From assembly GCA_963724645.1 (NCBI GenBank), contig CAVRVJ010000003.1, forward strand, positions 1,141,074 to 1,205,073: a stretch of DNA of 64,000 nt. The letters are read 5' to 3'. This document shows, one piece after another, positions 1 to 64,000 of this stretch. This DNA is from an uncultured Acidobacteriota bacterium (lineage in GTDB: Bacteria > Acidobacteriota > Vicinamibacteria > Vicinamibacterales > SCN-69-37). Position 1 is the first letter of the stretch; each line of letters opens with the position of its first letter. The position numbers were made by a program, and so were the translations under genes. Under the pieces are notes generated by a model that was not told the origin of the DNA, ran no database searches, and worked only from the letters and a program-made list of their open reading frames with translations.

Positions 1-35
1 CAGTATAATCCGTGGCGTCCGGCCGCACCGTCCTT

Positions 36-1157
36 ATGCCCATCGATCGCCGCACGTTTCTCGCGGGCGCCGCCTTCCTGCCGGCGCTTTCGGCGCTCGA
101 CGCGCGCCGGATTCCGAAGTATCGGATCGTCACGAACTACAAGGCCGGAAAGCCCGGGATGCCGGGCGCCTATCCCGGCCGCGTCGTGACCGTGCACGCG
201 CCGGCGTGCATCGACGAGGCCACCGAACGGGTCGACGTGCCCACCGTGCGCACGATGATCGCGCGAGGCATGACGTCGCTCACGGGCGACCGCGATCCAC
301 GCGACAGTTGGGCGCGCTTCTTCAACAGCGAGGACTTCGTCGGCATCAAGGTCAACGCCTCCGGCGCGCCCGGCGCGATGTCGATGCCTGAGGTCGTCGC
401 CGAGATCGCAGCCAATCTGATCGACGGTCGGCGTGAAAGCCACGAACATCGTGATTCACGAGCGCGGCGGCGGCCAGATCCTGCTGCCGCACTACGAGCG
501 CTTCGTCCCGGCCGGCATCCGGATCGAGTCGGCGAACACCTGGCTTGGCTACGATCCCGACGTCTACGTCGAGACGAATTTCTTCGGCGAAGACGACACG
601 CGCTCGTACCTGATTCGCATGGTCACCGAGCACTTCACGAAGATCATCAACGTGCCGAACATGAAGGATCACAGCGCGTCGGGCGTGACCGGCTGCCTGA
701 AGAACATTGCCTACGGCGAGTTCAACAACGTCGCGCGCTCCCACTACAAGTTCCAGACCGAGACGCTGACGTTCATCGGGACGCTGGCGCGGGTCGAGCC
801 GATCCGGACGCGGACCGTGCTCAACATCATGGACGGCCTGCGCGGCGTGTGGCACGGCGGCCCGTTCTCGACGAACAAGCGCTATCGCTTCTATCCGAAG
901 CAGATGAAGTTCGGCACGGATCCGGTGGCGATCGACCGGCTGCTGATCGACGTCATCGACCAGAAGCGACAGGCAGGAGGGCGCGATTTCCGTCTGGGAG
1001 CGCGACCCGAAGTACTTCGGCAACACCGCAGCAATGGGAGGCCGACCCGAACGTCAACCGGTTCGTCCGTGAGACCGGGCATATCGAGTACGCGTCGACT
1101 CTCGGCCTTGGAACCTACGATCTCGCGAAGATTCGACACACGGAAATCACGCTATGA
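36..1157 (+). pseudogene. DUF362-domain protein with twin-arginine-type signal; reading frame broken about 3 times
   Basis: N-terminus MPIDRRTFLAGAAFLPALSA (alternative GTG at 12). Recognisable sequence hops between frames. 36-~420 is in the ORF 12..1157 frame. ~428-~975 is in the ORF 433..1449 frame (VGVKATNIVIHERGG...GTDPVAIDRLLIDVIDQK). ~975-~1035 is in the third frame (EGAISVWERDPKYFGNTAA). ~1035-1157 returns to the first frame (NRFVRETGHIEYASTLGLGTYDLAKIRHTEITL*). Family call is from memory of DUF362 proteins. Confidence 0.6.
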
Positions 1158-2111
1158 AATATCGGCGGTCTGCTGGTGGTCCGTCGCGTGCGGGATCGTG
1201 CTCGCCGGCGGCATCGGCTCGTCGTGGCGCCAGTCAATCCTCGCAGCCGCCGCGGATCTACGTCACGGACGCCGGATCCGCTCTGGTGGCCCAGGCACTC
1301 GCGCTTCCGGCGCCGGGCGGCGCCGAAGCCGCGCAATTTCGCGAGGTCCCGGCACCCGCGCTTCGCAACGCACCGAACAGCGGATACGCGCAGGCCACGT
1401 CGGCGCCGTGGGTCGAATCGAACGGGTGGCGGTTTCAGCGAGGCCTTGAAAAGGCCAGGTACGCAAAGGCTGCCTCCGGGCTCCGCACCGCTTGCCGCGG
1501 CCGAGGCCTTTGCCTTCGGCGTCGATGCGGTGCTCAATCCGGATCCCGCCGACGTGAAGGAACTCGGCAACGTCCTCGGATTCCTGAAGGCGCACACGCA
1601 GCCGCCGTTGCCGGCACTCGCGAACATCGGCGTGATAGACGATGGGTCGCCGGAGATGGGCGAAGTGCTCAACATGCTGACTCGCCGGAATCTGCTGTAC
1701 CGCGTCGTGACCCGGCCTGATCGTCAACTGGATCTCACGATCCAGTTGGGCACGCCGGATTTTCCGAAGAGCGCGGCCGCCAATCCCAGCGACCTGGCCG
1801 CGCGCGTGCGCGAAATGCTCGGCGACGACAAACGGCTGGTTCGGCTGTATGGAACCAGCACCGCCATCGCGCGTCTTACCGGCGACGGTGGGCACCTGCG
1901 GCTCTTCCTGCTGAGCTACAGCCGCAATCGCATCCAGCAGGACGTGCGCGTCCGCCTGCTGGGCCGGTTCCGGCCGGTGACCAGCGCGGCGTATTCCGCC
2001 ACGACGCCGGAAGTGAAATTGAGGGATGTGGAGCACCCGGGCAAATCCACCGAGTTCACGCTGCCGACGTTCAATACGATAGCGATCGTCGATCTGGAGG
2101 TCATGAGGTGA
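1154..2111 (+). pseudogene. hypothetical signal-anchored protein, about 3 frame changes
   Basis: ATG at 1154 overlaps the upstream stop (ATGA). The plausible product is MKYRRS, then AVCWWSVACGIVLAGGIGSSWRQS (hydrophobic anchor, ORF 433..1449 frame), then PRIYVTDAGSALVAQALALP...WVESNGWRFQRGLEKARYAKA (ORF 1154..1720 frame), then AAEAFAFGVDAVLNPDPADVKELGNVLGFLKA...TIAIVDLEVMR* (ORF 1176..2111). Shifts lie near 1170, 1240 and 1465. No family recognised. Confidence 0.45.
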
Positions 2112-2115
2112 GGCC

Positions 2116-2869
2116 ATGTCCAGACTGACGACAATCTTCCTGTTGGCGTTGGCCGCCGAGGTCGCGGCGGTTCAAGTTCAAGCGCCGCATCCGGCGCCGC
2201 CCGTCTTCAGCACCACTCACGTGGATCGGGATTTCGATCTGACCGCCGATCCCTCGAGCCGGAATGGGCGCACGCGCCCTCGGTCGAGATCTCGAGTGAC
2301 TACTTCGGGGCTCGCATCGCCGGTCCTCCTGACTGTCGTCCGCTCGCGATGGAGCGATCGGTATCTGTACCTGCTGTTCAGTTGTCCGTACGATCGAGCT
2401 GAACCTCAAGCCGAACCCGGACCCGTCGGCTGAGACGCCGCAGCTCTGGAACTGGGATGTCGCCGAGGTGTTCATCGGCTGGGATTTCGAGCACATCGGC
2501 CAGTACAAGGAGCTTCAAGTGTCGCCACAGGGCGAGTGGGTGGATCTGGACATCAACCGGGACGCCCCGAGGATGGCGGAGGGAATGAAATGGAACTCGG
2601 GCTATTCGGTCAAGGCCCGCGTCGATGGCGCCGCCAGGACGTGGTACGGCGAGATGCGCATCCCGTTCAGCGCGATCGACACTCGGCCGACACGGCCCGG
2701 ACTCGAGTTCCGAATCGGCCTGTACCGGATTGCTGGCACGGGCGAGAAGAAACACTACGCCTGGAGCCCGACGGGCAGGCCAATTTCCACGTGCCGGCGG
2801 CCTTCGGCATGCTGCGGCTGGAAGAAGCCATTCCCGGGCCCGAGGGCCCGGGGCTTCCTTCCTCGATAG
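2116..2869 (+). pseudogene. secreted carbohydrate-binding family 9-like (CBM9/DOMON-like) protein, several frame changes; 3' end uncertain
   Basis: Signal-like MSRLTTIFLLALAAEVAAVQ. Segments RSRWSDRYLYLLFSCPYD (ORF 2116 frame), ETPQLWNWDVAEVFIGWDFEHIGQYKELQVSPQGEWVDLDINRD...RTWYGEMRIPFSAID...EFRIGLYRIAG (ORF 2468 frame) and ANFHVPAAFGMLRLEE (ORF 2536 frame) resemble CBM9-like domains. A GC hairpin cccgggccc-gag-gggcccggg at ~2833-2853 sits at the gene end. Confidence 0.45.
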
Positions 2870-2898
2870 GGCGGCGGGCCTTGGGACCCACCCAAGTG

Positions 2899-3747
2899 TC
2901 AGGACTGCACCGATCCCGGCACGTCGACCCTCACCTTGAAGATCGAATTCCCGACCAGATAAAGCGTCTTCATGTCGGCGTCGCCGAAGGCCAGGTTGCG
3001 GGGATTGACGGGCACGGCGATCTTACCCAGGAGTTTGCCTGCCGGTGAGTAGACTTCGACACCGCCGGCGGCCACGTACAGGTTGCCGTTCGCATCCACG
3101 CGCATGCCGTCGGGACCGCCGCCGAGATTCGCGACCGCCACGCGCTCGTTTGAGACGCGGCCGGCCTGGTCCACGTCGTACGCGCGAATATTCTTCTCAT
3201 CCGTGTTGGCGACGTACAGGATCCTGCCGTCCGGCGAAAGTGCAATGCCATTGGGCCGGGTCTGCAGCCGCGCGATGGCTTCGAGTGCCCCTGCGGGCGT
3301 CAGGTGGTACACGCCATAGAAGTCGAGATCGCGCTGTTCGAGCGGCGTGAAGAGCGGGTCGGTGAAGTACACGTGGCCGTCGCGGCGCACGACGATGTCG
3401 TTGGGCGCGTTGAAGCGCTTCCCTTCGAACTTATCGACGAGCACCTCGACCCGGCCCTGGCGATCCGTGCGTGTCACTCGCCGCGACTTGTATTCGCAGG
3501 AGTAGAGCCGCCCCTGCGCGTCCAGCGTGTTGCCGTTGGTGCCGTGCGAATCCTCCCGGTAGATTTCCGGCGCCTTGCCCGGCACGTACTTGTACAGGCG
3601 ATCCCGGCTGTAGTCGCTGAAAATCAAGAACCCATCTCGCGACCAGACCGGCCCCTCGCCTCCAGGAAACCCTTCGGCAACCGGCTCGACCCGCAACCCC
3701 GAGAAACTCTGACTAGCCAGAATCGTGAACAGCAAGAACGTAAACAT
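2899..3747 (-). CDS. SMP-30/gluconolactonase/LRE-family lactonase, secreted
   Basis: Intact 282-aa ORF with signal-like MFTFLLFTILASQSFS. Typical six-bladed propeller motifs are present: EGPVWSRDG, NGNTLDAQGRLY, FNAPNDIVVRRDGHVYFTDP, PNGIALSPDGRILYVA, PDGMRVDANGNLYVA. Confidence 0.85.
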   Translation of the reverse strand: MFTFLLFTILASQSFSGLRVEPVAEGFPGGEGPVWSRDGFLIFSDYSRDRLYKYVPGKAPEIYREDSHGTNGNTLDAQGRLYSCEYKSRRVTRTDRQGRVEVLVDKFEGKRFNAPNDIVVRRDGHVYFTDPLFTPLEQRDLDFYGVYHLTPAGALEAIARLQTRPNGIALSPDGRILYVANTDEKNIRAYDVDQAGRVSNERVAVANLGGGPDGMRVDANGNLYVAAGGVEVYSPAGKLLGKIAVPVNPRNLAFGDADMKTLYLVGNSIFKVRVDVPGSVQS

Positions 3748-3926
3748 GGGGACGGGTTAGTTTTCCACAGATTCGGGGGGATTGGTGCCAGGTCTGCTGG
3801 GTCTTCCCTCGGTCGGCTCACCTGAATTGACCGGCGTCTTTGGCGGCTTCGTCCCGCCGACCGAAGGAAGACCCCAGCAGACCTGGCACCGATCCCCCCG
3901 AATCTGTGGAAAACTAACCCGTCCCC
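3748..3926. repeat. 179-bp near-perfect palindromic element (69/70-nt arms, 40-nt loop)
   Basis: Left arm 3748-3816 is ggggacgggttagttttccacagattcggggggattggtgccaggtctgctgggtcttccctcggtcgg. The right arm 3857-3926 is its reverse complement except for 2 substitutions and 1 indel. The element fills the apbE / SMP-30 intergenic space and overlaps the last 13 nt of apbE. Mirror-image peptides (GLVFHRFGGIGARSAG) appear in ORFs on both strands. Confidence 0.9.
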
Positions 3927-4888
3927 ATCCACGAACAGCTGTCATCGCAGAACACGACGCGAAAGCTGCGGGGCGTGTGGGCGGCCGTCCATGCGCGGCC
4001 GTTGACGAAGTACGGCTTGGCCCAGGCCTCGCTATCGATGGTCAGAGGCGCCACTACGGACACGGAGGCCGTGCCCTGCGCTGGGTAGCCCGTGCGTGGA
4101 TCCATGATGTGCGAATAGAGGCGTCCACCGGCGCGAAAGAATTTCTCGTAGCTGCCGGAAGTTGAAACCGACATGTTCTTCAGCCGCACCGTGGCGGCTG
4201 CCTGAAGCGGATCCGCTGGCGCCCGAACGGGCACCACCCATCCTGCCGGGTCGCCCGGAGGCGCGCCCAGGCCATAGATGCTGCTGCCGCCGGCCGACAC
4301 CAGCGCAATCTCAACGCCCTGGCGTCTGAGGACGTCGACCATTCGATCGACCGCATAGCCCTTGCCGATGCCGCCCGGATCGATTTCCACGCCGCGCCGG
4401 TCGAACTGAACCGTGCGGCGCGTGGGATCCAACCGCACGTGCCGATAGCCGACACGGGCGCGCGCATCCTCGATCTCCTCCGGCCGGGGCAACAGGCCCT
4501 CGCCCTTATAGAAGCCCCACACCTTCATGAGGGGTCCAACCGTGATGTCGAAGGCGCCTTCGCTCTGCTGGCTGTAGCCGAGACACGCCGACAACAGATC
4601 GAAGAGCTCCGGCGACACGACGACGGGATGTTCAGCCGCCTCCCGATTCACTCGGCTCCATTCGCTGTCGGACAGATAGTTGGAGAGCAGGCGATCGAGC
4701 CGATGCGCCTCGTCCATCGCTGCGCGCGACGAGCCCTCGAGCTGCCCGAGGTCGGTTCCGTAGGCGACGACCGAGAAGGTCGTCCCCATGGCGCCGTCCG
4801 AGAGTTCAACACGGACGAAATCAGCCGCCGCTCGAGAATTCGGCGCGGCGACGGAAAGGAGCAGGGCGAGGACGACGGCCCGCGTCAG
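3914..4888 (-). CDS. apbE: FAD:protein FMN transferase (ApbE family), probable lipoprotein/secreted; proposed CTG start
   Basis: ApbE motifs are present: AFDITVGPL, IDPGGIGKGYAVD, SGGSSIY, SVSTSGSYEKFF, SHIMDPRTGYP. The first ATG is at 4789. However, the frame stays open upstream and encodes a signal peptide, (L/M)TRAVVLALLLSVAAPNS. This is preceded by GAGGA 5 nt upstream of a CTG at 4886-4888. There is no ATG/GTG/TTG between the upstream stop and 4789. Confidence 0.85.
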   Translation of the reverse strand: MTRAVVLALLLSVAAPNSRAAADFVRVELSDGAMGTTFSVVAYGTDLGQLEGSSRAAMDEAHRLDRLLSNYLSDSEWSRVNREAAEHPVVVSPELFDLLSACLGYSQQSEGAFDITVGPLMKVWGFYKGEGLLPRPEEIEDARARVGYRHVRLDPTRRTVQFDRRGVEIDPGGIGKGYAVDRMVDVLRRQGVEIALVSAGGSSIYGLGAPPGDPAGWVVPVRAPADPLQAAATVRLKNMSVSTSGSYEKFFRAGGRLYSHIMDPRTGYPAQGTASVSVVAPLTIDSEAWAKPYFVNGRAWTAAHTPRSFRVVFCDDSCSWMGTG

Positions 4889-4937
4889 CGCGTTCCTCGT
4901 GCCTGTCGTATCTGTCGTACTCGTCTGTCCCTGGCTC

Positions 4938-7900
4938 TTACTTCAGCGACGCCAGGTACTCCAGCAGGTCCGCAATCTGCTGCATGGACAACGGATTGAG
5001 CAGACCCTCGGGCATCAGCGAGACGCGGCTCTCCTTGCGCGAGGCGACATCGGCCGGTTTGATCCGCTGCTGCTGGTTCGGCCCGATCAGCACCGTGATC
5101 TGATCCGGCCGCTCTTCGGCAATGAGCCCCGCCACGGTGTCGCCGTTCTTCATCGTGAAGGTCGTCGGCACGAACTCCGGCGAGATGCCTTCGCTTGGAT
5201 TGATGATGCTGTCGAGCAGCGCCTGTTTGCCGTACTTCGTCCCGATGTGCGACAAGTCGGGGCCGAGCTTCGTCGGGCCGCCGACGCTGTGACAGGCGGC
5301 GCAGATGGCGTCGGTGTCGAACACCTTCTTGCCTTCGGAGGCCTTCGCGCCGTAGTTCAAGTCGATCTCGAACGACGTCGGAATCCGCTTGGCCGACGGC
5401 GCCGGCAGCAGCTTGGCCGCCCGATCGCGCACCGCGATGTACGCCGGATCGGTTGGGACCCCGCCGCGCTGCCGGATCGTGACCGGCGACTGCGGACCGC
5501 CGCGGCGTCCACCTCGGCCTGCCGCCGCCGGCGGCATCGCGTTGTTGGTGAGGTTGCTCGCCAGCGTCTTGAGCTCGGCCGGCAGCGTGTTCTTCTCCGC
5601 CATGTCCAACACAGCGTTCAGGCCAGCGACCGATCCGGCCATGAGGCGCAGCGCCTCCGACCGCACTTCGTTGGGCGCGGTGCTCACGACGAGCGTCTGA
5701 GCCCAAACTTCCGTGCCTGGTCTGGCCAAGGGCGGCCACAGCGCGAACCGCCGCGACGCGAACAGGCGTCGGGCCGCTCTCGGCCAGCGCCTTGAAGTCC
5801 GCGAGCTTCTGCGCATCGCGTGCGTAGGAGAGCGAATCGATCGCCGCCGCGCGCGCCTCAGGCGTGGCCGCGGCGGTCTTGGCGAGCGTCAGCAACTCAG
5901 GGGCGAGCGCCGGATCGTTGAGCGAGTCGGCCAGGGTCACCGCGGCGCTCTGGGCGCCGGGCAGCGTGAACGCCTTGCGCATGATCGGCGCGAGCGACGG
6001 GCTCTTGCGCGCGTCGGTCCAGAGGCTGAAGAGCTGATGGCTGTAGACCTCGAACGCGTGCTCGGCCAGGGCCGGCGGAGTTGCCGACGCCAGGATGAAC
6101 GTCTCGACCGCGCGCGTCGCTTCCGGCCACTCCATGTTGCCGAGCGTGTCCAGGGCGACGGTCTTGTCGGCGGCCGGCGCCGACGCGCTGTTGAGCGTGG
6201 CGACGAGATCCGGGATCGCGGCCTTCGGCCGCATCTCCCACACCAGTTGGCCCATCTGGCCGGCGGGCCTCGGCGTGGTCTGCGCCTTGAGCCTCGCGTA
6301 GAGCGCGTCCTCGCGGCCGCGCGCGGCGATGCCAAGCGCCTCGAGATACCAGCGATCCTTGCCGTCGTACTGCGAGGCCAGCGTGGCCATCGCGTCGAGC
6401 CACTCGGCCGACGGCTGCACCTGCGCGGGATACGCGTAGGCCGGCAGCATCTTGGTCGGGTCCTGCAGCATCAACGCGATTTCGCGCCGGACTTTCGGCG
6501 CCGGATCGCGCAGGAACGGCTTGGAGAACGTGAGCATGTCGGCGCCGGTCGCACGCGCCACGCGCAGCCCGAGCACTCGGAAGTTCGGCTCGGCGCTCTT
6601 CATCGCTTCCTGAATCGCCGCCGATCCCGCGTCGCCCAGACCGCCGAGCAGCCACAGCGCGCGCGCCCTCAGAATCGGATCGGCGGTCTGCCGCCACATC
6701 GACTGCAGGAGCGACAGCGACGCCTGGCCCTTGCTCTTGATGGCGGTGTAGGCCAGAAACTGCGTCGACATGTTCCCCGATCTGAATGCGGCAGTCAGCC
6801 CTGCCGGCGTGTTCAGGTTGAGCGCCGGCACAGTCGGCTTGTTGCCGACCGGCGCGATCCGATACACACGCCCGCGCGTGCCATCGTCGCCCATCAAGTG
6901 GCCGCCGACGCCGGGGTCGTACCAGTCGGCGACAAACAGCGCGCCGTCCGGCGCGACAGCCACGTCAGATGGACGCGCCCACGTGTCGTCGCCGCCGTTC
7001 AGGATGTCTTCGCTGCGGCCTTCGAAGCCGGCGCCGCGTTCTTCGAGCGGATACATCGCGACGATGCGCTTGCCGGCATCGGCGTGCATCAGCTGGCCGC
7101 GATACTTCGCCGGCAGGAGCTTGCCTTCGTAGACGAGCAGACCGCAGGGCGAGCCGGCGCCGATGCGATAGAGGAGCGGTGCGACGCCCGGCAGTTCCTG
7201 ATGCCAGTGCGTGCCGTGGTCTTCACTCCACGTCTTGTTGAGCGGCCCGCGATAGCCGTAGTTGCCGCCTTCCATGTTGTACATGAGCCGCGTCCACGCG
7301 TACCCGTCATCGTCGTTGTCGGTTTGCCAGACGTTGCCCCACGAGTCGACGGCCACTTCGTACGGATTGCGGAAATTCTGGCCGAGCACCTCGAGGCCGG
7401 TGCCATCGGCGTTCATCCGCATCACGACGCCCTGGAAATACCCGGGGCCGGTCGGCGGTGTCGCCGGTGCCGGCGCGTTGCCCTGTCCGCCGCCTCCGCC
7501 ACCGGTCGCGGCCGGCGTCTGCATGAAGACGCGCTTGCCCGATTTGTCGGTGACGTCGAGCCCGGTGTTGCCCTGGTTGAAGTAGTACTTGCCGTCCGGT
7601 CCGAACTGGATCGCGTGCAGACCGTGATCGTGGTCGATGCCGTTGAAGCCCGTCAGCAGCACTTCCTTCTTGAGAATCTTGTCGTTGGCGTCCTTGGTGT
7701 AGACGATGATGTCGGGCGACTGGGCGACATAGACCTTGTCGCCGAGGACGGCGATGCCGAGCGGCACGCGAATCTTGGGATCCTGATCGAACACCTTGGC
7801 GTTGTCGGCCTTGCCGTCGTTGTTGGTGTCTTCGAGGATCACAATGCGATCGCCGGCGGGCCGGATGTCCGGCAATTGCCGCTGGGTGCGCCGGTAGTTG

Positions 7901-8109
7901 GCGCCCTCCAGCACCCAGACGCGGCCGCGCTCGTCGACGGTCATGTCCGTGGGGTTGGTCACCATCGGCTCGGAGGCGAACAGCTTCACCTCGAGGCCCG
8001 GCGCCGGCTTCAGTTGCGCGAGCGTCTGGTCCGGGGTCTGTTGACCACGCAGGACGGCGCCGACCGCGAAGACGACAAGAAGCAGGAAAAAAGGTGCGAC
8101 TCGTTTCAT
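4938..8109 (-). pseudogene. PVC-type membrane-bound-dehydrogenase-domain / HEAT-repeat / cytochrome c (CxxCH) protein, one frameshift near 5715-5722
   Basis: N-terminus MKRVAPFFLLLVVFAVGA, then LKPAPGLEVKLFASEP, DERGRVWVLE, NNDGKAD, HGLHAIQFGPDGKYY. This is the propeller-like dehydrogenase domain typical of Planctomycetes/Verrucomicrobia/Acidobacteria. A long HEAT-like middle section follows. The C-terminal 4938..5816 frame carries GKKVFDTDAICAACHSVGG...SLMPEGL...LEYLASLK*. The two frames join at ...VAALGQT / GTEVWAQTLVV. Confidence 0.75.
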
Positions 8110-8182
8110 GGCAATTGCCTCCGACCCGAACAGCCTGTTTCGAGCCGTATCATCCTATACTTTCGGGCTGGGGAGTCCAACC

Positions 8183-8830
8183 ATGAGAACAGGATTTGCA
8201 GCGACGCTCCTGCTGACGGCCGTGGCCGCGACGGCGGAGGCTCAGACATTGAAACTGACGGAACGTCTCGTCTTCCGGGACGGAGATACGGGCGCGCCGG
8301 CGGCCGGCTGGCAGATGACCGCCGTCAAGAAGGATCGCGGACCGCACGCGGGCACGAGCGCGATCGTCTGGACGAGGTCTGACGCCGGCGTCCCGCCGGG
8401 GGGCACGGAGTATCGGCTGATCGGCGCGCCGGGCCTCGGCACGCTGCCGACCGTGGATCTGCTCGGAATCCACTACATCCGGGTGCAACCGGAGAAGGGC
8501 GCCGGTTTCGAGAAGTTCGTGACCGAGAAGTTGAACCCCACCGTCGGCAAACTGCGTCCCGACCTGCGATTCCTCTACTACAAGAGTCAGAACGCGCCGG
8601 ATTACATCTGCATTGTGGCGCTGACCAAGGCCTCGCGCGACAAGTACTGGCCGAACGGATCGGACTCAGACGATCTCAAGGCCGCCTTCACACCGGCCAT
8701 CAGGGCACTGGCAACCGAACTGCAGACCTATCTCGTGGACGGCACCTGGGGGACCGGGATGACTGCCCAGGTGTATGAGGCGAAGGAATGGGCCGACTGG
8801 GTGGTTGTCACCGGAGGAAAGGGACCATAG
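8183..8830 (+). CDS. hypothetical secreted protein
   Basis: ATG at 8183 is preceded by GGGAG (8171-8175) and starts the signal MRTGFAATLLLTAVAATAEA. The ORF-track start at 8108 overlaps the upstream gene start and was not used. No family recognised. Confidence 0.6.
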   Translation: MRTGFAATLLLTAVAATAEAQTLKLTERLVFRDGDTGAPAAGWQMTAVKKDRGPHAGTSAIVWTRSDAGVPPGGTEYRLIGAPGLGTLPTVDLLGIHYIRVQPEKGAGFEKFVTEKLNPTVGKLRPDLRFLYYKSQNAPDYICIVALTKASRDKYWPNGSDSDDLKAAFTPAIRALATELQTYLVDGTWGTGMTAQVYEAKEWADWVVVTGGKGP

Positions 8831-8909
8831 GGGACGACTTTTGGCTTATTCTATTTCGCGCCTGCCGGGGAACCGGCTGGCCTATCAACAATTCACCCGA
8901 GGTACTGAT

Positions 8910-9752
8910 ATGAAATCGATCTCCAAGTGCGCCCTCGCCATCGTGCTGGCGTCGGCTCCGCTGCTGGCTCAGGGCGCCTGGAAGCAGCTCTTCAACGGCA
9001 AGGACTTCACAGGTTGGACCGTTCCGGCCGGCGGCGGCCGCGCCGGCGCGACGCCGCCCGCGACGCCGCCGTCGACCAATCCCGCGGAGCGTAGCTGGAA
9101 GGTCGACAACGGCGTGATCTCGAGCGTGCCGACCGCGGAGAGCAAGCAGCCGAGCGGCGGGCTCAGCACGGTCGACAAGTTCCTCGATTTCGAACTCGAG
9201 CTCGACTACAAGCTCGACGAAGCGCCGAACACCGACTGCACGCCGAAGCTGGGTCCCAAACCGGGCCGCAGTGGCGCGGTCGATCCGCAGGCCAACCTCA
9301 GCAAGGACGGCGCGTGCACGTTCAACAGCGGCATCAGCTTCCGATCCGGCTACCAGCTGAACCTCGGCCGCCGCGAGGCGGGCGAGTACGTCGGCGTCGT
9401 CGTCCATCGCCAGCTGCCGGAGGCCATCCGTGGCAACGTGGATTGGATTTCGACCGGTGATTGCGGCGCGAAGAACCACACCTACCTCCAGGACTGCAGC
9501 CAGTTCCCGGAGATCCGCAAGAAGGGCGACTGGAACCACATCCGCCTGATGTTCAAGGGCGATCACCTGCAGGTGTGGATGAACGACAAACAGATCACGG
9601 ACGTCACCGACAAGCCGATGGTCGACCAGTTCCCCGCGGAGAAGAGCTGGGGCGAGCCGCAGCCGATCAACCTCCAGTTCCCACCGGCCGGTGAGGGCGG
9701 CGGATTCCCGGGCAAAGTGCAGTACCGGAACATCCGCGTCCGCACGCTGTAA
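8910..9752 (+). CDS. DUF1080-domain (3-keto-disaccharide hydrolase family) secreted protein, copy 1
   Basis: Signal MKSISKCALAIVLASAPLLAQG, then WKQLFNGKDFTGW...W.V.NGVI...FLDFELELDYK...NSGISFRSGYQLN...WNHIRLMFKGDHLQVWMND...VQYRNIRVRTL. GAGG lies 7 nt upstream of the ATG. Confidence 0.8.
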   Translation: MKSISKCALAIVLASAPLLAQGAWKQLFNGKDFTGWTVPAGGGRAGATPPATPPSTNPAERSWKVDNGVISSVPTAESKQPSGGLSTVDKFLDFELELDYKLDEAPNTDCTPKLGPKPGRSGAVDPQANLSKDGACTFNSGISFRSGYQLNLGRREAGEYVGVVVHRQLPEAIRGNVDWISTGDCGAKNHTYLQDCSQFPEIRKKGDWNHIRLMFKGDHLQVWMNDKQITDVTDKPMVDQFPAEKSWGEPQPINLQFPPAGEGGGFPGKVQYRNIRVRTL

Positions 9753-9781
9753 CGGCAGCGGCGACAGACTACGGGCTACCG

Positions 9782-9811
9782 GGGGCGGCGCATGGGCGCC
9801 GCCCCTTTTTT
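9782..9811 (+). terminator. rho-independent terminator
   Basis: Perfect 10-bp GC stem ggggcggcgc / gcgccgcccc (9782-9791 / 9796-9805), 4-nt loop, followed by TTTTTT (9806-9811). It lies 30 nt after the stop of the first DUF1080 gene. Confidence 0.85.
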
Positions 9812-9852
9812 GTGCTGTAATGCGCGAATCACTCATTCCTCGAGGTACTGAC

Positions 9853-10755
9853 ATGAGACGACTTCTGACCTTTGTCGCCGCCGCCGCGTTCTTTGCCGCG
9901 TCGGCCGCCGCAGCGCCGTTCGCGCAAGGCGCCTGGAAGCAGCTCTTCAACGGCAAGGACTTCACCGGCTGGACGGTCGGCGGCGGTCAGGGCAACGGCT
10001 TCGGCGTCGCGGCCCGGGCGGCCGGCGCTGGCGCCCGGGCAGGCGGCGGCGCGGCCGCGCAAGCACCCGCCACGCCTCCGGCACCACTGTCAACGAATCC
10101 CGCCGACCGGGGCTGGGCCATCGAGAACGGAGTGATTACGAGCGCGCCGGTACAAGGGGGCGGACGCGGCAGCACGTTGACGACCGTGGACAAGTTCCAC
10201 GACTTCGAGCTCGAGCTCGACTACAAACTCGACGAGGCGCCGAACGTGGAATGCACGCCAAAGCTCGGCGAGAAGATGAACGCCCGGTCGGGCCAGATGG
10301 CGCAGGAACAGAACATGAGCAAGGACGCCGCCTGCGTCGCCAATAGTGGCATCTACTTCCGCAGCGGCTACCAGCTCAACCTCGGCCGCCGCGAGGCGGG
10401 CGAGTACGTCGGCGTGGTCATGCACCGTGTGATTCCTGGTGAGTCGATTCGCGGGAACGTCGACTGGCTCTCGACCGGGGATTGCGGCGCGAAGAACCAC
10501 ACCTACCTCCAGGATTGCAGCCAGTTCCCGGAGATACGCAAGAAGAACGACTGGAATCACCTGCGCGTGATGTTCAAGGACGACCGCCTGCAGATCTGGA
10601 TGAACGACAAGCAGATTACCGACGTGACCGATAAGCCGATGGCTGGTGAAGAGAGTTGGGTGGAACCCGCGCCGATTTCATTCCAGCCCTTCGGCGAAGC
10701 GGGCGGATTCGTTGGCAAGGTGCAATTCAGGAATCTGCGCATCCGGACGTTGTAA
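9853..10755 (+). CDS. DUF1080-domain secreted protein, copy 2 (tandem paralog)
   Basis: Signal MRRLLTFVAAAAFFAASAAAAPFAQG followed by the same motif series as copy 1. It has a longer Gly/Ala/Arg insertion (GGGQGNGFGVAARAAGAGARAGGGAAAQAPATPPAP) after GWTV. It shares the upstream string gaggtactga(c/t)atg with copy 1. Confidence 0.8.
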   Translation: MRRLLTFVAAAAFFAASAAAAPFAQGAWKQLFNGKDFTGWTVGGGQGNGFGVAARAAGAGARAGGGAAAQAPATPPAPLSTNPADRGWAIENGVITSAPVQGGGRGSTLTTVDKFHDFELELDYKLDEAPNVECTPKLGEKMNARSGQMAQEQNMSKDAACVANSGIYFRSGYQLNLGRREAGEYVGVVMHRVIPGESIRGNVDWLSTGDCGAKNHTYLQDCSQFPEIRKKNDWNHLRVMFKDDRLQIWMNDKQITDVTDKPMAGEESWVEPAPISFQPFGEAGGFVGKVQFRNLRIRTL

Positions 10756-10778
10756 CAGCCGCCTTGGAGTTGGGGTCA

Positions 10779-10815
10779 GAGGCTCGGGGCTTGCGGCGTC
10801 GCAGTCCCGAGCCTC
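10779..10815 (+). terminator. stem-loop downstream of DUF1080 copy 2 (possible terminator)
   Basis: gaggctcggg (10779-10788) pairs with cccgagcctc (10806-10815), with a 17-nt loop that can form a small inner stem. The trailing sequence is only weakly T-rich. Confidence 0.4.
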
Positions 10816-10899
10816 AACTTCTTGAACGCGCTCAGCAGTTCCAGTCCCGCCGCGAGACCCGCCAGAATCAATTCCCAAGAGAAACGTGGCTCCTGGGGC

Positions 10900-10945
10900 C
10901 ACACCTCCTTTCACCACACCTCCTTTCACTTGACAATAAAGTGAA
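10900..10945 (+). promoter_or_regulatory. candidate padR promoter/operator: tandem 15-bp direct repeat plus 7-bp palindrome overlapping a TTGACA
   Basis: cacacctcctttcac occurs twice in tandem (10900-10914 and 10915-10929). TTCACTT-gacaata-AAGTGAA spans 10925-10945 and overlaps TTGACA at 10930-10935. A further tcactt half-site sits at 10973-10978, just before the ATG at 10981. Confidence 0.5.
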
Positions 10946-10980
10946 GCCGGGAGAGACTCGCCAGGGGGGACCTCACTTGC

Positions 10981-11328
10981 ATGTCTAGTGATCACAAGGA
11001 GACCGTCGAACTCCTCCAGGGAACGCTGGACCTGATCGTGCTGCGCGCGCTCCAGACCATGGGACCACAGCACGCCTACGGGCTGGCCGCGCGGCTCGAA
11101 CAGGTCTCCGAGAACCCTCTCCGCCTCAACCAGGGCACGCTGTATCCGGCACTGGTCAGGCTGGAGCAGAAGGGCTGGATCAAGGGCACGTGGCAACGAA
11201 CCGACACGAACCGTGAAGCCAAGTACTACGCGATCACGAGCGCCGGCCTTCGCGCGCTGGGCAAGCAGACAGAGCGCTGGCGCCGCCTGGCCGGCCTGGT
11301 CGACAGACTGCTCCTGAACGAGCCGTAG
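10981..11328 (+). CDS. PadR-family transcriptional regulator
   Basis: Intact 115 aa. LLQGTLDLIVLRAL...HAYGL...LNQGTLYPALVRLEQKGWI...W....N.EAKYY.IT..G is the classic PadR winged-helix signature. It sits 6 nt upstream of the permease gene, the arrangement typical of Acidobacteria. Confidence 0.9.
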   Translation: MSSDHKETVELLQGTLDLIVLRALQTMGPQHAYGLAARLEQVSENPLRLNQGTLYPALVRLEQKGWIKGTWQRTDTNREAKYYAITSAGLRALGKQTERWRRLAGLVDRLLLNEP

Positions 11329-11334
11329 AAGTCG

Positions 11335-14000
11335 ATGCGGCGTTTCCTTTCTCGGCTCTATCGTCTGGTTTGGCCGGCCCCGGCCGAATCAGATCTCTCC
11401 AGGGAACTCGCCTCTCATCTCACGCTCATCGAAGACGATCTGCGACGTCGCGGCGCCACGCCCGAGCAAGCGCACCGCGCGGCGCGCCTCGCCCTGGGCG
11501 GCGTCGAGCAGACCAAGGAGCTGCATCGCGACGCCCGCTCGTTCGTCTGGATAGAGGATGCACGTCGCGATTGCCGCCACGCCGTGCGGTTGCTGCGACG
11601 CCAACCGCTATTCACGTTGACGGCGACCTTGTCCCTCGCCATTGGCATCGGCGCCAACACCACGATCTTCACCGTGGCCAACGCCCTGCTCTTCCGGTCG
11701 CCAACCGGCGTCGCCGAACCGCGGCGGCTGGTCGACATCGGTCGAAGCCAGGGCGGCGGCGGCATCAACCCGATCTCCTATCCAAACTATCTCGACACGC
11801 GCGCACGCACGGCTGCTCTCGCCGGACTCTACGCCTACTCGATGTTTCCGCATGCTCTGAGTTTCGGCCCCGCCATCGCCACGGGAAATGCCGAGCGCGT
11901 CTTCGGCACCTGGGTGACGAACAACTACTTCGCCGTCCTTGGCGCCGTTCCTGCGGCCGGCCGATTGATCAGCCCAACCGACAGCGACCGCCCGGGCGCG
12001 AGTCCGGTCGTCGTGCTCAGTCATGGGTTCTGGATCGCCGATTCAACAGGGATCGGTCGATCGTCGGACGAACGATCGCTCTCGACCGGCGGCCGTTTAC
12101 GGTGATCGGCGTCGCCGCCGAAGGTTTCCAGGGGACGGGCGTTCGCGCGGGAGACGTCTGGCTCCCCGTGAGCATGATCGCCGACGCAAGGGGTCAGTCA
12201 CCGCCGATGCTCTCCAATCGCGGATCGGGCTGGCTGCTGGTGGGCGGCCGGTTGCAGCCTGGTGTCTCGATCGACCGGGCCGCGGCCGAGATGGACGGGA
12301 TCGGCCGCATCCTCGAGCGAGAATACCCAACCGAGAATCAGCACTTCGCGCTCCAGGTTCTGCCCTTATCTCCGGCGCCGGGCAACAACGGACCGATTGC
12401 GATATTTCTGGTGCTGCTCGCGGCGATCGTCTCGACGGTGCTCGCCATCGCCTGCGCCAACGTCGCAGGCCTGCTCACCGCGCGCGCCGCCGTCCGCCGT
12501 CGAGAGATCGCCGTGCGTATCGCGATCGGCGCGGGCCGCTCGCGGCTGATCCGGCAACTCCTGATCGAAACCGTCGTCCTGTTTGCGTTCGGAGGAGCGA
12601 TCGGTCTGGTCATGGCGAGAGGAATGACGTCGCTGTTCGTCTCCCTGCTTCCGGCGCTACCTTTTCCTGTCGCGGTGTCGCTTCCGCTCGACCTCAGTGC
12701 CGTCGCGTTCACCGCGGGAATCGTCTTCGGGGCCGCCCTGCTGGCCGGTCTCGCACCGGCCGTGCACGCGTCGAAAGCCGACGTTGTGACCGCGATCAAA
12801 GGCGAGCCACAAGCGGGCGGCCGGCTCTGGCTTCGTCAGGCATTCGTGATCGCACAGGTCGCCCTGAGTATCGTGTTGGTGGTCGTGGCGGGCCTGTTCG
12901 TGCGCGCGCTTCAGCGCGTCGGCTCGATGGATCCCGGCTTCGATCCGAGAGGCGTGGAACTCGCGCCTGTTGATCTGCCGCTGGCGGGCATCCCGAAGGG
13001 GACCGCTCCACTGGTGGCGCGCGACTTGGTGGATAGAGTCCGCCGGGCACCGCACGTGCAGAGCGCGACAATCGCGGCCGTGCTGCCCGGCGGCTTCGAG
13101 GGGATCGGCCTCGGCGGTCTCGGTGCGCCTGGCGTGACGGCGCCAGACGGATCACGCTTCATGTCGGCGGACTGGAACATCGTCGAACCGGGCTACTTCA
13201 CGACCCTGCGAATCCCAATCCTTGCCGGCCGCGATTTCACAGCCGCGGATGACGCCGCTTCTCCGAAGGTCGCCGTGATCGGTGAGGGAATCGCGCGCCG
13301 GTTCTGGCCCGGTGAGGAGGCCATCGGCAAACATCTGGTGCGGCGGGATTCAGGCGTCACGACCGACCTGCTCGTCGTCGGCGTCGCCCGGGATCCGAAG
13401 TTCGGCAGTCTGATCGACAGCACGACGGGTCTCTTCGTGTTCCTGCCTCTTCAGCAGGAGTACTGCCAGGCTGGACGACGATCGTGGCGCGATCGACTGA
13501 TGGACGGCGCATTGCGGACGAGATCAGGACGGCTGTGCTGTCGGAAGACCCGAATCTCTTCCTGGGACCACCGCAGACCGCGGAGGAGTACGCCTCGATT
13601 GGACTGTTGCCGCAGCGGGTAGCCGCCTCAGTTTGCCGGCAGTCTTGGCGTGGTCGGTTTGCTGCTGGCGGCCATCGGGATCCACGGCGTCGTCGCGTAC
13701 GGCGTCACCCAGCGAACGCGTGAAATCGGCATTCGGATCGCTCTAGGTGCCAGGCCGTTCGATATGCTCGCCATGATCCTGAAGCACGGGATGTCCTTCA
13801 CGACCATCGGCACGGTGATCGGACTGGCCCTCGCCGCCGCAGCGAGCCGCCTGCTGTCGAGTCTTCTCTTCGGCGTTCCGCCAATCGACCCCGTCACGTT
13901 TTCAGGAGCGGCAGTGCTGTTCGCCGTTATCGGCCTCGCCGCGTGCTATTTCCCCGCCCGCCGGGGGACGCGGATCGATCCGATGACCGCGCTGAAGTAA
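11335..14000 (+). pseudogene. ADOP-type duplicated FtsX/MacB-like ABC permease, 3 frameshifts
   Basis: N-terminus MRRFLSRLYRL...ESDLSRELASHL...D.ARRDCRHAVRLLRRQPLFTLTATLSLAIGIGANT. Frames change near 12032 (VVVLSHGFW / RRFNRDRSIVGRTIALDRRPFTVIGV), near 13458 (LPLQQE / LPGWTTIVARSTDGRRIADEIR) and near 13625 (LLPQRVAA / FAGSLGVVGLLLAAIGIHGV). It ends TQRTREIGIRIALGA...ARRGTRIDPMTALK*, the FtsX signature. Confidence 0.8.
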
Positions 14001-14050
14001 GGTCGGTCAGGCTCCGAACCGCGCCCCAAGGTCCACGTTTCGACCCCTGA

Positions 14051-14986
14051 TCACACCTTGAGCTGCTTCAGGAACGGCACGCTGGCCTTGGCGAGCTCGA
14101 AGTTCTGCTCGACGAAGAAGTTCTTCACGCCGCCGACTTTGGCCGCCTGGAACGTCTTGACCCAATCGATGCTGCCCTGCCCGATCGGCTTCTGCGGCCG
14201 GCCGCCACCCCGGCCGGCTCGACCCGCTGGCGCGCCCGGCGCAGGAGGCGGCGGAGGCGCTACCGGTGCGTTCATGTCGAGATCCTGGAGATGCATCGAG
14301 ACGAAGCGGCCCGGATATTTCGTGAAGTAGTCCGCCGCGACCAGGCCGCTCGTGATCGTGGACATCTGGAACTGGAATTTCACCAGCTTCGGATCGAGAT
14401 AGTCCGCCAGCATGATGTCGAAGACCCGTTTCCCATCGACCATCGACAACTCGAAGCCCTCGGTATGCAACCCTTGCTGGAGGCCTGCCTTGGCGGACAT
14501 TTCCGCGGCCTTGTTGTACTCGGCGGCCAGCCGCTTGACGTCATCCAGCGTTCCATTCCGCGGGCCATCCAGACTCGGCACGCAGATCTGGCTCAAGCCA
14601 CGGTCCTTCGCCCACTGAATGATCTTCGGCACTTCTTCACCTCGACACTCCGTCATGTCGACGTGCGCGCTCACCGCCTTCAGTCCGAGATCGCCGAGGA
14701 TCTTCTGAATCTCGGCGCCGGTGTATTTCTCCATGTCGGCCAGGCCGAAGTTGTGCTTGTTGTACCAGGGTGACAGGAGCTCCACAGTCTGGAAGCCGGC
14801 ATCCGCCACCAGTTTCATCGTGCCGCGAAAGTCGGTGTCGATCATCTTCGCGAGCGGAAAGATCTGAATGCCGATCGGCCAATCGTACGGGCTCGCGCGA
14901 AGCTCGGCGATGGTAGAAGCGAAGCCCGCAACCGCGACGCCGGTCGCAGTCTGCTTGAAAAAGTCTCGACGTGAGATCGGGGACAT
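14051..14986 (-). CDS. Tat-exported xylose-isomerase-like TIM-barrel protein (sugar phosphate isomerase/epimerase family), paralog 1
   Basis: ATG at 14986 is preceded by AAGGAG. The Tat motif is MSPISRRDFFKQTATGVAVAGFA. TIM-barrel-family segments include GFQTVEL, KAVSAHVDM and FFVEQ. The ORF-track N-terminal extension to 15289 is Arg-rich and was not used. A Pro/Gly/Arg insertion (NAPVAPPPPPAPGAPAGRAGRGGGRPQKPIGQG) lies before SIDW. Confidence 0.8.
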   Translation of the reverse strand: MSPISRRDFFKQTATGVAVAGFASTIAELRASPYDWPIGIQIFPLAKMIDTDFRGTMKLVADAGFQTVELLSPWYNKHNFGLADMEKYTGAEIQKILGDLGLKAVSAHVDMTECRGEEVPKIIQWAKDRGLSQICVPSLDGPRNGTLDDVKRLAAEYNKAAEMSAKAGLQQGLHTEGFELSMVDGKRVFDIMLADYLDPKLVKFQFQMSTITSGLVAADYFTKYPGRFVSMHLQDLDMNAPVAPPPPPAPGAPAGRAGRGGGRPQKPIGQGSIDWVKTFQAAKVGGVKNFFVEQNFELAKASVPFLKQLKV

Positions 14987-15077
14987 AGAGCTCCTTGAAG
15001 AGAAAGGCTGCAAGCCTGCGAGCCCGCAGGCCTGGCGAGTCTGGACGCTGGACGTTAGCAAGGCTGGGAGCCTGAAA

Positions 15078-15117
15078 GCAAGAAAAGGCCGGAAGGCTGG
15101 GATTCCGTGTCCCAGCC
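15078..15117 (-). terminator. possible intrinsic terminator after TIM-barrel paralog 2
   Basis: 8-bp stem ggctggga / tcccagcc (15095-15102 / 15110-15117), 7-nt loop. On the minus strand it is followed by ttccggccttttcttgcttt. Confidence 0.45.
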
Positions 15118-15177
15118 CTCCAGCCTCTGTGTCATCCGCCGGCAGGCCCGCCCGCCGGCTTGCGGCCTTGCAGTTTT

Positions 15178-16290
15178 CTACGTCAGCGTCTTCAGATACG
15201 CGGCGCTCTTCACCGTCAATTCCCACGCCTGCTCGATGAAGAAGTTCTTCATGCCGCCGATCTTCGCGGCCGCAAAGACGGCCGGCCAATCGACAGTGTC
15301 TTCACCCACCGAGAGACCACGACCGCGGCCGCCCGCCGGTGCTCCGGCCGCGCCCGCGGCGCCAGCTGCGGCGCCGCCGCCCATCGCTGCGCCACCGCCT
15401 GCTCGAGCGCCCGCTGCGGGAGCGCCGGCCGCGGGAGCCCCAGCAGCGGCCGCACCGGCCGCAGGCGCTGCGGCGCGCCCGCCCCCACCAGCACCGCGGC
15501 CCGCCGGCGCATTCTTGTCCGGCAGCGGCGGCAGCGCGGCCGCTCGCATCCCCTGACCTGCGTCCACGCCCTGCATGTGCGCCGACCAGAACCGGCCAGG
15601 ATAGATCGTGAAATACGAGATCGGGTTGCCCACGCTGGTCATCGATGACATCTGGAACTGCATCCCGACGAGCGCCGGATCGAGATGCTCGATCAGAATC
15701 GGGTACGTCATCCGGCCGTCCGCCGTGCGCGAGTTGCAGAAGCCCTCGTTGTGTAACACCTGCAGTAGACCGGCCCCCTTCGACACCTTGGCGATGGCGT
15801 TGTACTCGTCGGCGGCTTCTTTAATCCAATCGACGGTAGTCCAGTTGCCCGTCATGCGTGTCTGGCCGTCCTTCGTGACGTTGCCGAGATCCGCGGTGGA
15901 CAGTTGCGTCAATCCGACGTCATGTGCCCAGTTCAGCACGTCCTTGTGCTGTGTCCGGTAGATCTTGATGCCCACGTGGCAGCTGATTGCCTTGACGCCC
16001 GCGTCGTCAAGCATCTTCTTGGTCGTCTTGCCATCCATCAGGCTCTTGAAGCTCGCATAGTTCCACGGATCGCAGAGCTCGACCTGATCGATGCCGATCG
16101 CCTTCATGTCCTTCATCAGCTGGGCAAACTCACCGGCCTGGATCCGCGTTTGATGCGGATACGTCTGGCTGCCGATCGGAATGCCGAGCGGATTGGCCTT
16201 GAGCTTCGCGACCTGCGATGCCAGCACGCTCATCGCGATCGCGCTGGCCCCGCTCTTCTTGAAGAAATCCCGTCTGGATATGACCAACAT
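15178..16290 (-). CDS. Tat-exported xylose-isomerase-like TIM-barrel protein, paralog 2, with a long Gly/Ala-rich insertion of several dozen residues
   Basis: ATG at 16290 follows GGAGAGGGAGAGG (a TTG at 16308 is also possible). The Tat motif is MLVISRRDFFKKSGASAIAMSVLA. It shares IPIGSQTYPH, IDQVELC, KAISCH, FQMS and NFFIEQ with paralogs 1 and 3. The insertion is AAALPPLPDKNAPAGRGAGGGGRAAAPAAGAAAAGAPAAGAPAAGARAGGGAAMGGGAAAGAAGAAGAPAGGRGRG. Confidence 0.8.
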   Translation of the reverse strand: MLVISRRDFFKKSGASAIAMSVLASQVAKLKANPLGIPIGSQTYPHQTRIQAGEFAQLMKDMKAIGIDQVELCDPWNYASFKSLMDGKTTKKMLDDAGVKAISCHVGIKIYRTQHKDVLNWAHDVGLTQLSTADLGNVTKDGQTRMTGNWTTVDWIKEAADEYNAIAKVSKGAGLLQVLHNEGFCNSRTADGRMTYPILIEHLDPALVGMQFQMSSMTSVGNPISYFTIYPGRFWSAHMQGVDAGQGMRAAALPPLPDKNAPAGRGAGGGGRAAAPAAGAAAAGAPAAGAPAAGARAGGGAAMGGGAAAGAAGAAGAPAGGRGRGLSVGEDTVDWPAVFAAAKIGGMKNFFIEQAWELTVKSAAYLKTLT

Positions 16291-16580
16291 GTGCCTCTCC
16301 CTCTCCAAAAGTCACAGAACCAGCAAACTCCCCCCGGATCCCGAGATTGTCCCGGGACGGCGGGCCGAGATCAAGAAGAATCCGGTCTGGCTCCAGCAGC
16401 CCGTAGTGCAGGTGCGACTGCATTCGACCCGCGCTGCATCCCGCCTGGCGGCCGGCCGAGGGGCGCCGCGCATGGCCGCGCACAGACCCGGCGGAGTGCC
16501 GCCGGCCACGCGCCTGCCGCCCCCGCGGCCCTTGCCGCGCCCAACGGTCGCGCCGTCAGCCGACTTCGTCGGCAGGGCGC

Positions 16581-16616
16581 AAGAGAAAGGCCGCCAGTCC
16601 AAAAGGACGGCGGCCC
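16581..16616 (-). terminator. rho-independent terminator of the 16666..19525 gene
   Basis: ggccgcc (16589-16595) pairs with ggcggcc (16609-16615), 13-nt loop. On the minus strand the stem is followed by tttctctt. Confidence 0.6.
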
Positions 16617-16665
16617 AAGAAGTTCGATAGTCAAGCGTGGACCTATCTTGGCCACTTACGCGGTT

Positions 16666-19525
16666 CTACTTCCCCGCCCCGGTTTCGTACAACCGCATGT
16701 TGGTCATCGACCAGCTCGGCGCGCCATCGACGGTGTCCGTCTCGGTGATGCGTACGAACTTGGCGCGCACTGGCGCAAAGGTGATCGTCGTGTGCGGTCC
16801 CGCTCCCTTGCCTTCGGCGACCGGCTTGCCCCAGGCTGTGCCGTTCATCGAAACTTCGACGCGGTAGCCGCGGGGATACGGCACGACCGGCGGTGCGGCC
16901 GGCGTCGCCGCGCCGCGCGCACCGCCACCACCGCCTCGGCCCGCCGCCGGCGAATCGAATTCGATCTCGGTCAGCATCACTGGTTGCGGCAGTTCGAGCT
17001 GAAACCACATCCCTGGTGCTTGCGGCGCCCCTGAAGTCCACGTGCTCATCGTCAACGCGACGGGCGCGCTCGTGGAATTGTGACTCGCCGTGACTTTCCA
17101 GGCCGGATCGCTCTCGATCCGCCGCGGCAGCGTGGCTTCCAGGTCCGGCAGCGTCCAGGGTGTCTTGCGATTGGCGGTCGCCGCCCGCACGCGCGCGACG
17201 TCGGCGGGCGTGACAAAGCCGCCCGCGTTCCCGAAACTCGTGCGGATGTATGACGCAACTGCCGCGATCCACTGGTCGTTGTTGGTGCCCATCGGCACCA
17301 TCACTTCCGAATAGCTCGACGTCCCCAGCGGCCCGGTCAATCCCTTCAACAACGTTTTGATCACGTAGTCGCGATGTCCATTGACGCGTGGCGATCCGGC
17401 CAGCGGCGGCGCCATCATCGCACCGGTGGTCGTGCCCGCCAGGGGCCGGCCGCGCCCATCTTCGTTGTGACATGTGAAGCAGAGAGATCCGTAGACCTCT
17501 CCGCCCTGCTGAATCTGCTGTTGCTGCTCCGGCGTCAGCACCGGGCCGCCGCGGCCGCCGCCACGGCCAGCCGGCGGTGCGAGCATCAGATCGCCGAGCG
17601 TCTTCACGCCGCGCCCGCTGTTGGCGGCCTGCGCAGTCTTCACGACGTCGGCGATATCCGGCACCTTCAGCGCATTGAGCGTGAACATGGCCTGTATCAC
17701 GACGTCAGGATCCGCGTCCTTGAGGAGCGCCCGATAGTCCGTCTCGAGCGAGCGCGTGCCGGACTTGTAGAGCGTCTCGCTCGCGCGAATCGCCTGCACC
17801 CGCATACGCGGGCTCGGATCCTTCATCTCTTCCCGCACGAGCGCGGCGTCCAGCGCGCCCAGCCCCTCGAGCGTCCACATCGCGTGGAACCGCCCGACCA
17901 GGCTGCTCGAGCTGCGCGTCATCTGCTGCAAGGCCGGCACCACCGACTTGTCCTGCTTGAGCACCAGCAGCCGCTGCGCAGTGTCTCGCCACCAGCCGAT
18001 CGGGTTCGTGAGGTGCGCGACCAGCTGCGCGGGCGTCTCGTCGCTCATGTGCGGCCAGGTCTTGTTCAATTCGATGCCCGGCACGTCCGGCCGGGTCGGA
18101 GCCGACGCCGGCGCCGTCCCGGGAATTCCCACGAAGACCAGCCGCCAGACGCGCCCGTGGTTGGTGACTTTGTCCAGCCCGTACTGCTCGATCTTCGTGC
18201 GCAGGTACGTTCCCGCGGCCGGTCCAGTTCACGTCCTGCATGATTCCCTGATACCAATCGAGGATGTAGAGTGCGCCGTCCGGCCCTTGCTTTATGTTGA
18301 TGGGGCGGAACAACGGATCGGTGCTGACCATGAACTCCGCACCGGGGTACACATTCTTGAGCTGCGTCAGCCCTTCGCTCCTGGTCACCTTCGCGCGGCG
18401 GATCAGCCGTCCGACGAAGTCGCAGAACAGCAGATCCCCGTTCATGTCGGCCGGATAGCGATCGCTTCGCACGATCTCCGGCGCGGCCGACGACGTGAGG
18501 TGGTTCAGGTTGTTGAAGGGCATGCGCACGCGCGGCGCGCCGCCCTGCATGTCGCCGATACCTGGCGCCGGATACACGATCTCGAATCCCGGCTCGAGCT
18601 GGTCCGGCGTGTTGTAGGCGCCGTACTGGATCGGCACCTCGAACGCCACGGGACCCCGCTCGCCGCCCGAATTGACGAACCACATCTTGCCGTCGTCGTC
18701 CATGCTCAGGCCCCACTCAGCGCCGCTCGATCCCGACGGCTCCCGGACGATCCCGTTCGGCGTCCAGCGGATGCGGAATGCGTTGTACGTGCTGTAGATC
18801 CAGTTGTCGAGCCCCCAGATGAGGCCGCTCTGCTCGTGCTGGACATTGCCGTCCCGTCCGCTGCCAACGCCCGTGAAGAACACCTGCCGCTTGTCAGCCA
18901 CGCCGTCGCCATTGGTGTCGGTCAGCAGGACCAGATCGTCCGAGTGCGTCTCGTTGATCAGGATGCCCTTCTCGAGGGGCAGGACCATGCGCGGCAGCAG
19001 GAGGTGATCGGCGAACACCGTATGCCGATCGAACTTGCCGTCGTGTTTGGTACTCTCGTGCATGCTCACGCGGCTGATCGGATCGAGCTGGCCGGTCGCG
19101 TCGGCGTCGCGCATGAACGTCCGCATCTCCGCAATGTAGAGCCGCCCGTCGCCGTCGAAGGCCATCGCCGCCGGACTGATGACGTCCTTGTCCTCGAGCA
19201 CGAGTTCCACGCGGTAGCCGGGAGGAAGGATGAAATGTCTGGCTTCCTCCTCTGGCGACAGCGCGACGATCGCGGGTTTCGGCGAAAAATCGATGCCGGC
19301 GTTGGCCGGATCGCCAACCATCTGGCCGCCCGCACTGCCGATGGACGGACCGCGGCCGCCCGGCTGAACGGTCCCTCGGCCGCCGCCGCGGCCGCCCGCG
19401 GGGGCCGCCGGGGGTTGGCCTTCCTGCGGCGCGTCTTGCGTGAACACGCGGAGCTGCAGACTGGTCGCGACGAGCGCCGCCGCGCAAGCGGCGGTCAGCC
19501 AGAAATACCGGGATTTCGCTGCCAT
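16666..19525 (-). pseudogene. PVC-type dehydrogenase-domain / HEAT / cytochrome c / F5/8-type-C (discoidin)-like protein, one frameshift near 18210-18222
   Basis: The ORF 17705..19525 frame carries the signal MAAKSRYFWLTAACAAALVA, then LPPGYRVELV, DGDGRLYIAEM, TNGDGVADK and PDGALYILDWYQGIMQDVNWTG. The ORF 16666..18132 frame extends upstream as AAGTYLRTKIEQYGLDKVTNHGRVWRLVF. It continues with HEAT-like repeats, GEVYGSLCFTCHNEDG (CxxCH) and a C-terminal MWFQLELPQPVMLTEIEFD...YRVEVSMNGTAWGKPV...AKFVRITE jelly-roll. Confidence 0.75.
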
Positions 19526-19596
19526 GGGGCCTTTCTCAGAAGCGGCTCGGAGCCGCGGAGAATGTTATGCGGGCCGCGGGCGGCTTGCAAGAACGC

Positions 19597-19983
19597 TCAG
19601 GGCTCGTACAGCTCGATCAGATTCAACCGTCTCATCCGCCCGAAATCTGCGTCAAGCGACCAGACCAATGCACCGTTTTCGCGCGCCAACGCAGCAATAA
19701 GCAGATCGCCAAAGCCGAACCGACGTCCGGCGTCGCCGGCCTGGGTGATCCACTCATCGATGATCCGCCAGGTATCTTCGGAGGGAAAGATGACCGGCAG
19801 CGCCGTCAGCGCGCGCTGCAGCGCCGGCCGGTCACGTTTGGAGGCGCCCGACAGCAGCTCGACGCGAACGGGATAGACCAGGGCCACCTCGTCTGCCTCG
19901 AGCAAAGAGGCCAGCACAGGCGCCTCGGGACCCGCTTTCGATCGGAGCGCAGATATCCAGACCGAAGAATCGACCGCGATCAC
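19597..19983 (-). CDS. vapC: PIN-domain toxin VapC
   Basis: Intact 128 aa. (M)IAVDSSVWI...VRVELLSG...FGDLLIAALARENGALVWSLDADF is typical of PIN-domain ribonucleases. A GTG start overlaps the vapB stop (GTGA). Confidence 0.85.
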   Translation of the reverse strand: MIAVDSSVWISALRSKAGPEAPVLASLLEADEVALVYPVRVELLSGASKRDRPALQRALTALPVIFPSEDTWRIIDEWITQAGDAGRRFGFGDLLIAALARENGALVWSLDADFGRMRRLNLIELYEP

Positions 19984-20183
19984 TTGGCGCGCGGACGCCG
20001 GCGGCTTCGCGGCACGTCGACATCAAGATGGACCCGACCCAACAGCGACTTCAGCTCGTCCAGACGACGGCGACGAACCAACTCACGCAAGGCCAGCACG
20101 ACCGTGTCCGTCTTGGACTTGAACCCAAGCGCGTCACGTGCCTCGTCGACCAGATCCATTGGAAGGTCAAGCGTTGTACGCAT
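19980..20183 (-). CDS. vapB: type II antitoxin VapB
   Basis: Intact 67 aa. MRTTLDLPMDLVDEARDALGFKSKTDTVVLALRELVRRRRLDEL is the common VapB (ribbon-helix-helix-like) N-terminus. It is coupled to vapC by a 4-nt overlap. Confidence 0.8.
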   Translation of the reverse strand: MRTTLDLPMDLVDEARDALGFKSKTDTVVLALRELVRRRRLDELKSLLGRVHLDVDVPRSRRRPRAK

Positions 20184-20205
20184 ATAAATAACCGTAATTT
20201 ATATG
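20181..20205. promoter_or_regulatory. perfect 9-bp palindrome overlapping the vapB start codon (candidate operator) in an AT-rich island
   Basis: CATATAAAT-aaccgta-ATTTATATG (20181-20189 / 20197-20205). The surrounding 20184-20260 is conspicuously AT-rich for this genome and contains TATAAAT-like -10 strings on the minus strand. Confidence 0.55.
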
Positions 20206-20298
20206 CCTGGTGATGTCAATAGTCTACCAAATTAGATGCGGACTGGTTGGCCGACTTGAGAGGAGCGGGACAGCAGAAAACCAAGAGAATGCCGGGGT

Positions 20299-22224
20299 TC
20301 AGTTGGCGCGGCGACGGTACGCCGCGGCTTTGACAGGATCCCCGGCCTTCTCGAAGACCTCAGCCACGTAGTTGTAGTCGAAGCGCGCTGCGGCGACGCC
20401 CGCCAGGTGGATGGCGGTTTCGAACTCCCGACCCGCGTCGGCCCATTTCTCCTGCCGCGCGTACAACGCCGCGAGGAGCGCGTGCGGACGATATGCGCGA
20501 GGTTCGGTCGCCATCGTGCCCCGCAGCAGCGTCAGCGCGTCCTCGTGCCGATAGACCAGGATGTAGATCTGCGCGAGCAGAAGGCGCGCCTGAATGCTGT
20601 CCGGATCGGCGGCGGCAAGACGGATGAGTTCCTGCTGGAGTTCGGCAAACCGGGCGCGCGGCGTGCGCGCGATGACATCGCCGCTGTAGAGATCCAGCGG
20701 TGTGACCATCCTGCACTCCTGACGCGCGATGGCCCCGGCGTTCTCGACCGTGCGCTTCAGATAGACGGCCGTCCGATCGTCCAGGTAGACGAGGGCCCAG
20801 GCCGGGTCGTGTTCGAGGTGGCGGATGTAGGGAAGCGGCGGGCTCGGGACGAACGGCGCGTACCAGAGCACGGCGTGTGTGAAGTGATACTCCCGATCCA
20901 GCCCGTTCCACACGTCCTTGTCGTTCGCCGCGTCTAACGTTCGCTTGATAAACGCGTAACCGTAATCGGAGTTGCGCGTGTCCACGAAGACCTTGCGGCC
21001 GTGATACTCCAGATCGGACCCCAGGTCGTACGTGTTGAACATCGGGCCGCTGATGCCCTCCCGATCGAGAAAGGCCGCCGCGCCGGCTGCCATTTCAAGC
21101 GATCCGTACCCGTACGTCTGGAAGAAGTGGCCGAAGCTTACCCAGGCGCGATAGACCGACGCGCCGGCGAAGAGATAGACGAGCGAAAGAACGGCGCCGG
21201 CGCGCCAGAAGCGCCCGAGAAGCCACGCGCCTGCACGCGCCGAGGCGCCGCTCCAGCGCCACTGATACATCAGGACACCGGTCGCCGCTATGACAAAGAG
21301 CGCCTCATGCCGAACCGCGGTCCGCGAGAGCGCGCCGAATCCAAGAAGAATGACCAGGGAGAAGACCGGCTTCCGGCGCACCAGGAAAATGGCCACGACT
21401 GCGGCGACCCACCAGGGCGCCAGGTCCAGGAGATATGGGCCCCACGCGCGCGGCTGCCATTCCACGATGAACGAAACTGTCTTATCCGTGAGGGCGTAGT
21501 AGAGATAGGCGAAGCTCAAACCGGAGGGAAAGGCGAATTGGGCGAGGACGAGGCCGGCGGCGATCAAGATCGGCAGTCGGGTCTCGGCCCACAGCGTTCG
21601 GGGTCTCGACATCAGCGAACGTGCGTCCCATGCCACCTGCAGCAGCACCGCGCCAAAGACGGCCACACCTAGCAGCGCGGCGCCGCCGTGAAGGTTGACC
21701 CACAGAACCTCCAGCACGAGGAGGACGATCGCGTCGCGGCGTGTTGGCCTCCCACCTGCGTCCAGAATCCTCGTCGCGATGAGCAGAAACCCCGCAAGCA
21801 GCGGGTAGTCGAACAAGTGCGGACGTTCCGTCAGGTTTGGAAGTTTACGCGCCGCGCCGAGCAACGCGACCGGCAGCGCGATCCAGATGGCTGGTCTGTT
21901 GATGACCGCGAGCAGGAAGAACGTCAGCGCGACGAGCGCCGTGCGGAGGACGATGAGCGCCGTCGCGCCCCCCGCGGCGTGGACGAGGTACAGGATGATT
22001 TGTGCGAGCCACTCGTACGTGGACAAGAACGGCTGGCCTTCGCGCGTGTAGGCGAACGGATCGGTCTTGATCAACGCGCCGGTCCGCACCATCAGCTCGC
22101 CGGCCTTCAAGTGGTACCAGATGTCCAGGTCGTCGACCTTGAAGGCACAGAGAAAGACGACAAGGCTGGTGAAGGCGACGACCGATAAACCTGTGAGGGC
22201 CCGGGAGCGGACGACAGGAAGCAT
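20299..22224 (-). CDS. polytopic membrane protein with C-terminal TPR-like repeats (function unknown)
   Basis: Intact 641-aa ORF. About the first 370 aa are a series of hydrophobic helices (LSVVAFTSLVVFLCAF, ALIVLRTALVALTFFLLAV, and others). The C-terminal third has TPR-like helices (ARLLLAQIYILVYRHEDALTLLRG...HALLAALYARQEKWADAGREFETAI...AEVFEKAGDPVKAAAYRRRAN). Confidence 0.6.
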   Translation of the reverse strand: MLPVVRSRALTGLSVVAFTSLVVFLCAFKVDDLDIWYHLKAGELMVRTGALIKTDPFAYTREGQPFLSTYEWLAQIILYLVHAAGGATALIVLRTALVALTFFLLAVINRPAIWIALPVALLGAARKLPNLTERPHLFDYPLLAGFLLIATRILDAGGRPTRRDAIVLLVLEVLWVNLHGGAALLGVAVFGAVLLQVAWDARSLMSRPRTLWAETRLPILIAAGLVLAQFAFPSGLSFAYLYYALTDKTVSFIVEWQPRAWGPYLLDLAPWWVAAVVAIFLVRRKPVFSLVILLGFGALSRTAVRHEALFVIAATGVLMYQWRWSGASARAGAWLLGRFWRAGAVLSLVYLFAGASVYRAWVSFGHFFQTYGYGSLEMAAGAAAFLDREGISGPMFNTYDLGSDLEYHGRKVFVDTRNSDYGYAFIKRTLDAANDKDVWNGLDREYHFTHAVLWYAPFVPSPPLPYIRHLEHDPAWALVYLDDRTAVYLKRTVENAGAIARQECRMVTPLDLYSGDVIARTPRARFAELQQELIRLAAADPDSIQARLLLAQIYILVYRHEDALTLLRGTMATEPRAYRPHALLAALYARQEKWADAGREFETAIHLAGVAAARFDYNYVAEVFEKAGDPVKAAAYRRRAN

Positions 22225-22444
22225 TCGTTAGCGCGCTCGTTAAACCTAATGTAACAGGTCGGATGCGGCTCAAGTGCGTGACGCGTGTCGCTGTTGCGTT
22301 GACGTGCGCAGCTGACTCGGACTGGCGCGACATGCAAGGTGTGAAATCCACGCGGAACGACGCGCCGATTTCGAGCGCCGCCGTCCGCGGAGGACGCGCA
22401 CGTCAACGCAGCGGCGATTCGGGATCAACTGGCGGCTTCGACGC

Positions 22445-24982
22445 CTACCCGAGCCGGTTCAACATTCCTTCTTGGCGCGCGAGCCGCTGCGGCCGCTCCT
22501 GCGCAAAGCGCTGGACCGCCGCAAGAATCGAGGCGGGATCGAGATGCGCTTCCTTGATCACGTCGGCTTCCGATCCGCCGGTGAGCCACTGGTTCTGCTG
22601 GTCGGACGTCAGCGAGTACTCGTCGGTCATCGGTCCCACATTGCGCAGCGGCCACATGCGGCGGGTGCCCGTGGTCACGAACATCAGATCCTCGACCGCC
22701 TCCGGTGGCAGCACGGCATGCCGGTACGCCTCGGGCTGGCGGTCGAACAACTCTTCGCTGATGGCCGCGATCACTTTCACATTGATGCCGGCCGCGTCGA
22801 GCTTCGGGAAGAGACTCACGAGATTGACGGTGGAGCTCGATCCCTGCGCGACCACGTACCCGTGGCGGGGTTGGCCAGGGGCGAAGTCACGGATGACGTA
22901 CAACCCCTTGGCAGCGGCCTTGAGATCCGTGTCGGCAAACCTGGCACGATCGGCGACCGCAAAGTCCGGGCGCGCGACCTCGACCACGATGATCCCGACC
23001 TTCTTCTCACGTGCGGCAACTTCGGCCGCCGCAAAGTAGCCGGGCGCGACGTCGTTGTAATCCCAGCAACTCAGCGTGATGACCTGGCCGCGCGGGAACA
23101 GCTTCCACACCTGGGGCGAAAAGATCCCGAAGTGCGTGCGGGCGTCGGCCGCGGTCTCCGGACCCGAATGGCCCGCCAGGATGTGCAGCACGCCCGTACG
23201 GAACTTGCTGTCCTGGTTCTGCTGGCTCCAGACACGCGCGGGCAGGTACATGAGCGGTGTGAACGCGCCGTACGTGCCGCTCCACGCCCACACGCCGGCG
23301 AACTTGTCCGGATCGACCGACGCATTCTGGCCGACGAGGCCGATCGCGGTCGAGGCGTTGCCCGCCTCCTGAATGGCGGCCTTCAGCCGCGTGCCCCAGG
23401 GATTCTTTTCGGGATCGTAATGGCCCCACAAGCTGCCGTGTTCCAGGTTGATCGATTCCGACAAATCGGCCGCGATCGTCAGCACACGGTTGCCGGTGAC
23501 GACGTTCGCCCACTTGATGACTTCCGAGATTGCGCGGCGTGTGCCGGCCACCTCGCCGGGCTTCCGGAAAAGCGCGATCTTGACGTCCTTCTCAGCGCCC
23601 GAGTCCGGGTTCTTCGCCTTGACGGTGACCGGCTCTTCGGGGAGACTCGCGACGCGCAACCGGTCGTCGAGAAACGGATCACGCGTGACGTCGATCCGGA
23701 GCTTGAAATCGTCCTTGACGGTGTCGCCAATCTCGACGAGCCGATCCGCCAGCCAGTCGCCCAGGCCGTTCTTCTCGAGCACGGACATCGCGACGTCCAT
23801 GTTCTTCTTGAACTGGATCAACCGCTCGCGCGTGTCGGTGACCGCGCCCTGCCGGATGCCCTCGAACTGGACGCCGTACCGCTGTTCGAACGTCTCGGCG
23901 AGCGAGACAAAGTACGGCGAGTTCATCTTCATCGCATACGGGTGGCTCGGGTAGCCGACCACCTGATCGCACGTCGGCGAGATCTTGCCGTGCGCGGCGC
24001 AGGGCCAGTATCCCTTGATCGTCTTGCCGATGGCGATCATGGGACGCCGATCCTTCGGGTCCCAGTCCTCCATCGTCTTCAGCACGCCGACCACCTGGTC
24101 GTAGTCGTGGCCGTCGGGAATCGTGAACACGTTCCAGCCGTACGACTTCCATTGATCGACGATTCGGTAGCCGTCGAACTTGCTGTCGATCACGCCGCCG
24201 ATCAGTGAATCGTCAATCCCGGCGTTGTTGTCCGAGAACAGGATCCGCAGCCGCTTGCCGACCTTGAGCGCGAGCGCCTGCGTCTTGATCTCCTGGGCGT
24301 GACCGGCGCACATCGCGAACTCGCCCTCGAACGCGATGATCTTCGGAGAACCGACCGGCGCGCCGGCAAAGTCCCAGAACGCCGCTTTCCCGGCGGCGAG
24401 CGCGATGCCCACGCCGGACGGCCCGCCGTTCACGTCATTGGTGACGTCGGTCGATTCGATGTGTCCCGACAGCGCACGAATCCCGCGTCCCTTGGCCTCC
24501 GCAAACAGCGGGTGGTCGGCCAGCCCGTGCTCGGCGAGCAGCGTTTTCAGCGCGCCCGCGCCGCGCCGGAAGCCAAGCGCGTCAATCGGAAGCATGGCGA
24601 CGTGCGGGTCCGCGAAATAGCGGCGATTCCCGGTCTCGTGGAACTTCCGATCCAGCGCGTGGCCCATGATCATCCACAGCGCGTAGCAGGTCGGCGCGCA
24701 ATGCCCGGCGGCCAGCATGAACTTGTCGCCGTAGGGATGTTTGGGACGCCGGTAGTCAAACCGCAAGCCGCCCATTTCGGGCCCGGCGAGGTGCGTGGCG
24801 ACGTTATAAGGCGTGTAGGCGAGCGGTCCGCCGAAGTGCCCGGTCTGCGCGTAGTTACCAAGCAGCACGAGCGTCATGCAGGTCAGGAATCCGACGTCCT
24901 CCAACTGCTCTTTGTCGTACTGCAGCGTCGAAGAAACGGGGGAATCGGGGGATGTCTGGACGGCCATCTTGCTGAGAAACAC
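22445..24982 (-). CDS. transketolase-like thiamine-diphosphate enzyme, unusually long (845 aa) with a divergent cofactor motif
   Basis: Intact ORF. It aligns by eye to the transketolase N-terminal signatures: TGHFGGPLA (GHxG), DKFMLAAGHCAPTCYAL, SGHIEST...NGGPSGVGIALAAG, FSDNNAGIDD (the DDNxISIDG region) and DGHDYDQV. The canonical GDG metal/ThDP motif position reads FEGEF. Confidence 0.65.
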   Translation of the reverse strand: MFLSKMAVQTSPDSPVSSTLQYDKEQLEDVGFLTCMTLVLLGNYAQTGHFGGPLAYTPYNVATHLAGPEMGGLRFDYRRPKHPYGDKFMLAAGHCAPTCYALWMIMGHALDRKFHETGNRRYFADPHVAMLPIDALGFRRGAGALKTLLAEHGLADHPLFAEAKGRGIRALSGHIESTDVTNDVNGGPSGVGIALAAGKAAFWDFAGAPVGSPKIIAFEGEFAMCAGHAQEIKTQALALKVGKRLRILFSDNNAGIDDSLIGGVIDSKFDGYRIVDQWKSYGWNVFTIPDGHDYDQVVGVLKTMEDWDPKDRRPMIAIGKTIKGYWPCAAHGKISPTCDQVVGYPSHPYAMKMNSPYFVSLAETFEQRYGVQFEGIRQGAVTDTRERLIQFKKNMDVAMSVLEKNGLGDWLADRLVEIGDTVKDDFKLRIDVTRDPFLDDRLRVASLPEEPVTVKAKNPDSGAEKDVKIALFRKPGEVAGTRRAISEVIKWANVVTGNRVLTIAADLSESINLEHGSLWGHYDPEKNPWGTRLKAAIQEAGNASTAIGLVGQNASVDPDKFAGVWAWSGTYGAFTPLMYLPARVWSQQNQDSKFRTGVLHILAGHSGPETAADARTHFGIFSPQVWKLFPRGQVITLSCWDYNDVAPGYFAAAEVAAREKKVGIIVVEVARPDFAVADRARFADTDLKAAAKGLYVIRDFAPGQPRHGYVVAQGSSSTVNLVSLFPKLDAAGINVKVIAAISEELFDRQPEAYRHAVLPPEAVEDLMFVTTGTRRMWPLRNVGPMTDEYSLTSDQQNQWLTGGSEADVIKEAHLDPASILAAVQRFAQERPQRLARQEGMLNRLG

Positions 24983-25076
24983 AGGCGAAGCCCTAATAGA
25001 TTATGCCGCCCTGCTCGAGCGGCACAAGGAATCAGACGACTGAAACTCGTCCCGGAAATGACGCGTGTACGCGCGC

Positions 25077-27904
25077 TCAGGAGGCCGTGGACCGGGCGTC
25101 CGGACGTTGATCGCCGCCGCCAAAGCTGAGACGCTCCGGAACGGTCCCGCCGGCGGTGACCCTGACCGCGCAGTACTTGAACTCCGGGATCTTGCCGAAT
25201 GGGTCGAGCACGGGATTGGTGAGCATGTTCGCCGCCGCCTCGTAGTAGCAGAACGGCACGAACACCGCGCCGCGCGGCATCCCGTCGTCGGCGCGCGCGT
25301 AGAGCGAGATGCTGACCGCGCCGCGAGGCGATCGTCAGCGTCGCCGCCCGGCGCGACGCCGAGCGCATCGAGATCGAGCGGATGCACCGAGGCGACGGGC
25401 TCCGGCTCGATGGAGTCGAGCGCCGAGGCGCGGCGCGTCATCGATCCGGTATGCCAGTGTTCGAGCTGACGGCCGGTGATCAGCACCAGTCGGATAGTCC
25501 GCGTCCGGGCGCTCGGCCGCCGAGATGAGATCGGCCGGCACGAACTGCCCGCGGCCCGATCGGGGTCGGGAAGCGGTCGATGAACACGACCGGGTCGCCG
25601 GGGTCGCCTTCCTTCACGCAGGGATATGTGACGGACGACTCTCGCTTCGAGGCGCTCCCACGTGATGCCGGCAATCGAGTCCATGCACGCGCGCATTTCG
25701 TTGAACACGTCGCGCGGGATGCGTGTAGCGCCAGTCGAGGCCCATGCGGCGGCCGAGCTCGGTGAGGAGCCAGAAATCCGCCCGCGCATCGCCAGGCGGC
25801 TCGATCGCCTTGCGTCCGAGCTGCACCATGCGATCGGTGTTGGTGACGGTGCCGACCTTCTCCGGCCACGCCGTCGCCGCGAGCACGACGTCGGCGAGGT
25901 AGGCGGTCTCGGTGAGGAAGATGTCCTGCACGACGAGATGATCGAGCGCGGCCAGCGCTTCGCGCGCGTGATCGACGTCCGGATCCGACATCGCCGGGTT
26001 CTCGCCCATGATGTACATCGCCGCGGATCTGCGTGCTCTTCGCGGCGTTCATGATCTCGACGACGGTCAGGCCGGGATCCGGATCGAGCTGCGGTCTTCC
26101 ACAGCGTCTCGAACCGCTGCCGCGCCTCGGGCGCGTTCACGCGCTGATAGTCGGGATAGAACATCGGGATCAGGCCCGAGTCGGACGCGCCCTGCACGTT
26201 GTTCTGGCCGCGCAGCGGATGCAGGCCCGAGCCCGGCTTGCCGATCTGACCGGTCGAGAGCGCCAGCGCGATCAGGCAGCGCGCGTTGTCGGTGCCGTGC
26301 ACGTGCTGCGAGATGCCCATGCCCCACAGAATCATCGAGCCCTTCGACGTCGCGTAGAGCCGCGCGACCTCGCGGATCGTCTGCGCGTCGATGCCGCAGA
26401 TCGGCGCCATCGCCTCGGGCGAGAACTTCTTCACGTTCTCGGCGAGCGCGGCGTAGCCGGACGTGCGATCGCGGATGAACGCCTCGTCGACGAGCCCCTC
26501 CTCGACGATGACGTGCAGCATCGCGTTGAGCAGCGCGACGTCGGTGTCGGGGTTGAACTGCAGGATAGTAGCGTGGCGTGCCGCGCCAGATCGCTGCGGC
26601 GCGGATCGGCGACGATCAGCTGTCGCCCCGCCTTGGCCGCGTTCTTGATGAACGTCGCGGCGACCGGATGGTTCACCGTCGGGTTGGCGCCGATGACGAA
26701 AATCACTTCGGCGTTCGCGACGTCGCGCACCTGGTTCGACACCGCGCCGGAGTTGATGCCTTCCATCAGCGCGGCGACGCTCGAGGCGTGGCAGAGGCGC
26801 GTGCAGTGATCGACGTTGTTGGATCCGAAGCCCGTGCGCACCAGCTTCTGGAAGAGATACGCCTCTTCGTTCGTGCCCTTCGCCGAGCCGAAGCCCGCGA
26901 GCGCGCGCTTGCCGTAGGTGTCGCGGATGTCGCCGCAGCCCGCTGGCCGCGACGTCGAGCGCTTCTTCCCACGTCGCCTCGCGGAAAACGTCCTGCCAGT
27001 TCTCCGGATCGACGGCGAAGTCCTTGTGCTTCGGCACGCCCGGCTTGCGGATCAGCGGCTTGGTGAGCCGGTGCCGATGCTGGACGTAGTCGAAGCCGTA
27101 CCGGCCCTTCACGCACAGGCGGCTCGAGTTGGCGGGGCCGTCCTTGCCCTGCACGTAGAGGATCCTGTTGTCCTTGACGTTGTAGGTGAGCTGGCAGCCG
27201 ACGCCGCAGTACGGGCACACCGAGTCGACGGTCTTCTCCGGCGCGATCTTCGCGACGTCGCGGGCCGGCATCAGCGCGCCGGTCGGGCAGGCCTGCACGC
27301 ACTCGCCGCAGGCGACGCACGTCGAGTCGCCCATCGGGATCGTCGAGGTCGAACACGATCTTCGACTGGCCGCCGCGGAACGCGTAGCCGATGACGTCGT
27401 TGACCTGCTCCTCGCGGCAGGCGCGCACGCAGCGCTTGCACTGGATGCAGGCGTCGAGGTGCACCGCCATCGCCGGATGCGAGAGGTCCTCGGCCGGCTG
27501 CGGCCGCGCGCGGAACCGCGGCTTGCCGATCGCGCATCTTCTTCGCCCAGAGATCGAGCTCGGAGTCGCAGCGTGTAGGACGTCTCGGGCACATCCGACA
27601 GCAGCAGCTCGAGCGACATCTTCTGGCTGGTCACGGCGCGCGCGCTGTTGGTCGTGACCTCCATGCCGTCCTTGGGATAGCGGCAGCAGGACGGCGCCAG
27701 CACGCGCTCGCCCTTGATCTCGACCATGCACGTGCGGCAGTTGCCGTCGGCGCGCATGCCCTCCATGTAGCAGAGGCGCGGGATCTCGATGCCGTGCTCG
27801 TCCGCGGTCTGCGAGGATGCGTCTGGTCGGCGCGGCTCGACGACCGTCTTCCCGTTCAGCGTGAACGTCACGGTCGCAGGCACGCTCGTGTTCTTCTGAT
27901 GCAT
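25077..27904 (-). pseudogene. fdhA: NAD-type formate dehydrogenase alpha subunit (NuoG-like Fe-S N-terminus + molybdopterin oxidoreductase), at least 12 frame changes
   Basis: The recognisable peptide is spread over 13 segments in three frames. Examples: MHQKNTSVPATVTFTLNGKTV...RLCYMEGMRADGNCRTCMVEIKGE (2Fe-2S). AVHLDACIQCKRCVRACREEQ and CVACGECVQACPTGAL (4Fe-4S). VCPYCGVGCQLTY. FGSNNVDHCTRLCHASSV (Cys, not Sec). ILWGMGISQHVHGTDN. HPLRGQNNVQGASD. MYIMGENPAMSDPD. LITGRQLEHWHTGSMTRR. FVPFCYYEAAANMLTN...PEFKYCAVRV. Confidence 0.8.
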
Positions 27905-29554
27905 CAGCTCGACTTCCCGCGGGAAAGTACTTCAGCACGGAGAGCACCGGGTTGGGCGCCGCCTGGCCGAGGCCGCAGATCGAGGCGTCCATCATCGCCT
28001 GCGACAGCTCCTGCAGCAGCGGCTCGTCCCAGCCGCGCGCGTTCATCAGCTGCAGGGCCTTTTCCGTCCCGACGCGGCACGGCGTGCACTGGCCGCACGA
28101 TTCGTCGGCGAAGAACTTCATCACGTTGCGCGCGGCGCGCGGCCGCCGAGTCCTTGTCGGACAGCACGACGATCGCCGCCGATCCGATGAAGCAGCCGTA
28201 CGGCGTCGAGCGTGTCGAAGTCGAGCGGGATGTTCGCCATCGACGCCGGCAGGATCCCGCCGGACGCGCCGCCCGGCAGATACCCGTAGAGCGTGTGGCC
28301 CTCGAGCATGCCGCCGCAGTACTCGTCGATCAGCTCCTGCAGCGTGATCCCGGCGGGCGCGAGGTGGACACCCGGTTTCTTGACGCGCCCGCTCACCGAG
28401 AACGAGCGCAGTCCCTTGCGGCCGTTCCGCCCGTGGCCGGCAAACCAGGCCGGGCCCCTTCTCGAGGATGTCGCGCACCCAGTGCAGCGTCTCCATGTTG
28501 TGCTCGAGCGTCGGGCGGCCGAACAGCCCGACCTGCGCGACGTACGGCGGGCGCAGTCGCGGCTCGCCGCGCTTGCCCTCGATCGACTCGATCATCGCCG
28601 ACTCTTCGCCGCAGATGTAGGCGCCCGCGCCGCGTCGCAGGTGGAATCGCGGAATCGCGCAGGGCGGGTCGGCGCGAAGCGCCGGCGAGCTCCCGCTCAG
28701 GATCGCGCGGCAGCCGTGGTACTCGTCGCGCAGGTAGATGTAGACGGCGTCGATGCCGACCGCCCACGCGGCGATGATCGCGCCTTCGAGAAAGCGGTGC
28801 GGATCGCGCTCGAGGTAGTAGCGATCCTTGAACGTGCCCGGCTCGCCCTCGTCGATGTTGATGGCCATCAGCCGCGGCGCCGGCTCCGCGGCCACGAGCT
28901 TCCACTTGCGGCCGGCGGGGAAGCCGGCGCCGCCAAGGCCGCGCAGCCCCGAGTCTTCCATCAGCGCGATGACGTCCTCGGCCGTTCGCTCGCCGCTGAC
29001 GCACGCCGCCGCGAGCGCGTACCCGCCGGCCGCGCGGTACGCCGCGTAGTCGACGTGGCCCGGGCGTGACCGCGCGCGTTCGACGTCGGGGTGCGCTGAC
29101 GGCGCCCGGCCGCCACGAGCGCGACGACCTTCTTCGACGTGGCGTGCGGCACCGGATTCTGGCCGACGACGGCGACCGGCGCCGTTTCGCAGCGGCCGAC
29201 GCACGGCGCGTGAAGCACGCGGACGTCTGTGGCCGAGCGAGCGCCGGCAGCGCTTTCGAGCAGATCGCTGCGAGCCGGCCAGCTCGCAGGCGATCGAATC
29301 GCAGACGCGAACGGTGATCGCGCGGCGGAGCCGTGTCGCCTTCCTTCACCACGTCGAAGTGGTGATAGAAGGTCGCCACTTCGTACACCTCGGCCATCGC
29401 CATCTTCATCTCGGCGGCGAGCGCGACGAGATGCGCGGCCGGCGAGGCAGCCGAACCGATCCTGAATCAGGTGCAGGAGCTCGATCAGGAGATCGCGCCG
29501 CCGCGGCGCGTCGCCGAGCAGCGCGACGCACCTCGCTCGCGCGCCTCGAGGCAT
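27904..29554 (-). pseudogene. formate dehydrogenase beta-type subunit (NuoE-like 2Fe-2S domain fused to NuoF-like NAD/FMN/4Fe-4S domain), at least 7 frame changes
   Basis: Segments: LLIELLHLIQDRFGCL. AEVYEVATFYHHFDVV. VLHAPCVGRCETAPVAVVGQNP (NuoE-like). SGLRGLGGAGFPAGRKW. INIDEGEPGTFKDRYYLERDPH. GAGAYICGEESAMIESIEGKRGEPRLRPP. ESCGQCTPCRVGTEKA...ICGLGQAAPNPV (NuoF-like). Its stop TGA overlaps the fdhA ATG (TGATG at ~27902-27906). Confidence 0.75.
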
Positions 29555-29722
29555 CGACGCGCGCGTCCTTTCGGCGTCGCGCGCACGCGTCCCGCTTGCC
29601 GCCGGCTGAGGAGACGCGCAGATTGGCGCTCCGTCGTGCGATCGCTGTCAGTCATGAGAGCCTGGCGGACCACCCGTCATGCTAACATTTTGAGTGGCGG
29701 CGCTCCTCCGCGCCGATCATCC

Positions 29723-29977
29723 ATGCACGTTGAATTTCTCGGCATTCCGCGCGAACGCGCCGGCATCTCCGAACTCAGAGGTGCACGCGGAGACGCTCGG
29801 CCAGCTGCTCGCCACGCTGGCCGCCGCTTCCCGGCCTTGCCGGAACTCATCGCGGCGGACGGGCTGCACCGTCCATCGCGGCCAATCTGAACGGCGACGC
29901 GTTCGTCAGCGATCCGCGTACGCCGCTGGCCGCACAACGACCGGCTGCTGCTCCTGTCGGCCGACGTCGGCGGCTAA
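29723..29977 (+). pseudogene. MoaD/ThiS-family sulfur-carrier-like protein ending in Gly-Gly, 4 frame changes in 255 bp
   Basis: The peptide is MHVEFLGIPRERAGISEL / EVHAETLGQLLATLAA / FPALPELIAADGLH / IAANLNGDAFVSDPRTPLAA / DRLLLLSADVGG*. Start and stop are in the same frame, but the middle segments are in other frames. Confidence 0.6.
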
Positions 29978-29980
29978 GCC

Positions 29981-31743
29981 GTGCAGCCGATGCCCATGCG
30001 GCTATCACGGCTGAGTATCTCCGCATCGACGTCTCGCGCGGCCGCGATCGAGCGGGTGCCGCTGTCAGAGAACGTGCTGCGGCAGTACATCGGCGGCAGC
30101 GGCCTCGGCGCGCGGCTGCTGCTCGACGAGGGCGGCGCGACGGCTGATCCGCTTCTCGCCCGACGCGCCTCTCGTCTTCGCCTTCAGCCCGCTGGTCGGC
30201 AGCTCCGCTCACCACCTCCGCGAAGTTCGCCGTCGTCAGCAGAGCCCGCTGACCGAGCGGTTCAACGACTCGCTCGCGAGCAGCGGCTTTGCCCTGGCCG
30301 GCAAAGCGCTGCGGCTGCGACGCCATCGTCATCGTTGGCCGCGCCAGCCGGCTGTCCGTGCTGTCGTCGATCGACGACGGCGAGGTGCGGCTGGAGCCGG
30401 CGGAAGAGATCCGCGGCGCGGACGTGTCCGGCGACACCGAAGAGACGGCTGCGCGCCCGACTCGGCGCCGACTACCGCGTCGCGTCGATCGGGCCCGCCG
30501 GCGAACGCGCGGTCCGTTACGCGACGATCTCGCACGACGGGCGGCACGCCGGGCGCGGCGGCAGCGGGGCCGTGCTCGGCAGCAAGAACATCAAGGCGAT
30601 TGCGGTGCGCGGAACGCAGCGGTGCGAGTGGGCGCATCCGCGCGAGCTCACCGAGTTGAGCCGCGATCTGTCCGAGCGATCGTTCGGCCCGGCGACGGCG
30701 AAGTACCGCGAGCTGGGCACAGCGACGAACCTGCTGACGTTCAATCGCTTCGGCGCGCTGCCGACGCGCAATTTCCAGACCGGGACGTTCGAGGAGGCGG
30801 CCAACCTCTCGCCGGAGCAGCTGAGCGTCCGGCACGCGACGCACGCGCGCGAGCTGCGTGGCGTGCACGATCGGCTGCGAGCACATCTACTCGCTACGAA
30901 GTCGACGGCATGGGCGTGCGCGTGGAGTACGAGAGCCTGTTCGCGCTCGGCTCGCTCTGCGGCGTCGGCGACGGCGACGCGGTGCTGCGCGCGTCGCAGC
31001 GGTGCGACGAACTGGGGCATCGACACGATCAGCACCGGCGGCACGATTGCGTTCGCGATGGAATGCGTCGAGCGCGGCTTGCTCGACGAGCCGTGGCTGA
31101 CGTTCGGCAGCGGCGAGGCGCGTGCTGCGGGCGATCGATCTGATCGGCCGGCGCGAAGGCGTCGGGCAGCTCCTGGCGGAAGGGAGCCGGCGCGGCCGCG
31201 CGGGCGATCGGGCAGGGCAGCATCGCGTTTGCGCCGCAGGTGAAGGGCCTCGAGATTCCCGGCTACGAGCCGCGCGCGCTGCAGACGATGGCGCTCGGGT
31301 TTGCGGTCGGCGCGCGCGGCGCCGATCACAATCGCAGCGGCGCCTACGAAGTGGACTTTTCGGACAAGGTCGATCGCCGGCACGCGACACTCGATTCGGT
31401 ACGGCTACGCGATCGAGACCGAGGACAGGGCGGCGCTGATGGACTCGCTGATCCTGTGCAAGTTTCTGCGCGGCGTGTTCACGACTTCTACAGCGAGGCC
31501 GCCGACATGCTGCGCGCGGTCACCGGCTGGGACGTCACGGCCGACGAGCTTCGCGAGACCGCGCGGCGCATCGTCGCCGCCAAGCGCGAGGTCAACCTGC
31601 TGGCCGGCTGGACCCGCGAGGAGGACACGCTGCCCGAACGCTTCCTCGACACGCCGCTCCCGAACGATCCGGCCGCGGCGCTCACGCGCGATCGCCTGCA
31701 GGAGCTCGTCGCGGAGTACCACCGTCAGCGTGCAGAACTCTGA
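29981..31743 (+). pseudogene. aor: aldehyde:ferredoxin oxidoreductase (tungsto/molybdopterin AOR family), many frame changes
   Basis: Segments: YLRIDVSRG / IERVPLSENVLRQYIGGSGLGARLLL. DYRVASIGPAGERAVRYATISHDGRHAGRGGSGAVLGSKNIKAIAVRG. KYRELGTATNLLTFNRFGALPTRNFQTG. GIDTISTGGTIAFAMECVERGLL. KGLEIPGYEPRALQTMALGFAVGARGADHNRSGAY. The C-terminal part is intact in ORF 31240..31743. Confidence 0.8.
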
Positions 31744-32384
31744 AGTCCCGCCAGCGCGAGCGCGGCCTGATAGTCCTCCCGCGTGTTGAGGTTCCGCAAC
31801 GTTCGCAGATCCGGATCGACGCCGATCATTTCCTCGGCGCGTCACGCGCCGCGTGCGCACTGCATCGAACAGGAACACCGGCCGCAGACGGTCATGCGCC
31901 AGCAGCGCCTCGACGTGTGGCAGCGTCGTCGCGCCGGTAGACCGCCGAGAGCGGATGCGCGAACCCGTCGATTTCCATCACGGCGATGTCGTAGTCGCCG
32001 AGCAGTCGATCATGCGCGCGACGAAGCCGGGCACGAGCAGCGGCACGTCGCAGCTGGTGACATAGGCGGCGTCCACCCTGCGGGCAGCGCTTTCAGGCCG
32101 GCGCGCAAGCCCTCGAGCGGGCCGCGTCCCTCGCGCTCGTCTCGCGTGACGATCACGCCGGCACGGCAGCTCGGGCAGCGCTGATCGACCGCGGCGACAG
32201 CCACAATCGGCGACACGACGGTGCCGAGCAGCCGCACGACGCGCTGCAGCATCGTCTCGGGGCCGAACGGCAGCAGCGCTTTGGCCGTGCCCATGCGCGT
32301 CGACTTGCCGCCGCACAGCACGATTCCACCCGCAGCGCGACCTCGTGCCGCACCGTGCGCGCGGCCGCCGCGGCCGGTCGTCAT
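31725..32384 (-). pseudogene. mobA: molybdenum cofactor guanylyltransferase MobA, at least 3 frame changes
   Basis: GIVLCGGKSTRMGTAKALLPFGPETMLQRVV...VTRDEREGRGPLEGLRAGL (ORF 32010..32432 frame). YVTSCDVPLLVPGFVARMI (ORF 31978..32316 frame). RPVFLFDAV...EEMIGVDPDLRTLRNLNTREDYQAALALAGL. The 3' end overlaps the aor 3' end by about 19 bp (convergent). Confidence 0.75.
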
Positions 32385-32388
32385 GGCG

Positions 32389-34318
32389 TCATTCCCAGGC
32401 GGACAGCGCATCGCGCGTGGCCGGCTCCGCAAGCAGCGCCTCGAACGCGACCACGCCGGCCGCTCGGCTCGCGTGCTTCGGCACGATGAAGTCGTAGTGC
32501 TCGTGCTGGACCGGGCAGGAAGCCCAGACCGGCGCTGTGCACGCGACGGTGTCGAGCGTCACGCCCCAGTCGGCGCGTCCCTGGACGACGGCGGCGGCGA
32601 CGGCGTTGTGATTTCGCGGCTGGACTGCGTAGCCCGGCGGCCTGCGCGCCGCCGAGCAGGCGATCGATCAGCGCGCGCGTGCCGCTTCCCCTGATTGCGA
32701 TTGACCATCACGCACGCCGGATCGCGCATCGCGGCGCGACGGCCTCGTCCGCCGCACGTCCTTCGAAGCGAGCGTCGCCACGCGAAAGACAACGCCCTGC
32801 AGCCGGCCGTAGCCGGGAATCAGCGCCAGCGCGGCGGTCAGGAACGGCCGGTTGTACTCGCCGGTCTCCGGATCCAGCAGGTGCATGCCCGCGACGTCGC
32901 ACTCGCCGCGGCTGCGCCGCTTCCAGCCGCCGGTGCTGCCGACGGCCAGGAACTTCGAGCGGACGCCCTGCCGCTCGCAGACGGCCCAGCAGATAGTCGA
33001 GCCCAATGCAGTGGCTGCCGATGACCACCAGATCCGCCAGCCTGCAGAGTCGCGCCCCAGCAGCTGCACGTCGACGACCGTGCCCGCCTGCGACGATCTC
33101 CTCGTGGCGGCCGATCGTCGCGAATCCGTCGGCGCGGCTGAACGTCGTGACGCTGCCCGAGCCTTGCCCCATCGGGTAGGCTGCGAGCGACGAGGCCGTC
33201 CTCGCTCCTCGGCGCTGACCAGCCCGACCAGCAGATATTCGGTTCGGCCGATCTCGCTGTTGACTTTCACGGCCAGTCTGCGCCTGCACCACGGCTCGCC
33301 CCTCGTCGCCGTGTCCCGCCATGGACCGCAGCACCGGCGCGACGAACTCGTGAAACGTGAAGATCGCCGACGTGGGAAAGCCGGGCAGCACGACGACCGG
33401 ACGGCCGCCGGTTGACCGCGAGGCAGATCGGCTTGCCCGGTTTGAGCGCCACACCGTGCGCCACGATGCCCGGATCGGTGAGCTCGGCGACGACGCGGTA
33501 CGAGACGTCGCCCGCGCCTTTGCTGGTGCCGCCCGACAGCAGCACGACGTCGGCGAGCGCGAGCGCCTCGCCGAGCTGCGCCCGCAGCGCCGGCGCGTCG
33601 TCGCGCGTGATGCCGAGCCGACGCGGCTCGCCGCCCAGTTCGCGCACCGCGTCGGCGAGCACCTGTGCGTTCGAGTCGTAGACGTGCGCCGGCCGCATCG
33701 CGCTCGCCGGGCGGCGATGATCTCGTCGCCCGTCGAGAGAATGGCGACGATCGGCCGCCGCCAGACGTCGACCTCCGCCACGCCGATCGCGGCCAGCACG
33801 CCGGTGTCGCGGCTCGTGAGGAGGCTGGCCGCGGCGCAGCACCGTCTCGCCGGCGGTGATGTCGGTGCCGGCAAACGAGACGCCGCTGCCGGCGTCACGG
33901 CCCGCGCGATCCGCAGCTCCCCGGTCGTACGTCGGCGTGCTCGACCATCACCACGGCGTCTGCGCCGCGGGGCATCATGCCGCCCGTGGCAATCGAGAGC
34001 GGCCTCGCCGCGGCCGGACGATCGTCGCCGGGCACGACGCCGGTGTGAATCATCTCGTCGCCGAGGCGAACGACGCGCGGCGCCTCCTCAGACGCGCCGA
34101 AGGTGTCTTCGCGCCACGACCGCGAAGCCATCGACGTTGGCGCGGTCGAACGACGGCACGTCCACGGGCGAGACCACGTCGGCGGCCAGCACGCGGCCGA
34201 GCGCGGCGTCGAGCGGAACCCGCTCGACGCCGCGCGGCGCCAGATCGAGCGCCGCGCGGAATCGCCGCTCCGCCTCGTCGCGGTCGAGGACCTGGAGGAA
34301 CTGCTCCTGCTCAGGCAT
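32389..34318 (-). pseudogene. moeA: molybdopterin molybdenumtransferase MoeA fused to a C-terminal periplasmic-binding-protein-like domain, many frame changes
   Basis: MPEQEQFLQVLDRDEAERRFRAALDL...VPLDAALGRVLAADVVSPVDVPSFDRANVDGFAV. IATGGMMPRGADAVVMVE. VAILSTGDEI. VVLLSGGTSKGAGDV. VAHGVALKPGKPI. VVLPGFPTSAIFTFHEFV. The PBP-like part is DLVVIGSHCIGLDYLL...DVAGMHLLDPETGEYN...HYDFIVPKHASRAAGVVAFEALL. Its stop lies 4 nt before the mobA ATG. Confidence 0.75.
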
Positions 34319-35543
34319 AGAGCCAGACGTCCACGTCGGCGCCGGCCGGAAAGCCTTCGCTGTCGTCGCGCGACGATCACGAAGCCGTCGGCCCGGGTCG
34401 TCGACGACAGCACCGAGGCGCCCGCCGACCGAGAGCGGCTCACACGACCGTCGGCGACTGTCACGCGCGCGTAGTCGAGACGGCCGATCGGCGAGCTGAT
34501 CTTCCGCGCGAGGCGGCGCGCGGATCAGCGCGGTACGGCCACGCCTGTGGTCCGTCCACCAAGGCGCGCGAATCGCCCGGCCGGCAAAGAAGTCGTAGGC
34601 GCAGAGGCTCGAGACCGGATTGCCGGGGAGCAGGAACACCAGCCGGCTGCCGATGCGTCCCAAGCCCGGTCGGGCTGCTCGGGCCGCATGGCGATGCCGT
34701 GCACGGCCAGTTCGCCGTGCTCCGCCACGAGCACCGGCGCCAGGTCTTCGATTCCGACGCTCGAGCCGCCGGACACGATCACGACGTCCGCATCGGCGCG
34801 GAGCGCCTCGAGGATCGCGCCGCGGTTCGTCGCGGACCAGGCCAGGAAATCGACCGAGCGCGCCATCGCGCTCCGCAAGCGCCGCCAGCATCGGGCCGTT
34901 CGCGTCGGCGATGCGAGAAGCCGTGCGGCGGCGATGCCCGTCGGCAGCAGCTCATTGCCGGTGACGACCAGGCGCACGCGCGGCCGGCGCATGGACATGG
35001 ACCTCGCCGAGGCCGATGGAGCTGAGCAGGCCAAGATCCTGCGGCCGAAGGACGCGGCCGGCCTCGAGCAGCTGTCGCGCCGCGTCGATGTCCTCGCCGC
35101 GCCGGCCGACGTGCTTCCCGGGCGAGACGCTGGCGAGCGCGGCGATGCGGCGGCCACCGGCAGGATCCGGCTCGACCCACTCGGCGGGCAGCACGGCGTC
35201 GCTGCCCGCCGGCATCGGGGCGCCGGTCATGATCCGCACGGCTTCGCCGGCCGCAGACCACACCGGCGAACGCGAATCCCGGGAAGCGCATCGCCGATCA
35301 CCGTCAAGCGCGAGTCGGTTGTACGGCGCTCGCGCCTTCCGTGGACGCCGCCACCACGGCGTAGCCATCCATCGTCGACCGATCGAACCCGGGCACGTCG
35401 CACGTCGCTGACGATGGGAGAGGCCAGGACGCGACCGGCGGCCGCGCGGAGCGGGACCTGTTCGGCCGGGAGCGGCGGCAGATGAGCGGTCGAGCCAGGC
35501 CAGGGCGCTGCGCCACCGTGTGGCGCCCTGCGAAGCCCTGCAT
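34311..35543 (-). pseudogene. moeA: molybdopterin molybdenumtransferase MoeA (second copy), many frame changes
   Basis: DVPGFDRSTMDGYAVVA. VRIMTGAPMPAGSDAVLPAEWVE. KHVGRRGEDI...LRPQDLGLLSSIGLGEV. RVRLVVTGNEL. ADVVIVSGGSSVG. HGIAMRP. LVFLLPGNPVSSLCAYDFFAG. FPAGADVDVWLYA*. Its stop overlaps the next moeA start by 8 nt. Confidence 0.75.
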
Positions 35544-35607
35544 CCGAACATCGCGCGATGCACGCCGGTAGTCGTCGCCCACAAGTGCCCGAGGGACGAG
35601 ATCGATC

Positions 35608-37077
35608 CTACTGGAAGAGCTTGCTCGCGAGCGCGACGGTCCGATAGACGCCCCAACCGAGCGGCAGGCCCACGAGGGCCCACGCGATGACGACCAGTCC
35701 CCAGTGTCCCGCGGGCGCACCGGACACGGCCCGCGGCGCGGCGCCGACCGACGCGGGCTTCGCGTCGGCCTTCAGCGTAAACAGGCTCGCCGGCACCGGC
35801 CGCACGAGCAGGTTGCAGATCAGGCCGGCGGCGAGAAAGCCGACGAGGATGTACATCGTCACCGAGTACGGGATGTGCGCCTCTCGCATGCCGTTGACGA
35901 GGAAGGGGCCGAGCACGCCGGCGGTCGACCAGGCCGTGAGCAACCGGCCGTGAATGGCACCGACGTTCGCCACGCCAAACCGATCGGCCAGATAGGCGGG
36001 AATCGTCGCGAATCCCCCACCGTACATGGTCAGGATGACCCCGAAGATCAACACGAACAGGGCGAGGCTGCCCGTGGCGCCGGCCAGCGGCGCAAGCGCA
36101 TAGAGCGCCATCCCGAGCGTGAAGAACACGGAGTAAGTCACTTTGCGTCCAATCCGATCGGACAGCGACGCCCAGAAAAACCGGCCGCCGATGTTGAACA
36201 GACTCAGCAGGCCGGTGAATCCGGCCGCTTCGGATGCCGTCACCCGCCCTTTGAAAATCTCCTGAATCATGGGCGACGCGATTCCCAGGACGCCAATCCC
36301 GGCACTCACGTTGAGGCACAGCACGCCCCACAGGAACCAGAACTGCGGCGTTTTCCACGCGACACTGACCGGCACCGAACCCGCGTCGGTCGCCGCCTTC
36401 ACGTCTGCCGGCGGCGTCCAACCCGCCGGTCTCCAACCTGGTGCGGGCAGGCGGTAGCCGAACGCGCCGGCCGTCATGGCCACGAAGTAAAGGACGCCCA
36501 TGACGAGAAAGGTCTCTTCGACGCCTACGGATGTGGGCGTGGCGAAGTGCTTCATCAGGACGTCGGCCAGCGGCGAACCGATCATCGCGCCGCCGCCAAA
36601 TCCCATGATCGCCATCCCCGTCGCCATTCCGCGGCGGTCCGGAAACCATTTGATCAGCGTCGATACCGGTGAGATGTAGCCAAGACCCAGACCGCAACCG
36701 CCGATCACACCCGAGCCGATCCACAGCATCCAGATCTGGTGCAGGTGGATCCCGATCGCGGAAATGAAGAACCCGCCGGCCCAGCAACACGCCGCAACCA
36801 TGCCCGCCTTCCGCGGGCCTTCGCGCTCGACCCAGGCGCCAAACAGGGCCGCCGACGATCCAAGGAACACGAAGAACAGCGTGTACATCGCGCCGAGCGT
36901 GAGGACCGACCAGTCCCCCGGCGCAGACTTCGTGATGCCAATCGCGTGGCTCAGCGGCAGCCAGAAGACGCTGAATCCGTACGCCATGCCGATCGACAGG
37001 TGCACGGCGAGGGCGGCCGGGGGCACCAGCCAGCGGTTGAACCCCGGGGGAGCGATCGTTCGCGTTTTTGACAGCAT
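35608..37077 (-). CDS. MFS transporter, oxalate/formate antiporter (OFA) family
   Basis: Intact. The chosen start is MLSKTRTIAPPGFNRW at 37077. Motifs include AYGFSVFWLPL, GAWVEREGPRKAG, WIGSGVIGGCGLGLGYISPVSTLIKWFPDRRGMATGMAIMGFGGG, GRFFWASLSDRIGRK and GGGFATIPAYLADRFG. The ORF-track extension to 37191 was not used. Confidence 0.8.
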   Translation of the reverse strand: MLSKTRTIAPPGFNRWLVPPAALAVHLSIGMAYGFSVFWLPLSHAIGITKSAPGDWSVLTLGAMYTLFFVFLGSSAALFGAWVEREGPRKAGMVAACCWAGGFFISAIGIHLHQIWMLWIGSGVIGGCGLGLGYISPVSTLIKWFPDRRGMATGMAIMGFGGGAMIGSPLADVLMKHFATPTSVGVEETFLVMGVLYFVAMTAGAFGYRLPAPGWRPAGWTPPADVKAATDAGSVPVSVAWKTPQFWFLWGVLCLNVSAGIGVLGIASPMIQEIFKGRVTASEAAGFTGLLSLFNIGGRFFWASLSDRIGRKVTYSVFFTLGMALYALAPLAGATGSLALFVLIFGVILTMYGGGFATIPAYLADRFGVANVGAIHGRLLTAWSTAGVLGPFLVNGMREAHIPYSVTMYILVGFLAAGLICNLLVRPVPASLFTLKADAKPASVGAAPRAVSGAPAGHWGLVVIAWALVGLPLGWGVYRTVALASKLFQ

Positions 37078-37223
37078 GGGGAGACTGGGAGCCTGCGAGG
37101 TCGCGAGCCTGGAAGTCTGGAAGCCTGGGAGTTTGAAGCTGCTGAGTTGAGACGCCTGGGGCTGGGGACCGGTCGACCCGCCTCGACCCAAGCCTCCCGC
37201 CCCAAGCCCCGAGCCGTTCTTGA

Positions 37224-38129
37224 CTACGCCTTCATCGCCTTCAGCGCCTTGACGCTCTCAACCGTCATCTCCATCGCCTGTTCGACGAAGTAGTTCTTGA
37301 TGCCGCCGGCCTTCTTCGCCGCAGCGAACGTCGCGGTCCAATCAATCGTGCCCTGGCCGACCGGCTTCTGCGGGTGCCCGGGACCGCGTCCGGCCCGGCC
37401 CGGCACCTCGGTCTTCATATCGATGTCCTGGATGTGCATCGAGAAGAACCGCTTCGGGTACTTCGCGAAGTACTCGGCGGCAATGAGGCCCGTCGTGATC
37501 GTCGACATCTGGAACTGGAAGCCGATGAGCTTCGGATCGGTCATCGCGATGACATGGTCATAAACGAAGGTTCCGTCTGGAAGCTTGACCAGGTCGAAGG
37601 CCTCATTGTGCGAGCCCGCGCGCATGCCGGCCTTGTTGATGTCGACCGCCATCTTGTTGAACTGATCCGTCAGCGTCTTCACGTCCTCCATCGTCGCCGC
37701 CGTGGCGCCGCTCTTCAGCGTCGGAATCATCATCTGCTGCAGGCCAAGGTCCTTCGACCACTGGATGGCCTTCTGCAGGTTGTCGCGCAGCTCGGGGAAG
37801 ATGAAATGACAACTGACGGCCTTCAGCCCGTTGTCCTCGATGATCTTCTTCGTCTCCTTGCCGTCCGCGAGGCTCTTGAACTCAGGATAGCCCGTGCCCC
37901 CGAGGAACCCGCAAAGCTCGATCTGATCGACGCCGATGCTCTTGAGCATCTTCAGCAGGTCGACAAACTTGCCGTCCGCGATCGACTGGCGATGCGGATA
38001 GGTCTGGCTGCCGATCGGCAGGCCGAGTGGATTGGCGGACGCCTCGCGGGCATTCGCGAGCAGGAACCCGGCGGCGGCGGCACCGGCCGTCGTCTTCTCG
38101 AAAAACTGTCGTCGTGAAATCGCGGTCAT
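37224..38129 (-). CDS. Tat-exported xylose-isomerase-like TIM-barrel protein, paralog 3
   Basis: Intact 301 aa. The Tat motif is MTAISRRQFFEKTTAGAAAAGFLLA. It shares LGLPIGSQTYPH, VDQIELC, KAVSCH, FQFQMSTITTGL and NYFVEQ with paralogs 1 and 2. It has the short version of the Gly/Arg insertion (EVPGRAGRGPGHPQKPVGQG). Confidence 0.85.
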   Translation of the reverse strand: MTAISRRQFFEKTTAGAAAAGFLLANAREASANPLGLPIGSQTYPHRQSIADGKFVDLLKMLKSIGVDQIELCGFLGGTGYPEFKSLADGKETKKIIEDNGLKAVSCHFIFPELRDNLQKAIQWSKDLGLQQMMIPTLKSGATAATMEDVKTLTDQFNKMAVDINKAGMRAGSHNEAFDLVKLPDGTFVYDHVIAMTDPKLIGFQFQMSTITTGLIAAEYFAKYPKRFFSMHIQDIDMKTEVPGRAGRGPGHPQKPVGQGTIDWTATFAAAKKAGGIKNYFVEQAMEMTVESVKALKAMKA

Positions 38130-38178
38130 CGATGTCTCCTGTCAAAGGCGACGGGCCTCGATCGAGACCCGTGCCGTG

Positions 38179-40267
38179 TCACTGTTTTTTCGCGGGCGTG
38201 CTGGCCGCCGGTCTGCCAAGAAACACATACGTCCCGTACGTCGTGGCGGTCACGATATCCGGCTTGCCGTCTTTGTTGAGGTCCACGATATCGAACGACG
38301 AGCCGACGCCGGATTTGTTGTGCACCAGCTCCGGTTCGAACCGCGCGCCCCCCGGCGCCTTCGGATCGCGCACCGTCTTGTAGATGTAGAGCACCGCCGG
38401 GCCGAGCGGATCGTTCGTGTTGGAATTGCCCGTGGCATTCTCGAGCTCCGAAAACACGCGCTTCCCCGTGACGAAGTCGGGGATGCCGTCGCCGTTCATG
38501 TCCGCCACGTGGCCCGCGTGCAGTTCCGAGAACACCACGTTCCCCATGTTCTCGGTCGAGAAGTCCTGCGCGATCATGTGCTGAACGAACGTTCGTGATC
38601 CGTCAGCGTCCTTCTTCTGCTCGAACCAGGAGAGTCCCCAGTTGTGTGCGGACCCGGCGATGACGTCGGTCAGACCGTCGCCGTTGATGTCGTACACGCC
38701 CATCTCGCCCCCGCCCATCCCGAAGACCGCTTGATTGCCGAAGGCGTAGGCATGAAACGCCCACGGCGTCTTGGCGATGCCTTCGGCCGGCTGCTCGTAC
38801 CAGCCGGTCGGGACCACGACGTCGGCGCGGCCGTCGCCGCTGATGTCGCCCACGCCGATGCCATGCCCGCCCACCGTCTCGCCGGGATTGGAGAGAATGT
38901 GTGGCGTCCAGACGGCCGTCGGATTCGCGGGATCGGGCTTGGCCCACGCGTAGCCGGCGCCGCCAGGACTTTGCGCGTTCTGGCCGAAGACGATCTCGGG
39001 CTTGCCGTCCTTATCGAGATCCTTCATCAGGACGATCTCGGTCGAGATCGGTCGTGAGCACGCTGTACTTATCCCAGCGGCGCGCTTCGCCCTTGGGATT
39101 CACGTACAAGTCCATGTGACGGTTGCCAAGGCTCGAGAGAATGTCTGGCCACCCGTCCCCGGTGAAATCGGCGGCCAGGTTGACCATGTCAGGCCCGAAC
39201 TCCGTTGTCGGGTTGAAGACCGGCCCGGCCCGGTAGATGTGGCGCGTGGTGAAGCTCGGCCCGGGGTAATAGAAGGGACCGGATACGACGTCGAGATTTC
39301 CGTCGTGGTTGATGTCAGCCGTTGTCGCACCCCAGCCGTAGTACAGGGCGTTGAGGCGCTGCATCGTGAAACGCGGCGAAACCGTCTCCTGCGGATCGTT
39401 GACGCCGAGGATGTCCTTCCACGCCACGTCCTTGTAATGGACCTCTCCCGTACCGCCGACGAACAGCGCGATCGAACCGAAACCGGCAACGTTCTTCTCG
39501 TCAACGGCACTGACGGCACCAAACGTGCTGCGCAGGACGCCGGCACCGGCCGGACTATTCGACAGGATGATGTTGACGGCGTTCCACTCGCCAGGCACGA
39601 GCGTGGCGCCGCGGCCGCGAGCTGCGCCACCGCCGCCTCCAGCAGCGCCCGCCGCTCCGGCGGCCCGCGCACCGCCTGCAGGCGCCGCGCCGCCCTGTGC
39701 GGCCCCCCCCGCGGGCGCAGCAGCTTCGGCGCCCTGGCGCTGTCCGCGGCCACCCGCCGCCGGTGCGGCACCGCCGGCCGGGGCCGCGCCGCCAGCACGC
39801 GCGGCATTGCCGCCACCGCCACCGCGCTGCGGCGCGCTCAGCCGTTCGCGACCGGTTTCCTTACCCTGCGCATCGATCGTCACCGAGTACGACGCCGTGT
39901 CGCCATCGCTCAAGGAGGCATACACACCCTGCATGCCGCCGTCCGGCGTCTTCTGCGCTCGCAGGAGCACGCCCGACACGCAAGCGCCGATGCACCGATA
40001 GTTCGCGAAGAACTTCACGTCCTGGAAGCCCTTGTCCATCACGAGCCAGCCGCCGCCGCCTGCCGACTTCGCTTTGCCGATGAGCTCGCCGTTCTGGGCC
40101 TTCCAATCGGCATCGCCAACGACGTGCCAGCCAGCCAGCGTGGATCCCTTGAACGACGCATCGGGCTTGAAGTTCGCTGGATCGGCAGCGTGAAGGACGA
40201 GCGCCATCGCGGCGACTCCGGCAGCAATGATGGAGACTGAACGTAACGCCCGACGATCGCTTCCCAT
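38179..40267 (-). pseudogene. secreted DUF1080/LamG-like + FG-GAP (seven D-x-N-x-D-G) propeller protein, paralog A, one frameshift near 39050
   Basis: ATG at 40267 follows AAGAGG. The signal is MGSDRRALRSVSIIAAGVAAMALVLHA. The N-terminal domain reads FKGSTLAGWHVVGDADWKAQNGELIG...VSGVLLRAQKT. A long Gly/Ala/Arg tract follows. FG-GAP repeats are ADINHDGNLDVV, ADFTGDGWPDIL, (shift) KDLDKDGKPEIV, GDISGDGRADVV, YDINGDGLTDVI, ADMNGDGIPDFV and VDLNKDGKPDIV. Confidence 0.75.
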
Positions 40268-40317
40268 TGAGGACCTCTTTGGTCCCCGGGCTGAAAGGCC
40301 CGGGGCTCCACCATCAA

Positions 40318-42388
40318 CTATTTCTTGGCCGCCGCGGGAGCCGCGGCGGGCCTGCCGAAGAACACGTACGTCCCGAAGGTCGTCGCGGTCACGATGTCGA
40401 GCTTGCCGTCCTTGTTCAGATCGACCACATCGAACGAGGAGCCGACTCCCGACTTGTTGTGAATGAGCTCGGGCACGAACCGTGCGCCGCCAGGCGCCTT
40501 CGGGTCGCGCACCGTCCTGTAAATGTAGAGCACCGGCGCGCCCCACGGATCGTTGTGCGTGAGCGTGTTGTTGCCCGCCTCTGACCAGTAGCGCTTGCCG
40601 GTGATCATGTCAGGAATCCCATCGCCGTCCATGTCGGCAAATCGCTCGGCATGGGATTCCGAGAACACAATCTTGCCCATGCTCTCCTTCTCGTTGGAGA
40701 AATTGCCCGCGATCATGTGCCGTTCGAACGTGCCGCCCTTCTTCTGCTCGTACCAGTTCAAGCCCCAGTTGTGTGCGGAGCCCGAGACGACATCAGTCAG
40801 ACCGTCACCGTTGACGTCGTAGACACCCATCTCGCCGCCACCGCCGCCAAAGTTGCTGTTGTCGGCGAATTCCGCCTCATGAAACGCCCACGGACTGACC
40901 GCGATGCCGCCGGCCGGCTGCTCGTACCAGCCGGTCGGGACGACGAGGTCGAGACGGCCATCGCCGTTCACATCGCCGACGCCGAGTCCGTGACCGTTCA
41001 CGGCCTGACCCGGACTCGAAATGACGTGCGGCGCCCAGACCGCCGTCGGATTCGCCGGATCGGGCCTGGCCCACGCGTAGCCGCCTGCGGCGCCCTTGAC
41101 CGAAGATCACTTCCGGCTTGCCATCCTTGTCCAGATCCTTCTGCAGCACGATTTCCGATGAAATCGTGGGCAGCACGCTGAACTTGTCCCACCTGCGCGA
41201 CTCGCCGCGCGGGTTCACGTACAGGTCCATGTGCCGGTTGCCGAGCGACGACAGAATGTCTGCCCATCCGTCGCCGGTGAAATCGGCGGACAGATTCACC
41301 ATGTCCGGGGCGAACGAATTCTCCGGGTTGTAGATGACGCCCTCCCGATATCGTCTCGTATCGGTGAAGCTCGGCCCGAGGTAATAGAACGGACCAGAAA
41401 TCACGTCGAGCGTGCCGTCATGATTGATGTCGGCGGCGATGGCGCCCCAGCCGTAGTAGACGGTGGTCAGGCGCTGAATCGCGTAATGACTCGACAGCTG
41501 CTCCTTCGGCTGGATCACGCCCAACAGGTCCTTCCACGCGAGATCTTTGTAGCGGACTTCGCCGGTACCGCCGACGTAGAGCGCAATCGCCCCGTAAGCG
41601 GTCGCGTTCTTTTCGTCGATCCCGGAGGTGGCGCCGTACGTGGAAAGCACTTCGATCGGACCGCTGGTGCTGCCGGCCGGCGGTCCCTCCTGCCCGATCG
41701 TGATGTACGCCTCGTTCCACTCGCCCGCTTTCAACGTCGGCCGGCCGCGTCCCGAGCTGCCCACCTGCGTTCCGCGGGGCGCGGGTGCAGGGGCGGGTGC
41801 CGCAGGTGCCGCCCCAGGGGCACCTCTCGCCGGCGCGGCGCCTTCGGCCGGCTGACCGCGCTGGCCGCGAGCGCCTTCGGCCGCCGGGGCGCCCGCTGCG
41901 GCCGCGCCGCCGCGCGCGGCAGGCGCACCGCCGCCGCCTCCACCGCGACTCGGCGCCGTCAGTTGCGCGCGCGAGGTTTCCTTGCCGGTCGAATCAAAAG
42001 TCAGCGAGTACGAGCCGGTGTCGCCTTCGGTCAACGACACAAACACGCCGGCCATCCCGCCATCAGCCGTTTTGTGCGCCCGCAACAGGACGCCGGACTT
42101 GCACTCCCCGGTGCAGCGGTAATTCATATAGAGCTGCACGTCCTGGTAACTCTTGTCCATGACGAGCCAGCCGCCGTCGGAGCCGGGCTTGGCCTTGCCG
42201 ACGAGCTCGCCGTTCTGCGCGCTCCAGTCGGCATTCCCCAGGACGTGCCAGCCGGCGAGCGTCGATCCTTTGAACGACGCGTCGGGCTTGAAGTTGGCGG
42301 GATCGGCCGCGTGGATCACGAGCGCCAGACTGGCGACACCCATCGCGGCGATGACAATCGAACTCAGAGTTTTGCGACTGGTTGCCAT
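40318..42388 (-). pseudogene. secreted DUF1080/LamG-like + FG-GAP propeller protein, paralog B, one frameshift near 41090-41100
   Basis: Signal MATSRKTLSSIVIAAMGVASLALVIHA. The architecture matches paralog A. The frame changes between DKDGKPEVIFG and AAGGYAWARPDPANPTAVWAPHVISSPGQAVNGHGLGVGDVNGDGRLDLVV. Confidence 0.75.
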
Positions 42389-42405
42389 GGCTGCCTCGCT
42401 GCGCC

Positions 42406-44433
42406 CTACTTCTTCCCTGCCGCGGCCGGACGTGCGGCAGGCTTGCTGAGAAACACGTACGTCCCGTACGCGCCCGACGTGGAGATGTCCGGTACGCCAT
42501 CCTTGTTCAGATCCATGACTTCGAAGCTGGAGCCAACGCCCGAACGGTTGTGCACGAGCTCCGGCTCAAAGCGCGCGCCGCCCGGCGCCTTGGGATCGCG
42601 CACGGTCTTGTAGATGTAGACCACCGCCGCGCCGTACGGATCCTCGCCGTTGTAGTTCTCGAGATGCGACCAGTAGCGCTTGCCCGTGACCATGTCGGGG
42701 ATGCCATCGCCAGTCATGTCGACGAAGCGCTGCGCGTGCGACTCCGAAAACACGACGTTGCCGGCGTTAGGAGTGGAGAAATCGTAAGCGATCGGGTGCT
42801 GGACGAATGTGCGGGTGCCATCGGCAGTCTTCTTCTGCTCGAACCAGTTGAGACCCCACGCATGCGCCTGACCGCCGACGACGTCAGCCAGACCGTCGCC
42901 GTTCACGTCGTAGACGCCGTACTCGCCGCCCCCATTGCCGAAAATCACGTTGTTGCCGAATTCCACGGCATGAAAGATCCACGGCGTCACGGCGATGCCT
43001 CCGGCCGGTTGCTCGAACCAGCCGAACGGCACTGCGACGTCCAGACGCCCGTCGCCGTTGACATCGCCCACGCCGATCCCGTGAGGCGGCACGGCCGGCT
43101 GCCCTTGCACGGAAATCGGATGCGACGTCCAGACGGCCGTCGGATTGGACGGATCCGGTTTGGCCCACGCATAAACGCCGCCGCCGCCGAAGATGATCTC
43201 CGGCGAGCCGTCCTTGTCGAGATCCTTCATCAGCACGATCTCGGTCGAGATGGTCGGCAGCACGCGGAATTTGGTCCATCGGCGCGACTCGCCTCTGGGG
43301 TTCACATAAAGATCCATCGGCCGGCCACCCGTCATCTCGGAGGACAGAATGTCGGGCCAGCCGTCGCCGGTGAAGTCGGCCGTCAGATTCACCATGTCCG
43401 GCGCGTACTCAGTGGCCGGGTTGTACACCCGCCCGTCGCGATAGATCTTCCGTTCGGTATAGCCCGGTCCAAGGAAATAGAAGGGCCCGGCGACGATATC
43501 GAGCGCGCCGTCATGATTGATATCCGAGGCGGCAGCCGACCAACCGTAGTACAGGCTGCTGATCCGCTGCGACGTGTAGCGGGTCCCCGTCTGCTCCTTC
43601 GGCTCGACAATCGAGTTCAAATCCTTCCAGGAAACGTCCTTGAATCGAACTTCGCCGGTCCCGCCGACATAGAACGCGATGGGTCCGTAACCCGACACAT
43701 TCTGTTCGTCGATCGGGGCGCTGCCGCCCGGGATCGCTCTGAAGGCTCCCGCCGAAACGATCACTTCGACCGGATTCCACTCGCCGGCCTTGAGCGCTGG
43801 TCCCGCTGCACGGCCGCCCCCGCCGCCACCGGCTGCTGCACCACCAGCGCGCGCGGCTCCGGCCCCTTGGGGCGCCGCAGCGCCGGCAGGCGCCGCGCCG
43901 GCAGGGACCGAGCTAGCAGGCGCCGCAGCGCCAGCAGGGGCCGCGCCAGCCGCCCGGCCCGCTGCGTTGCCGCCCCCCCCGCCACCGCCGCCGCCACGTG
44001 CTGGCGCCGCGATGCGATCGCGTGAAAGTTCCTTGCCCTGCGGGTCGAGCGTCACCGAATACGGCGCCAGATCCCCGTCGTTCAAGGACAGGTAGACGCC
44101 GCGCATGCCGGAGTCCGTCTTCTGCGCACGCAGCAGAATGCCCGACATGCACGTGCCCGTGCATCGGTAATTCACGAAGAAATCGACGTCCTGAAAACCC
44201 TTGTCCATCATCAGCCAGCCGCCGCTGCCGGCTTTCGCGGTGCCGATGAGCTCCCCGTTCTGGGCCTTCCATTCGGCGTCGCCGACGGTGTGCCAGCCCG
44301 CCAGCGTCGAGCCCTTGAAGACGGCATCGGCTTTGAAATTCGGCGGATCGGCGGCGCGAAGCACGAACACCATCGCGACAACGGCGACCGCTGCAGTCGC
44401 CAGGGAACGAACGAAGATGCGCTGATTCTTCAT
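42406..44433 (-). CDS. secreted DUF1080/LamG-like + FG-GAP propeller protein, paralog C (intact)
   Basis: ATG at 44433 follows GAGGA. The signal is MKNQRIFVRSLATAAVAVVAMVFVLRA. It is an uninterrupted 675 aa with the same domain order and seven D-x-N/D-x-D-G repeats. It serves as the template for the two frameshifted paralogs. Confidence 0.8.
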   Translation of the reverse strand: MKNQRIFVRSLATAAVAVVAMVFVLRAADPPNFKADAVFKGSTLAGWHTVGDAEWKAQNGELIGTAKAGSGGWLMMDKGFQDVDFFVNYRCTGTCMSGILLRAQKTDSGMRGVYLSLNDGDLAPYSVTLDPQGKELSRDRIAAPARGGGGGGGGGNAAGRAAGAAPAGAAAPASSVPAGAAPAGAAAPQGAGAARAGGAAAGGGGGGRAAGPALKAGEWNPVEVIVSAGAFRAIPGGSAPIDEQNVSGYGPIAFYVGGTGEVRFKDVSWKDLNSIVEPKEQTGTRYTSQRISSLYYGWSAAASDINHDGALDIVAGPFYFLGPGYTERKIYRDGRVYNPATEYAPDMVNLTADFTGDGWPDILSSEMTGGRPMDLYVNPRGESRRWTKFRVLPTISTEIVLMKDLDKDGSPEIIFGGGGVYAWAKPDPSNPTAVWTSHPISVQGQPAVPPHGIGVGDVNGDGRLDVAVPFGWFEQPAGGIAVTPWIFHAVEFGNNVIFGNGGGEYGVYDVNGDGLADVVGGQAHAWGLNWFEQKKTADGTRTFVQHPIAYDFSTPNAGNVVFSESHAQRFVDMTGDGIPDMVTGKRYWSHLENYNGEDPYGAAVVYIYKTVRDPKAPGGARFEPELVHNRSGVGSSFEVMDLNKDGVPDISTSGAYGTYVFLSKPAARPAAAGKK

Positions 44434-44661
44434 GACTGTCCTCGTTGACTCATTCGACCCAAATCCCGCCGGCGACACGATATCCCAACATCCGTCAACC
44501 GCCAATAAGTCAATGCGGCGTCGCGGCCAGCAACTAACATCATGGCGAGGGGAGCTAAGTCATTGGAAAACGGGGCGCAAGAGCGCTTGTCACCTGCCGG
44601 CCTTCATGCCGGCAGGCTGGGCCTGCTGCGTGCCAGGCCTTACGATGTCGCGGTGGGCCGG

Positions 44662-45690
44662 ATGGGGAAACCCGTGAGGCTGCTACTCGCCGCGATGGTC
44701 CCGCTCCTGATCCTCGCGACGCCATCCGCGCAGACGACTGCGCGGGTCGAGCGGGTCGAGCGTCGAGGGTTTCTCGGCTGCGGGATCGAGGCCGCGGTTC
44801 CAGGATTTGCAGACGTCGACGCCGCGGGCCGCTACCGCGGCCTGGATGTCGACATCTGCCGGGCGATCGCCGCCGCGTTCTTTGGTACGCCGGAAAGAAT
44901 CAGGTTCCAGCACGCGGGCACGATCACCGAGGCCCTTCGCAACGACGACATCGACGTCGTCGCGCGCCGGTTGACCTGGGAACTGCGCCGGGAACAGCCC
45001 TATGGCGTCCTGTTCGGGCCCGTGACGTTCTACGACGGGCAGACGTTTCTGGTCTCCAGAACGCTGGGCGTGGCAACGGCCCTTCAATTGTCCGGGAAGC
45101 CAATATGCGTGGCCGGCGGCGAGATCTTCGAATCGCAGCTCAACGCCTATTTCGAAAGTCATGGGCTCGCGCTCGAGAAGATCGTCCTCGAGTCGTCTCA
45201 TCAGTACGAGGCCATCGCCGAGGCCATGAACTCTGGTAAGTGCCGCGTCTATACTGGCGATGCGTCGGACCTTGGCGCCATCCGCAGCAAGGTGAGATCG
45301 CCGTCACAGTTTCAAATCCTGCAGGATCAGATTTCGAAGGAGCCGCTCGCCCCACTTGTGCGGAGCAACGATCCGAAGTTGTTCGAGATTGTGCGATGGA
45401 CGATCTTCGCGTTGATCAGTGCCGAGGAACTGGGTGTGACGTCGCGAAACGTCGATCAAATGCGGACCAGCCAGAACCTGGACGTCCGGCGCCTCCTCGG
45501 GGTGATGCCAGGCAATGGCAAGGCGCTCGGTCTCAGGGAAGATTGGGCGTACGACGCGATCAAGGCTGTGGGGAATTACGGTGAGATTTTCGAGCGGAAT
45601 CTTGGCTCCTCGAGTCCGATCAAGTTCGATCGCGGATTGAACCGGTTGGCGAAGGATGGCGGCCTTATGTACGCGCCGCCGCTCCGGTAG
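44662..45690 (+). CDS. periplasmic amino-acid ABC transporter substrate-binding protein (AapJ/BztA-like family 3), orphan
   Basis: Signal MGKPVRLLLAAMVPLLILATPSA, then RGFLGCGIEAAVPGFA..D.AG.YRGLDVDICRAIAAAFFG, TFYDGQTFLV, DPKLFEIVRWTIFALISAEELGVTS and WAYDAIKAVGNYGEIFERNLG. No permease or ATPase genes are adjacent. Confidence 0.75.
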   Translation: MGKPVRLLLAAMVPLLILATPSAQTTARVERVERRGFLGCGIEAAVPGFADVDAAGRYRGLDVDICRAIAAAFFGTPERIRFQHAGTITEALRNDDIDVVARRLTWELRREQPYGVLFGPVTFYDGQTFLVSRTLGVATALQLSGKPICVAGGEIFESQLNAYFESHGLALEKIVLESSHQYEAIAEAMNSGKCRVYTGDASDLGAIRSKVRSPSQFQILQDQISKEPLAPLVRSNDPKLFEIVRWTIFALISAEELGVTSRNVDQMRTSQNLDVRRLLGVMPGNGKALGLREDWAYDAIKAVGNYGEIFERNLGSSSPIKFDRGLNRLAKDGGLMYAPPLR

Positions 45691-45726
45691 CGCTCGTCGG
45701 CCTGGACAGGCGCGCGCGTCCGGCAG

Positions 45727-46158
45727 TTATTTGACGGCCGCGCCTACCGGATCGAGCACGAACGTGTCGAGTTGCACCGCGCCCATCTTGTTTGGGACCT
45801 TGGGCGCGTTCACGAGCTTGTAACCGGGTTTGGTGATGCTCACCTCAATCTGCGCCGGATCCACGGTCTTGCCGGCACCCTGGATCGCCTTGCCGATGTC
45901 GGGGCTGCGGAAGTGTCCGGGGGCATCATTGCGGAACGGGAACGTCAAGCTCGCGTTCTTGGCGGTGATCGTGACCATCACCTTATCGACGACGTTGCCT
46001 TTGCTGTCCTTGATGTTGCCAAAGTAGTACAGGACGACTTTACCGTCGTTTTCAGCCTCGAAGAACTCGGCGCCGTTGGCCTGAACCCTGAGGCTGCGGG
46101 CCGATACGGCGAGCGCGAGCACACCGAGAAACATCGCGAATCGCGCCGCTCGTTTCAT
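45727..46158 (-). CDS. small secreted protein, possibly carboxypeptidase-regulatory-like beta-sandwich
   Basis: Intact 143 aa. Signal MKRAARFAMFLGVLALAVSA. The G.I.D..GN.V....V.I..........ND.PG.F....I......ITKPGYKL pattern is suggestive only. Confidence 0.5.
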   Translation of the reverse strand: MKRAARFAMFLGVLALAVSARSLRVQANGAEFFEAENDGKVVLYYFGNIKDSKGNVVDKVMVTITAKNASLTFPFRNDAPGHFRSPDIGKAIQGAGKTVDPAQIEVSITKPGYKLVNAPKVPNKMGAVQLDTFVLDPVGAAVK

Positions 46159-46253
46159 AGAACCCTGCAGTTACGTTTATAGCAACCGGGGCCCGATCAG
46201 TCAACGAATGCAAAGGGGGAGCGGGGGTCGGCCCCGCGAGGCTATTCCGGCCG

Positions 46254-46583
46254 CTAGTAAAACCAGCGCCGCTCGTACACCAGAATGCCGATCAGCAACG
46301 CGACGGGGAGGTACCAGACCCAGCGCTCCGATAGCCGGTCGGCCCACCTGGCTGGAATGGCGAACGCGAGCATCAGGCTGATGACCGCCGCGCCGAAGAG
46401 CCAGCTGTACCAGAGAATCGCGGGACCCGCGGCCTGAAGCGGCAGATTCTCGCGGCGGAATCCGCCCAGGACCGGGTAGTACCGAAACATGGCCACTTTG
46501 TAGAACTCGCTGTACAGAAAGAACCCGACGTACGTGAATCCGTAGGCAATCGAGAACACGTTGAACCGCGCGTATTGGTTCAC
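46254..46583 (-). CDS. small membrane protein (about 110 aa), last gene of the amine-oxidase operon
   Basis: A GTG at 46581-46583 overlaps the upstream stop (GTGA). Hydrophobic segments include FNVFSIAYGFTYVGFFLY, ILWYSWLFGAAVISLMLAFAI and WVWYLPVALLIGILVY. The ORF-track start at 46718 lies inside the upstream gene and was not used. Confidence 0.55.
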   Translation of the reverse strand: MNQYARFNVFSIAYGFTYVGFFLYSEFYKVAMFRYYPVLGGFRRENLPLQAAGPAILWYSWLFGAAVISLMLAFAIPARWADRLSERWVWYLPVALLIGILVYERRWFY

Positions 46584-47047
46584 GGGAAGAGCCCCTTGAT
46601 GTTGTTGAGGACCTCGCCCACCAGGAAGTTCCACCAGACGATGAATGCGAGAATCCAGGTGAGGTACTTCCGCGTGGCCACATATTGCTGCGCCAACGGC
46701 GTCCGCCAGAATCGCCAATAGACCGGCAGAAGGCCGAGGCCGACGGCGGCGAAATGTTCCTTGATCTCGAAAATGCCGTTGGCGGCCCGCAGCTGCAGGT
46801 CCTCCAGTGCCGGCCGGACGTCAACTCGATAGCGCGGGTATAGAAACGCCCCGAGGACCGCACTGATCGCAAAGAGCAGCGTGATGGTGTTGGTGAACGC
46901 CATCGAGTTCACGCCACGAAACCTGTCCACCAGATTTCGCGACGTCGCGGCAGGCCGGCGTCTGGCGACGCTGAACGCCTGATGAGTGATGGCGCCGAGC
47001 AGCGCCACCGAGATGAGCACGTGAAGAATCAGGAGGACTTGAATCAT
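46580..47047 (-). CDS. small membrane protein (155 aa)
   Basis: ATG at 47047 overlaps the amine-oxidase stop (ATGA). About four hydrophobic helices are present: MIQVLLILHVLISVALLGAITH, ITLLFAISAVLGAFLY, HFAAVGLGLLPVYW and YLTWILAFIVWWNFLVG. Confidence 0.6.
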   Translation of the reverse strand: MIQVLLILHVLISVALLGAITHQAFSVARRRPAATSRNLVDRFRGVNSMAFTNTITLLFAISAVLGAFLYPRYRVDVRPALEDLQLRAANGIFEIKEHFAAVGLGLLPVYWRFWRTPLAQQYVATRKYLTWILAFIVWWNFLVGEVLNNIKGLFP

Positions 47048-48537
47048 CGCTGCGCAGACACCGTCCCAGCCTCTGCGGCCAGCACCTCGCGCGCCGCGCG
47101 CTCGCCGGATTCCAGAGCTCCTTCCATCCATCCCATCCACGGCGACGTGTGCTCGCCGGCGAAGTGGAAGCGGTCCTCACTCCGGGCAATGGCAGGCATC
47201 AACGACGTCATCTGGCCGCGATGAAAGACGGCAAAAGCACCGCGGGACCACGGTTCCTGCGCCCATCGTATCGCCGTTCCCTTTTCGAAATGCGCCCGCA
47301 TGTTGGGGAACGTTCTGCCGACCAGGTCCACGCCGAATTGTATGGCGTCCAGTTGACTCATAGCGCCGACCCGATCGCCAATGGCGCCGCCCGCTGTCGC
47401 ACCAAGCACGCCGCGATTGGCGGGCAAGTCATAGGTGCAGTCCCAGATCTCCGCGGGCTGATCCGTGCGCGCCGAGCCGTTCAGGCCCGATTGCTCCCAG
47501 AATCGGGACTTCGATTGCAGCAGAAACCTGACGGCAGGGAAATAGGGCAGTGTCGCAATCGCCGCCGCCTTTCCGCGGGACAACGACGGCCGGACGTCGA
47601 TTCGACGAAGCGTAGAGAACGGAATCGCGAGAATCACGCGGGCGGCAGCGAGCGTCTTCGCTGTCCCCTGCTCCTGATAGCTCACGCGAACCCCGTGCGA
47701 GGTGAGATCCAGGCGCGTAACGACCGCGTTGTAGCGCACAGAAGAACCAAGAGACCGCGCCATCGCGCTCGGAAGCAGCTCCATCCCGCCTTGAATCTTG
47801 TAGAACTGATCGGACGTCCGTAGAAGCGCAAACTGCCGCAGCAGATAAAGCGCGGAGAGCTGGCTCGAGTCTCCGCCAAGCGTCATCAGTGTGATCGCGC
47901 CAGGCGACGCCCCACGGGCGCGAAGCCATTCCGGCCAGGTCAGGCGATCGTAGGGCTGCCAACGCACGTACGAGTCGACAGCCGGCGTCGTCTCGGCCAG
48001 GTCGTCGGGAATATCCGCCGTGTATCGGCCGAGCAGCGCGCCCTGACTCAGGCCGGCCTCGTCGGTCCTGACTCCCAACCGGGCGCCCAGCGCGCCGAGT
48101 TCGTCCGGCGAGCGCACGGTCAGGCCGTGAGCGCTCACGAGTGGTGAGCCGTCGGCGGAAGCGAAGGGCATCAGCACCAGGCCGTGCTCCCGGGCGAGCT
48201 GCAGCACGCGTTGATGCGCACCCGAAATGCGGATTGCCCCGGCCTCCGCGTGCAACCCGTCGTTGAAGACGCTTCGAATGGTTCGCACCCTGCCACCAGG
48301 CGAGCTGCGCGCTTCGAGCACCATTACACGCTGACCGGCCTTCTTCAGTGTGTCCGCGGCATGGAGTCCCGCAAGACCCGCACCGATCACGACGACTGGA
48401 TCGGGCGGCGGTTGCCGCGCGCCCGCAAGTGAGGCGAGAACCGGCGCGGCGAGTGTCGAGAGAAGAAAATGACGGCGGGTGGACGGGGGCGGGTGTCGAA
48501 TTGTGGAAAACTCGTTCAGGTCAGCCGAGTTTTCCAC
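47044..48537 (-). CDS. Tat-exported flavin-containing amine oxidase family protein
   Basis: Intact 497 aa. The Tat motif is STRRHFLLSTLAAPVLASLAGA. The FAD dinucleotide fold is VVVIGAGLAGLHAADTLKKAGQRVMVLEARSSPGGRV. The C-terminal FAD segment is FHFAGEHTSPWMGWMEGALESGERAAREV. The GTG start (48535-48537) lies inside the palindromic element. Confidence 0.8.
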   Translation of the reverse strand: MENSADLNEFSTIRHPPPSTRRHFLLSTLAAPVLASLAGARQPPPDPVVVIGAGLAGLHAADTLKKAGQRVMVLEARSSPGGRVRTIRSVFNDGLHAEAGAIRISGAHQRVLQLAREHGLVLMPFASADGSPLVSAHGLTVRSPDELGALGARLGVRTDEAGLSQGALLGRYTADIPDDLAETTPAVDSYVRWQPYDRLTWPEWLRARGASPGAITLMTLGGDSSQLSALYLLRQFALLRTSDQFYKIQGGMELLPSAMARSLGSSVRYNAVVTRLDLTSHGVRVSYQEQGTAKTLAAARVILAIPFSTLRRIDVRPSLSRGKAAAIATLPYFPAVRFLLQSKSRFWEQSGLNGSARTDQPAEIWDCTYDLPANRGVLGATAGGAIGDRVGAMSQLDAIQFGVDLVGRTFPNMRAHFEKGTAIRWAQEPWSRGAFAVFHRGQMTSLMPAIARSEDRFHFAGEHTSPWMGWMEGALESGERAAREVLAAEAGTVSAQR

Positions 48538-48555
48538 AATTCGACACCCGTCCCC
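48485..48555. repeat. 71-bp palindromic element (30-nt arms, 11-nt loop) related to the 3748-3926 element
   Basis: The left arm is gggggcgggtgtcgaattgtggaaaactcg (48485-48514). The right arm is cgagttttccacaattcgacacccgtcccc (48526-48555), with one mismatch. It shares the terminal GGGGACGGG/CCCGTCCCC and the GTTTTCCACA/TGTGGAAAAC core with the element at 3748-3926. Confidence 0.85.
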
Positions 48556-49143
48556 TTATTGTTGAAAACTCAGAATGGTCGTCGGCGGAGCCGTCGGCAC
48601 GGTTGGACGAAGAAATGGCAACCCCGCCGCGGCGTGGCAGCTGTGACAGGCCGTCAATGCCTGCTTGTACGCCGACACGAAGGCGGCGCTGTCCTGGTCC
48701 TCGATTGCGATCTGGACCGTCGCAAAGGCGGTCGGATTAATCGAGTCGAAGATCCCTTTGATATTGACCGTCCCGCCGCCGGGCAATTGGCGAACCGGCC
48801 GAATCAGCACCGTCCATCGCACGGCCTGGCGGGACTCATTGAAAAAATATGTCGCCAGCGGCCAGTTCTTCTTCTCGGCGGCGAACCACAAGTTGGCCCA
48901 GTGGTAGCCGACGTCATGCATCGTGTGGGACTGGACTGGAACGATCTTCTTCAGTTGATCGACGTCGGCCGCAAGTCCGGCGGCTGGCGCCGCGGTCTGT
49001 GCCGCGGGCGTCGCGACTGCATGCTTGACGAACCAGTACTCGACGGCCATCCCACCGACGATGGCGCCGATGATCAGCGCGGACAGGACGGCCAGAGCAC
49101 TGACGGCTGGCTTCCCGGCCCGCGGAAGATCGGCCTCAGTCAT
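48556..49143 (-). CDS. membrane-anchored protein with C-terminal CxxCH (class II / cytochrome c'-like candidate)
   Basis: Intact 195 aa. The anchor is AVSALAVLSALIIGAIVGGMAV. The body is predicted to be helical. A single heme motif, LTACHSCHAAAG, lies about 30 aa from the C-terminus. The ATG overlaps the upstream stop (ATGA at 49140-49143). Confidence 0.55.
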   Translation of the reverse strand: MTEADLPRAGKPAVSALAVLSALIIGAIVGGMAVEYWFVKHAVATPAAQTAAPAAGLAADVDQLKKIVPVQSHTMHDVGYHWANLWFAAEKKNWPLATYFFNESRQAVRWTVLIRPVRQLPGGGTVNIKGIFDSINPTAFATVQIAIEDQDSAAFVSAYKQALTACHSCHAAAGLPFLRPTVPTAPPTTILSFQQ

Positions 49144-49556
49144 TTCCTGGCAAGAGACCTGATGTAGTTAATCGCGTTCCAGATGTCGGGGTCGGGGATA
49201 CGGCCGTCCCACGGCGCCATCATGGTCGGCGGAATGCCTTTCTTGATGACCGTGAAAATCTCGCCATCGGTCGAACCGTAGTCCCACTTGTCGTCGGTCA
49301 GATCGGGCGGTTGTTTTCCGCCCTGGTCCTCGATGACCGAGATGAGCACCCCGGCCTTCTCCGCGCCTTGAGCCAGATTGCCGTGGCAGCCGGCGCAATT
49401 CGCGTCGTATGTCTTCTTGCCGGCCGCGATCGATTCAGGCGTCGATGCGACAGGGTTCTTGACCTTGGCCGCTTCCGGATCACCCTGGCGGGCAACCAAA
49501 CTGACGCCGAGCACACCAACGGCAAGCGCGAATACGAACGCCGGCGATAAGAACAT
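49140..49556 (-). CDS. class I mono-heme cytochrome c
   Basis: The chosen start is MFLSPAFVFALAVGVLGVSLVA at 49556. Features are GKKTYDANCAGCHG, a distal Met region (IPPTMMAPW) and IWNAINYIRSLA. The ORF-track extension to 49931 is Arg-rich and overlaps the upstream gene. Confidence 0.8.
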   Translation of the reverse strand: MFLSPAFVFALAVGVLGVSLVARQGDPEAAKVKNPVASTPESIAAGKKTYDANCAGCHGNLAQGAEKAGVLISVIEDQGGKQPPDLTDDKWDYGSTDGEIFTVIKKGIPPTMMAPWDGRIPDPDIWNAINYIRSLARK

Positions 49557-49566
49557 GTGAATTCCG

Positions 49567-51834
49567 TTATTTCGCCAGCGGGTTCGGGCGGACCTGGAAG
49601 TGCACCGCCTTGCTGGTCGTGCCTTTCCCGCCCTCATTGTGCCAGGGGTTGCGGTTCGCCCATCCGGTCCAGAGACCGCGGCCCTTCCAGCCAGCGTTCG
49701 CGTCGTCGATTCGGCCGTTGACCGATTTCGCGTAGAAGCCGAGCGGATACGGGACGCGGAGGACCGTCCACTTTCCCGCGTCGCCCTGAGCGCCGGCAAC
49801 CGCGGGCTTGAGCGCGAGCAGCGCGCCGCCCTGGTTGCTCGTCGCGATCTGAACGTTGTCGCCGAGGCCGAGCGAGTTGTACTTGTCGGACCAGTTGTAA
49901 TAATTCGAGTCCGCTCTCGCCGGATACACATCGCCCTTGAAGTTCGGGCCGGGCACTGGATTCAACGTCCAGCCTTCCGGACACTTATTACCTTTGTCAG
50001 CGTCGGGGCCGTTGAGCGGTCCCTTGCACTTCCGACGATCGAAACTCGCCAGGTGGCCGCTGGCCAGGACGGTCCACGCGACGCCGTCCTTGTCGACGTC
50101 GCCTCCCCGCGGTCCGAAGCCAGGCTCCGGCACATTGTAGATCTCGGTCAGGGCCGTCGAGGGCGGATTCGCGCCCGGTGCGACGCGAATGAGGAAACCA
50201 GGTGACCCGGTCGTCGTGCACCACACGCTGTTGTCCGCGGGGCTGACCATGACCGCGTAGCAAGAACCGCCGACTTTCGTGTCCTTTGTTGGATCCGGCG
50301 CCGCGGCCGCGGCCGGAGCCGCCGCGGGAGCTCCAGGCGCTGCAGCGGCAGCCGCGCCGCCTCGTCCACCCCCTCGCCCGCCGCCACCACCGCCCGCCGC
50401 CGGGGCGTTCACTTCATCTCGCTTGCCGTTGCCGTTCGTGTCGACGACGAAGTCGGTCCAGGTCTGGGCCTTCGCGGCGTCTCCTGTCTCATCCCAAATC
50501 TTCGTGCTGAACCAACCGACGTAACCGCCGCTGCCGGACACCATCGAGTTGTTGGGCGCGTCGTACGCCATGTTCAAGTGGAACGAGCCGAAGCACGAAT
50601 CGGCGAACGACCATGTCTTCGTCTTCGGATCGTAGATGGAGAACTTCCGTCCGCCGCGACCTCCGGACGGAAACGGTGCAATCTTGGCTGCCGGATGCAG
50701 ATTGCCGTCTGAGCAGAAGGGCAACATGTCATTTGTCACGCCCGTATTGGTCGTGTTCCACACGCGACCCTTCTGATCCATCTCGTTGCTGTGGCCGCTG
50801 GTGATCTGGTTCCAGATGACTTCGTTGCCCCAATAGGGCGAGTTGTACCCGCCGCGCCCACCGGGTGCCGCCGTACCAGCTTTCGGGCTCCTGGGAATCG
50901 TATCTTCGCCCCAGCTGTTGTTCACCGGATCGACCCAGGTCAAGTGATCGGACGAGTTCTCGTGAAGTCCGAAGACCAGGCCGTTCGGACTGACCTTTGG
51001 ATCCCGCTTGTCACTGGCGACGACGTCGTGGAAGTACTCACGCGGATCGGCCCAATCCCATTGGGTGATGACGACGTTGCGCTCGGCGCCCTGCGGCCGG
51101 GCCGGCTTTTCGAACGGCGTTTCGCCCTTGGCGATGCGCTCGGTCCAGTCGGCGAACATCTTTCCGGCACGCTCGCGGCCGAGCGAAGTGAGGACGCCGT
51201 CCATGTTGCTGCCGTCAGGTCCGTACTTCACGCGGTCGTACCACGCCTGAAGATGGTTTCCAGTGGGCAGGCCGGGCGACAACTCGCGCGTCGGCTTGTT
51301 GCCGATCTGATGGCAGGAGATGCAACTGTCGGTGTTGAGCGTTCGATGCCATGTCTGCGGATTGGTGCCGGCGTTCGCCCCAGGCTCGTTGATCGGGAAC
51401 TCGTTCTTCTTCGGAAGGTTCAACATCGCGAACCAGTAGTTCGCCGGATAGACCTGGGCCGCCGCTTTTTCGTCGGGCGCCACTGTCGCCTTGAGGTTGA
51501 GGACCTTGCCCGGCGTGCCCGCGACCTTCGCTGAGTCGACGAGGCCATAGCCGCGCACAAACACCTGATATGTCGCCTTCGGCAAATCGGGAATGACGTA
51601 CCGACCCTGATCGTCGGTGACGACGATCTTGCTGAAGCCGGTTTTGAGCTCCTTCGTCTCCGCGATGACCCACACGCCGGCTTCGGGTCCTTTCGCACTG
51701 GTGACCACACCGCCGATGTCGTCGGCGTCGATGGCCGGCGCCGCGGCGTTCTGAATCGCGCCAATCCCAGCGAGCGATCCGGCCGCCAAGGCCGCGAGGT
51801 ATATCCCTGACTGCAACCATTTCTTCGTCAACAT
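49567..51834 (-). CDS. large secreted protein: carboxypeptidase-regulatory-like N-domain, one CxxCH heme motif, uncharacterised C-terminal body
   Basis: Intact 755 aa. Signal MLTKKWLQSGIYLAALAAGSLAG. The beta-sandwich signature is GGVVTSAKGPEAGVWVIAE...VVTDDQGRYVIPDLPKATYQVFVRGYG. The heme motif is NTDSCISCHQIG. A Gly/Arg/Ala tract (NAPAAGGGGGGRGGGRGGAAAAAAPGAPAAAPAAAAAP) lies in the C-terminal half. Confidence 0.65.
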   Translation of the reverse strand: MLTKKWLQSGIYLAALAAGSLAGIGAIQNAAAPAIDADDIGGVVTSAKGPEAGVWVIAETKELKTGFSKIVVTDDQGRYVIPDLPKATYQVFVRGYGLVDSAKVAGTPGKVLNLKATVAPDEKAAAQVYPANYWFAMLNLPKKNEFPINEPGANAGTNPQTWHRTLNTDSCISCHQIGNKPTRELSPGLPTGNHLQAWYDRVKYGPDGSNMDGVLTSLGRERAGKMFADWTERIAKGETPFEKPARPQGAERNVVITQWDWADPREYFHDVVASDKRDPKVSPNGLVFGLHENSSDHLTWVDPVNNSWGEDTIPRSPKAGTAAPGGRGGYNSPYWGNEVIWNQITSGHSNEMDQKGRVWNTTNTGVTNDMLPFCSDGNLHPAAKIAPFPSGGRGGRKFSIYDPKTKTWSFADSCFGSFHLNMAYDAPNNSMVSGSGGYVGWFSTKIWDETGDAAKAQTWTDFVVDTNGNGKRDEVNAPAAGGGGGGRGGGRGGAAAAAAPGAPAAAPAAAAAPDPTKDTKVGGSCYAVMVSPADNSVWCTTTGSPGFLIRVAPGANPPSTALTEIYNVPEPGFGPRGGDVDKDGVAWTVLASGHLASFDRRKCKGPLNGPDADKGNKCPEGWTLNPVPGPNFKGDVYPARADSNYYNWSDKYNSLGLGDNVQIATSNQGGALLALKPAVAGAQGDAGKWTVLRVPYPLGFYAKSVNGRIDDANAGWKGRGLWTGWANRNPWHNEGGKGTTSKAVHFQVRPNPLAK

Positions 51835-51900
51835 ATGGACTCCCTCATCTCTTCCGGGTCGTGCAGAATTCGTGTGTAACCGAGGATGCTAGCACCAGAT

Positions 51901-52020
51901 CAGGCCCCAGGCCCTAGGCCCAGGGCCCAAGTTTCCGGACTCCGCTCCGCGGTCCCATCCTCCTCGGGCGTCGGGCAGGGCGTCTTCACGTGGGCCTTGG
52001 GCCTTGGGCCCTGGGGCCTG
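51901..52020. repeat. inverted arrays of GC-rich heptamers (about 30-nt arms, about 59-nt spacer) just downstream of the nucleoside transporter stop
   Basis: The left arm is caggccc caggccc taggccc agggccc aag (51901-51931). The right arm is tgggcct tgggcct tgggccc tggggcc tg (51991-52020), an imperfect reverse complement. The arm ends 5 nt from the stop at 52025. Confidence 0.7.
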
Positions 52021-52024
52021 CTCT

Positions 52025-53251
52025 TCACGCCCCCGGAATCGCCGCCGGCTCCGGCTCGGGGATCGGCCTGTTCTTCGCCTGAATCATGACCTTCGAGCGG
52101 AAGAACAGGAGCACCAGCAGCATGATCGCCGCCGACATCGTCGCCGAGCTGAGCCAGAATGACTGCCAGGTCGGGAAATAGTCGCGAGCGACGCCGGAAA
52201 GCACCGATCCGATGTACATCCCGACGCCGTACGTCATGAACGTAATGAATCCCTGCGCGCTGCTGCGCAAGTGCCCCGGCGCTTCCTGATCGGTGTAGAG
52301 CTGACCGGCGACGAAGAAGAAATCGTAACAGGCGCCGTGCAGCAGGATCGCGGCGTAGAACATCCAGATTCCTGAACTCGCGTTGCCTTGCGCCAGCAAC
52401 AGGTACCGCAGGGCCCATGACGCGAGGCCGATCAGCAGGACGCCGCGGATGCTGACGTAGCGGAACAGCAGCGGCATCGCCAGCAGCATGAACAGCTCGG
52501 CCCACTGGCCCAGCGTCATGATGAAGCCCGCGTTGTTGACGTGCAGGTCGTTCAGATACGCGTTGGCGAACGAGTAGTAGAACGTCAGGGGGACGCAGGC
52601 CAGGATCGAGGCAATGACGAAGACCATGAAACTCGGCTGCTTCATCATGCTGATCGTGTCGAGGCCGACCGCCCGTTGCCACGTGACCGTCTGGCCGCGT
52701 GCCGGCGGCGGCGTATGCGGCAACGCGACGAGACTGTAGATCGCCATGACCACCGCGGCACCCGCAGCGAGCGTGAACTGCATCGAGCTCGCTTCCCACT
52801 TCATCAGGCTGACGACGCTGACGACGACGATGAAGCCGAACGTGCCGAGCGTGCGAATAGGCGGGAAATCCCGGCCCGGATCCTTGACCTGCTGCATCGT
52901 CAGCGAGTTGGTCAACGCCACGGTCGGGAAATAGCAGAGACAGAATGCCAGCATCAGCCCGAACACGGCCGGGAACGACGTGACCTGCGTGACCATGTAG
53001 ATACACACGGCCGACAGCAGGTAAAGCACCGCCATCACACGCTCGGTCGCAAAAAACCGATCGGCGACCAGCCCGACGAAAAACGGCGACACCAGGGAGG
53101 CGATCGACACCGTCGAAAACACGTTGCCGACCTGCGTGCCGCTGAAGTGCAGCGTCTGGATCAGGTAGTTGCTGATCGTCACGTACCACGCGCCCCAGAT
53201 CACGTACTGGACGAACATCATGGTCGCGAGGCGAATCTTCAGAAAGCTCAT
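52025..53251 (-). CDS. nucleoside:H+ symporter family MFS transporter (NupG/XapB-like)
   Basis: Intact 408 aa. MSFLKIRLATMMFVQYVIWGAWYVTISNYL...FSGTQVGNVFSTVSIASLVSPFFVGLVADRFF matches the N-terminal signature of the Nuc_H_symport family. About twelve hydrophobic segments are present. Confidence 0.8.
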   Translation of the reverse strand: MSFLKIRLATMMFVQYVIWGAWYVTISNYLIQTLHFSGTQVGNVFSTVSIASLVSPFFVGLVADRFFATERVMAVLYLLSAVCIYMVTQVTSFPAVFGLMLAFCLCYFPTVALTNSLTMQQVKDPGRDFPPIRTLGTFGFIVVVSVVSLMKWEASSMQFTLAAGAAVVMAIYSLVALPHTPPPARGQTVTWQRAVGLDTISMMKQPSFMVFVIASILACVPLTFYYSFANAYLNDLHVNNAGFIMTLGQWAELFMLLAMPLLFRYVSIRGVLLIGLASWALRYLLLAQGNASSGIWMFYAAILLHGACYDFFFVAGQLYTDQEAPGHLRSSAQGFITFMTYGVGMYIGSVLSGVARDYFPTWQSFWLSSATMSAAIMLLVLLFFRSKVMIQAKNRPIPEPEPAAIPGA

Positions 53252-53452
53252 TGGGCGAACCTATCCTCTCTGGTCAGGCGGCGCGGATGGCAGGAGGATA
53301 CGCAAAGACGGAACGAGTGTGCAAGCGCCTGACAGCCGCGGACACGAAGTGCCGCGGCAAGGCCGAAGGCCGTCGCGCGAAGCGCGTGAGCGCGCGGGGG
53401 TGGGGCCCCGCGCGCATGAAATAAAAGATGACCGATGTGCTGGCCAGCGGCC

Positions 53453-55150
53453 TTACACCGTCGGCACCGCGCCAGGAAACACGTACGCGTACATTAATGA
53501 GAGCAGTCCGACCGCCACCATGAGCAGGATGCTGTGTTTGATGGTGAACCGGAACAGCCGGCTCTCGTCGGCCGTCGACATGCCCGTGGCGGCCACCGCG
53601 ACGGCGATGCTGAGCAGTGAAATCATCTTGCCCACGACGCCGGCCGCCGAGTTCACCGACGCGGTCAGGATGGGGTTCAGGCCCACCACGTTGGCGGTCA
53701 CGACCTGCAGGTTGCCGAAGAGCGCGTTCGCGGACGTGTCGCTGCCGGTCAGAAAGACGCCGAGCCAGCCGAGCATTGCGCTGAAGAACGGGAACGTCCG
53801 GCCCGTCGAGGCCAGGGCGAGGCCGAGCGTCGAGGTCATCCCGGAATAGTTCATCAGGTACGCCAGACCCAGCATCGAGGCGATCGTCACCATCGCGACT
53901 TTCAGCTGCTTGAACGTGTCCACGTACACCTTGACGACTCGCGACGGACGGACGCGCAGCACCGCAGCCGTCGCCAGCGTGGCGAGAAAGCACGACGTGC
54001 CCGACGCACTCAGCCAGTTCAGTTCGAAGAGCGCGCCGTACGGCGTCGGGCGCCGCGTCACCGGCGGGATCTGCGTGATCATGTTGTGCAGGCCCGGCAC
54101 CATGAGCCGGTTCAACTGTCCGGCGACCGTTCTGGGCGATGGGAAACTGGGAATGACGCCGGGCATGAGGCTGTCGGTCCATCGGTTGATCGCTATCTTG
54201 ACCGTCGCGTCGCCCCAGACGAGCACGAAGATCACCAGCAGCAGGTACGGCATCCACGCCATGAACACTTCGCCCGGTGTGTGCGTCCGCATCGTCAGGC
54301 TGGGCGGCCTGTCCCCTTCGAGGCGCGTGAGCAGGTTCTTCGGCTTCCAGAACTTCAGCACGAGCACCATCACCACGATGCACGTCAGCGAGCTCAGGAT
54401 GTCGGTGAGCTCGGGGCCGACGAAATTCGAGACGTAAAGCTGCATCCCCGCAAAGGACAGGCCGCACGCAAGGATCGCGGGCAATACCTCGAGCGCGCGC
54501 CGCGGGCCGGCCATGACCACGATGAGGTAACCGGGGATCAGGACGGAAAGCGTCGCGCACAGCCGGCCGATCATGGCACTGAGCGCCAGGACAGGCAGTC
54601 CGGTGATGTTCGCGAGCGTCGTGACCGGGATCCCGATGGACCCGAAGGCCACCGGCGCGGTATTGGCGAGCAGACAGATTCCCGCGGCATAGAACGGCGA
54701 GAAACCCAGGCCCGCGAGCATGGCGCCTGAGACCGCAACCGGCGCCCCGAAACCGGCGGCGCCTTCGATAAATGCACCGAACGAGAAGGCGATGAACATC
54801 GCCTGCAGCCGGCGGTCCGTGGTCAATCCACCAACCGAGTCCTTGATGATCTCGAATTTGCCGGTGTCGACCGCCAGCCGGTACAGCATGATCGAGGCGA
54901 AGACGATCCACGCGATGGGAAAGACGCCGAACGCGGCGCCGAAGAGCGACGACATCAGCGCGAGTCGCAGCGGCATGTGATAGACGAACAGAGCGACGAT
55001 CAAGGCCGACGCCAGGGCCGTCAGCGCCGCCATCCACGCCGGCTTGCGCCGGATGCCGAGCATGAAGAAAAGCGCAAAGATGGGAATCGCCGCGATCAGC
55101 GCCGAGATCCCGAGGTTTCCGGCCACGGGCGCATAGTTCTGCTGCCACAT
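53453..55150 (-). CDS. lctP: L-lactate (glycolate) permease family transporter
   Basis: Intact 565 aa. MWQQNYAPVAGNLGISALIAAIPIF...IAFSFGAFIEGAAGFGAPVAVSGAMLAGLGF.PFYAAGICLLANTAPVAFGSIGIPV is typical of the LctP family. Confidence 0.85.
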   Translation of the reverse strand: MWQQNYAPVAGNLGISALIAAIPIFALFFMLGIRRKPAWMAALTALASALIVALFVYHMPLRLALMSSLFGAAFGVFPIAWIVFASIMLYRLAVDTGKFEIIKDSVGGLTTDRRLQAMFIAFSFGAFIEGAAGFGAPVAVSGAMLAGLGFSPFYAAGICLLANTAPVAFGSIGIPVTTLANITGLPVLALSAMIGRLCATLSVLIPGYLIVVMAGPRRALEVLPAILACGLSFAGMQLYVSNFVGPELTDILSSLTCIVVMVLVLKFWKPKNLLTRLEGDRPPSLTMRTHTPGEVFMAWMPYLLLVIFVLVWGDATVKIAINRWTDSLMPGVIPSFPSPRTVAGQLNRLMVPGLHNMITQIPPVTRRPTPYGALFELNWLSASGTSCFLATLATAAVLRVRPSRVVKVYVDTFKQLKVAMVTIASMLGLAYLMNYSGMTSTLGLALASTGRTFPFFSAMLGWLGVFLTGSDTSANALFGNLQVVTANVVGLNPILTASVNSAAGVVGKMISLLSIAVAVAATGMSTADESRLFRFTIKHSILLMVAVGLLSLMYAYVFPGAVPTV

Positions 55151-55168
55151 GGGCGGAAGTTATATCCC

Positions 55169-55351
55169 AGGTACGACGGTACGACGGGTACGACCGGGTA
55201 CGCGGAACGTGGAACCTGGCCATCATTTCCTTCCGGGCCGCTTGTTCCGGTCTCGTTGCCTTCTTCAAGATCGAGAAAAATAGATGACGAACGCCAGCGC
55301 GTTCCTCGTACCCGTCGTACCCATCGTACCCGTCGTACCTGTCGTACGCGG
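55169..55351. promoter_or_regulatory. divergent-promoter region with two inverted arrays of GTACGAC-type 8-10-bp repeats
   Basis: The left array, 55169-55208, is ggtacgac ggtacgacg ggtacgaccg ggtacgcggaacg. The right array, 55299-55351, is cgttcctcgtac ccgtcgtac ccatcgtac ccgtcgtac ctgtcgtac gcggg, the reverse complement of the same unit. About 90 bp lies between them. The region sits between the lctP start (55150, minus) and the outer-membrane protein start (55603, plus). Confidence 0.6.
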
Positions 55352-55602
55352 GTCCGATCCAAGAAACCGTAGTGGCGATTGAAGTCTCTGAAGCCGAGCC
55401 GGACCTGAACCGGCCTGAAACTGCAAAATCCATCAAATTCAGGCCATAATCCAAGCGTTTGGTCGTCTTCGGCCACAAAAAATTACACCAATTTTGTGCT
55501 GGGTACTGTGCTATGGTTTGCTCGTTCTGAACATAGAAATGAACCCCTCCGCCATGAGTCGGCGGAGTTCCGTTTTGTCGGGCATCTGGAAGGAGCCGGA
55601 AG

Positions 55603-58600
55603 ATGGACAGTAGGCGTGGCAGTCGGGCATGGCTGTTAGGCTGTGCTCTTGTATTGATGTGCATCGCAAGCGCGACCTCCGCGTTTGCGCAACAAGGTCA
55701 GGCGACCCTGACCGGAACCATCGTGGATAACGCCGGCGTCGTGCCCGGAGCCACGGTCACGATCACCAACGCGTCCAACGGTCAGGTGCGCACCGCGACC
55801 AGCGACGCGACCGGGGTGTTCCGCATCCCGACCGTGAATCCTGGGACGTACGCTATCAAGATCGAGATGCAGGGGTTCAAGGAAATCTCGATGAACATGC
55901 CGCTGCTCTCGGGCGAAACCCGCGACCTGGGCAAGCTGACGCTGAGCGTCGGCGGCCGGACGGAAACCGTGAACGTCACGGCGGAAGTCACCCCCGTGCA
56001 GACGTCGAGCAGCGCGCTGGCGAAGAACCTGTCGGGCGACATGCTGACGCAGGTGCAGGTCAAGGGCCGCGATGTCTTCGGCATGTTGAAACTGCTGCCG
56101 GGCGTCGTCGACGCCAGCGCGAGCCGGGACTTCGCACAGTGGAACTCGGGCCGCTCCCTCACCATCAACGGCAGCCAATCGCTGACCAAGAACACGCTGA
56201 TTGACGGCGTGCCCTCGGGCGAAGAAGGCGGCAACGGCACGACGCACATCACACCGAACATCGACTCGGTCGCAGAAGTGAACGTCATCACCAACGGCTA
56301 CGCGGCCGAGAACGGGCGCGGCGCCGGCGGCCAGGTGATCATGACGACCAAGTCGGGCACGAACCAGTTGAAGGGATCGGCCTGGTACAACGGCCGGCGC
56401 GACTGGATGAACAAGAACGACTTCTTCCGGCTCAAGCAGGGCAACGCGAAGCCGTTCTTCGCCGTGAACATCTACGGCTTCAGCGTCGGCGGACCCGTGG
56501 TCATTCCGGGCGTCATGGACAGCCGCAAGGCCGACAAGAAGACGTTCTTCTTCGGGTCCACCGAACAGACATCGGACGTCCGGCCGACGGCGGTCGCCTA
56601 CGTCAACCTGCCGACCTCGCTCGAGCGCGCCGGCGACTTCTCCCAGACGTTCATCGGGAAGGCCACCGGGACGAGGGACGGCCAGTTCACCTCGGGCCAG
56701 CGGAATCCCATTGTGCTCAAGAACCCGAACCCGGCGCAGTGGACCGACTTCTTCTGTGCGCCCGGCACGGGCGGTCTGAGCGGCGTCGGCTGCGCCGGCG
56801 GAGCCACCGCGACGGGCATCATCAACCCGAAGTACTTCAACCCCCTGGGCACGCAAATGCTGAATCTGCTGCCGTTGCCCAACGGTCAGCGCAACCCGGC
56901 GGCGGATCAGTTCAACAACGCCAATGACGCGTCGGACACGCTGCCGCTGCACACGCGGAAGAACTACCTGTTGCGCGTCGACCAGGTCCTCAGCAACAAG
57001 GTCCGCTTCAGCGGGCGCTATCTGCGAGATCGCGACGACAGCACGAGCTACAACGCGATGACGCAGCACGTCGGGTCGAGCGACAACATCTACAATGGCG
57101 ACTTCTTCGGCGGCACGATGACCTGGGTCGTCAAGCCGACGGTCGTCAACGAGATCTCGGGCGGCTACACGTTCGACAACTATGGATTCAAGTCCCATCC
57201 GGGCGCGCTCGTCGCGTCCGACTACACGCAGTGGTTCCGCGGGACGTTCAACCCGCTGCTGAACCAGACGCTCCCGGATCCGCCGAGACTCGCGCCGTAT
57301 CCGGCGGCCTACCTGACCTATGACCCGCTGTCCACGATGGGGTCCGACCAGTCGGGTCAGTTGCCGTACTTTCCTAATATGGCCTTCAGCGGCGGCAACT
57401 GCACCAATTGCTCTCAGCTTCAGCCGGGCGGTCCCAGCAACCCGATGCCGCGCCAGAATTTCAACCCGCGCTACACGTTCTCGGACGACCTGTCGATGGT
57501 CAAGGGGCGTCACAGCTTCAAGATGGGCTTCTCGTTGGAGCGCAACGCGAAGACGGAGCCGGGCTCGGGCGCGGTGAGCGGCAGCTTCAACTTCGCCGAC
57601 AGCACGGGCAACCCGCTCAGCACGAGCAACGGCTACGCCAACGCGCTGCTCGGCATCTACACGGGCTACAGCGAGATCGACAAGCGTAACGATCGCAACG
57701 ACACGCACTGGCTCGGGGAGGGCTACGTGCAGGACACCTGGCGCATGACGCCGAGGTTCACGCTCGACTACGGCGTGCGGTTTACGCATAACGGGTCGAT
57801 GTTCGAACCCCGCGGCTACAACTCCGGATTCAACCCGAATCTGTACGACAAGAGCCAGGTTGCGACGTTGTTCCAGCCGTATTGCGCGACGGGCGTCGCG
57901 GGCAACGTAACCTGCGCCACAGCGAACCGTCTGGCGTACAACCCGCTGCAAGGTGCTCCCGGTGGGGCCAACTCCTACGCGCAGGCGTTCGTCGGCACGG
58001 CCGTGCCGGTCACACTGGGCGGGAACCCGAACGGCATCACCAACGGCATGTTCACGGGCGGTCTCCCTGGCAAGAAGCCGGGCGAGTACGACAGCCTGAA
58101 GTACATGCAGTACGGCCCGCGCGTCGGCTTCGCGTGGGACGTGTTCGGCAACGGGAAGACGGCGATCCGCGGCGCGTCCGGGGTCTTCTACAACTTCTTC
58201 AGTTGTTGCAACTACCCGTACAACGGCGGCCCGCTGATCTCGCTCACGCGGCAGGTCCTCAACGCGACGATACCGGACATCACGACGTTCTCCCAGAGCG
58301 GAAACTTGGCCGTGACTCCGGCGAACGCCGGCATCCCGCTCGAGCTCGGTGCCACGAATTACCTGGCCGGCAACATGATTCAACCGGATGACTTCCAGGC
58401 CAGCCGGCACTACCAGGCGAACTTTGCCGTCCAGCGCGACATCGGCTTCAACACCGTGGTTGAGGTCGCGTACGTCGGCAACTGGGGCCGTCACTACTAC
58501 CAGGGCAAGACGGTCAACAACATCCCGGTTGACGCCTACGCCCAGACGGCGAACCTGTTCAACAACGACGCGATCTCGGCGAACTTCATTCGCCGGAACT

Positions 58601-59508
58601 TCGCAGGGTTGGGCGCCCTCTCCTACGTGTCGTCTGACTACGACGGGTTGGACTACAACTCGCTGCAGGTCAGCGCCCAGCGCCGGCTGGCTCATGGCCT
58701 CCAGATGGGCGGGGCCTACACGCTCGCGAAAGGCATGGGCATGCGCGGTTGGGACTTCCGGACGGAAGAGCTGGGTGGCGCGGCCGCACTGAAGCAGTTC
58801 TACTACGGACCGCTGATTTCCTCGGACCAGGGTCAGGAGCGCCGCCACGTGGCGGTCCTCAACTACAGCTACCAGATCCCCACGCTCGACAAGCCCGTGC
58901 TGAAGTACGTGTTGGGCGGATGGGAAGTGGCGGGCGTGTCGACCTTCGTCTCGGGTGACGCGGTCAACCCGAGCTGCGGCACTTCCGGCGTCTCGGGCAT
59001 CGCGAACACCGATCCGTCGCTGAGCGGCGTTGGCACGCGCTGCGAACTGGTGCCCGGACAGTCGCTGACCAGCGGCTACGACCCGACCGGCGGCGTGGCC
59101 GGCGTGGCGTTCGAAGACCAGGCGCACTTCAACCCGGCCGCCTTCCAGCGGCCGCTCCCGACCAACACGGCCTTCTCGACGACGGGCGTGCTCGGCGTGG
59201 GCGCGCAGGGCAACCTCGGCAACGCGCCCTATGGGGTGCTGCGCAACCCCGGCTGGTCGAACTGGGACGTCACGCTGTCACGTCGTCTGCCTATCAAGGT
59301 CGGACACGGCGGCAACGTGCGCCTCCAGCTCCAGTTCTACAACCTGTTCAACCAGGTGGAGTTCAACCAGATGAACACGTCGTACACGTTCACTTCGGCG
59401 AACGCGACCGGCGGTTTCGGCGGCGGCAATACCAACACGAACACCGGCAAGTACACCGGCGTGCAGAACCCGTACAACTTCTCGTTCACGGTCCGGTTCG
59501 ACTATTAA
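55603..59508 (+). CDS. Oar-like outer-membrane protein (carboxypeptidase-regulatory-like domain + TonB-dependent-receptor-type plug and barrel)
   Basis: Intact 1,301 aa. The signal is LGCALVLMCIASATSAFAQ. The N-domain is TLTGTIVDNAGVVPGATVTITNASNGQVRTATSDATGVFRIPTVNPGTYAIKIEMQGF. The plug-like region is VNVITNGYAAENGRGAGGQVIMTTKSGTN. The C-terminal beta-signal is YNFSFTVRFDY*. Confidence 0.85.
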   Translation: MDSRRGSRAWLLGCALVLMCIASATSAFAQQGQATLTGTIVDNAGVVPGATVTITNASNGQVRTATSDATGVFRIPTVNPGTYAIKIEMQGFKEISMNMPLLSGETRDLGKLTLSVGGRTETVNVTAEVTPVQTSSSALAKNLSGDMLTQVQVKGRDVFGMLKLLPGVVDASASRDFAQWNSGRSLTINGSQSLTKNTLIDGVPSGEEGGNGTTHITPNIDSVAEVNVITNGYAAENGRGAGGQVIMTTKSGTNQLKGSAWYNGRRDWMNKNDFFRLKQGNAKPFFAVNIYGFSVGGPVVIPGVMDSRKADKKTFFFGSTEQTSDVRPTAVAYVNLPTSLERAGDFSQTFIGKATGTRDGQFTSGQRNPIVLKNPNPAQWTDFFCAPGTGGLSGVGCAGGATATGIINPKYFNPLGTQMLNLLPLPNGQRNPAADQFNNANDASDTLPLHTRKNYLLRVDQVLSNKVRFSGRYLRDRDDSTSYNAMTQHVGSSDNIYNGDFFGGTMTWVVKPTVVNEISGGYTFDNYGFKSHPGALVASDYTQWFRGTFNPLLNQTLPDPPRLAPYPAAYLTYDPLSTMGSDQSGQLPYFPNMAFSGGNCTNCSQLQPGGPSNPMPRQNFNPRYTFSDDLSMVKGRHSFKMGFSLERNAKTEPGSGAVSGSFNFADSTGNPLSTSNGYANALLGIYTGYSEIDKRNDRNDTHWLGEGYVQDTWRMTPRFTLDYGVRFTHNGSMFEPRGYNSGFNPNLYDKSQVATLFQPYCATGVAGNVTCATANRLAYNPLQGAPGGANSYAQAFVGTAVPVTLGGNPNGITNGMFTGGLPGKKPGEYDSLKYMQYGPRVGFAWDVFGNGKTAIRGASGVFYNFFSCCNYPYNGGPLISLTRQVLNATIPDITTFSQSGNLAVTPANAGIPLELGATNYLAGNMIQPDDFQASRHYQANFAVQRDIGFNTVVEVAYVGNWGRHYYQGKTVNNIPVDAYAQTANLFNNDAISANFIRRNFAGLGALSYVSSDYDGLDYNSLQVSAQRRLAHGLQMGGAYTLAKGMGMRGWDFRTEELGGAAALKQFYYGPLISSDQGQERRHVAVLNYSYQIPTLDKPVLKYVLGGWEVAGVSTFVSGDAVNPSCGTSGVSGIANTDPSLSGVGTRCELVPGQSLTSGYDPTGGVAGVAFEDQAHFNPAAFQRPLPTNTAFSTTGVLGVGAQGNLGNAPYGVLRNPGWSNWDVTLSRRLPIKVGHGGNVRLQLQFYNLFNQVEFNQMNTSYTFTSANATGGFGGGNTNTNTGKYTGVQNPYNFSFTVRFDY

Positions 59509-59518
59509 GAGCCGATGG

Positions 59519-59594
59519 AACCCCGGGGCTTGAGCCCCGGGGTTCAACGTCACACACAACCCCGGTCGCACTCGCGTGCGGCCGGGGTTTTTTT
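59519..59594 (+). terminator. twin GC hairpins; the second is a canonical rho-independent terminator
   Basis: Hairpin 1 is aaccccggggc-ttga-gccccggggtt (59519-59544). Hairpin 2 is aaccccggtcgca-ctcgcg-tgcggccggggtt (59558-59589), followed by a T-run through 59594. Both are built on the same AACCCCGG / CCGGGGTT string. Confidence 0.85.
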
Positions 59595-59622
59595 ACGTAC
59601 GGCGAGTGTCATAGTCTTTGCC

Positions 59623-61423
59623 ATGGGCCGATCCTGGCGAGGCGCGCTCCTGCTGACATGGGTCGCACTCCTGTACGCGCCCTCCCTGAAGAACGGCTTC
59701 ACCTACGATGACGGCAAAGTGATCGCCGGCGCCTCTGCGCTGCTGAACCATCCCAGTCTGCTGCCGCGCCTTTTCTCCACCGACTATTTTCGGCTCTCCA
59801 ACGAGGCGACCTTCCGGCCCATTGTCACGCTCACGTACATGGTTGACTGGCAGATCGGCGCCGGCAGCCCCTGGGCGTTTCATCTGCAGAGCCTGCTCTG
59901 GCACCTCGCGGCCGTCGGCTGTCTGCTCTTGTTATTGAAAAAGCTCGGCGCAAGCGCGACCGTCGGTTATGCGAGTGCGGCCTTCTACGGCGTGCATCCG
60001 GCGTTGACGGAGGCCGTGGACAGCATCGCCTTTCGCGAGGATGTCTTGGTGACCACCTTCGGACTTCTGGGCCTGCTGTTCATGATTGGGAGTTGGCCGC
60101 GCCGCAGGGGCGTGCGGTTGGTTGTGGGCAGTGCCTGCTTCGCCGCGGCGATGTTGTCGAAGGAGTCCGGGGTGGTGTTTCTGTTCCTCCTGCCGCTCAC
60201 GCATTGGGTCATGGCTCGCCAAACGGTCTCTTTGAAGTCCTGGTGGCCCACGCGCTACCGAAGCGAATACCTCAGCCTCTCAGTGTGCACCGCGTCATAT
60301 CTAATCGTCCGTTTCGTCCTCTTGCCTTCACAGGGTGAATATGCCAAACGCATCGGTGATTCGTTGGCCCGCTCGCTGGCGACCGGGACGGTCGCGGTGG
60401 GCGACTACCTCCGACTGTTGGTCTACCCGAGCGCTCTGTGCGCCGACTATCGCGGTGTCGTCTCCTTCGTGACATCGGGGGCTGACTGGCGGTTCTGGGT
60501 CTCCTGTCGTCGCCATTCTTGGGCTCACGAGTCTTGCCTGGACGTGGCGCCGGCGGAACGCCCTGGCGTCGTGGGGCTGGGCGTGGTTTCTGATCGCCAT
60601 CTTGCCGGTATCGAATGCCATCCCCATTCCGGTTTTCATGGCCGAGCGCTTCCTGCACCTGCCGTTTGCCGGACTCATCGTGTTTGCCATGAGTTCACTG
60701 GCGTCGCTGGCGCCGTCAGTCCATGCGAGACAGCGGTATGCCCCCTTGGCAGTGGCGGCAATCCTTTTCGTGACCCTGAGTGAGTTGACGTGGGCGCGCC
60801 AGGACGCGTGGTCTTCCAATGAAGTCCTTTGGCGGACAACCCTCGCGGACCACCCCACCGCTTACGGGGCGCTGCATGGATATGGAATGGCCCTGATAGA
60901 GCGGCGCAGCTACGCCGAGTCGGTGCCTTACCTCCAACGGGCGCTCGAAAACACGACGATCGGCGACGAACGGCGGAGTATCGTGCTGGCTGACCTGGGA
61001 GGCGCGTATCTCGCGATGGGTCAGCTCGATTCAGCGAAGGAGGCCCTCGAGCACTCGCTGGCTGTGACTCCGAACGAACGGGCGTACTTGAATCTGGGCC
61101 TGGCCCTCGTTCGCCTCGGCCGCGTGGACGGCGCGGAGCAGGCCTTTCGCGCGGCTGGGCGACTCGCGCCCGGGATGGCAGAGGCCCACAGCAGCCTGGG
61201 CGCCGTGTTCGCCATGCAGAACAAGATCGACGAAGCGATTGCGGAGTATCGAGAGGCCGTCCGGCTCGAGCCGTCGCTCGCCTCCGCGCACGCCAATCTC
61301 GGCATGGCGTTGGCCGCGCAACGACGCACGGATGAAGCGATCGAACAACTCGAAACGGCGCTCCGAATCGATCCGAGTCTGGATCGAACGAGAGAGGTCC
61401 TGCGGAAGCTGACGCAGAGGTGA
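59623..61423 (+). pseudogene. TMTC-like polytopic membrane protein with C-terminal TPR repeats (PMT_2/DUF1736-type glycosyltransferase candidate), one frameshift near 60495-60505
   Basis: MGRSWRGALLLTWVALLYAPSLKNGFTYDD...FRPIVTLTYMVDW...WAFHLQSLLWH...GVHPALTEAVDSIAFREDVL...AAMLSKESG. After the shift it reads PVVAILGLTSLAW...LPVSNAIPIPVFMAERFLHLP. Several TPRs follow (AYLNLGLALVRLGRVDGAEQAFRAAGRLAPGMAEAHSSLGAVF...). Confidence 0.7.
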
Positions 61424-61429
61424 GACGGG

Positions 61430-61847
61430 CGGATGGTCCGCGCCAGTGAGTTTTTGGAAGCCGCGATGAAGGACGAGCCATCCGGGCGGACCGTTCTGGC
61501 GGAGATGCCCGCCGAGCCGCGCCTCGGGCGCGTGCGCGTGCGCGACCGACGGCTCCGTTCGGAGCGTGGCGCCGGCCCTCGTGGTGCCGAGCAGTTGCAC
61601 CTGTCGACGGGACCGCACCGTTGTCGCGACTTGATGGGGCTGCGCGCGGACGACTTGGTGGAGCAATAAGAGGCGCCACGCAATCGGGGCGAGCAAGGCC
61701 AACGCGATCAGGAGTGTCTGCAAGCTCTCGAGCTGCCGCTCTTCATAAGGCGCAGCCGGTCTTGAGCGCCTTGAAACACTCCTCGATCAGCCAGCGCGTA
61801 CGGTAGGCATCCACGATGCGCAGCACCTGGTCCGCCGTGTCGATCGC
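61430..61847 (-). mobile_element. IS4-family (Tn5-like) transposase gene remnant: C-terminal part only, with an internal frameshift
   Basis: The minus strand reads AIDTADQVLRIVDAYRTRWLIEECFKALKTGCAL, then a stop/1-nt shift near 61745, then EERQLESLQTLLIALALLAPIAWRLLLL...GPPGWLVLHRGFQKL. The YxxRWxIEExFKxLKxG...E signature is the IS4/Tn5 catalytic C-terminal region. The N-terminal part is cut off exactly at the TIR of the neighbouring element. The 3' limit is uncertain. Confidence 0.65.
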
Positions 61848-62202
61848 CTAAGGGCCTGTCAGACAATAACTGAATAAATATGGCTTGTACTGCCGTGGTC
61901 GTCATCGTACGGTCTGACCGTGCAGGTGACCACGCTCCGGGCGAAGCATGCGGCGCTGGCGCCGGTATTCACCGAGCGATTCGTGAGCCTCATCGGCGCC
62001 ACGCGCAGCCGCGCCGGCCTCCACGTGCGATCCGAGATTGATCGAGGCCGCCATCCCGACGGCGTGACCCTCACCGACGCCCAGATGGCGACCGTCCGGC
62101 TCGAACGGCACGCATTTCACGGCGACTGGAACTGTACGATTCATCCGACCATCCCACCATCCCACGGCGACGCTAATCAATAATTGTCTGACAGGCCCGT
62201 AG
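61848..62202 (+). mobile_element. 355-bp TIR-bounded deletion derivative (MITE-like) of an ISAzo13-type element
   Basis: 20-bp terminal inverted repeats cta(a/c)gggcctgtcagacaat lie at 61848-61867 and 62183-62202 (19/20 match). The interior ORF 61920..62183 ends GVTLTDAQMATVRLERHAFHGDWNCTIHP, resembling the conserved C-terminus of ISAzo13-family DDE transposases. Most of the transposase gene is absent. I see no unambiguous target-site duplication. Confidence 0.6.
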
Positions 62203-62397
62203 CGGTGAAGCGCGTGTATTGGCCGGCTCGGCGAGCCCGCAGTGTACGTTTGACGGCCTCGAAGATAATGTGTCCTCAAGGACAAACGTGCTCCTAATCA
62301 GCGACACTTGGCAGCCAGACTGCAAGTCACCATTGATGGCGTCGCGCTACTGCGGTTTCGCCCACACACCTTCTGCTCGAAGTGGTCAACGATAGAT

Positions 62398-64000
62398 ATG
62401 GCCAAGCGCAAGTCTCGGGCCAAGCGCAACTCTCGGGCGCAAGCTCCGGTCGAGCGGCCGCCCGGTGCGCCGCGCGCCATGTGGCTCGCGCTGCTCGTGA
62501 TCGCGTTCGTCGCGTACATGCCGGCGCTGTGGAACGGGTTCAGCTACGACGATGTCGTCGTAATCCGCGACGCCGACTACCTACTATCGCACCCATCACT
62601 CGCATTCAAACTGCTGAGCCCCGATTACTTCGCGCTCAGCGGTGAGTCGACGTACCGGCCCACGCTGACGCTCACGTACATGATCGACCATAGCTTGGGA
62701 GGCGGCGCACCTTGGGTGTTCCACCTGAACAGCGTTCTGTGGCACGTCGCCGCGGTCGCGTTGGTGTTCCGCACGCTCCTGCGGCTGCATGCCGGTTCTC
62801 TATCGGCGAGCGCAGTCGCGCTGCTGTTCGCGGTGCATCCGGCGCTCACCGAGGCCATCGACAGTGTGTCCCTCCGCGACGACGTCGTGTCCACAGCGCT
62901 CGGGCTGACTGCGCTTCTCTTGTTCATTCGGGTCAGCGAGCACCGCGGCATCGGCCGCTCCCTCCTGGCCGGCGCCTCCCTGCTCCTCGCGCAGCTGGCG
63001 AAGGAGTCCGCGTTCGTGTTCGTCGCTCTCATCCCCGTGACGCTCTGGTACCTGGGAAAGCCTGAGCCATCGCGTGACGGCCTGCGAGCGTTCCTGCGCG
63101 CGCACAGCAGAGTCCTGACCGCCACGGCGATGGCGGGCTTCGTGTTCTTGATCCTTCGCTTCGTCGTGTTCTCGTCCGGTGGCTACCCCGGCGGGTACCC
63201 CGGCGGCTCACCGTGGACGGGCGCGGCCACCGGCGTGCTCGCGATCGGCCACTACGTGCGGCTGCTGTTCGTCCCGGCGCCCCTCTCGGCCGACTACCGC
63301 GGCGTCATCGCGCCCGTGACTTCAATGGCTGACGGCCGGCTGTGGATGGCGGCGGTGGCGATCGGCATGATCGTGTCGCTTGCATGGCTCGGGCGATCGG
63401 GCGGCGCCGCTCGTCACCTGGGGCGTCGCGGTTTTTCTCATCGCGCTCGTGCCAGTCGCGAACCTTGTGCCGATCGCGGTGCCCATAGCCGAGCGCTACC
63501 TGTATCTGCCGTACATCGGCGGCCTCACTGCGCTGGTGATCGGCGTCGAGCATCTGCGCCGAACGGTCGGCCAGCGCCTACCGGCGTGGACGCCTCCCGT
63601 CGCCGTGGTACTCGCGGCGTGTTCGCTGGCATTCCTGACGTGGAGCCGCCACGGGGCTTGGAAAGACAACGAAAGCCTCTGGAGCACGACGCTCGCGGAC
63701 CATCCGGGCGCGTATGGTGCCATGCACGGGCTCGCCGTCGTCCGTCTGGACCAGGAACGCTTCGACGAGGCCGAGGCCCTGCTGCTGACTGCGCTGAAGT
63801 CACCGGCCATCGATGAGTGGAAGCGCGCCGCGATGCTCGATGACCTGGGCAGCACCTACGCCGCGGCGGGCAAGTTTGAGCAGGCGCTGCCCGTGTTCAT
63901 TCAGACCCTCGAACTGGGAGAGAGCGCAAGGCGCCACTTCAACCTGGGTCTCACACTCGTCGCCTTGGGCCGATACGAGGACGGCGAGCGGCACCTGCGA
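62398..64000 (+). pseudogene. second TMTC-like membrane/TPR protein (paralog), one frameshift near 63395-63405; runs off the window end
   Basis: MAKRKSRAKRNSRAQAP...WLALLVIAFVAYMPALWNGFSYDD...YRPTLTLTYMIDH...WVFHLNSVLWH...AVHPALTEAIDSVSLRDDVV...LAKESA. After the shift it reads PLVTWGVAVFLIALVPVANLVPIAVPIAERYLYLPY. TPRs follow (AMLDDLGSTYAAAGKFEQALPVFIQTLE...), still open at 64000. Confidence 0.7.

Follow-up and report, generated by a model that had tools for sequence, protein, structure and literature searches.

The shifting reading frames of a 10.5-kb block of genes for formate dehydrogenase, aldehyde oxidoreductase and the molybdenum/tungsten cofactor (positions 25077-35543) are best explained as an artefact of consensus building and not as a feature of the organism's DNA. 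We assign a probability of about 0.88 to this reading, in which the genes are intact and a mixed pile-up of reads is the presumed local cause. The block lies in a window (the whole stretch of DNA analysed, 64,000 nucleotides) that has the appearance of a long-read metagenome contig from a Vicinamibacterales-like acidobacterium of soil.

Frame disruption in the block

A first-pass annotation of this DNA had described seven consecutive genes that can be read only by hopping between frames, and the frame plot, the frame tracker and the ortholog alignments all bore this out. The moaD-like gene and aor lie on the plus strand and the other five on the minus strand. The seven genes and their two neighbours are as follows.

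22445-24982, minus strand: transketolase-like gene (845 aa), a single intact ORF; left edge of the putative error patch
25077-27875, minus strand: fdhA, formate dehydrogenase alpha subunit (Fe-S clusters and molybdopterin domains); 14-17 insertions, 0 deletions, no in-frame stop
27904-29620, minus strand: NuoE/NuoF-like diaphorase subunit of formate dehydrogenase; about 13 insertions, 1 deletion
29723-29977, plus strand: MoaD/ThiS-like small sulfur-carrier gene; 2 insertions and 2 deletions, that is, 4 frame changes in 255 bp
29990-31790, plus strand: aor, aldehyde:ferredoxin oxidoreductase family, a tungsten/molybdenum pterin enzyme; about 12 insertions, 2 deletions
31737-32343, minus strand: mobA-like molybdenum cofactor guanylyltransferase; 2 insertions, 2 deletions
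32384-34316, minus strand: moeA-PBP, a fusion of moeA and a PBP_like domain (molybdopterin molybdotransferase-like); 18 insertions, 6 deletions
34314-35543, minus strand: stand-alone moeA; about 16 insertions, 3 deletions
35608-37077, minus strand: MFS transporter of the oxalate/formate antiporter family, a single intact ORF with Pfam MFS_1; right edge of the putative error patch

The expected Pfam sets scored above gathering thresholds in the corrected translations of aor (AFOR_N and AFOR_C), the mobA-like gene (NTP_transf_3), stand-alone moeA (MoeA_N, MoCF_biosynth and MoeA_C) and moeA-PBP (MoeA_N, MoCF_biosynth, MoeA_C and PBP_like). The FdhA, NuoEF and ThiS families were assigned via domain-bearing orthologs with 88-89% identity, the domains of the NuoE/NuoF-like subunit being 2Fe-2S_thioredx, Complex1_51K and NADH_4Fe-4S. 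In a frameshift-aware alignment the fdhA product showed 85-89% amino acid identity to the FdhA proteins of L002 and L083. Identity to an intact ortholog was 88% for the NuoE/F-like product (563 aa, L083), 91.6% for the aor product (578 aa, P0121/L083) and 86% over the full length for the moeA-PBP product (641 aa, P0242). The moaD-like product was 89% identical to an 84-aa ThiS-family ortholog of L083, and the mobA-like product was aligned to the orthologs of L083 and L085. All peptide motifs that had been quoted in the first-pass annotation were located in the block: CTRLCHASSV at 26776-26805(-), GAGAYICGEESA at 28596-28631(-) in the NuoE/F-like gene, GADHNRSGAY at 31318-31347(+) and, by six-frame translation, the terminus ...SADVGG of the moaD-like product at 29957-29974(+).

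The block contains approximately 96 frame-breaking indels, each of 1 nt, or one per ~110 bp, compared with roughly one indel per 8 kb in the window outside the block; its indel density is thus ~75-100 times the background. A GC3 frame plot and a codon-likelihood frame tracker detected 62-78 frame changes within 25077-35543, and essentially zero in eight control genes outside the block. Insertions and deletions per gene were counted by frameshift-aware alignment to intact orthologs (for stand-alone moeA, against the MoeA pieces of L085) and sum to ~80 insertions versus 16 deletions (binomial P = 2e-11). The earlier figures of at least 12 frame changes in fdhA, at least 7 in the NuoE/F-like gene and 4 in the moaD-like gene are correct as lower bounds. 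An insertion-only pattern holds for fdhA, which in a DNA alignment of seven sequences showed 17 window-specific inserted bases and 0 deletions. The moeA-PBP gene has 6 real deletions, and the pattern is therefore restated as a 5:1 bias towards insertions. As had been noticed from the sequence, there were no in-frame stops in any block gene (0 in ~3,300 aligned codons of all seven genes). Neither deletions of 2 nt or more nor IS elements were found in the block, and gene lengths are preserved.

The disruption is sharply bounded. The error-laden interval (~25130-35510) matches the interval 25112-35553 that is homologous to L001, a public long-read MAG contig (CAVYBC010000026.1, contig_7870, 656 kb). 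The impression that the block is richer in GC than its flanks proved right, with 0.707 in the block versus 0.647 in the remaining window and a step at both edges. To the left, the transketolase-like gene showed no frameshift relative to its 87%-identical L081 ortholog and is covered by near-identical short-read contigs up to position 25073. The transporter to the right had been called an OFA formate/oxalate-type protein; it does belong to the oxalate/formate family and is intact, but its best match is the L-lactate-type MFS profile (NCBIfam SfMCT, 313.6 bits, versus 152 bits for TIGR00890). While both neighbours are intact as described, the remaining window is not free of lesions, since isolated frame breaks occur at ~18214, within 11611-14000 and in the regions 4885-8091 and 59515-61423. 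The break at ~18214 is a +1 in a GGG run, the textbook form of a long-read indel error.

Independent sequence and the origin of the indels

Short-read contigs from other samples, some of them from other species, lack inserted bases of the window. Contigs with at least 93-96% likeness omit one base at 25315, 27336, 31931, 32433, 32511, 34680 and 35507, and homologous contigs with at least 85% likeness omit one base at 26020, 26565, 27534, 27569, 28208 and 34370. Except for 32433, all of these sites (12 of 13) lie within 4 nt of an insertion site predicted from the protein alignments. A 151-bp contig from an independent wetland sample (X23; 35491-35642) runs from moeA into the flank with 1 mismatch and 1 gap (99% identity). 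It bridges moeA and the flank, and hence the right junction exists in nature.

Related Acidobacteria, assembled from short reads, have the block in intact form. In L083, fdhA, nuoEF, moaD, aor and mobA are intact at 85-86% nucleotide identity; the contig JGI 3300041967 shows the entire gene order of the block intact, and L002 is intact too. Domain content and gene order of the L083 and JGI contigs match those of the block, with 77-92% amino acid identity. Compared with the intact modules of Vicinamibacterales and other Acidobacteria, which combine an NAD-linked formate dehydrogenase (FdsA-like alpha subunit and NuoE/F-like diaphorase) with AOR and MoeA/MobA/MoaD proteins, the copy in the window differs only by its indels. 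The neighbours of the module vary between genomes.

A second genome has a broken block. In L001, read by ORF tiling, we counted 18 insertions, 4 deletions and no stops, all limited to the homologous block, and 9 kb of flank is intact; the GC content of this contig is only 0.57-0.64. The positions of its lesions differ from those in the window, as only 1 of 5 coincides, which is the level expected by chance. L085 also has fragmented block genes.

The first-pass annotation had offered indel-type sequencing or assembly errors concentrated in extreme-GC DNA as one of its two readings. The error itself is supported by the contigs without the extra bases, the 80:16 ratio and the lack of stops, but the proposed cause is not. 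With a GC content of 0.681 fdhA has at least 17 insertions, whereas the 3.2-kb gene at 4885-8091, with a GC content of 0.675, has at most one break, and GC as the cause is thereby ruled out. Homopolymer slippage is ruled out as well, since only 12 of 60 insertions extend a homopolymer, versus 52% expected (P = 4e-7). No slippery or other common motif is shared by the ~96 sites. Among the 48 inserted bases unlike both neighbours, 30 are a synonymous alternative of the adjacent base (40% expected; P = 0.0015), and the corresponding test at the protein level gave 16 of 22 by manual count, compared with a simulated null of 0.446. At the DNA level there was no enrichment for codon-slot position (49 of 60 versus a null of 0.82), and the idea of wobble doublets was rejected at this level because the enrichment vanished once equivalent gap placements were allowed. 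The synonymous-allele and protein-level results (P about 0.001-0.007) support a mixed template moderately.

Nanopore assemblies are known to suffer from indels that shift the reading frame (PMC9262707), and frameshift errors are commoner in soil ONT assemblies (PMC13087279). The block has in common with indel errors of long-read (nanopore or PacBio) assemblies and MAGs that 1-base indels break the ORFs of otherwise normal proteins and that short reads and orthologs restore the frame. Classic long-read errors, however, lie in homopolymers and are spread genome-wide, whereas those of the block are confined to one 10.5-kb module, are depleted in homopolymers and show the 5:1 excess of insertions. 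With a consensus of collapsed strains or mixed templates the block shares the restriction of errors to a segment where several templates can align. It also shares the inserted bases that are often synonymous alternatives of their neighbour, and an allele that is ~5% diverged in other samples while the flanks are identical: in P12 samples the flanks were matched at 99-100%, but the block by only two long contigs at 94-95%. Such a consensus does not account for the deletions of the block, and the second haplotype within it is presumed.

The local cause is probably that reads of mixed origin piled up on a module found in many genomes. The module is common to co-occurring soil bacteria at 75-88% nucleotide identity with different neighbours in each genome, so that reads of other strains or species would be recruited to, and pile up on, the module alone. 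Polishing of such a pile-up would place alternative bases side by side. This would account for the insertion bias, for the avoidance of homopolymers and for edges that fall where homology between genomes ends. Tandem placement of alleles leaves the 16 deletions unexplained. The transketolase-like gene is also conserved in relatives (80-87% amino acid identity) and yet clean, and simple cross-recruitment thus needs something more, e.g. length or nucleotide identity.

Alternatively, the artefact could have arisen through thin support, a strain-variable island or gap having been filled from one or a few unpolished long reads. The block has sharp edges, and among the known errors of long-read assemblies are regions without read support (PMC13087279). 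Near-identical contigs of at least 151 bp in four P12 runs numbered 22 on the flanks and 0 in the block (P = 2e-8). Coverage of the block edges in P12 is too sparse to display either a native or an alternative junction. Furthermore, 31-mers of the aor-moeA half occurred in none of the indexed runs. On the other hand, errors of raw long reads comprise substitutions and many deletions and are concentrated in homopolymers, unlike the block, which has background levels of substitution at invariant residues, the 5:1 bias and the homopolymer depletion. L001, an unrelated MAG, has its errors in this very block too, which points to a property of the locus and not to chance low coverage. We regard thin support as possible, though clearly less probable than a mixed pile-up.

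A chimeric misassembly, in which the homologous block of a GC-richer organism was joined between acidobacterial pieces, might explain the GC step at both edges. It would also fit the nearest relative of the fdhA DNA, which is L003, a MAG labelled Burkholderiales (82.7%, versus 78% for L001 and L002). Moreover, the gene order shared with L081 and L082, the nearest relatives of the flank, stops at the transketolase-like gene. As this synteny breaks there, it was dropped as a test of insertion between conserved neighbours. The X23 contig crosses the right junction, however, the aor-moeA half has relatives in acidobacterial contigs only, and a chimera alone would not produce ~96 indels. A chimera is therefore very unlikely.

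Coding constraint beneath the indels

Relative to the intact L083 ortholog, the frame-corrected genes gave a dN/dS of 0.13 (0.11-0.16 by gene), close to the 0.06-0.12 of ortholog-ortholog controls. Judging from these corrected sequences, the block genes are under purifying selection. When near-invariant columns were compared with 120 functional orthologs per gene, 1 of 300 columns deviated in AOR and 5 of 288 in MoeA-PBP, in both cases within the range of the functional orthologs. Neutral decay would look different: at an assumed 10 substitutions per indel, after bacterial mutation-accumulation spectra, it predicts ~54 changes at the 300 AOR columns and ~31 stop codons. The genes beneath the indels are almost certainly intact.

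The second reading of the first-pass annotation, a real and very recent coordinated decay of the Mo/W enzymes along with the genes that mature their cofactor, is not borne out. All seven functionally linked genes are affected while the adjoining genes are spared, the GC contrast resembles that of an acquired island, and L001 provides a second genome with a broken block. Nevertheless, the corrected alignments gave no decay signal: nonsense codons, larger deletions and IS elements are absent, dN/dS is low and invariant residues are normal, although ~96 neutral indels should bring hundreds of substitutions with them. The usual mutational bias of bacteria is towards deletions, opposite to that of the block. 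In addition, orthologous blocks are intact, the inserted bases are absent from independent contigs, one of which spans the junction, and the lesions of L001 lie elsewhere. Mycobacterium leprae and recent symbionts do contain genuine pseudogene clusters with many adjacent frameshifted genes; these also show nonsense mutations, deletions of all sizes, IS elements and raised dN/dS, of which the block has none. Decay is thus highly improbable.

It is even harder to credit that the indels are really in the DNA, whether as an insertion-biased, non-homopolymer burst on an acquired island that preceded any substitutions or in genes decoded by an unknown route. Tolerance of real indels through unconventional decoding, by mass recoding or RNA-level removal of nucleotides, has in its favour only that the protein sequences between the shifts are perfectly preserved, and can practically be dismissed: programmed frameshifting uses one or a few conserved slippery sites shared by orthologs, whereas here there are ~96 sites with no common motif, orthologs with uninterrupted frames and contigs without the extra bases. 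We know of no bacterial system of this kind.

Consequences for the metabolic reading of the genome

The block is best read as a data-quality warning and not as gene decay. Contigs of long-read metagenomes can hold sharply bounded patches with ~1% indels amid good sequence, and this fault recurs, in the same widely shared module, in at least one public MAG (L001). Because such patches differ from the homopolymer type of error, homopolymer-aware filters will miss them; an excess of insertions combined with the absence of stop codons and with intact invariant residues serves as a quick diagnostic. Taken at face value, the sequence would imply the very recent loss, in a soil acidobacterium, of formate dehydrogenase, a W/Mo aldehyde oxidoreductase and the genes for their cofactor maturation. 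Pipelines that count pseudogenes or score metabolism would accordingly, and wrongly, record formate and aldehyde oxidation as lost.

A frame-broken Mo/W-cofactor block between intact neighbours

The coding frame switches every 60–300 bp within the block at 25077–35543 (GC3 frame plot). A codon-likelihood frame tracker counted 62–78 frame changes there and end effects only in eight control genes. Together with frameshift-aware alignments, these analyses reproduce the frame-hopping described in the first-pass annotation, every family motif that it quoted was found in the block, and its GC difference was borne out (0.707 in the block versus 0.647 in the remaining window). The two flanking genes, described there as intact, each keep one frame throughout (GC3 frame plot):

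22445–24982, minus strand, transketolase-like gene
35608–37077, minus strand, MFS transporter

The transporter had been assigned to the OFA formate/oxalate type, but it scores far under the cut-off of the oxalate/formate models. Its best score (35608–37191, minus strand) is for the L-lactate MFS transporter SfMCT, 313.6 bits against a cut-off of 320, and it bears a small C-terminal 'MFS_OXA_tail' domain.

On frame-corrected translations, Pfam supports AOR (AFOR_N plus AFOR_C), MoeA, the MoeA-PBP_like fusion and the MobA-like transferase. FdhA, the NuoE/F-like subunit and the 84-aa MoaD/ThiS-like protein were named from 88–89% identity to annotated intact orthologs. Only moaD-like and aor lie on the plus strand and the other five genes on the minus strand, which corrects the earlier description.

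Lesions were counted with a frameshift-aware dynamic programme that aligned intact orthologous proteins (from contigs L002, L083 and L085, and the 641-aa MoeA-PBP ortholog P0242) with the window.

One-base insertions and deletions per block gene (frameshift-aware alignment)
fdhA, 14–17 insertions, 0 deletions
NuoE/F-like, 13 insertions, 1 deletion
moaD-like, 2 insertions, 2 deletions
aor, 12 insertions, 2 deletions
mobA, 2 insertions, 2 deletions
moeA-PBP, 18 insertions, 6 deletions
moeA, 16 insertions, 3 deletions

Summed over the block, the lesions are approximately 80 insertions and 16 deletions, all of one base, or one indel every ~110 bp, with no in-frame stop among the aligned codons of the seven genes. 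A seven-sequence DNA alignment of fdhA showed 17 inserted bases specific to the window and no deletion within the gene. Against the 86%-identical DNA of L083, the window has 60 single-base extra columns and 13 missing ones, compared with 4 and 4 in an intact-versus-intact control. Homopolymer extension accounts for just 12 of these 60 extra bases (52% expected, P = 4e-7), and insertions are seen most often in the contexts G[C]G, T[C]G and C[G]C. These results confirm that the lesions are truly present in the sequence as supplied.

Consensus error and gene decay

The flanks occur at 99–100% identity and 2–4x depth in several soil and wetland short-read metagenomes. Short-read contigs of 93–96% likeness or better omit one base at 25315, 27336, 31931, 32433, 32511, 34680 and 35507, and homologous contigs (85% or better) do so at 26020, 26565, 27534, 27569, 28208 and 34370. 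For twelve of these 13 positions, protein homology had independently placed an insertion no more than 4 nt away, and none of the listed contigs spanning a predicted insertion site keeps the extra base. A 151-bp contig from the wetland run X23 spans 35491, within moeA, to 35642 in the flank and differs from the window by a single mismatch and a single gap, the gap at 35507; therefore the right junction is real in nature and the extra base is not.

Recent co-ordinated decay of the module, the other reading of the first-pass annotation, is contradicted by selection, the absence of stops, retained invariant residues and intact relatives. Against L083, dN/dS is 0.11–0.16 per gene and 0.13 overall (0.06–0.12 between intact orthologs). 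The window departs at 1 of 300 near-invariant AOR columns (120 orthologs) and 5 of 288 MoeA-PBP columns, both inside the ortholog range. Neutral indels would predict ~54 changes at the 300 AOR columns and ~31 stop codons in the block, where 1 and 0 were observed; this expectation assumes ~10 substitutions per indel, our own choice from published bacterial mutation-accumulation spectra and not the result of a tool. In the short-read JGI contig L083, mobA, fdhA, nuoEF, moaD and aor are full ORFs, and fdhA and nuoEF are intact in L002, a MAG contig. A 46.9-kb JGI contig carries moeA, moeA-PBP, aor, moaD, nuoEF and fdhA at full length in the window's order, differing by a 180-aa gene where mobA would be and one extra aminotransferase gene.

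The block lesions are thus almost certainly consensus errors. The first-pass annotation had suggested sequencing or assembly error in extreme-GC DNA; the lack of stops, the dN/dS and the contigs without extra bases uphold the error and not its cause, since fdhA (GC 0.681) has at least 17 insertions and a 3.2-kb gene of near-equal GC (4885–8091, 0.675) at most one frame break.

Isolated breaks across the window number approximately one per 8 kb, as expected for long-read assembly (PMC9262707, PMC13087279):

4885–8091, minus strand, long DUF7133, NHL and HEAT ORF, with a cytochrome c domain in another frame (ORF 4941–5888, minus strand)
11611–14000, plus strand, MacB_PCD/FtsX ABC permease, three successive ORFs (11611–12105, 12093–13622, 13629–14000)
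16666–19525, minus strand, DUF7133/cytochrome c/F5_F8 gene, two overlapping ORFs with an extra G in a GGG run at ~18214
59515–60783, plus strand, PMT_2/TMTC-like membrane glycosyltransferase part, overlapping the TPR part in a different frame
60602–61423, plus strand, TPR-repeat part, overlapping the PMT_2 part in a different frame

The break at ~18214, in the flank, is a homopolymer error of the kind classically made by long-read sequencing; the ortholog in L081, a relative of the flank, has 956 aa. The permease counterpart in L081 has 823 aa; when aligned with a paralog of 37% identity, the window copy appears to change frame ~3 times. A cytochrome c domain expected at the C-terminus suggests one break near 5766–5888 in the 4885–8091 gene. 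The PMT_2 and TPR parts probably belong to one TMTC-like gene that a single frameshift near 60.6–60.8 kb has split.

Recurrence and possible origin of the errors

The public contig L001 (CAVYBC010000026.1, Terriglobia MAG MFD04967.bin.1.142, contig_7870, 656 kb) comes from an unrelated genome, with ~76% nucleotide identity in the block. Its FDH/AOR/Moco block (1–11492) carries at least 18 insertions plus 4 deletions that break the genes, and no stops, whereas its 9-kb flank is intact (ORFs of 616, 1007 and 584 aa); therefore the artefact is recurrent and deposited in public data. A locus-limited, insertion-biased pattern in two unrelated genomes suggests an interaction between some property of the locus and the assembly process. 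The error-laden interval (~25130–35510) coincides with the stretch homologous to L001 (25112–35553). Window position 29522 (nuoEF-like, ortholog residue 51) and L001 7046 share an extra base at one ortholog residue, a coincidence at chance level by rough estimate (about 0.26).

The long contig L085 (ERZ25039464 contig_84951), which shares its ENA accession series with L081 and L082, has runs of broken-up genes at 3249–7879, 8786–10008 and 15832–17056 (MoeA in two pieces, GSDH in three, pterin/pABA genes in many); its MoeA-PBP and MobA genes, between these runs, are intact.

The module is widely shared. AOR and MoeA-PBP each have at least ~8,000 database proteins at E ≤ 1e-50, the best 120 matches being at least 73–77% identical; nucleotide identity of the module to other contigs is 75–88%, and fdhA plus nuoEF reach 10–100x the flank depth in metagenome contigs. 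Module neighbours differ in every genome examined and internal gene order is kept, but the position of mobA varies (window versus L083, L084, L085, L081 and JGI 3300041967 contigs). For fdhA DNA, L003, from a MAG labelled Burkholderiales, is closer to the window, at 82.7% identity, than the Terriglobia MAGs at 78%. The module has the look of a mobile or frequently rearranged unit, and this may account for its higher GC.

We infer that reads from foreign strains or species would align to the module only, giving a heterogeneous polishing pile-up there, and that a consensus caller penalising mismatches above gaps may record the two alternatives one after the other. Among inserted bases unlike both neighbours, 30 of 48 would give a synonymous codon if put in place of an adjacent base (40% expected, P = 0.0015), and a protein-level test gave 16 of 22 by our own count (simulated null 0.446); a DNA-level codon-slot test was without power. 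The P12 short-read samples yield long block contigs at 94–95% identity only, the flanks being at 99–100%, and none of 22 near-identical contigs of at least 151 bp falls within the block (P = 2e-8). The two synonymous tests and the P12 contigs hint at such mixed templates, which leave the 16 deletions unaccounted for; the transketolase-like neighbour is conserved at the protein level too, yet clean. A block patch left unpolished through thin coverage is a live alternative, although neither the absence of substitution errors nor the recurrence in L001 fits it well.

We recommend taking all seven block genes as intact and regarding the block as an FDH/AOR/Mo-W-cofactor module of the ordinary kind carried by soil Acidobacteria. 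The biology itself is of low interest; the value of the finding is its warning that long-read MAGs can contain clustered indel patches not driven by homopolymers.

Follow-up and report, generated by a model that had tools for sequence, protein, structure and literature searches.

An L-amino-acid-oxidase-type flavoenzyme encoded beside putative c-type haem proteins and small membrane proteins in an acidobacterium: a possible periplasmic dehydrogenase system

Does a flavoenzyme that is encoded between genes for c-type haem proteins and genes for small membrane proteins deliver its electrons to O2 or to respiration? This question is raised by a gene cluster in a 64,000-nucleotide stretch of acidobacterial DNA (the window, i.e. 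the whole stretch that was analysed). Here we examined the anatomy of the cluster, the conservation of its products and the recurrence of the neighbourhood in other genomes.

Layout of the cluster

The features are listed in Table 1. The host is a soil acidobacterium.

Table 1. Features of the cluster in window coordinates.
Feature	Position	Strand	Description
g1	49567-51834	(-)	755-aa secreted protein, predicted haem protein
g2	49140-49556	(-)	138-aa class I cytochrome c
g3	48556-49143	(-)	195-aa membrane-anchored helical protein, putative class II-like cytochrome c
Palindromic element	48485-48555	(-)	between g3 and g4
g4	47044-48537	(-)	497-aa LAAO-type flavoenzyme, motif TRRHFLL
g5	46580-47047	(-)	155-aa membrane protein, four predicted helices
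g6	46254-46586	(-)	110-aa membrane protein, ~3 helices
g7	45727-46158	(-)	143-aa secreted protein
Amino-acid-binding protein gene (SBP_bac_3 family)	44542-45690	(+)	convergent with the cluster

Gene order, overlap junctions, CxxCH motifs, the Tat motif and the palindrome between g3 and g4 were as described in the initial annotation. Its 'seven-gene operon' was a miscount: 46254-51834 holds six genes, and six are named in that annotation itself. The co-directional and syntenic g7 lies outside, 95 nt beyond 46254. 'Tightly coupled' is an apt description of the 10-nt spacer between g1 and g2 (cggaattcac) and of the overlaps, in which the stop of g2 shares ATGA with the start of g3, ATGA recurs at g4/g5, and the start of g6 overlaps the stop of g5 in GTGA. 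These overlaps suggest translational coupling within the cluster. The description does not hold for the g3-g4 junction. There, g4 has a single plausible in-frame start ahead of its twin-arginine motif, a GTG at 48537, and this codon falls within the 5' arm of a hairpin. This palindrome (30-nt arms, 97% complementary, 11-nt loop) begins right behind the stop codon of g3 and covers the GTG as well as the opening 17 codons of g4. It occurs once in the window, and its RNA fold has a free energy of -56.2 kcal/mol and a z-score of -8.25. The near relative L131 carries a palindrome at the same place, in which a base pair is changed by a compensatory swap (G:C to C:G), a mismatch is repaired and the loop is unrelated; in more distant relatives the element is absent.

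Searches returned more than 8000 homologues of g1, none with a name beyond 'carboxypeptidase regulatory-like', 356 of g3, almost all unnamed, and 1421 of g5. The latter, all stand-alone proteins of ~155 aa, fall into 636 clusters at 50% identity, and the family is represented in 44 GTDB species from four phyla. These numbers, together with the invariance of CxxCH in g1 and g3, indicate that all three are real genes and not chance open reading frames.

The haem proteins

At the level of motifs the claim of three c-type haem proteins was confirmed: g1 and g3 keep their haem-site residues in all homologues compared, and g2 scores above Pfam thresholds. Judged by these motifs, g1, g2 and g3 would all carry haem.

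In g1 a carboxypeptidase-regulatory-like beta-sandwich (about residues 40-118; a weak match to Pfam CarboxypepD_reg, E 8.4e-7, under the Pfam cut-off) is combined with a helical mono-haem c region, which contains the single CISCH (C171-x-x-C174-H175), and a C-terminal Vgb-like beta-propeller. A low-complexity Gly/Ala/Pro insert is located at about residues 480-508. C171, C174, H175 and M211, the latter a candidate distal ligand, are invariant in 25 homologues of 54-79% identity, and proteobacterial homologues at 47-48% identity keep the CxxCH without exception. The best Foldseek match of the AF2 model (pLDDT 76, pTM 0.81) in the PDB was virginiamycin B lyase (2z2n, E 3.8e-9, target-normalised TM 0.75). 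The propeller superposes best on Vgb, yet sequence identity is 9% and Pfam Vgb_lyase did not match. With cytochrome cd1 nitrite reductase and the quinohaemoprotein dehydrogenases g1 shares the plan of a c-haem domain plus propeller known from periplasmic redox enzymes; compared with these and with Vgb, the N-terminal beta-sandwich and conserved Cys pairs are specific to the unnamed g1 family.

g2 is a class I cytochrome c that starts with a hydrophobic signal or anchor; its haem site is CAGCH and its distal Met region PPTMMAPW. It exceeds the cut-offs of Pfam Cytochrome_CBB3 (53 bits, cut-off 27) and Cytochrom_C (46 bits, cut-off 21.3); the NCBIfam matches, to ccoP- and MoxG-type cytochromes, were only partial and stayed below the respective cut-offs.

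g3 starts with a membrane helix, in which G26-x-x-x-G30-G31 is conserved, followed by E35-Y36-W37, and has CHSCH (C166-x-x-C169-H170) near the C-terminus. All 21 sequences compared have M75, C166, C169 and H170. We consider g3 a putative membrane-anchored, class II-like (four-helix-bundle type), low-spin cytochrome c. Like the class II cytochromes c (c', c556) and b562, it is helical with an invariant Met opening the soluble domain and the histidine of the haem site near the C-terminus. The haem ligands of E. coli cytochrome b562 are Met7 and His102. Their spacing of 95 residues, checked in the b562 sequence, equals that between Met75 and His170 of g3. The anchor with the conserved GxxxGG sets g3 apart from these proteins, and it scores under every curated threshold: 14 of the 21 family members match Pfam Cytochrom_C_2 (cytochrome c') weakly, at best with E 0.014 and always below the cut-off. 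In a profile search of the PDB the CxxCH region gave a weak match (E 0.94) to 4cx9, a class II cytochrome c, and a comparison with b562 by hhalign found nothing.

The flavoenzyme and its conserved neighbours

g4 had been described as a Tat flavin amine oxidase. The Tat motif stands, as twin arginines are kept in 13 of 13 orthologues examined, and export via Tat is probable. The enzyme class had to be narrowed down to the L-amino-acid oxidase (LAAO) type. Over its full length g4 matches Pfam Amino_oxidase with E 2.9e-58. The best relatives among PDB structures are vertebrate and ancestral LAAOs (E 1.5e-51), compared to E ~1e-22 for NicA2-type enzymes and 1e-17 for the LAAO of Rhodococcus opacus. 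Two residues that do not vary among 12 orthologues, R103 and Y332, fall on the LAAO motifs GAMRIP and HY in the alignment. We take these motifs, from the published snake-venom LAAO structure, to hold the Arg and Tyr that bind the substrate carboxylate. By sequence, g4 is an LAAO-type flavoenzyme that retains both of these ligands.

Seven GTDB species (Vicinamibacteria-like), one metagenome contig and one near relative have the complete order g1-g2-g3-g4-g5-g6 (L007-L011, L021, L047, L051, L131). About 25 of 27 loci with a g4 orthologue (at least 43% identity, downstream DNA present) have an adjacent g5. They span Acidobacteriota, Gemmatimonadota and Alphaproteobacteria, and the other module genes are usually present, contig permitting. 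Among ~20 g4 paralogues (at most 36% identity) none has an adjacent g5. Thus, the link of g4 to g5, g6 and g7 is strong. These three and the amino-acid-binding protein are the most constant partners, ahead of the cytochromes; g1 and g2 are found with g4 in close relatives alone, and g3 in no more than a subset.

Could g5 receive the electrons? In such a scheme g4 would work as an L-amino-acid:quinone oxidoreductase which reduces the quinone pool via g5 and g6, and g1-g3 would be a separate haem system that shares the neighbourhood or the module. By far the most constant neighbour of g4 in three phyla is g5, whereas g1, g2 and g3 are lineage-restricted, and the 30-bp hairpin exactly between g3 and g4 could split two expression units. 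Synechocystis Slr0782, for which an activity of this kind has been proposed, provides a precedent (PMC2652061). Four histidines on the membrane helices of g5 are mostly conserved among 54 full-length representatives (H9 in 50/52, H22 in 45/53, H98 in 42/53, and position 145 in 35/48); however, the alignment has no strictly invariant His pair, and position 145 is Glu in the window's g5 and its clade. No consistent Pfam match and no NCBIfam or PDB match of g5 was obtained, and a relation to known cytochrome b or quinone reductases was undetectable by Pfam and PDB searches; its AF2 model was poor (pLDDT 56). g6, which adjoins g5 in 32 of 44 genome loci (tblastn; a divergent copy in L040 was seen by inspection), has the conserved aromatic motifs FRYYP, GPxILWYxW and RRWF, yet no conserved His, Cys or Met, hence no candidate cofactor ligands, and two oxidase loci have lost g5-g6. 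We regard the quinone route as unlikely.

g7 comes after g6 in 26 of 44 genome loci and is duplicated in the alphaproteobacterial ones. It is probably a small beta-sandwich with a weak likeness to CarboxypepD_reg (E 8.6e-4); ANG(G/E)EFF at the mature N-terminus, YFGxIKD and PGHYRSP are conserved. In 22 of 44 genome loci, and likewise in most oxidase loci, the binding-protein gene has a convergent or divergent orientation relative to the cluster. Its true start is probably an internal Met at ~44662, ahead of a hydrophobic signal sequence; the mature form has ~340 aa. Orthologues carry Pfam SBP_bac_3, and the protein resembles the Lys/Arg/Orn-binding subfamily NCBIfam TIGR01096, although the match (E 1.4e-35) stays under the cut-off. 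Genes for an ABC permease or ATPase are absent from the vicinity.

The g5-g6-g7 set also exists without an oxidase, often beside g1 homologues, and in L023 and L025 g3 is directly followed by g5 with the oxidase missing. In Rhodospirillales (L016, L018, L027, L049) the set and the binding protein occur beside housekeeping genes without any oxidoreductase; in L026, L028 and L033 the set adjoins genes of the iron-uptake type (ECF sigma, FecR-like, TonB receptor). Because of such loci the role of g5-g6-g7 may be non-redox. Together with the binding protein it might constitute a unit for capture, transport or signalling of amino acids or of a product, with the oxidase merely co-regulated. Seven helices lacking a large permease subunit or ATPase are, however, unlike known binding-protein-dependent transporters, and in 16 of 44 species g1 homologues lie no more than 7 kb from g5 (directly upstream in three), which points to a tie between the set and periplasmic redox proteins. 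We consider such a unit very unlikely.

Which electron carriers adjoin g4 orthologues elsewhere? In the Alphaproteobacteria L034 and L070 the orthologue is next to a class I cytochrome c and a Tat-exported TPP enzyme; L041 has the TPP enzyme, and no cytochrome was identified there. A sulfocyanin-like cupredoxin is encoded beside it in the Gemmatimonadetes MAG L050. Within the DNA available, the oxidase-g5 loci L053, L054, L058, L061 and L063 had no cytochrome or cupredoxin gene. Since many oxidase-g5 loci have no carrier gene nearby, a dedicated cytochrome is not universal. This would suit an ordinary H2O2-forming periplasmic LAAO, which would release ammonium from external amino acids or make antimicrobial peroxide, with cytochromes that are unrelated or remove peroxide. 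True oxidases are the closest solved relatives of g4, Tat-exported oxidases exist, and an amino-acid-binding protein is in keeping with nitrogen scavenging. Yet in the window's lineage overlapping or near-overlapping junctions tie cytochrome genes and oxidase together, three kinds of one-electron carrier recur beside g4 orthologues in three phyla, and none of g1-g3 resembles a known peroxidase (Pfam, NCBIfam; Foldseek for g1). An ordinary oxidase thus appears improbable to us. As the cytochromes are not obligate and g5-g7 with the binding protein also exist without the oxidase, the cluster is modular rather than a fixed seven-gene machine.

A proposed L-amino-acid dehydrogenase and its precedents

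The operon partnership which the initial annotation had proposed, a flavoenzyme in dehydrogenase mode alongside periplasmic cytochromes, is partly supported, by the Tat signal, the conserved haem neighbours and the recurring gene order; the idea itself is not new and the cytochromes are not obligate. We propose, with a probability of about one half, that the cluster encodes a periplasmic L-amino-acid-oxidising system which acts as a dehydrogenase and passes electrons to respiration and not to O2. That one-electron carriers adjoin g4 orthologues in other lineages too argues for a cytochrome-dependent dehydrogenase. Against it are g3, which is under the Pfam threshold for cytochrome c', and g5, which is devoid of strictly invariant His pairs.

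According to this proposal g4 would fold with FAD in the cytoplasm, be exported by Tat and oxidise an L-amino acid, yielding ammonium and the imino or 2-oxo acid. The substrate is perhaps a basic amino acid because the neighbouring binding protein resembles Lys/Arg/Orn binders. The reduced flavin would be re-oxidised by a c-type cytochrome encoded alongside instead of O2, most likely by the membrane-anchored g3, and g2 would connect to a terminal oxidase. g5, g6 and g7, in the window's lineage with the membrane helix of g3, may form a separately conserved membrane-associated module on which g4 depends, either as a docking or anchoring platform or as an electron-entry device. Possibly g1 is a second periplasmic haem-c enzyme using the same module.

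For the flavoprotein amine oxidoreductase superfamily, it has been published that a Tat signal combined with a neighbouring cytochrome c gene predicts dehydrogenases that use cytochrome c; FAO-family enzymes with both proved to be cytochrome-c-dependent dehydrogenases when tested, and besides NicA2/Pnao-CycN the predicted cases number more than 100 (Akram et al. 2025, PMC12224317). Tat-only enzymes without a nearby cytochrome are reported to have behaved as fast oxidases, and O2 reactivity cannot be read from sequence (PMC12224317). g4 shares with that set the superfamily (PF01593), the N-terminal Tat signal, a cytochrome c gene in the operon and the proposed delivery of electrons to the respiratory chain; some enzymes of the set also pair with membrane-bound cytochromes (c4 type). 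In contrast to NicA2, g4 belongs to the LAAO branch with the alpha-carboxylate ligands kept. The window's cytochromes are an anchored class II-like and a class I protein, and g5-g7 and the binding protein are added; a term search of PMC12224317 found no such partners.

A second precedent is lao-cccA-ridA of Gluconacetobacter diazotrophicus, in which a Tat-signal LAAO is likewise clustered with a cytochrome c gene. Mutants of this LAAO lose tryptophan-derived IAA, as do, according to work cited there, cytochrome c maturation mutants (PMC5053998). That LAAO is of the R. opacus type, which g4 matches only distantly, and it has a RidA partner; g5, g6 and g7 are not reported (PMC5053998), nor was a ridA-like gene seen in the window's cluster. 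The vertebrate and snake-venom LAAOs (1f8r, 1reo; ancestral LAAO 9rum) are the best whole-enzyme match to g4 (residues 43-485) and have the FAD-binding and carboxylate Arg/Tyr motifs in common with it; however, they are secreted, H2O2-forming eukaryotic oxidases without Tat signal, cytochrome or membrane partners. A further comparison is with the LAAO-family proteins Slr0782 of Synechocystis, an L-arginine dehydrogenase reported to feed the respiratory chain, and AoxA of Synechococcus, which has a twin-arginine motif. An enzyme of this type is proposed to feed membrane electron transport, not O2, and prefers basic amino acids; dedicated cytochromes or small membrane subunits are not reported for them (PMC2652061). 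Compared with these systems, the new element in the window cluster is an LAAO-type variant of the enzyme with an uncharacterised membrane module attached.

Gene order and the palindrome at the g3-g4 junction

The initial annotation had placed seven tightly coupled genes between 46254 and 51834. Six are located there (g1 to g6); the seventh, g7, lies outside and starts 95 nt past g6 on the same strand. The gene junctions had been read correctly, i.e. a 10-nt gap between g1 and g2, ATGA overlaps at g2/g3 and g4/g5 and a GTGA overlap at g5/g6.

Features of the cluster and of the convergent binding-protein gene (window coordinates)
Feature	Position	Strand	Remark
g1, haem-c protein, 755 aa	49567-51834	minus	
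g2, class I cytochrome c, 138 aa	49140-49556	minus	
g3, anchored CHSCH protein, 195 aa	48556-49143	minus	
g4, Tat flavin oxidase, 497 aa	47044-48537	minus	
g5, small membrane protein, 155 aa	46580-47047	minus	
g6, small membrane protein, 110 aa	46254-46586	minus	
g7, secreted protein, 143 aa	45727-46158	minus	co-directional, syntenic
SBP_bac_3 amino-acid-binding protein	44542-45690	plus	convergent on the cluster
Palindrome	48485-48555		directly after the g3 stop; 30-nt arms, 11-nt loop

The upstream genes code for an MFS nucleoside-symporter-like protein, a lactate permease and a TonB-type outer-membrane protein, those downstream for FG-GAP/DUF1080 proteins. None of these flanking genes has an obvious connection with the cluster. 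An imperfect inverted repeat rich in GGCCC/GGGCC (51897-52024; 25-nt arms, 80% complementary, 78 nt apart) is located in the 190 nt that separate g1 from the MFS transporter gene. This may be a terminator or a regulatory site marking the start of the cluster. A sigma-70 promoter scan found no promoter, terminator-like sites were at chance level and no Rfam family was found in 44-54 kb of the window. A search for RNA-seq runs covering the locus was negative.

The palindrome folds as RNA with -56.2 kcal/mol (z-score -8.25) and has no second copy in the window. The first 17 codons of g4 lie within it, beginning with a GTG that is the sole plausible in-frame start before the RR motif. The idea that such a palindrome is common to all g3-g4 junctions was rejected; it is present only in the near relative L131, a locus with a 97% identical g1, at the same place (8470-8540). 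There, the arms show a compensatory G:C to C:G exchange and are free of the single mismatch, and the loop has an unrelated sequence; the coding DNA around the palindrome is markedly less conserved than the arms. In more distant relatives the palindrome is absent and the oxidase N-termini before the RR motif are much shorter. Because of the stem changes in L131 and the absence from distant relatives the palindrome looks like a lineage-specific insertion, with a stem apparently under selection, which now provides the g4 start. With the g3 stop right next to the stem and the g4 start inside it, translation of g4 could depend on ribosomes finishing g3. The palindrome could couple g4 translation to that of g3 in this way, or it could act in mRNA stability or processing. 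A self-complementary unit of 20 nt, CTTCCGCCTTTAGGCGGAAG, occurs twice at another g3-g4 junction (locus L008, 4299-4360). This unit seems to be REP-like, and the junction seems prone to gaining palindromes.

A predicted exported flavoenzyme and three predicted haem proteins

Over its full length, the g4 protein belongs to the flavin amine oxidoreductase (FAO) superfamily. It matched Pfam Amino_oxidase (PF01593) with 198.7 bits (cut-off 19.8; E 2.9e-58) over residues 55-486 of 497 and NAD_binding_8 with E 2.1e-12, the FAD-binding GxGxxG motif being VIGAGLAGL. An exact-sequence look-up returned no match. The best 12 PDB sequences were L-amino-acid oxidases (LAAOs) or LAAO ancestors (E 1.5e-51 to 1.9e-37), save 5ts5 which is labelled just 'amine oxidase'. 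NicA2-type enzymes in the PDB followed at about 1e-22, the Rhodococcus LAAO at 1e-17. R103 of g4 (in AGAIRI) aligned with the LAAO motif GAMRIP and Y332 with HY, and both residues are invariant in 12 orthologues. These motifs carry Arg90 and Tyr372 of the snake-venom LAAO, which bind the alpha-carboxylate of the substrate. Judged by sequence, g4 belongs to the LAAO branch and is predicted to act on L-amino acids.

At the N-terminus of g4, TRRHFLL precedes a hydrophobic stretch and AGA-RQ. The window protein itself gave no score with Pfam TAT_signal. The RR motif in front of a hydrophobic stretch was found in 13 of 13 orthologues examined, from three phyla, which supports the Tat targeting proposed in the initial annotation. 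The oxidase gene adjoins cytochrome genes on the same strand: g3 ends 18 nt upstream and g2 is one gene further. This arrangement is kept in only a subset of orthologue loci.

The g2 protein is a class I cytochrome c as had been annotated; it scored 53 bits with Pfam Cytochrome_CBB3 (cut-off 27) and has CAGCH and a distal-Met region, PPTMMAPW. The assignment of g3 is less direct. M75, C166, C169 and H170 are invariant in 21 homologues; in this alignment the CxxCH near the C-terminus and M75 are placed as would be expected for the four-helix bundle of a low-spin class II cytochrome. The window protein is below the cut-off for Cytochrom_C_2 (12.5 versus 26.5 bits; E 0.29), and 14 of the 21 relatives have weak matches to this cytochrome c' family over the haem motif (best E 0.014). 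A PDB profile search gave a class II cytochrome c as its sole match, which was non-significant. The Met-to-His spacing of 95 residues equals that in the verified sequence of E. coli cytochrome b562, in which these residues are the haem ligands. An hhalign comparison of the g3 family with E. coli b562 gave no match. The N-terminal membrane helix is conserved (GAxxGGxxVEYW), and we infer that it is a true anchor packing against other helices and not a cleaved signal. We regard g3 as a probable membrane-anchored class II-like cytochrome c, below the family threshold.

More than 8000 homologues of the large protein g1 were found; this very large family is unnamed. C171, C174, H175 and M211 are invariant in 25 homologues, and the CxxCH is also invariant in proteobacterial ones. 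In an AF2 model (pLDDT 76, pTM 0.81) an N-terminal beta-sandwich is followed by a helical haem region and a beta-propeller. With PF13620 (carboxypeptidase regulatory-like) g1 scored 29.7 bits versus a cut-off of 32.3; residues 40-118 were modelled all-beta with pLDDT >90, and most homologues carry a precomputed PF13620 label. The best structural match of the propeller was virginiamycin B lyase (2z2n; E 3.8e-9, 9% identity). Pfam and NCBIfam gave no match of g1 to Vgb_lyase; the modelled resemblance is one of fold only. A cytochrome c peroxidase was considered for g1 and rejected on account of its one haem site, its propeller fold and the lack of a matching family. Conservation of the haem-site residues supports all three c-type haem sites of the initial annotation (g1, g2 and g3), and haem loading is predicted.

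Residues ~480-508 of g1 (window ~50310-50400) form a long Gly/Ala/Pro-rich low-complexity insert with pLDDT <50. A similar long insert is present in a 699-aa FG-GAP protein (window ~43790-44095). Both are absent from most homologues; homologues in the acidobacterial genome L002 have inserts of this type at a different position. In L002 (3626-5887 and 11229-14743) two g1 paralogues flank the oxidase cluster, the second one being followed by a 383-aa Cytochrome_CBB3-type protein.

Neighbours of the small proteins and of the oxidase

The g5, g6 and g7 proteins had no relatives in Pfam, NCBIfam or the PDB. For g5 we retrieved 1421 homologues and, in a search at 50% identity, 636 clusters, all stand-alone. 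An exhaustive search of representatives uncovered no informative domain fusions, longer matches being mis-called N-terminal extensions. Among 32 family members no consistent Pfam match was found, nor was there a match in the PDB. Histidines on the g5 helices are mostly conserved: H9 in 50/52, H22 in 45/53, H98 in 42/53 and position 145, which is Glu in the window, in 35/48. With 73-96% conservation none is invariant. Neither a family match nor invariant His pairs place g5 among the known membrane cytochromes b or quinone reductases. Built on a shallow alignment, the AF2 model of g5 had low confidence values (pLDDT 56, pTM 0.34) and was therefore given no weight. In g6 only aromatic motifs are conserved. 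The secreted g7 has conserved ANGGEFF, YFGxIKD and PGHYRSP motifs, and the binding protein is Lys/Arg/Orn-like. A TRAP- or TTT-like transporter made up of g5-g6 and the binding protein was rejected as a large permease subunit is absent.

A g5 profile was run against one genome per GTDB species and the window proteins were mapped onto 44 loci from Acidobacteriota, Gemmatimonadota and Alpha-, Beta- and Gammaproteobacteria. Matches to g6 were present in 32 of the 44 loci, to g7 in 26, to the binding protein in 22, to the oxidase in 17, to g1 in 16, to g3 in 15 and to g2 in 11. The complete order g1-g2-g3-g4-g5-g6, the conservation of which was to be checked according to the initial annotation, is present in seven other species labelled Acidobacteriota or Vicinamibacterales (L007-L011, L021, L047), and also in the metagenome contig L051 and in L131. 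In two acidobacterial loci g3 is directly followed by g5 without an oxidase (L023, L025). In Betaproteobacteria a g1 homologue is directly upstream of g5 (L039, L040) or separated from it by a class I cytochrome c (L048); in L040 g6-like and g7-like genes follow, and oxidase and binding protein are absent. Haem-c propeller proteins of the g1 family recur beside g5 far more often than chance would allow. Seen from g5, the oxidase is one among several alternative neighbours.

For the reverse scan, an oxidase profile was run against metagenome contigs; orthologues had 43-66% identity, paralogues 36% or less. In about 25 of 27 orthologues with enough downstream DNA g5 adjoins the oxidase and, contig permitting, g6, g7 and the binding protein usually do so as well. 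None of the approximately 20 paralogues has any partner gene. At two oxidase loci g5-g6 were lost: in L062 (3057-3180) only the last g6 codons remain after the oxidase stop, and in L065 (974-1383) the oxidase is followed by g7 after ~250 nt. Among the oxidase loci, only those closest to the window also have g3, and no cytochrome gene was found in 2.5-5 kb upstream of the oxidase in L053, L054, L058, L061 and L063. Seen from the oxidase, its near-obligate partners are the binding protein and the g5, g6 and g7 proteins, and the one-electron carrier differs by lineage.

The order in Alphaproteobacteria is binding protein (divergent), oxidase, g7', g5, g6 and g7. Past the binding protein is a gene for a Tat-exported thiamine-pyrophosphate (TPP) enzyme, in L034 and L070 next to a class I cytochrome c. 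The TPP enzymes have 660-690 aa, TPP_enzyme_N/M/C domains and a Tat signal (L034 755-3194, L070 996-3360, L041 2205-4184; minus strand of each locus). An exported TPP enzyme is unusual and suggests a periplasmic oxidation of 2-oxo acids downstream of the oxidase. In the Gemmatimonadetes MAG L050 a sulfocyanin-like cupredoxin with a SoxE domain (4379-4927) is just upstream of the oxidase in the cytochrome's place; a g1 homologue and a PQQ-type glucose/sorbosone dehydrogenase are beyond the binding protein (9396-12889).

A predicted periplasmic route for electrons from amino acids

The most economical reading of these gene contents is that the cluster encodes a periplasmic L-amino-acid dehydrogenase system. 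g4 would be loaded with FAD, exported via Tat and oxidise an L-amino acid, the substrate class of which is hinted at by the Lys/Arg/Orn-like binding protein. Electrons would pass from g4 to g3 at the membrane, then to g2 and a terminal oxidase. In Alphaproteobacteria the gene context of TPP enzyme and cytochrome suggests that oxidation in the periplasm may take two steps, the amino acid being turned into a 2-oxo acid and this into acid and CO2.

The dehydrogenase mechanism is proposed on the basis of a published rule: FAO enzymes that carry a Tat signal and share an operon with a cytochrome c turned out to be cytochrome-c-dependent dehydrogenases with poor O2 reactivity (Akram et al., 2025; PMC12224317). 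One rival is a plain peroxide-forming oxidase. O2 reactivity is not readable from sequence (PMC12224317); the Tat signal and the adjoining cytochromes of the window enzyme fit the rule, and the orthologues with a cytochrome-free upstream region leave room for the rival. Two precedents are consistent with a dehydrogenase. In G. diazotrophicus genetics ties a Tat-LAAO to product formation (PMC5053998), and so it does cytochrome c maturation, as cited in that paper. The LAAO homologue Slr0782 of Synechocystis acts as a respiratory dehydrogenase (PMC2652061).

Possibly g4 delivers its electrons directly to g5-g6 and from there to the quinone pool. The near-constant g5 next to the oxidase and the helix histidines agree with this second rival; the variability of these histidines speaks against it. 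The close association of g5-g6-g7 with the oxidase, with g3 and with homologues of g1 suggests that they may serve as a docking or electron-entry module at the membrane. The set is found in non-redox contexts too, and a capture or transport role is the corresponding rival. In four Rhodospirillales MAGs (L016, L018, L027, L049) the g5, g6, g7 and binding-protein genes form an isolated group flanked by relA/rpoZ and smpB. Elsewhere in Proteobacteria, the genes in front of g5-g6 are of the ECF-sigma, FecR-like and TonB-receptor kinds or code for MFS, amidohydrolase or TctC proteins. The Rhodospirillales setting is a conserved housekeeping context (relA/spoT, rpoZ, NYN-domain protein, smpB), with oxidase and cytochrome absent nearby. 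That of L026, L028 and L033 (~3000-7800) is of an iron-uptake type without oxidase, g5-g6 coming after an ECF sigma factor, a short FecR-like protein, a TonB-dependent receptor and a PiuC-like hydroxylase. A wider proposal, which we consider rather unlikely, is that g5-g6-g7, joined by g3 in Acidobacteriota, form an unrecognised small membrane module for docking or electron entry which links Tat- or Sec-exported oxidoreductases to respiration in at least four phyla. Its client enzymes would include LAAO-type flavoenzymes and haem-c beta-propeller proteins of the g1 type.

A cytochrome-using g4 would widen the class of flavin amine dehydrogenases, described only recently, from the NicA2/Pnao clades to the LAAO branch and to abundant soil phyla, Vicinamibacteria and Gemmatimonadota. 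Soil bacteria would then respire external amino acids in the periplasm, gaining ammonium and energy without substrate import or peroxide. The sizeable families of g1 (>8000 homologues), g5 (636 clusters at 50% identity) and g3, which are without an assigned function, gain a concrete context. From the constant pairing of oxidase and g5/g6/g7 follows a definite proposal of how such exported flavoenzymes may be connected to the membrane; it would gain in value if the triad turned out to serve coupling in general.

That an exported flavin amine oxidoreductase can act as a dehydrogenase together with a cytochrome c from its own operon is known already. New are the placement of the enzyme in the LAAO branch, the probable class II-like cytochrome with its membrane anchor, the near-obligate tie of the oxidase to three uncharacterised small proteins and an orphan amino-acid-binding protein, and the repeated linkage of these three (g5-g6-g7) to the huge, unnamed g1 family of haem-c propeller proteins.
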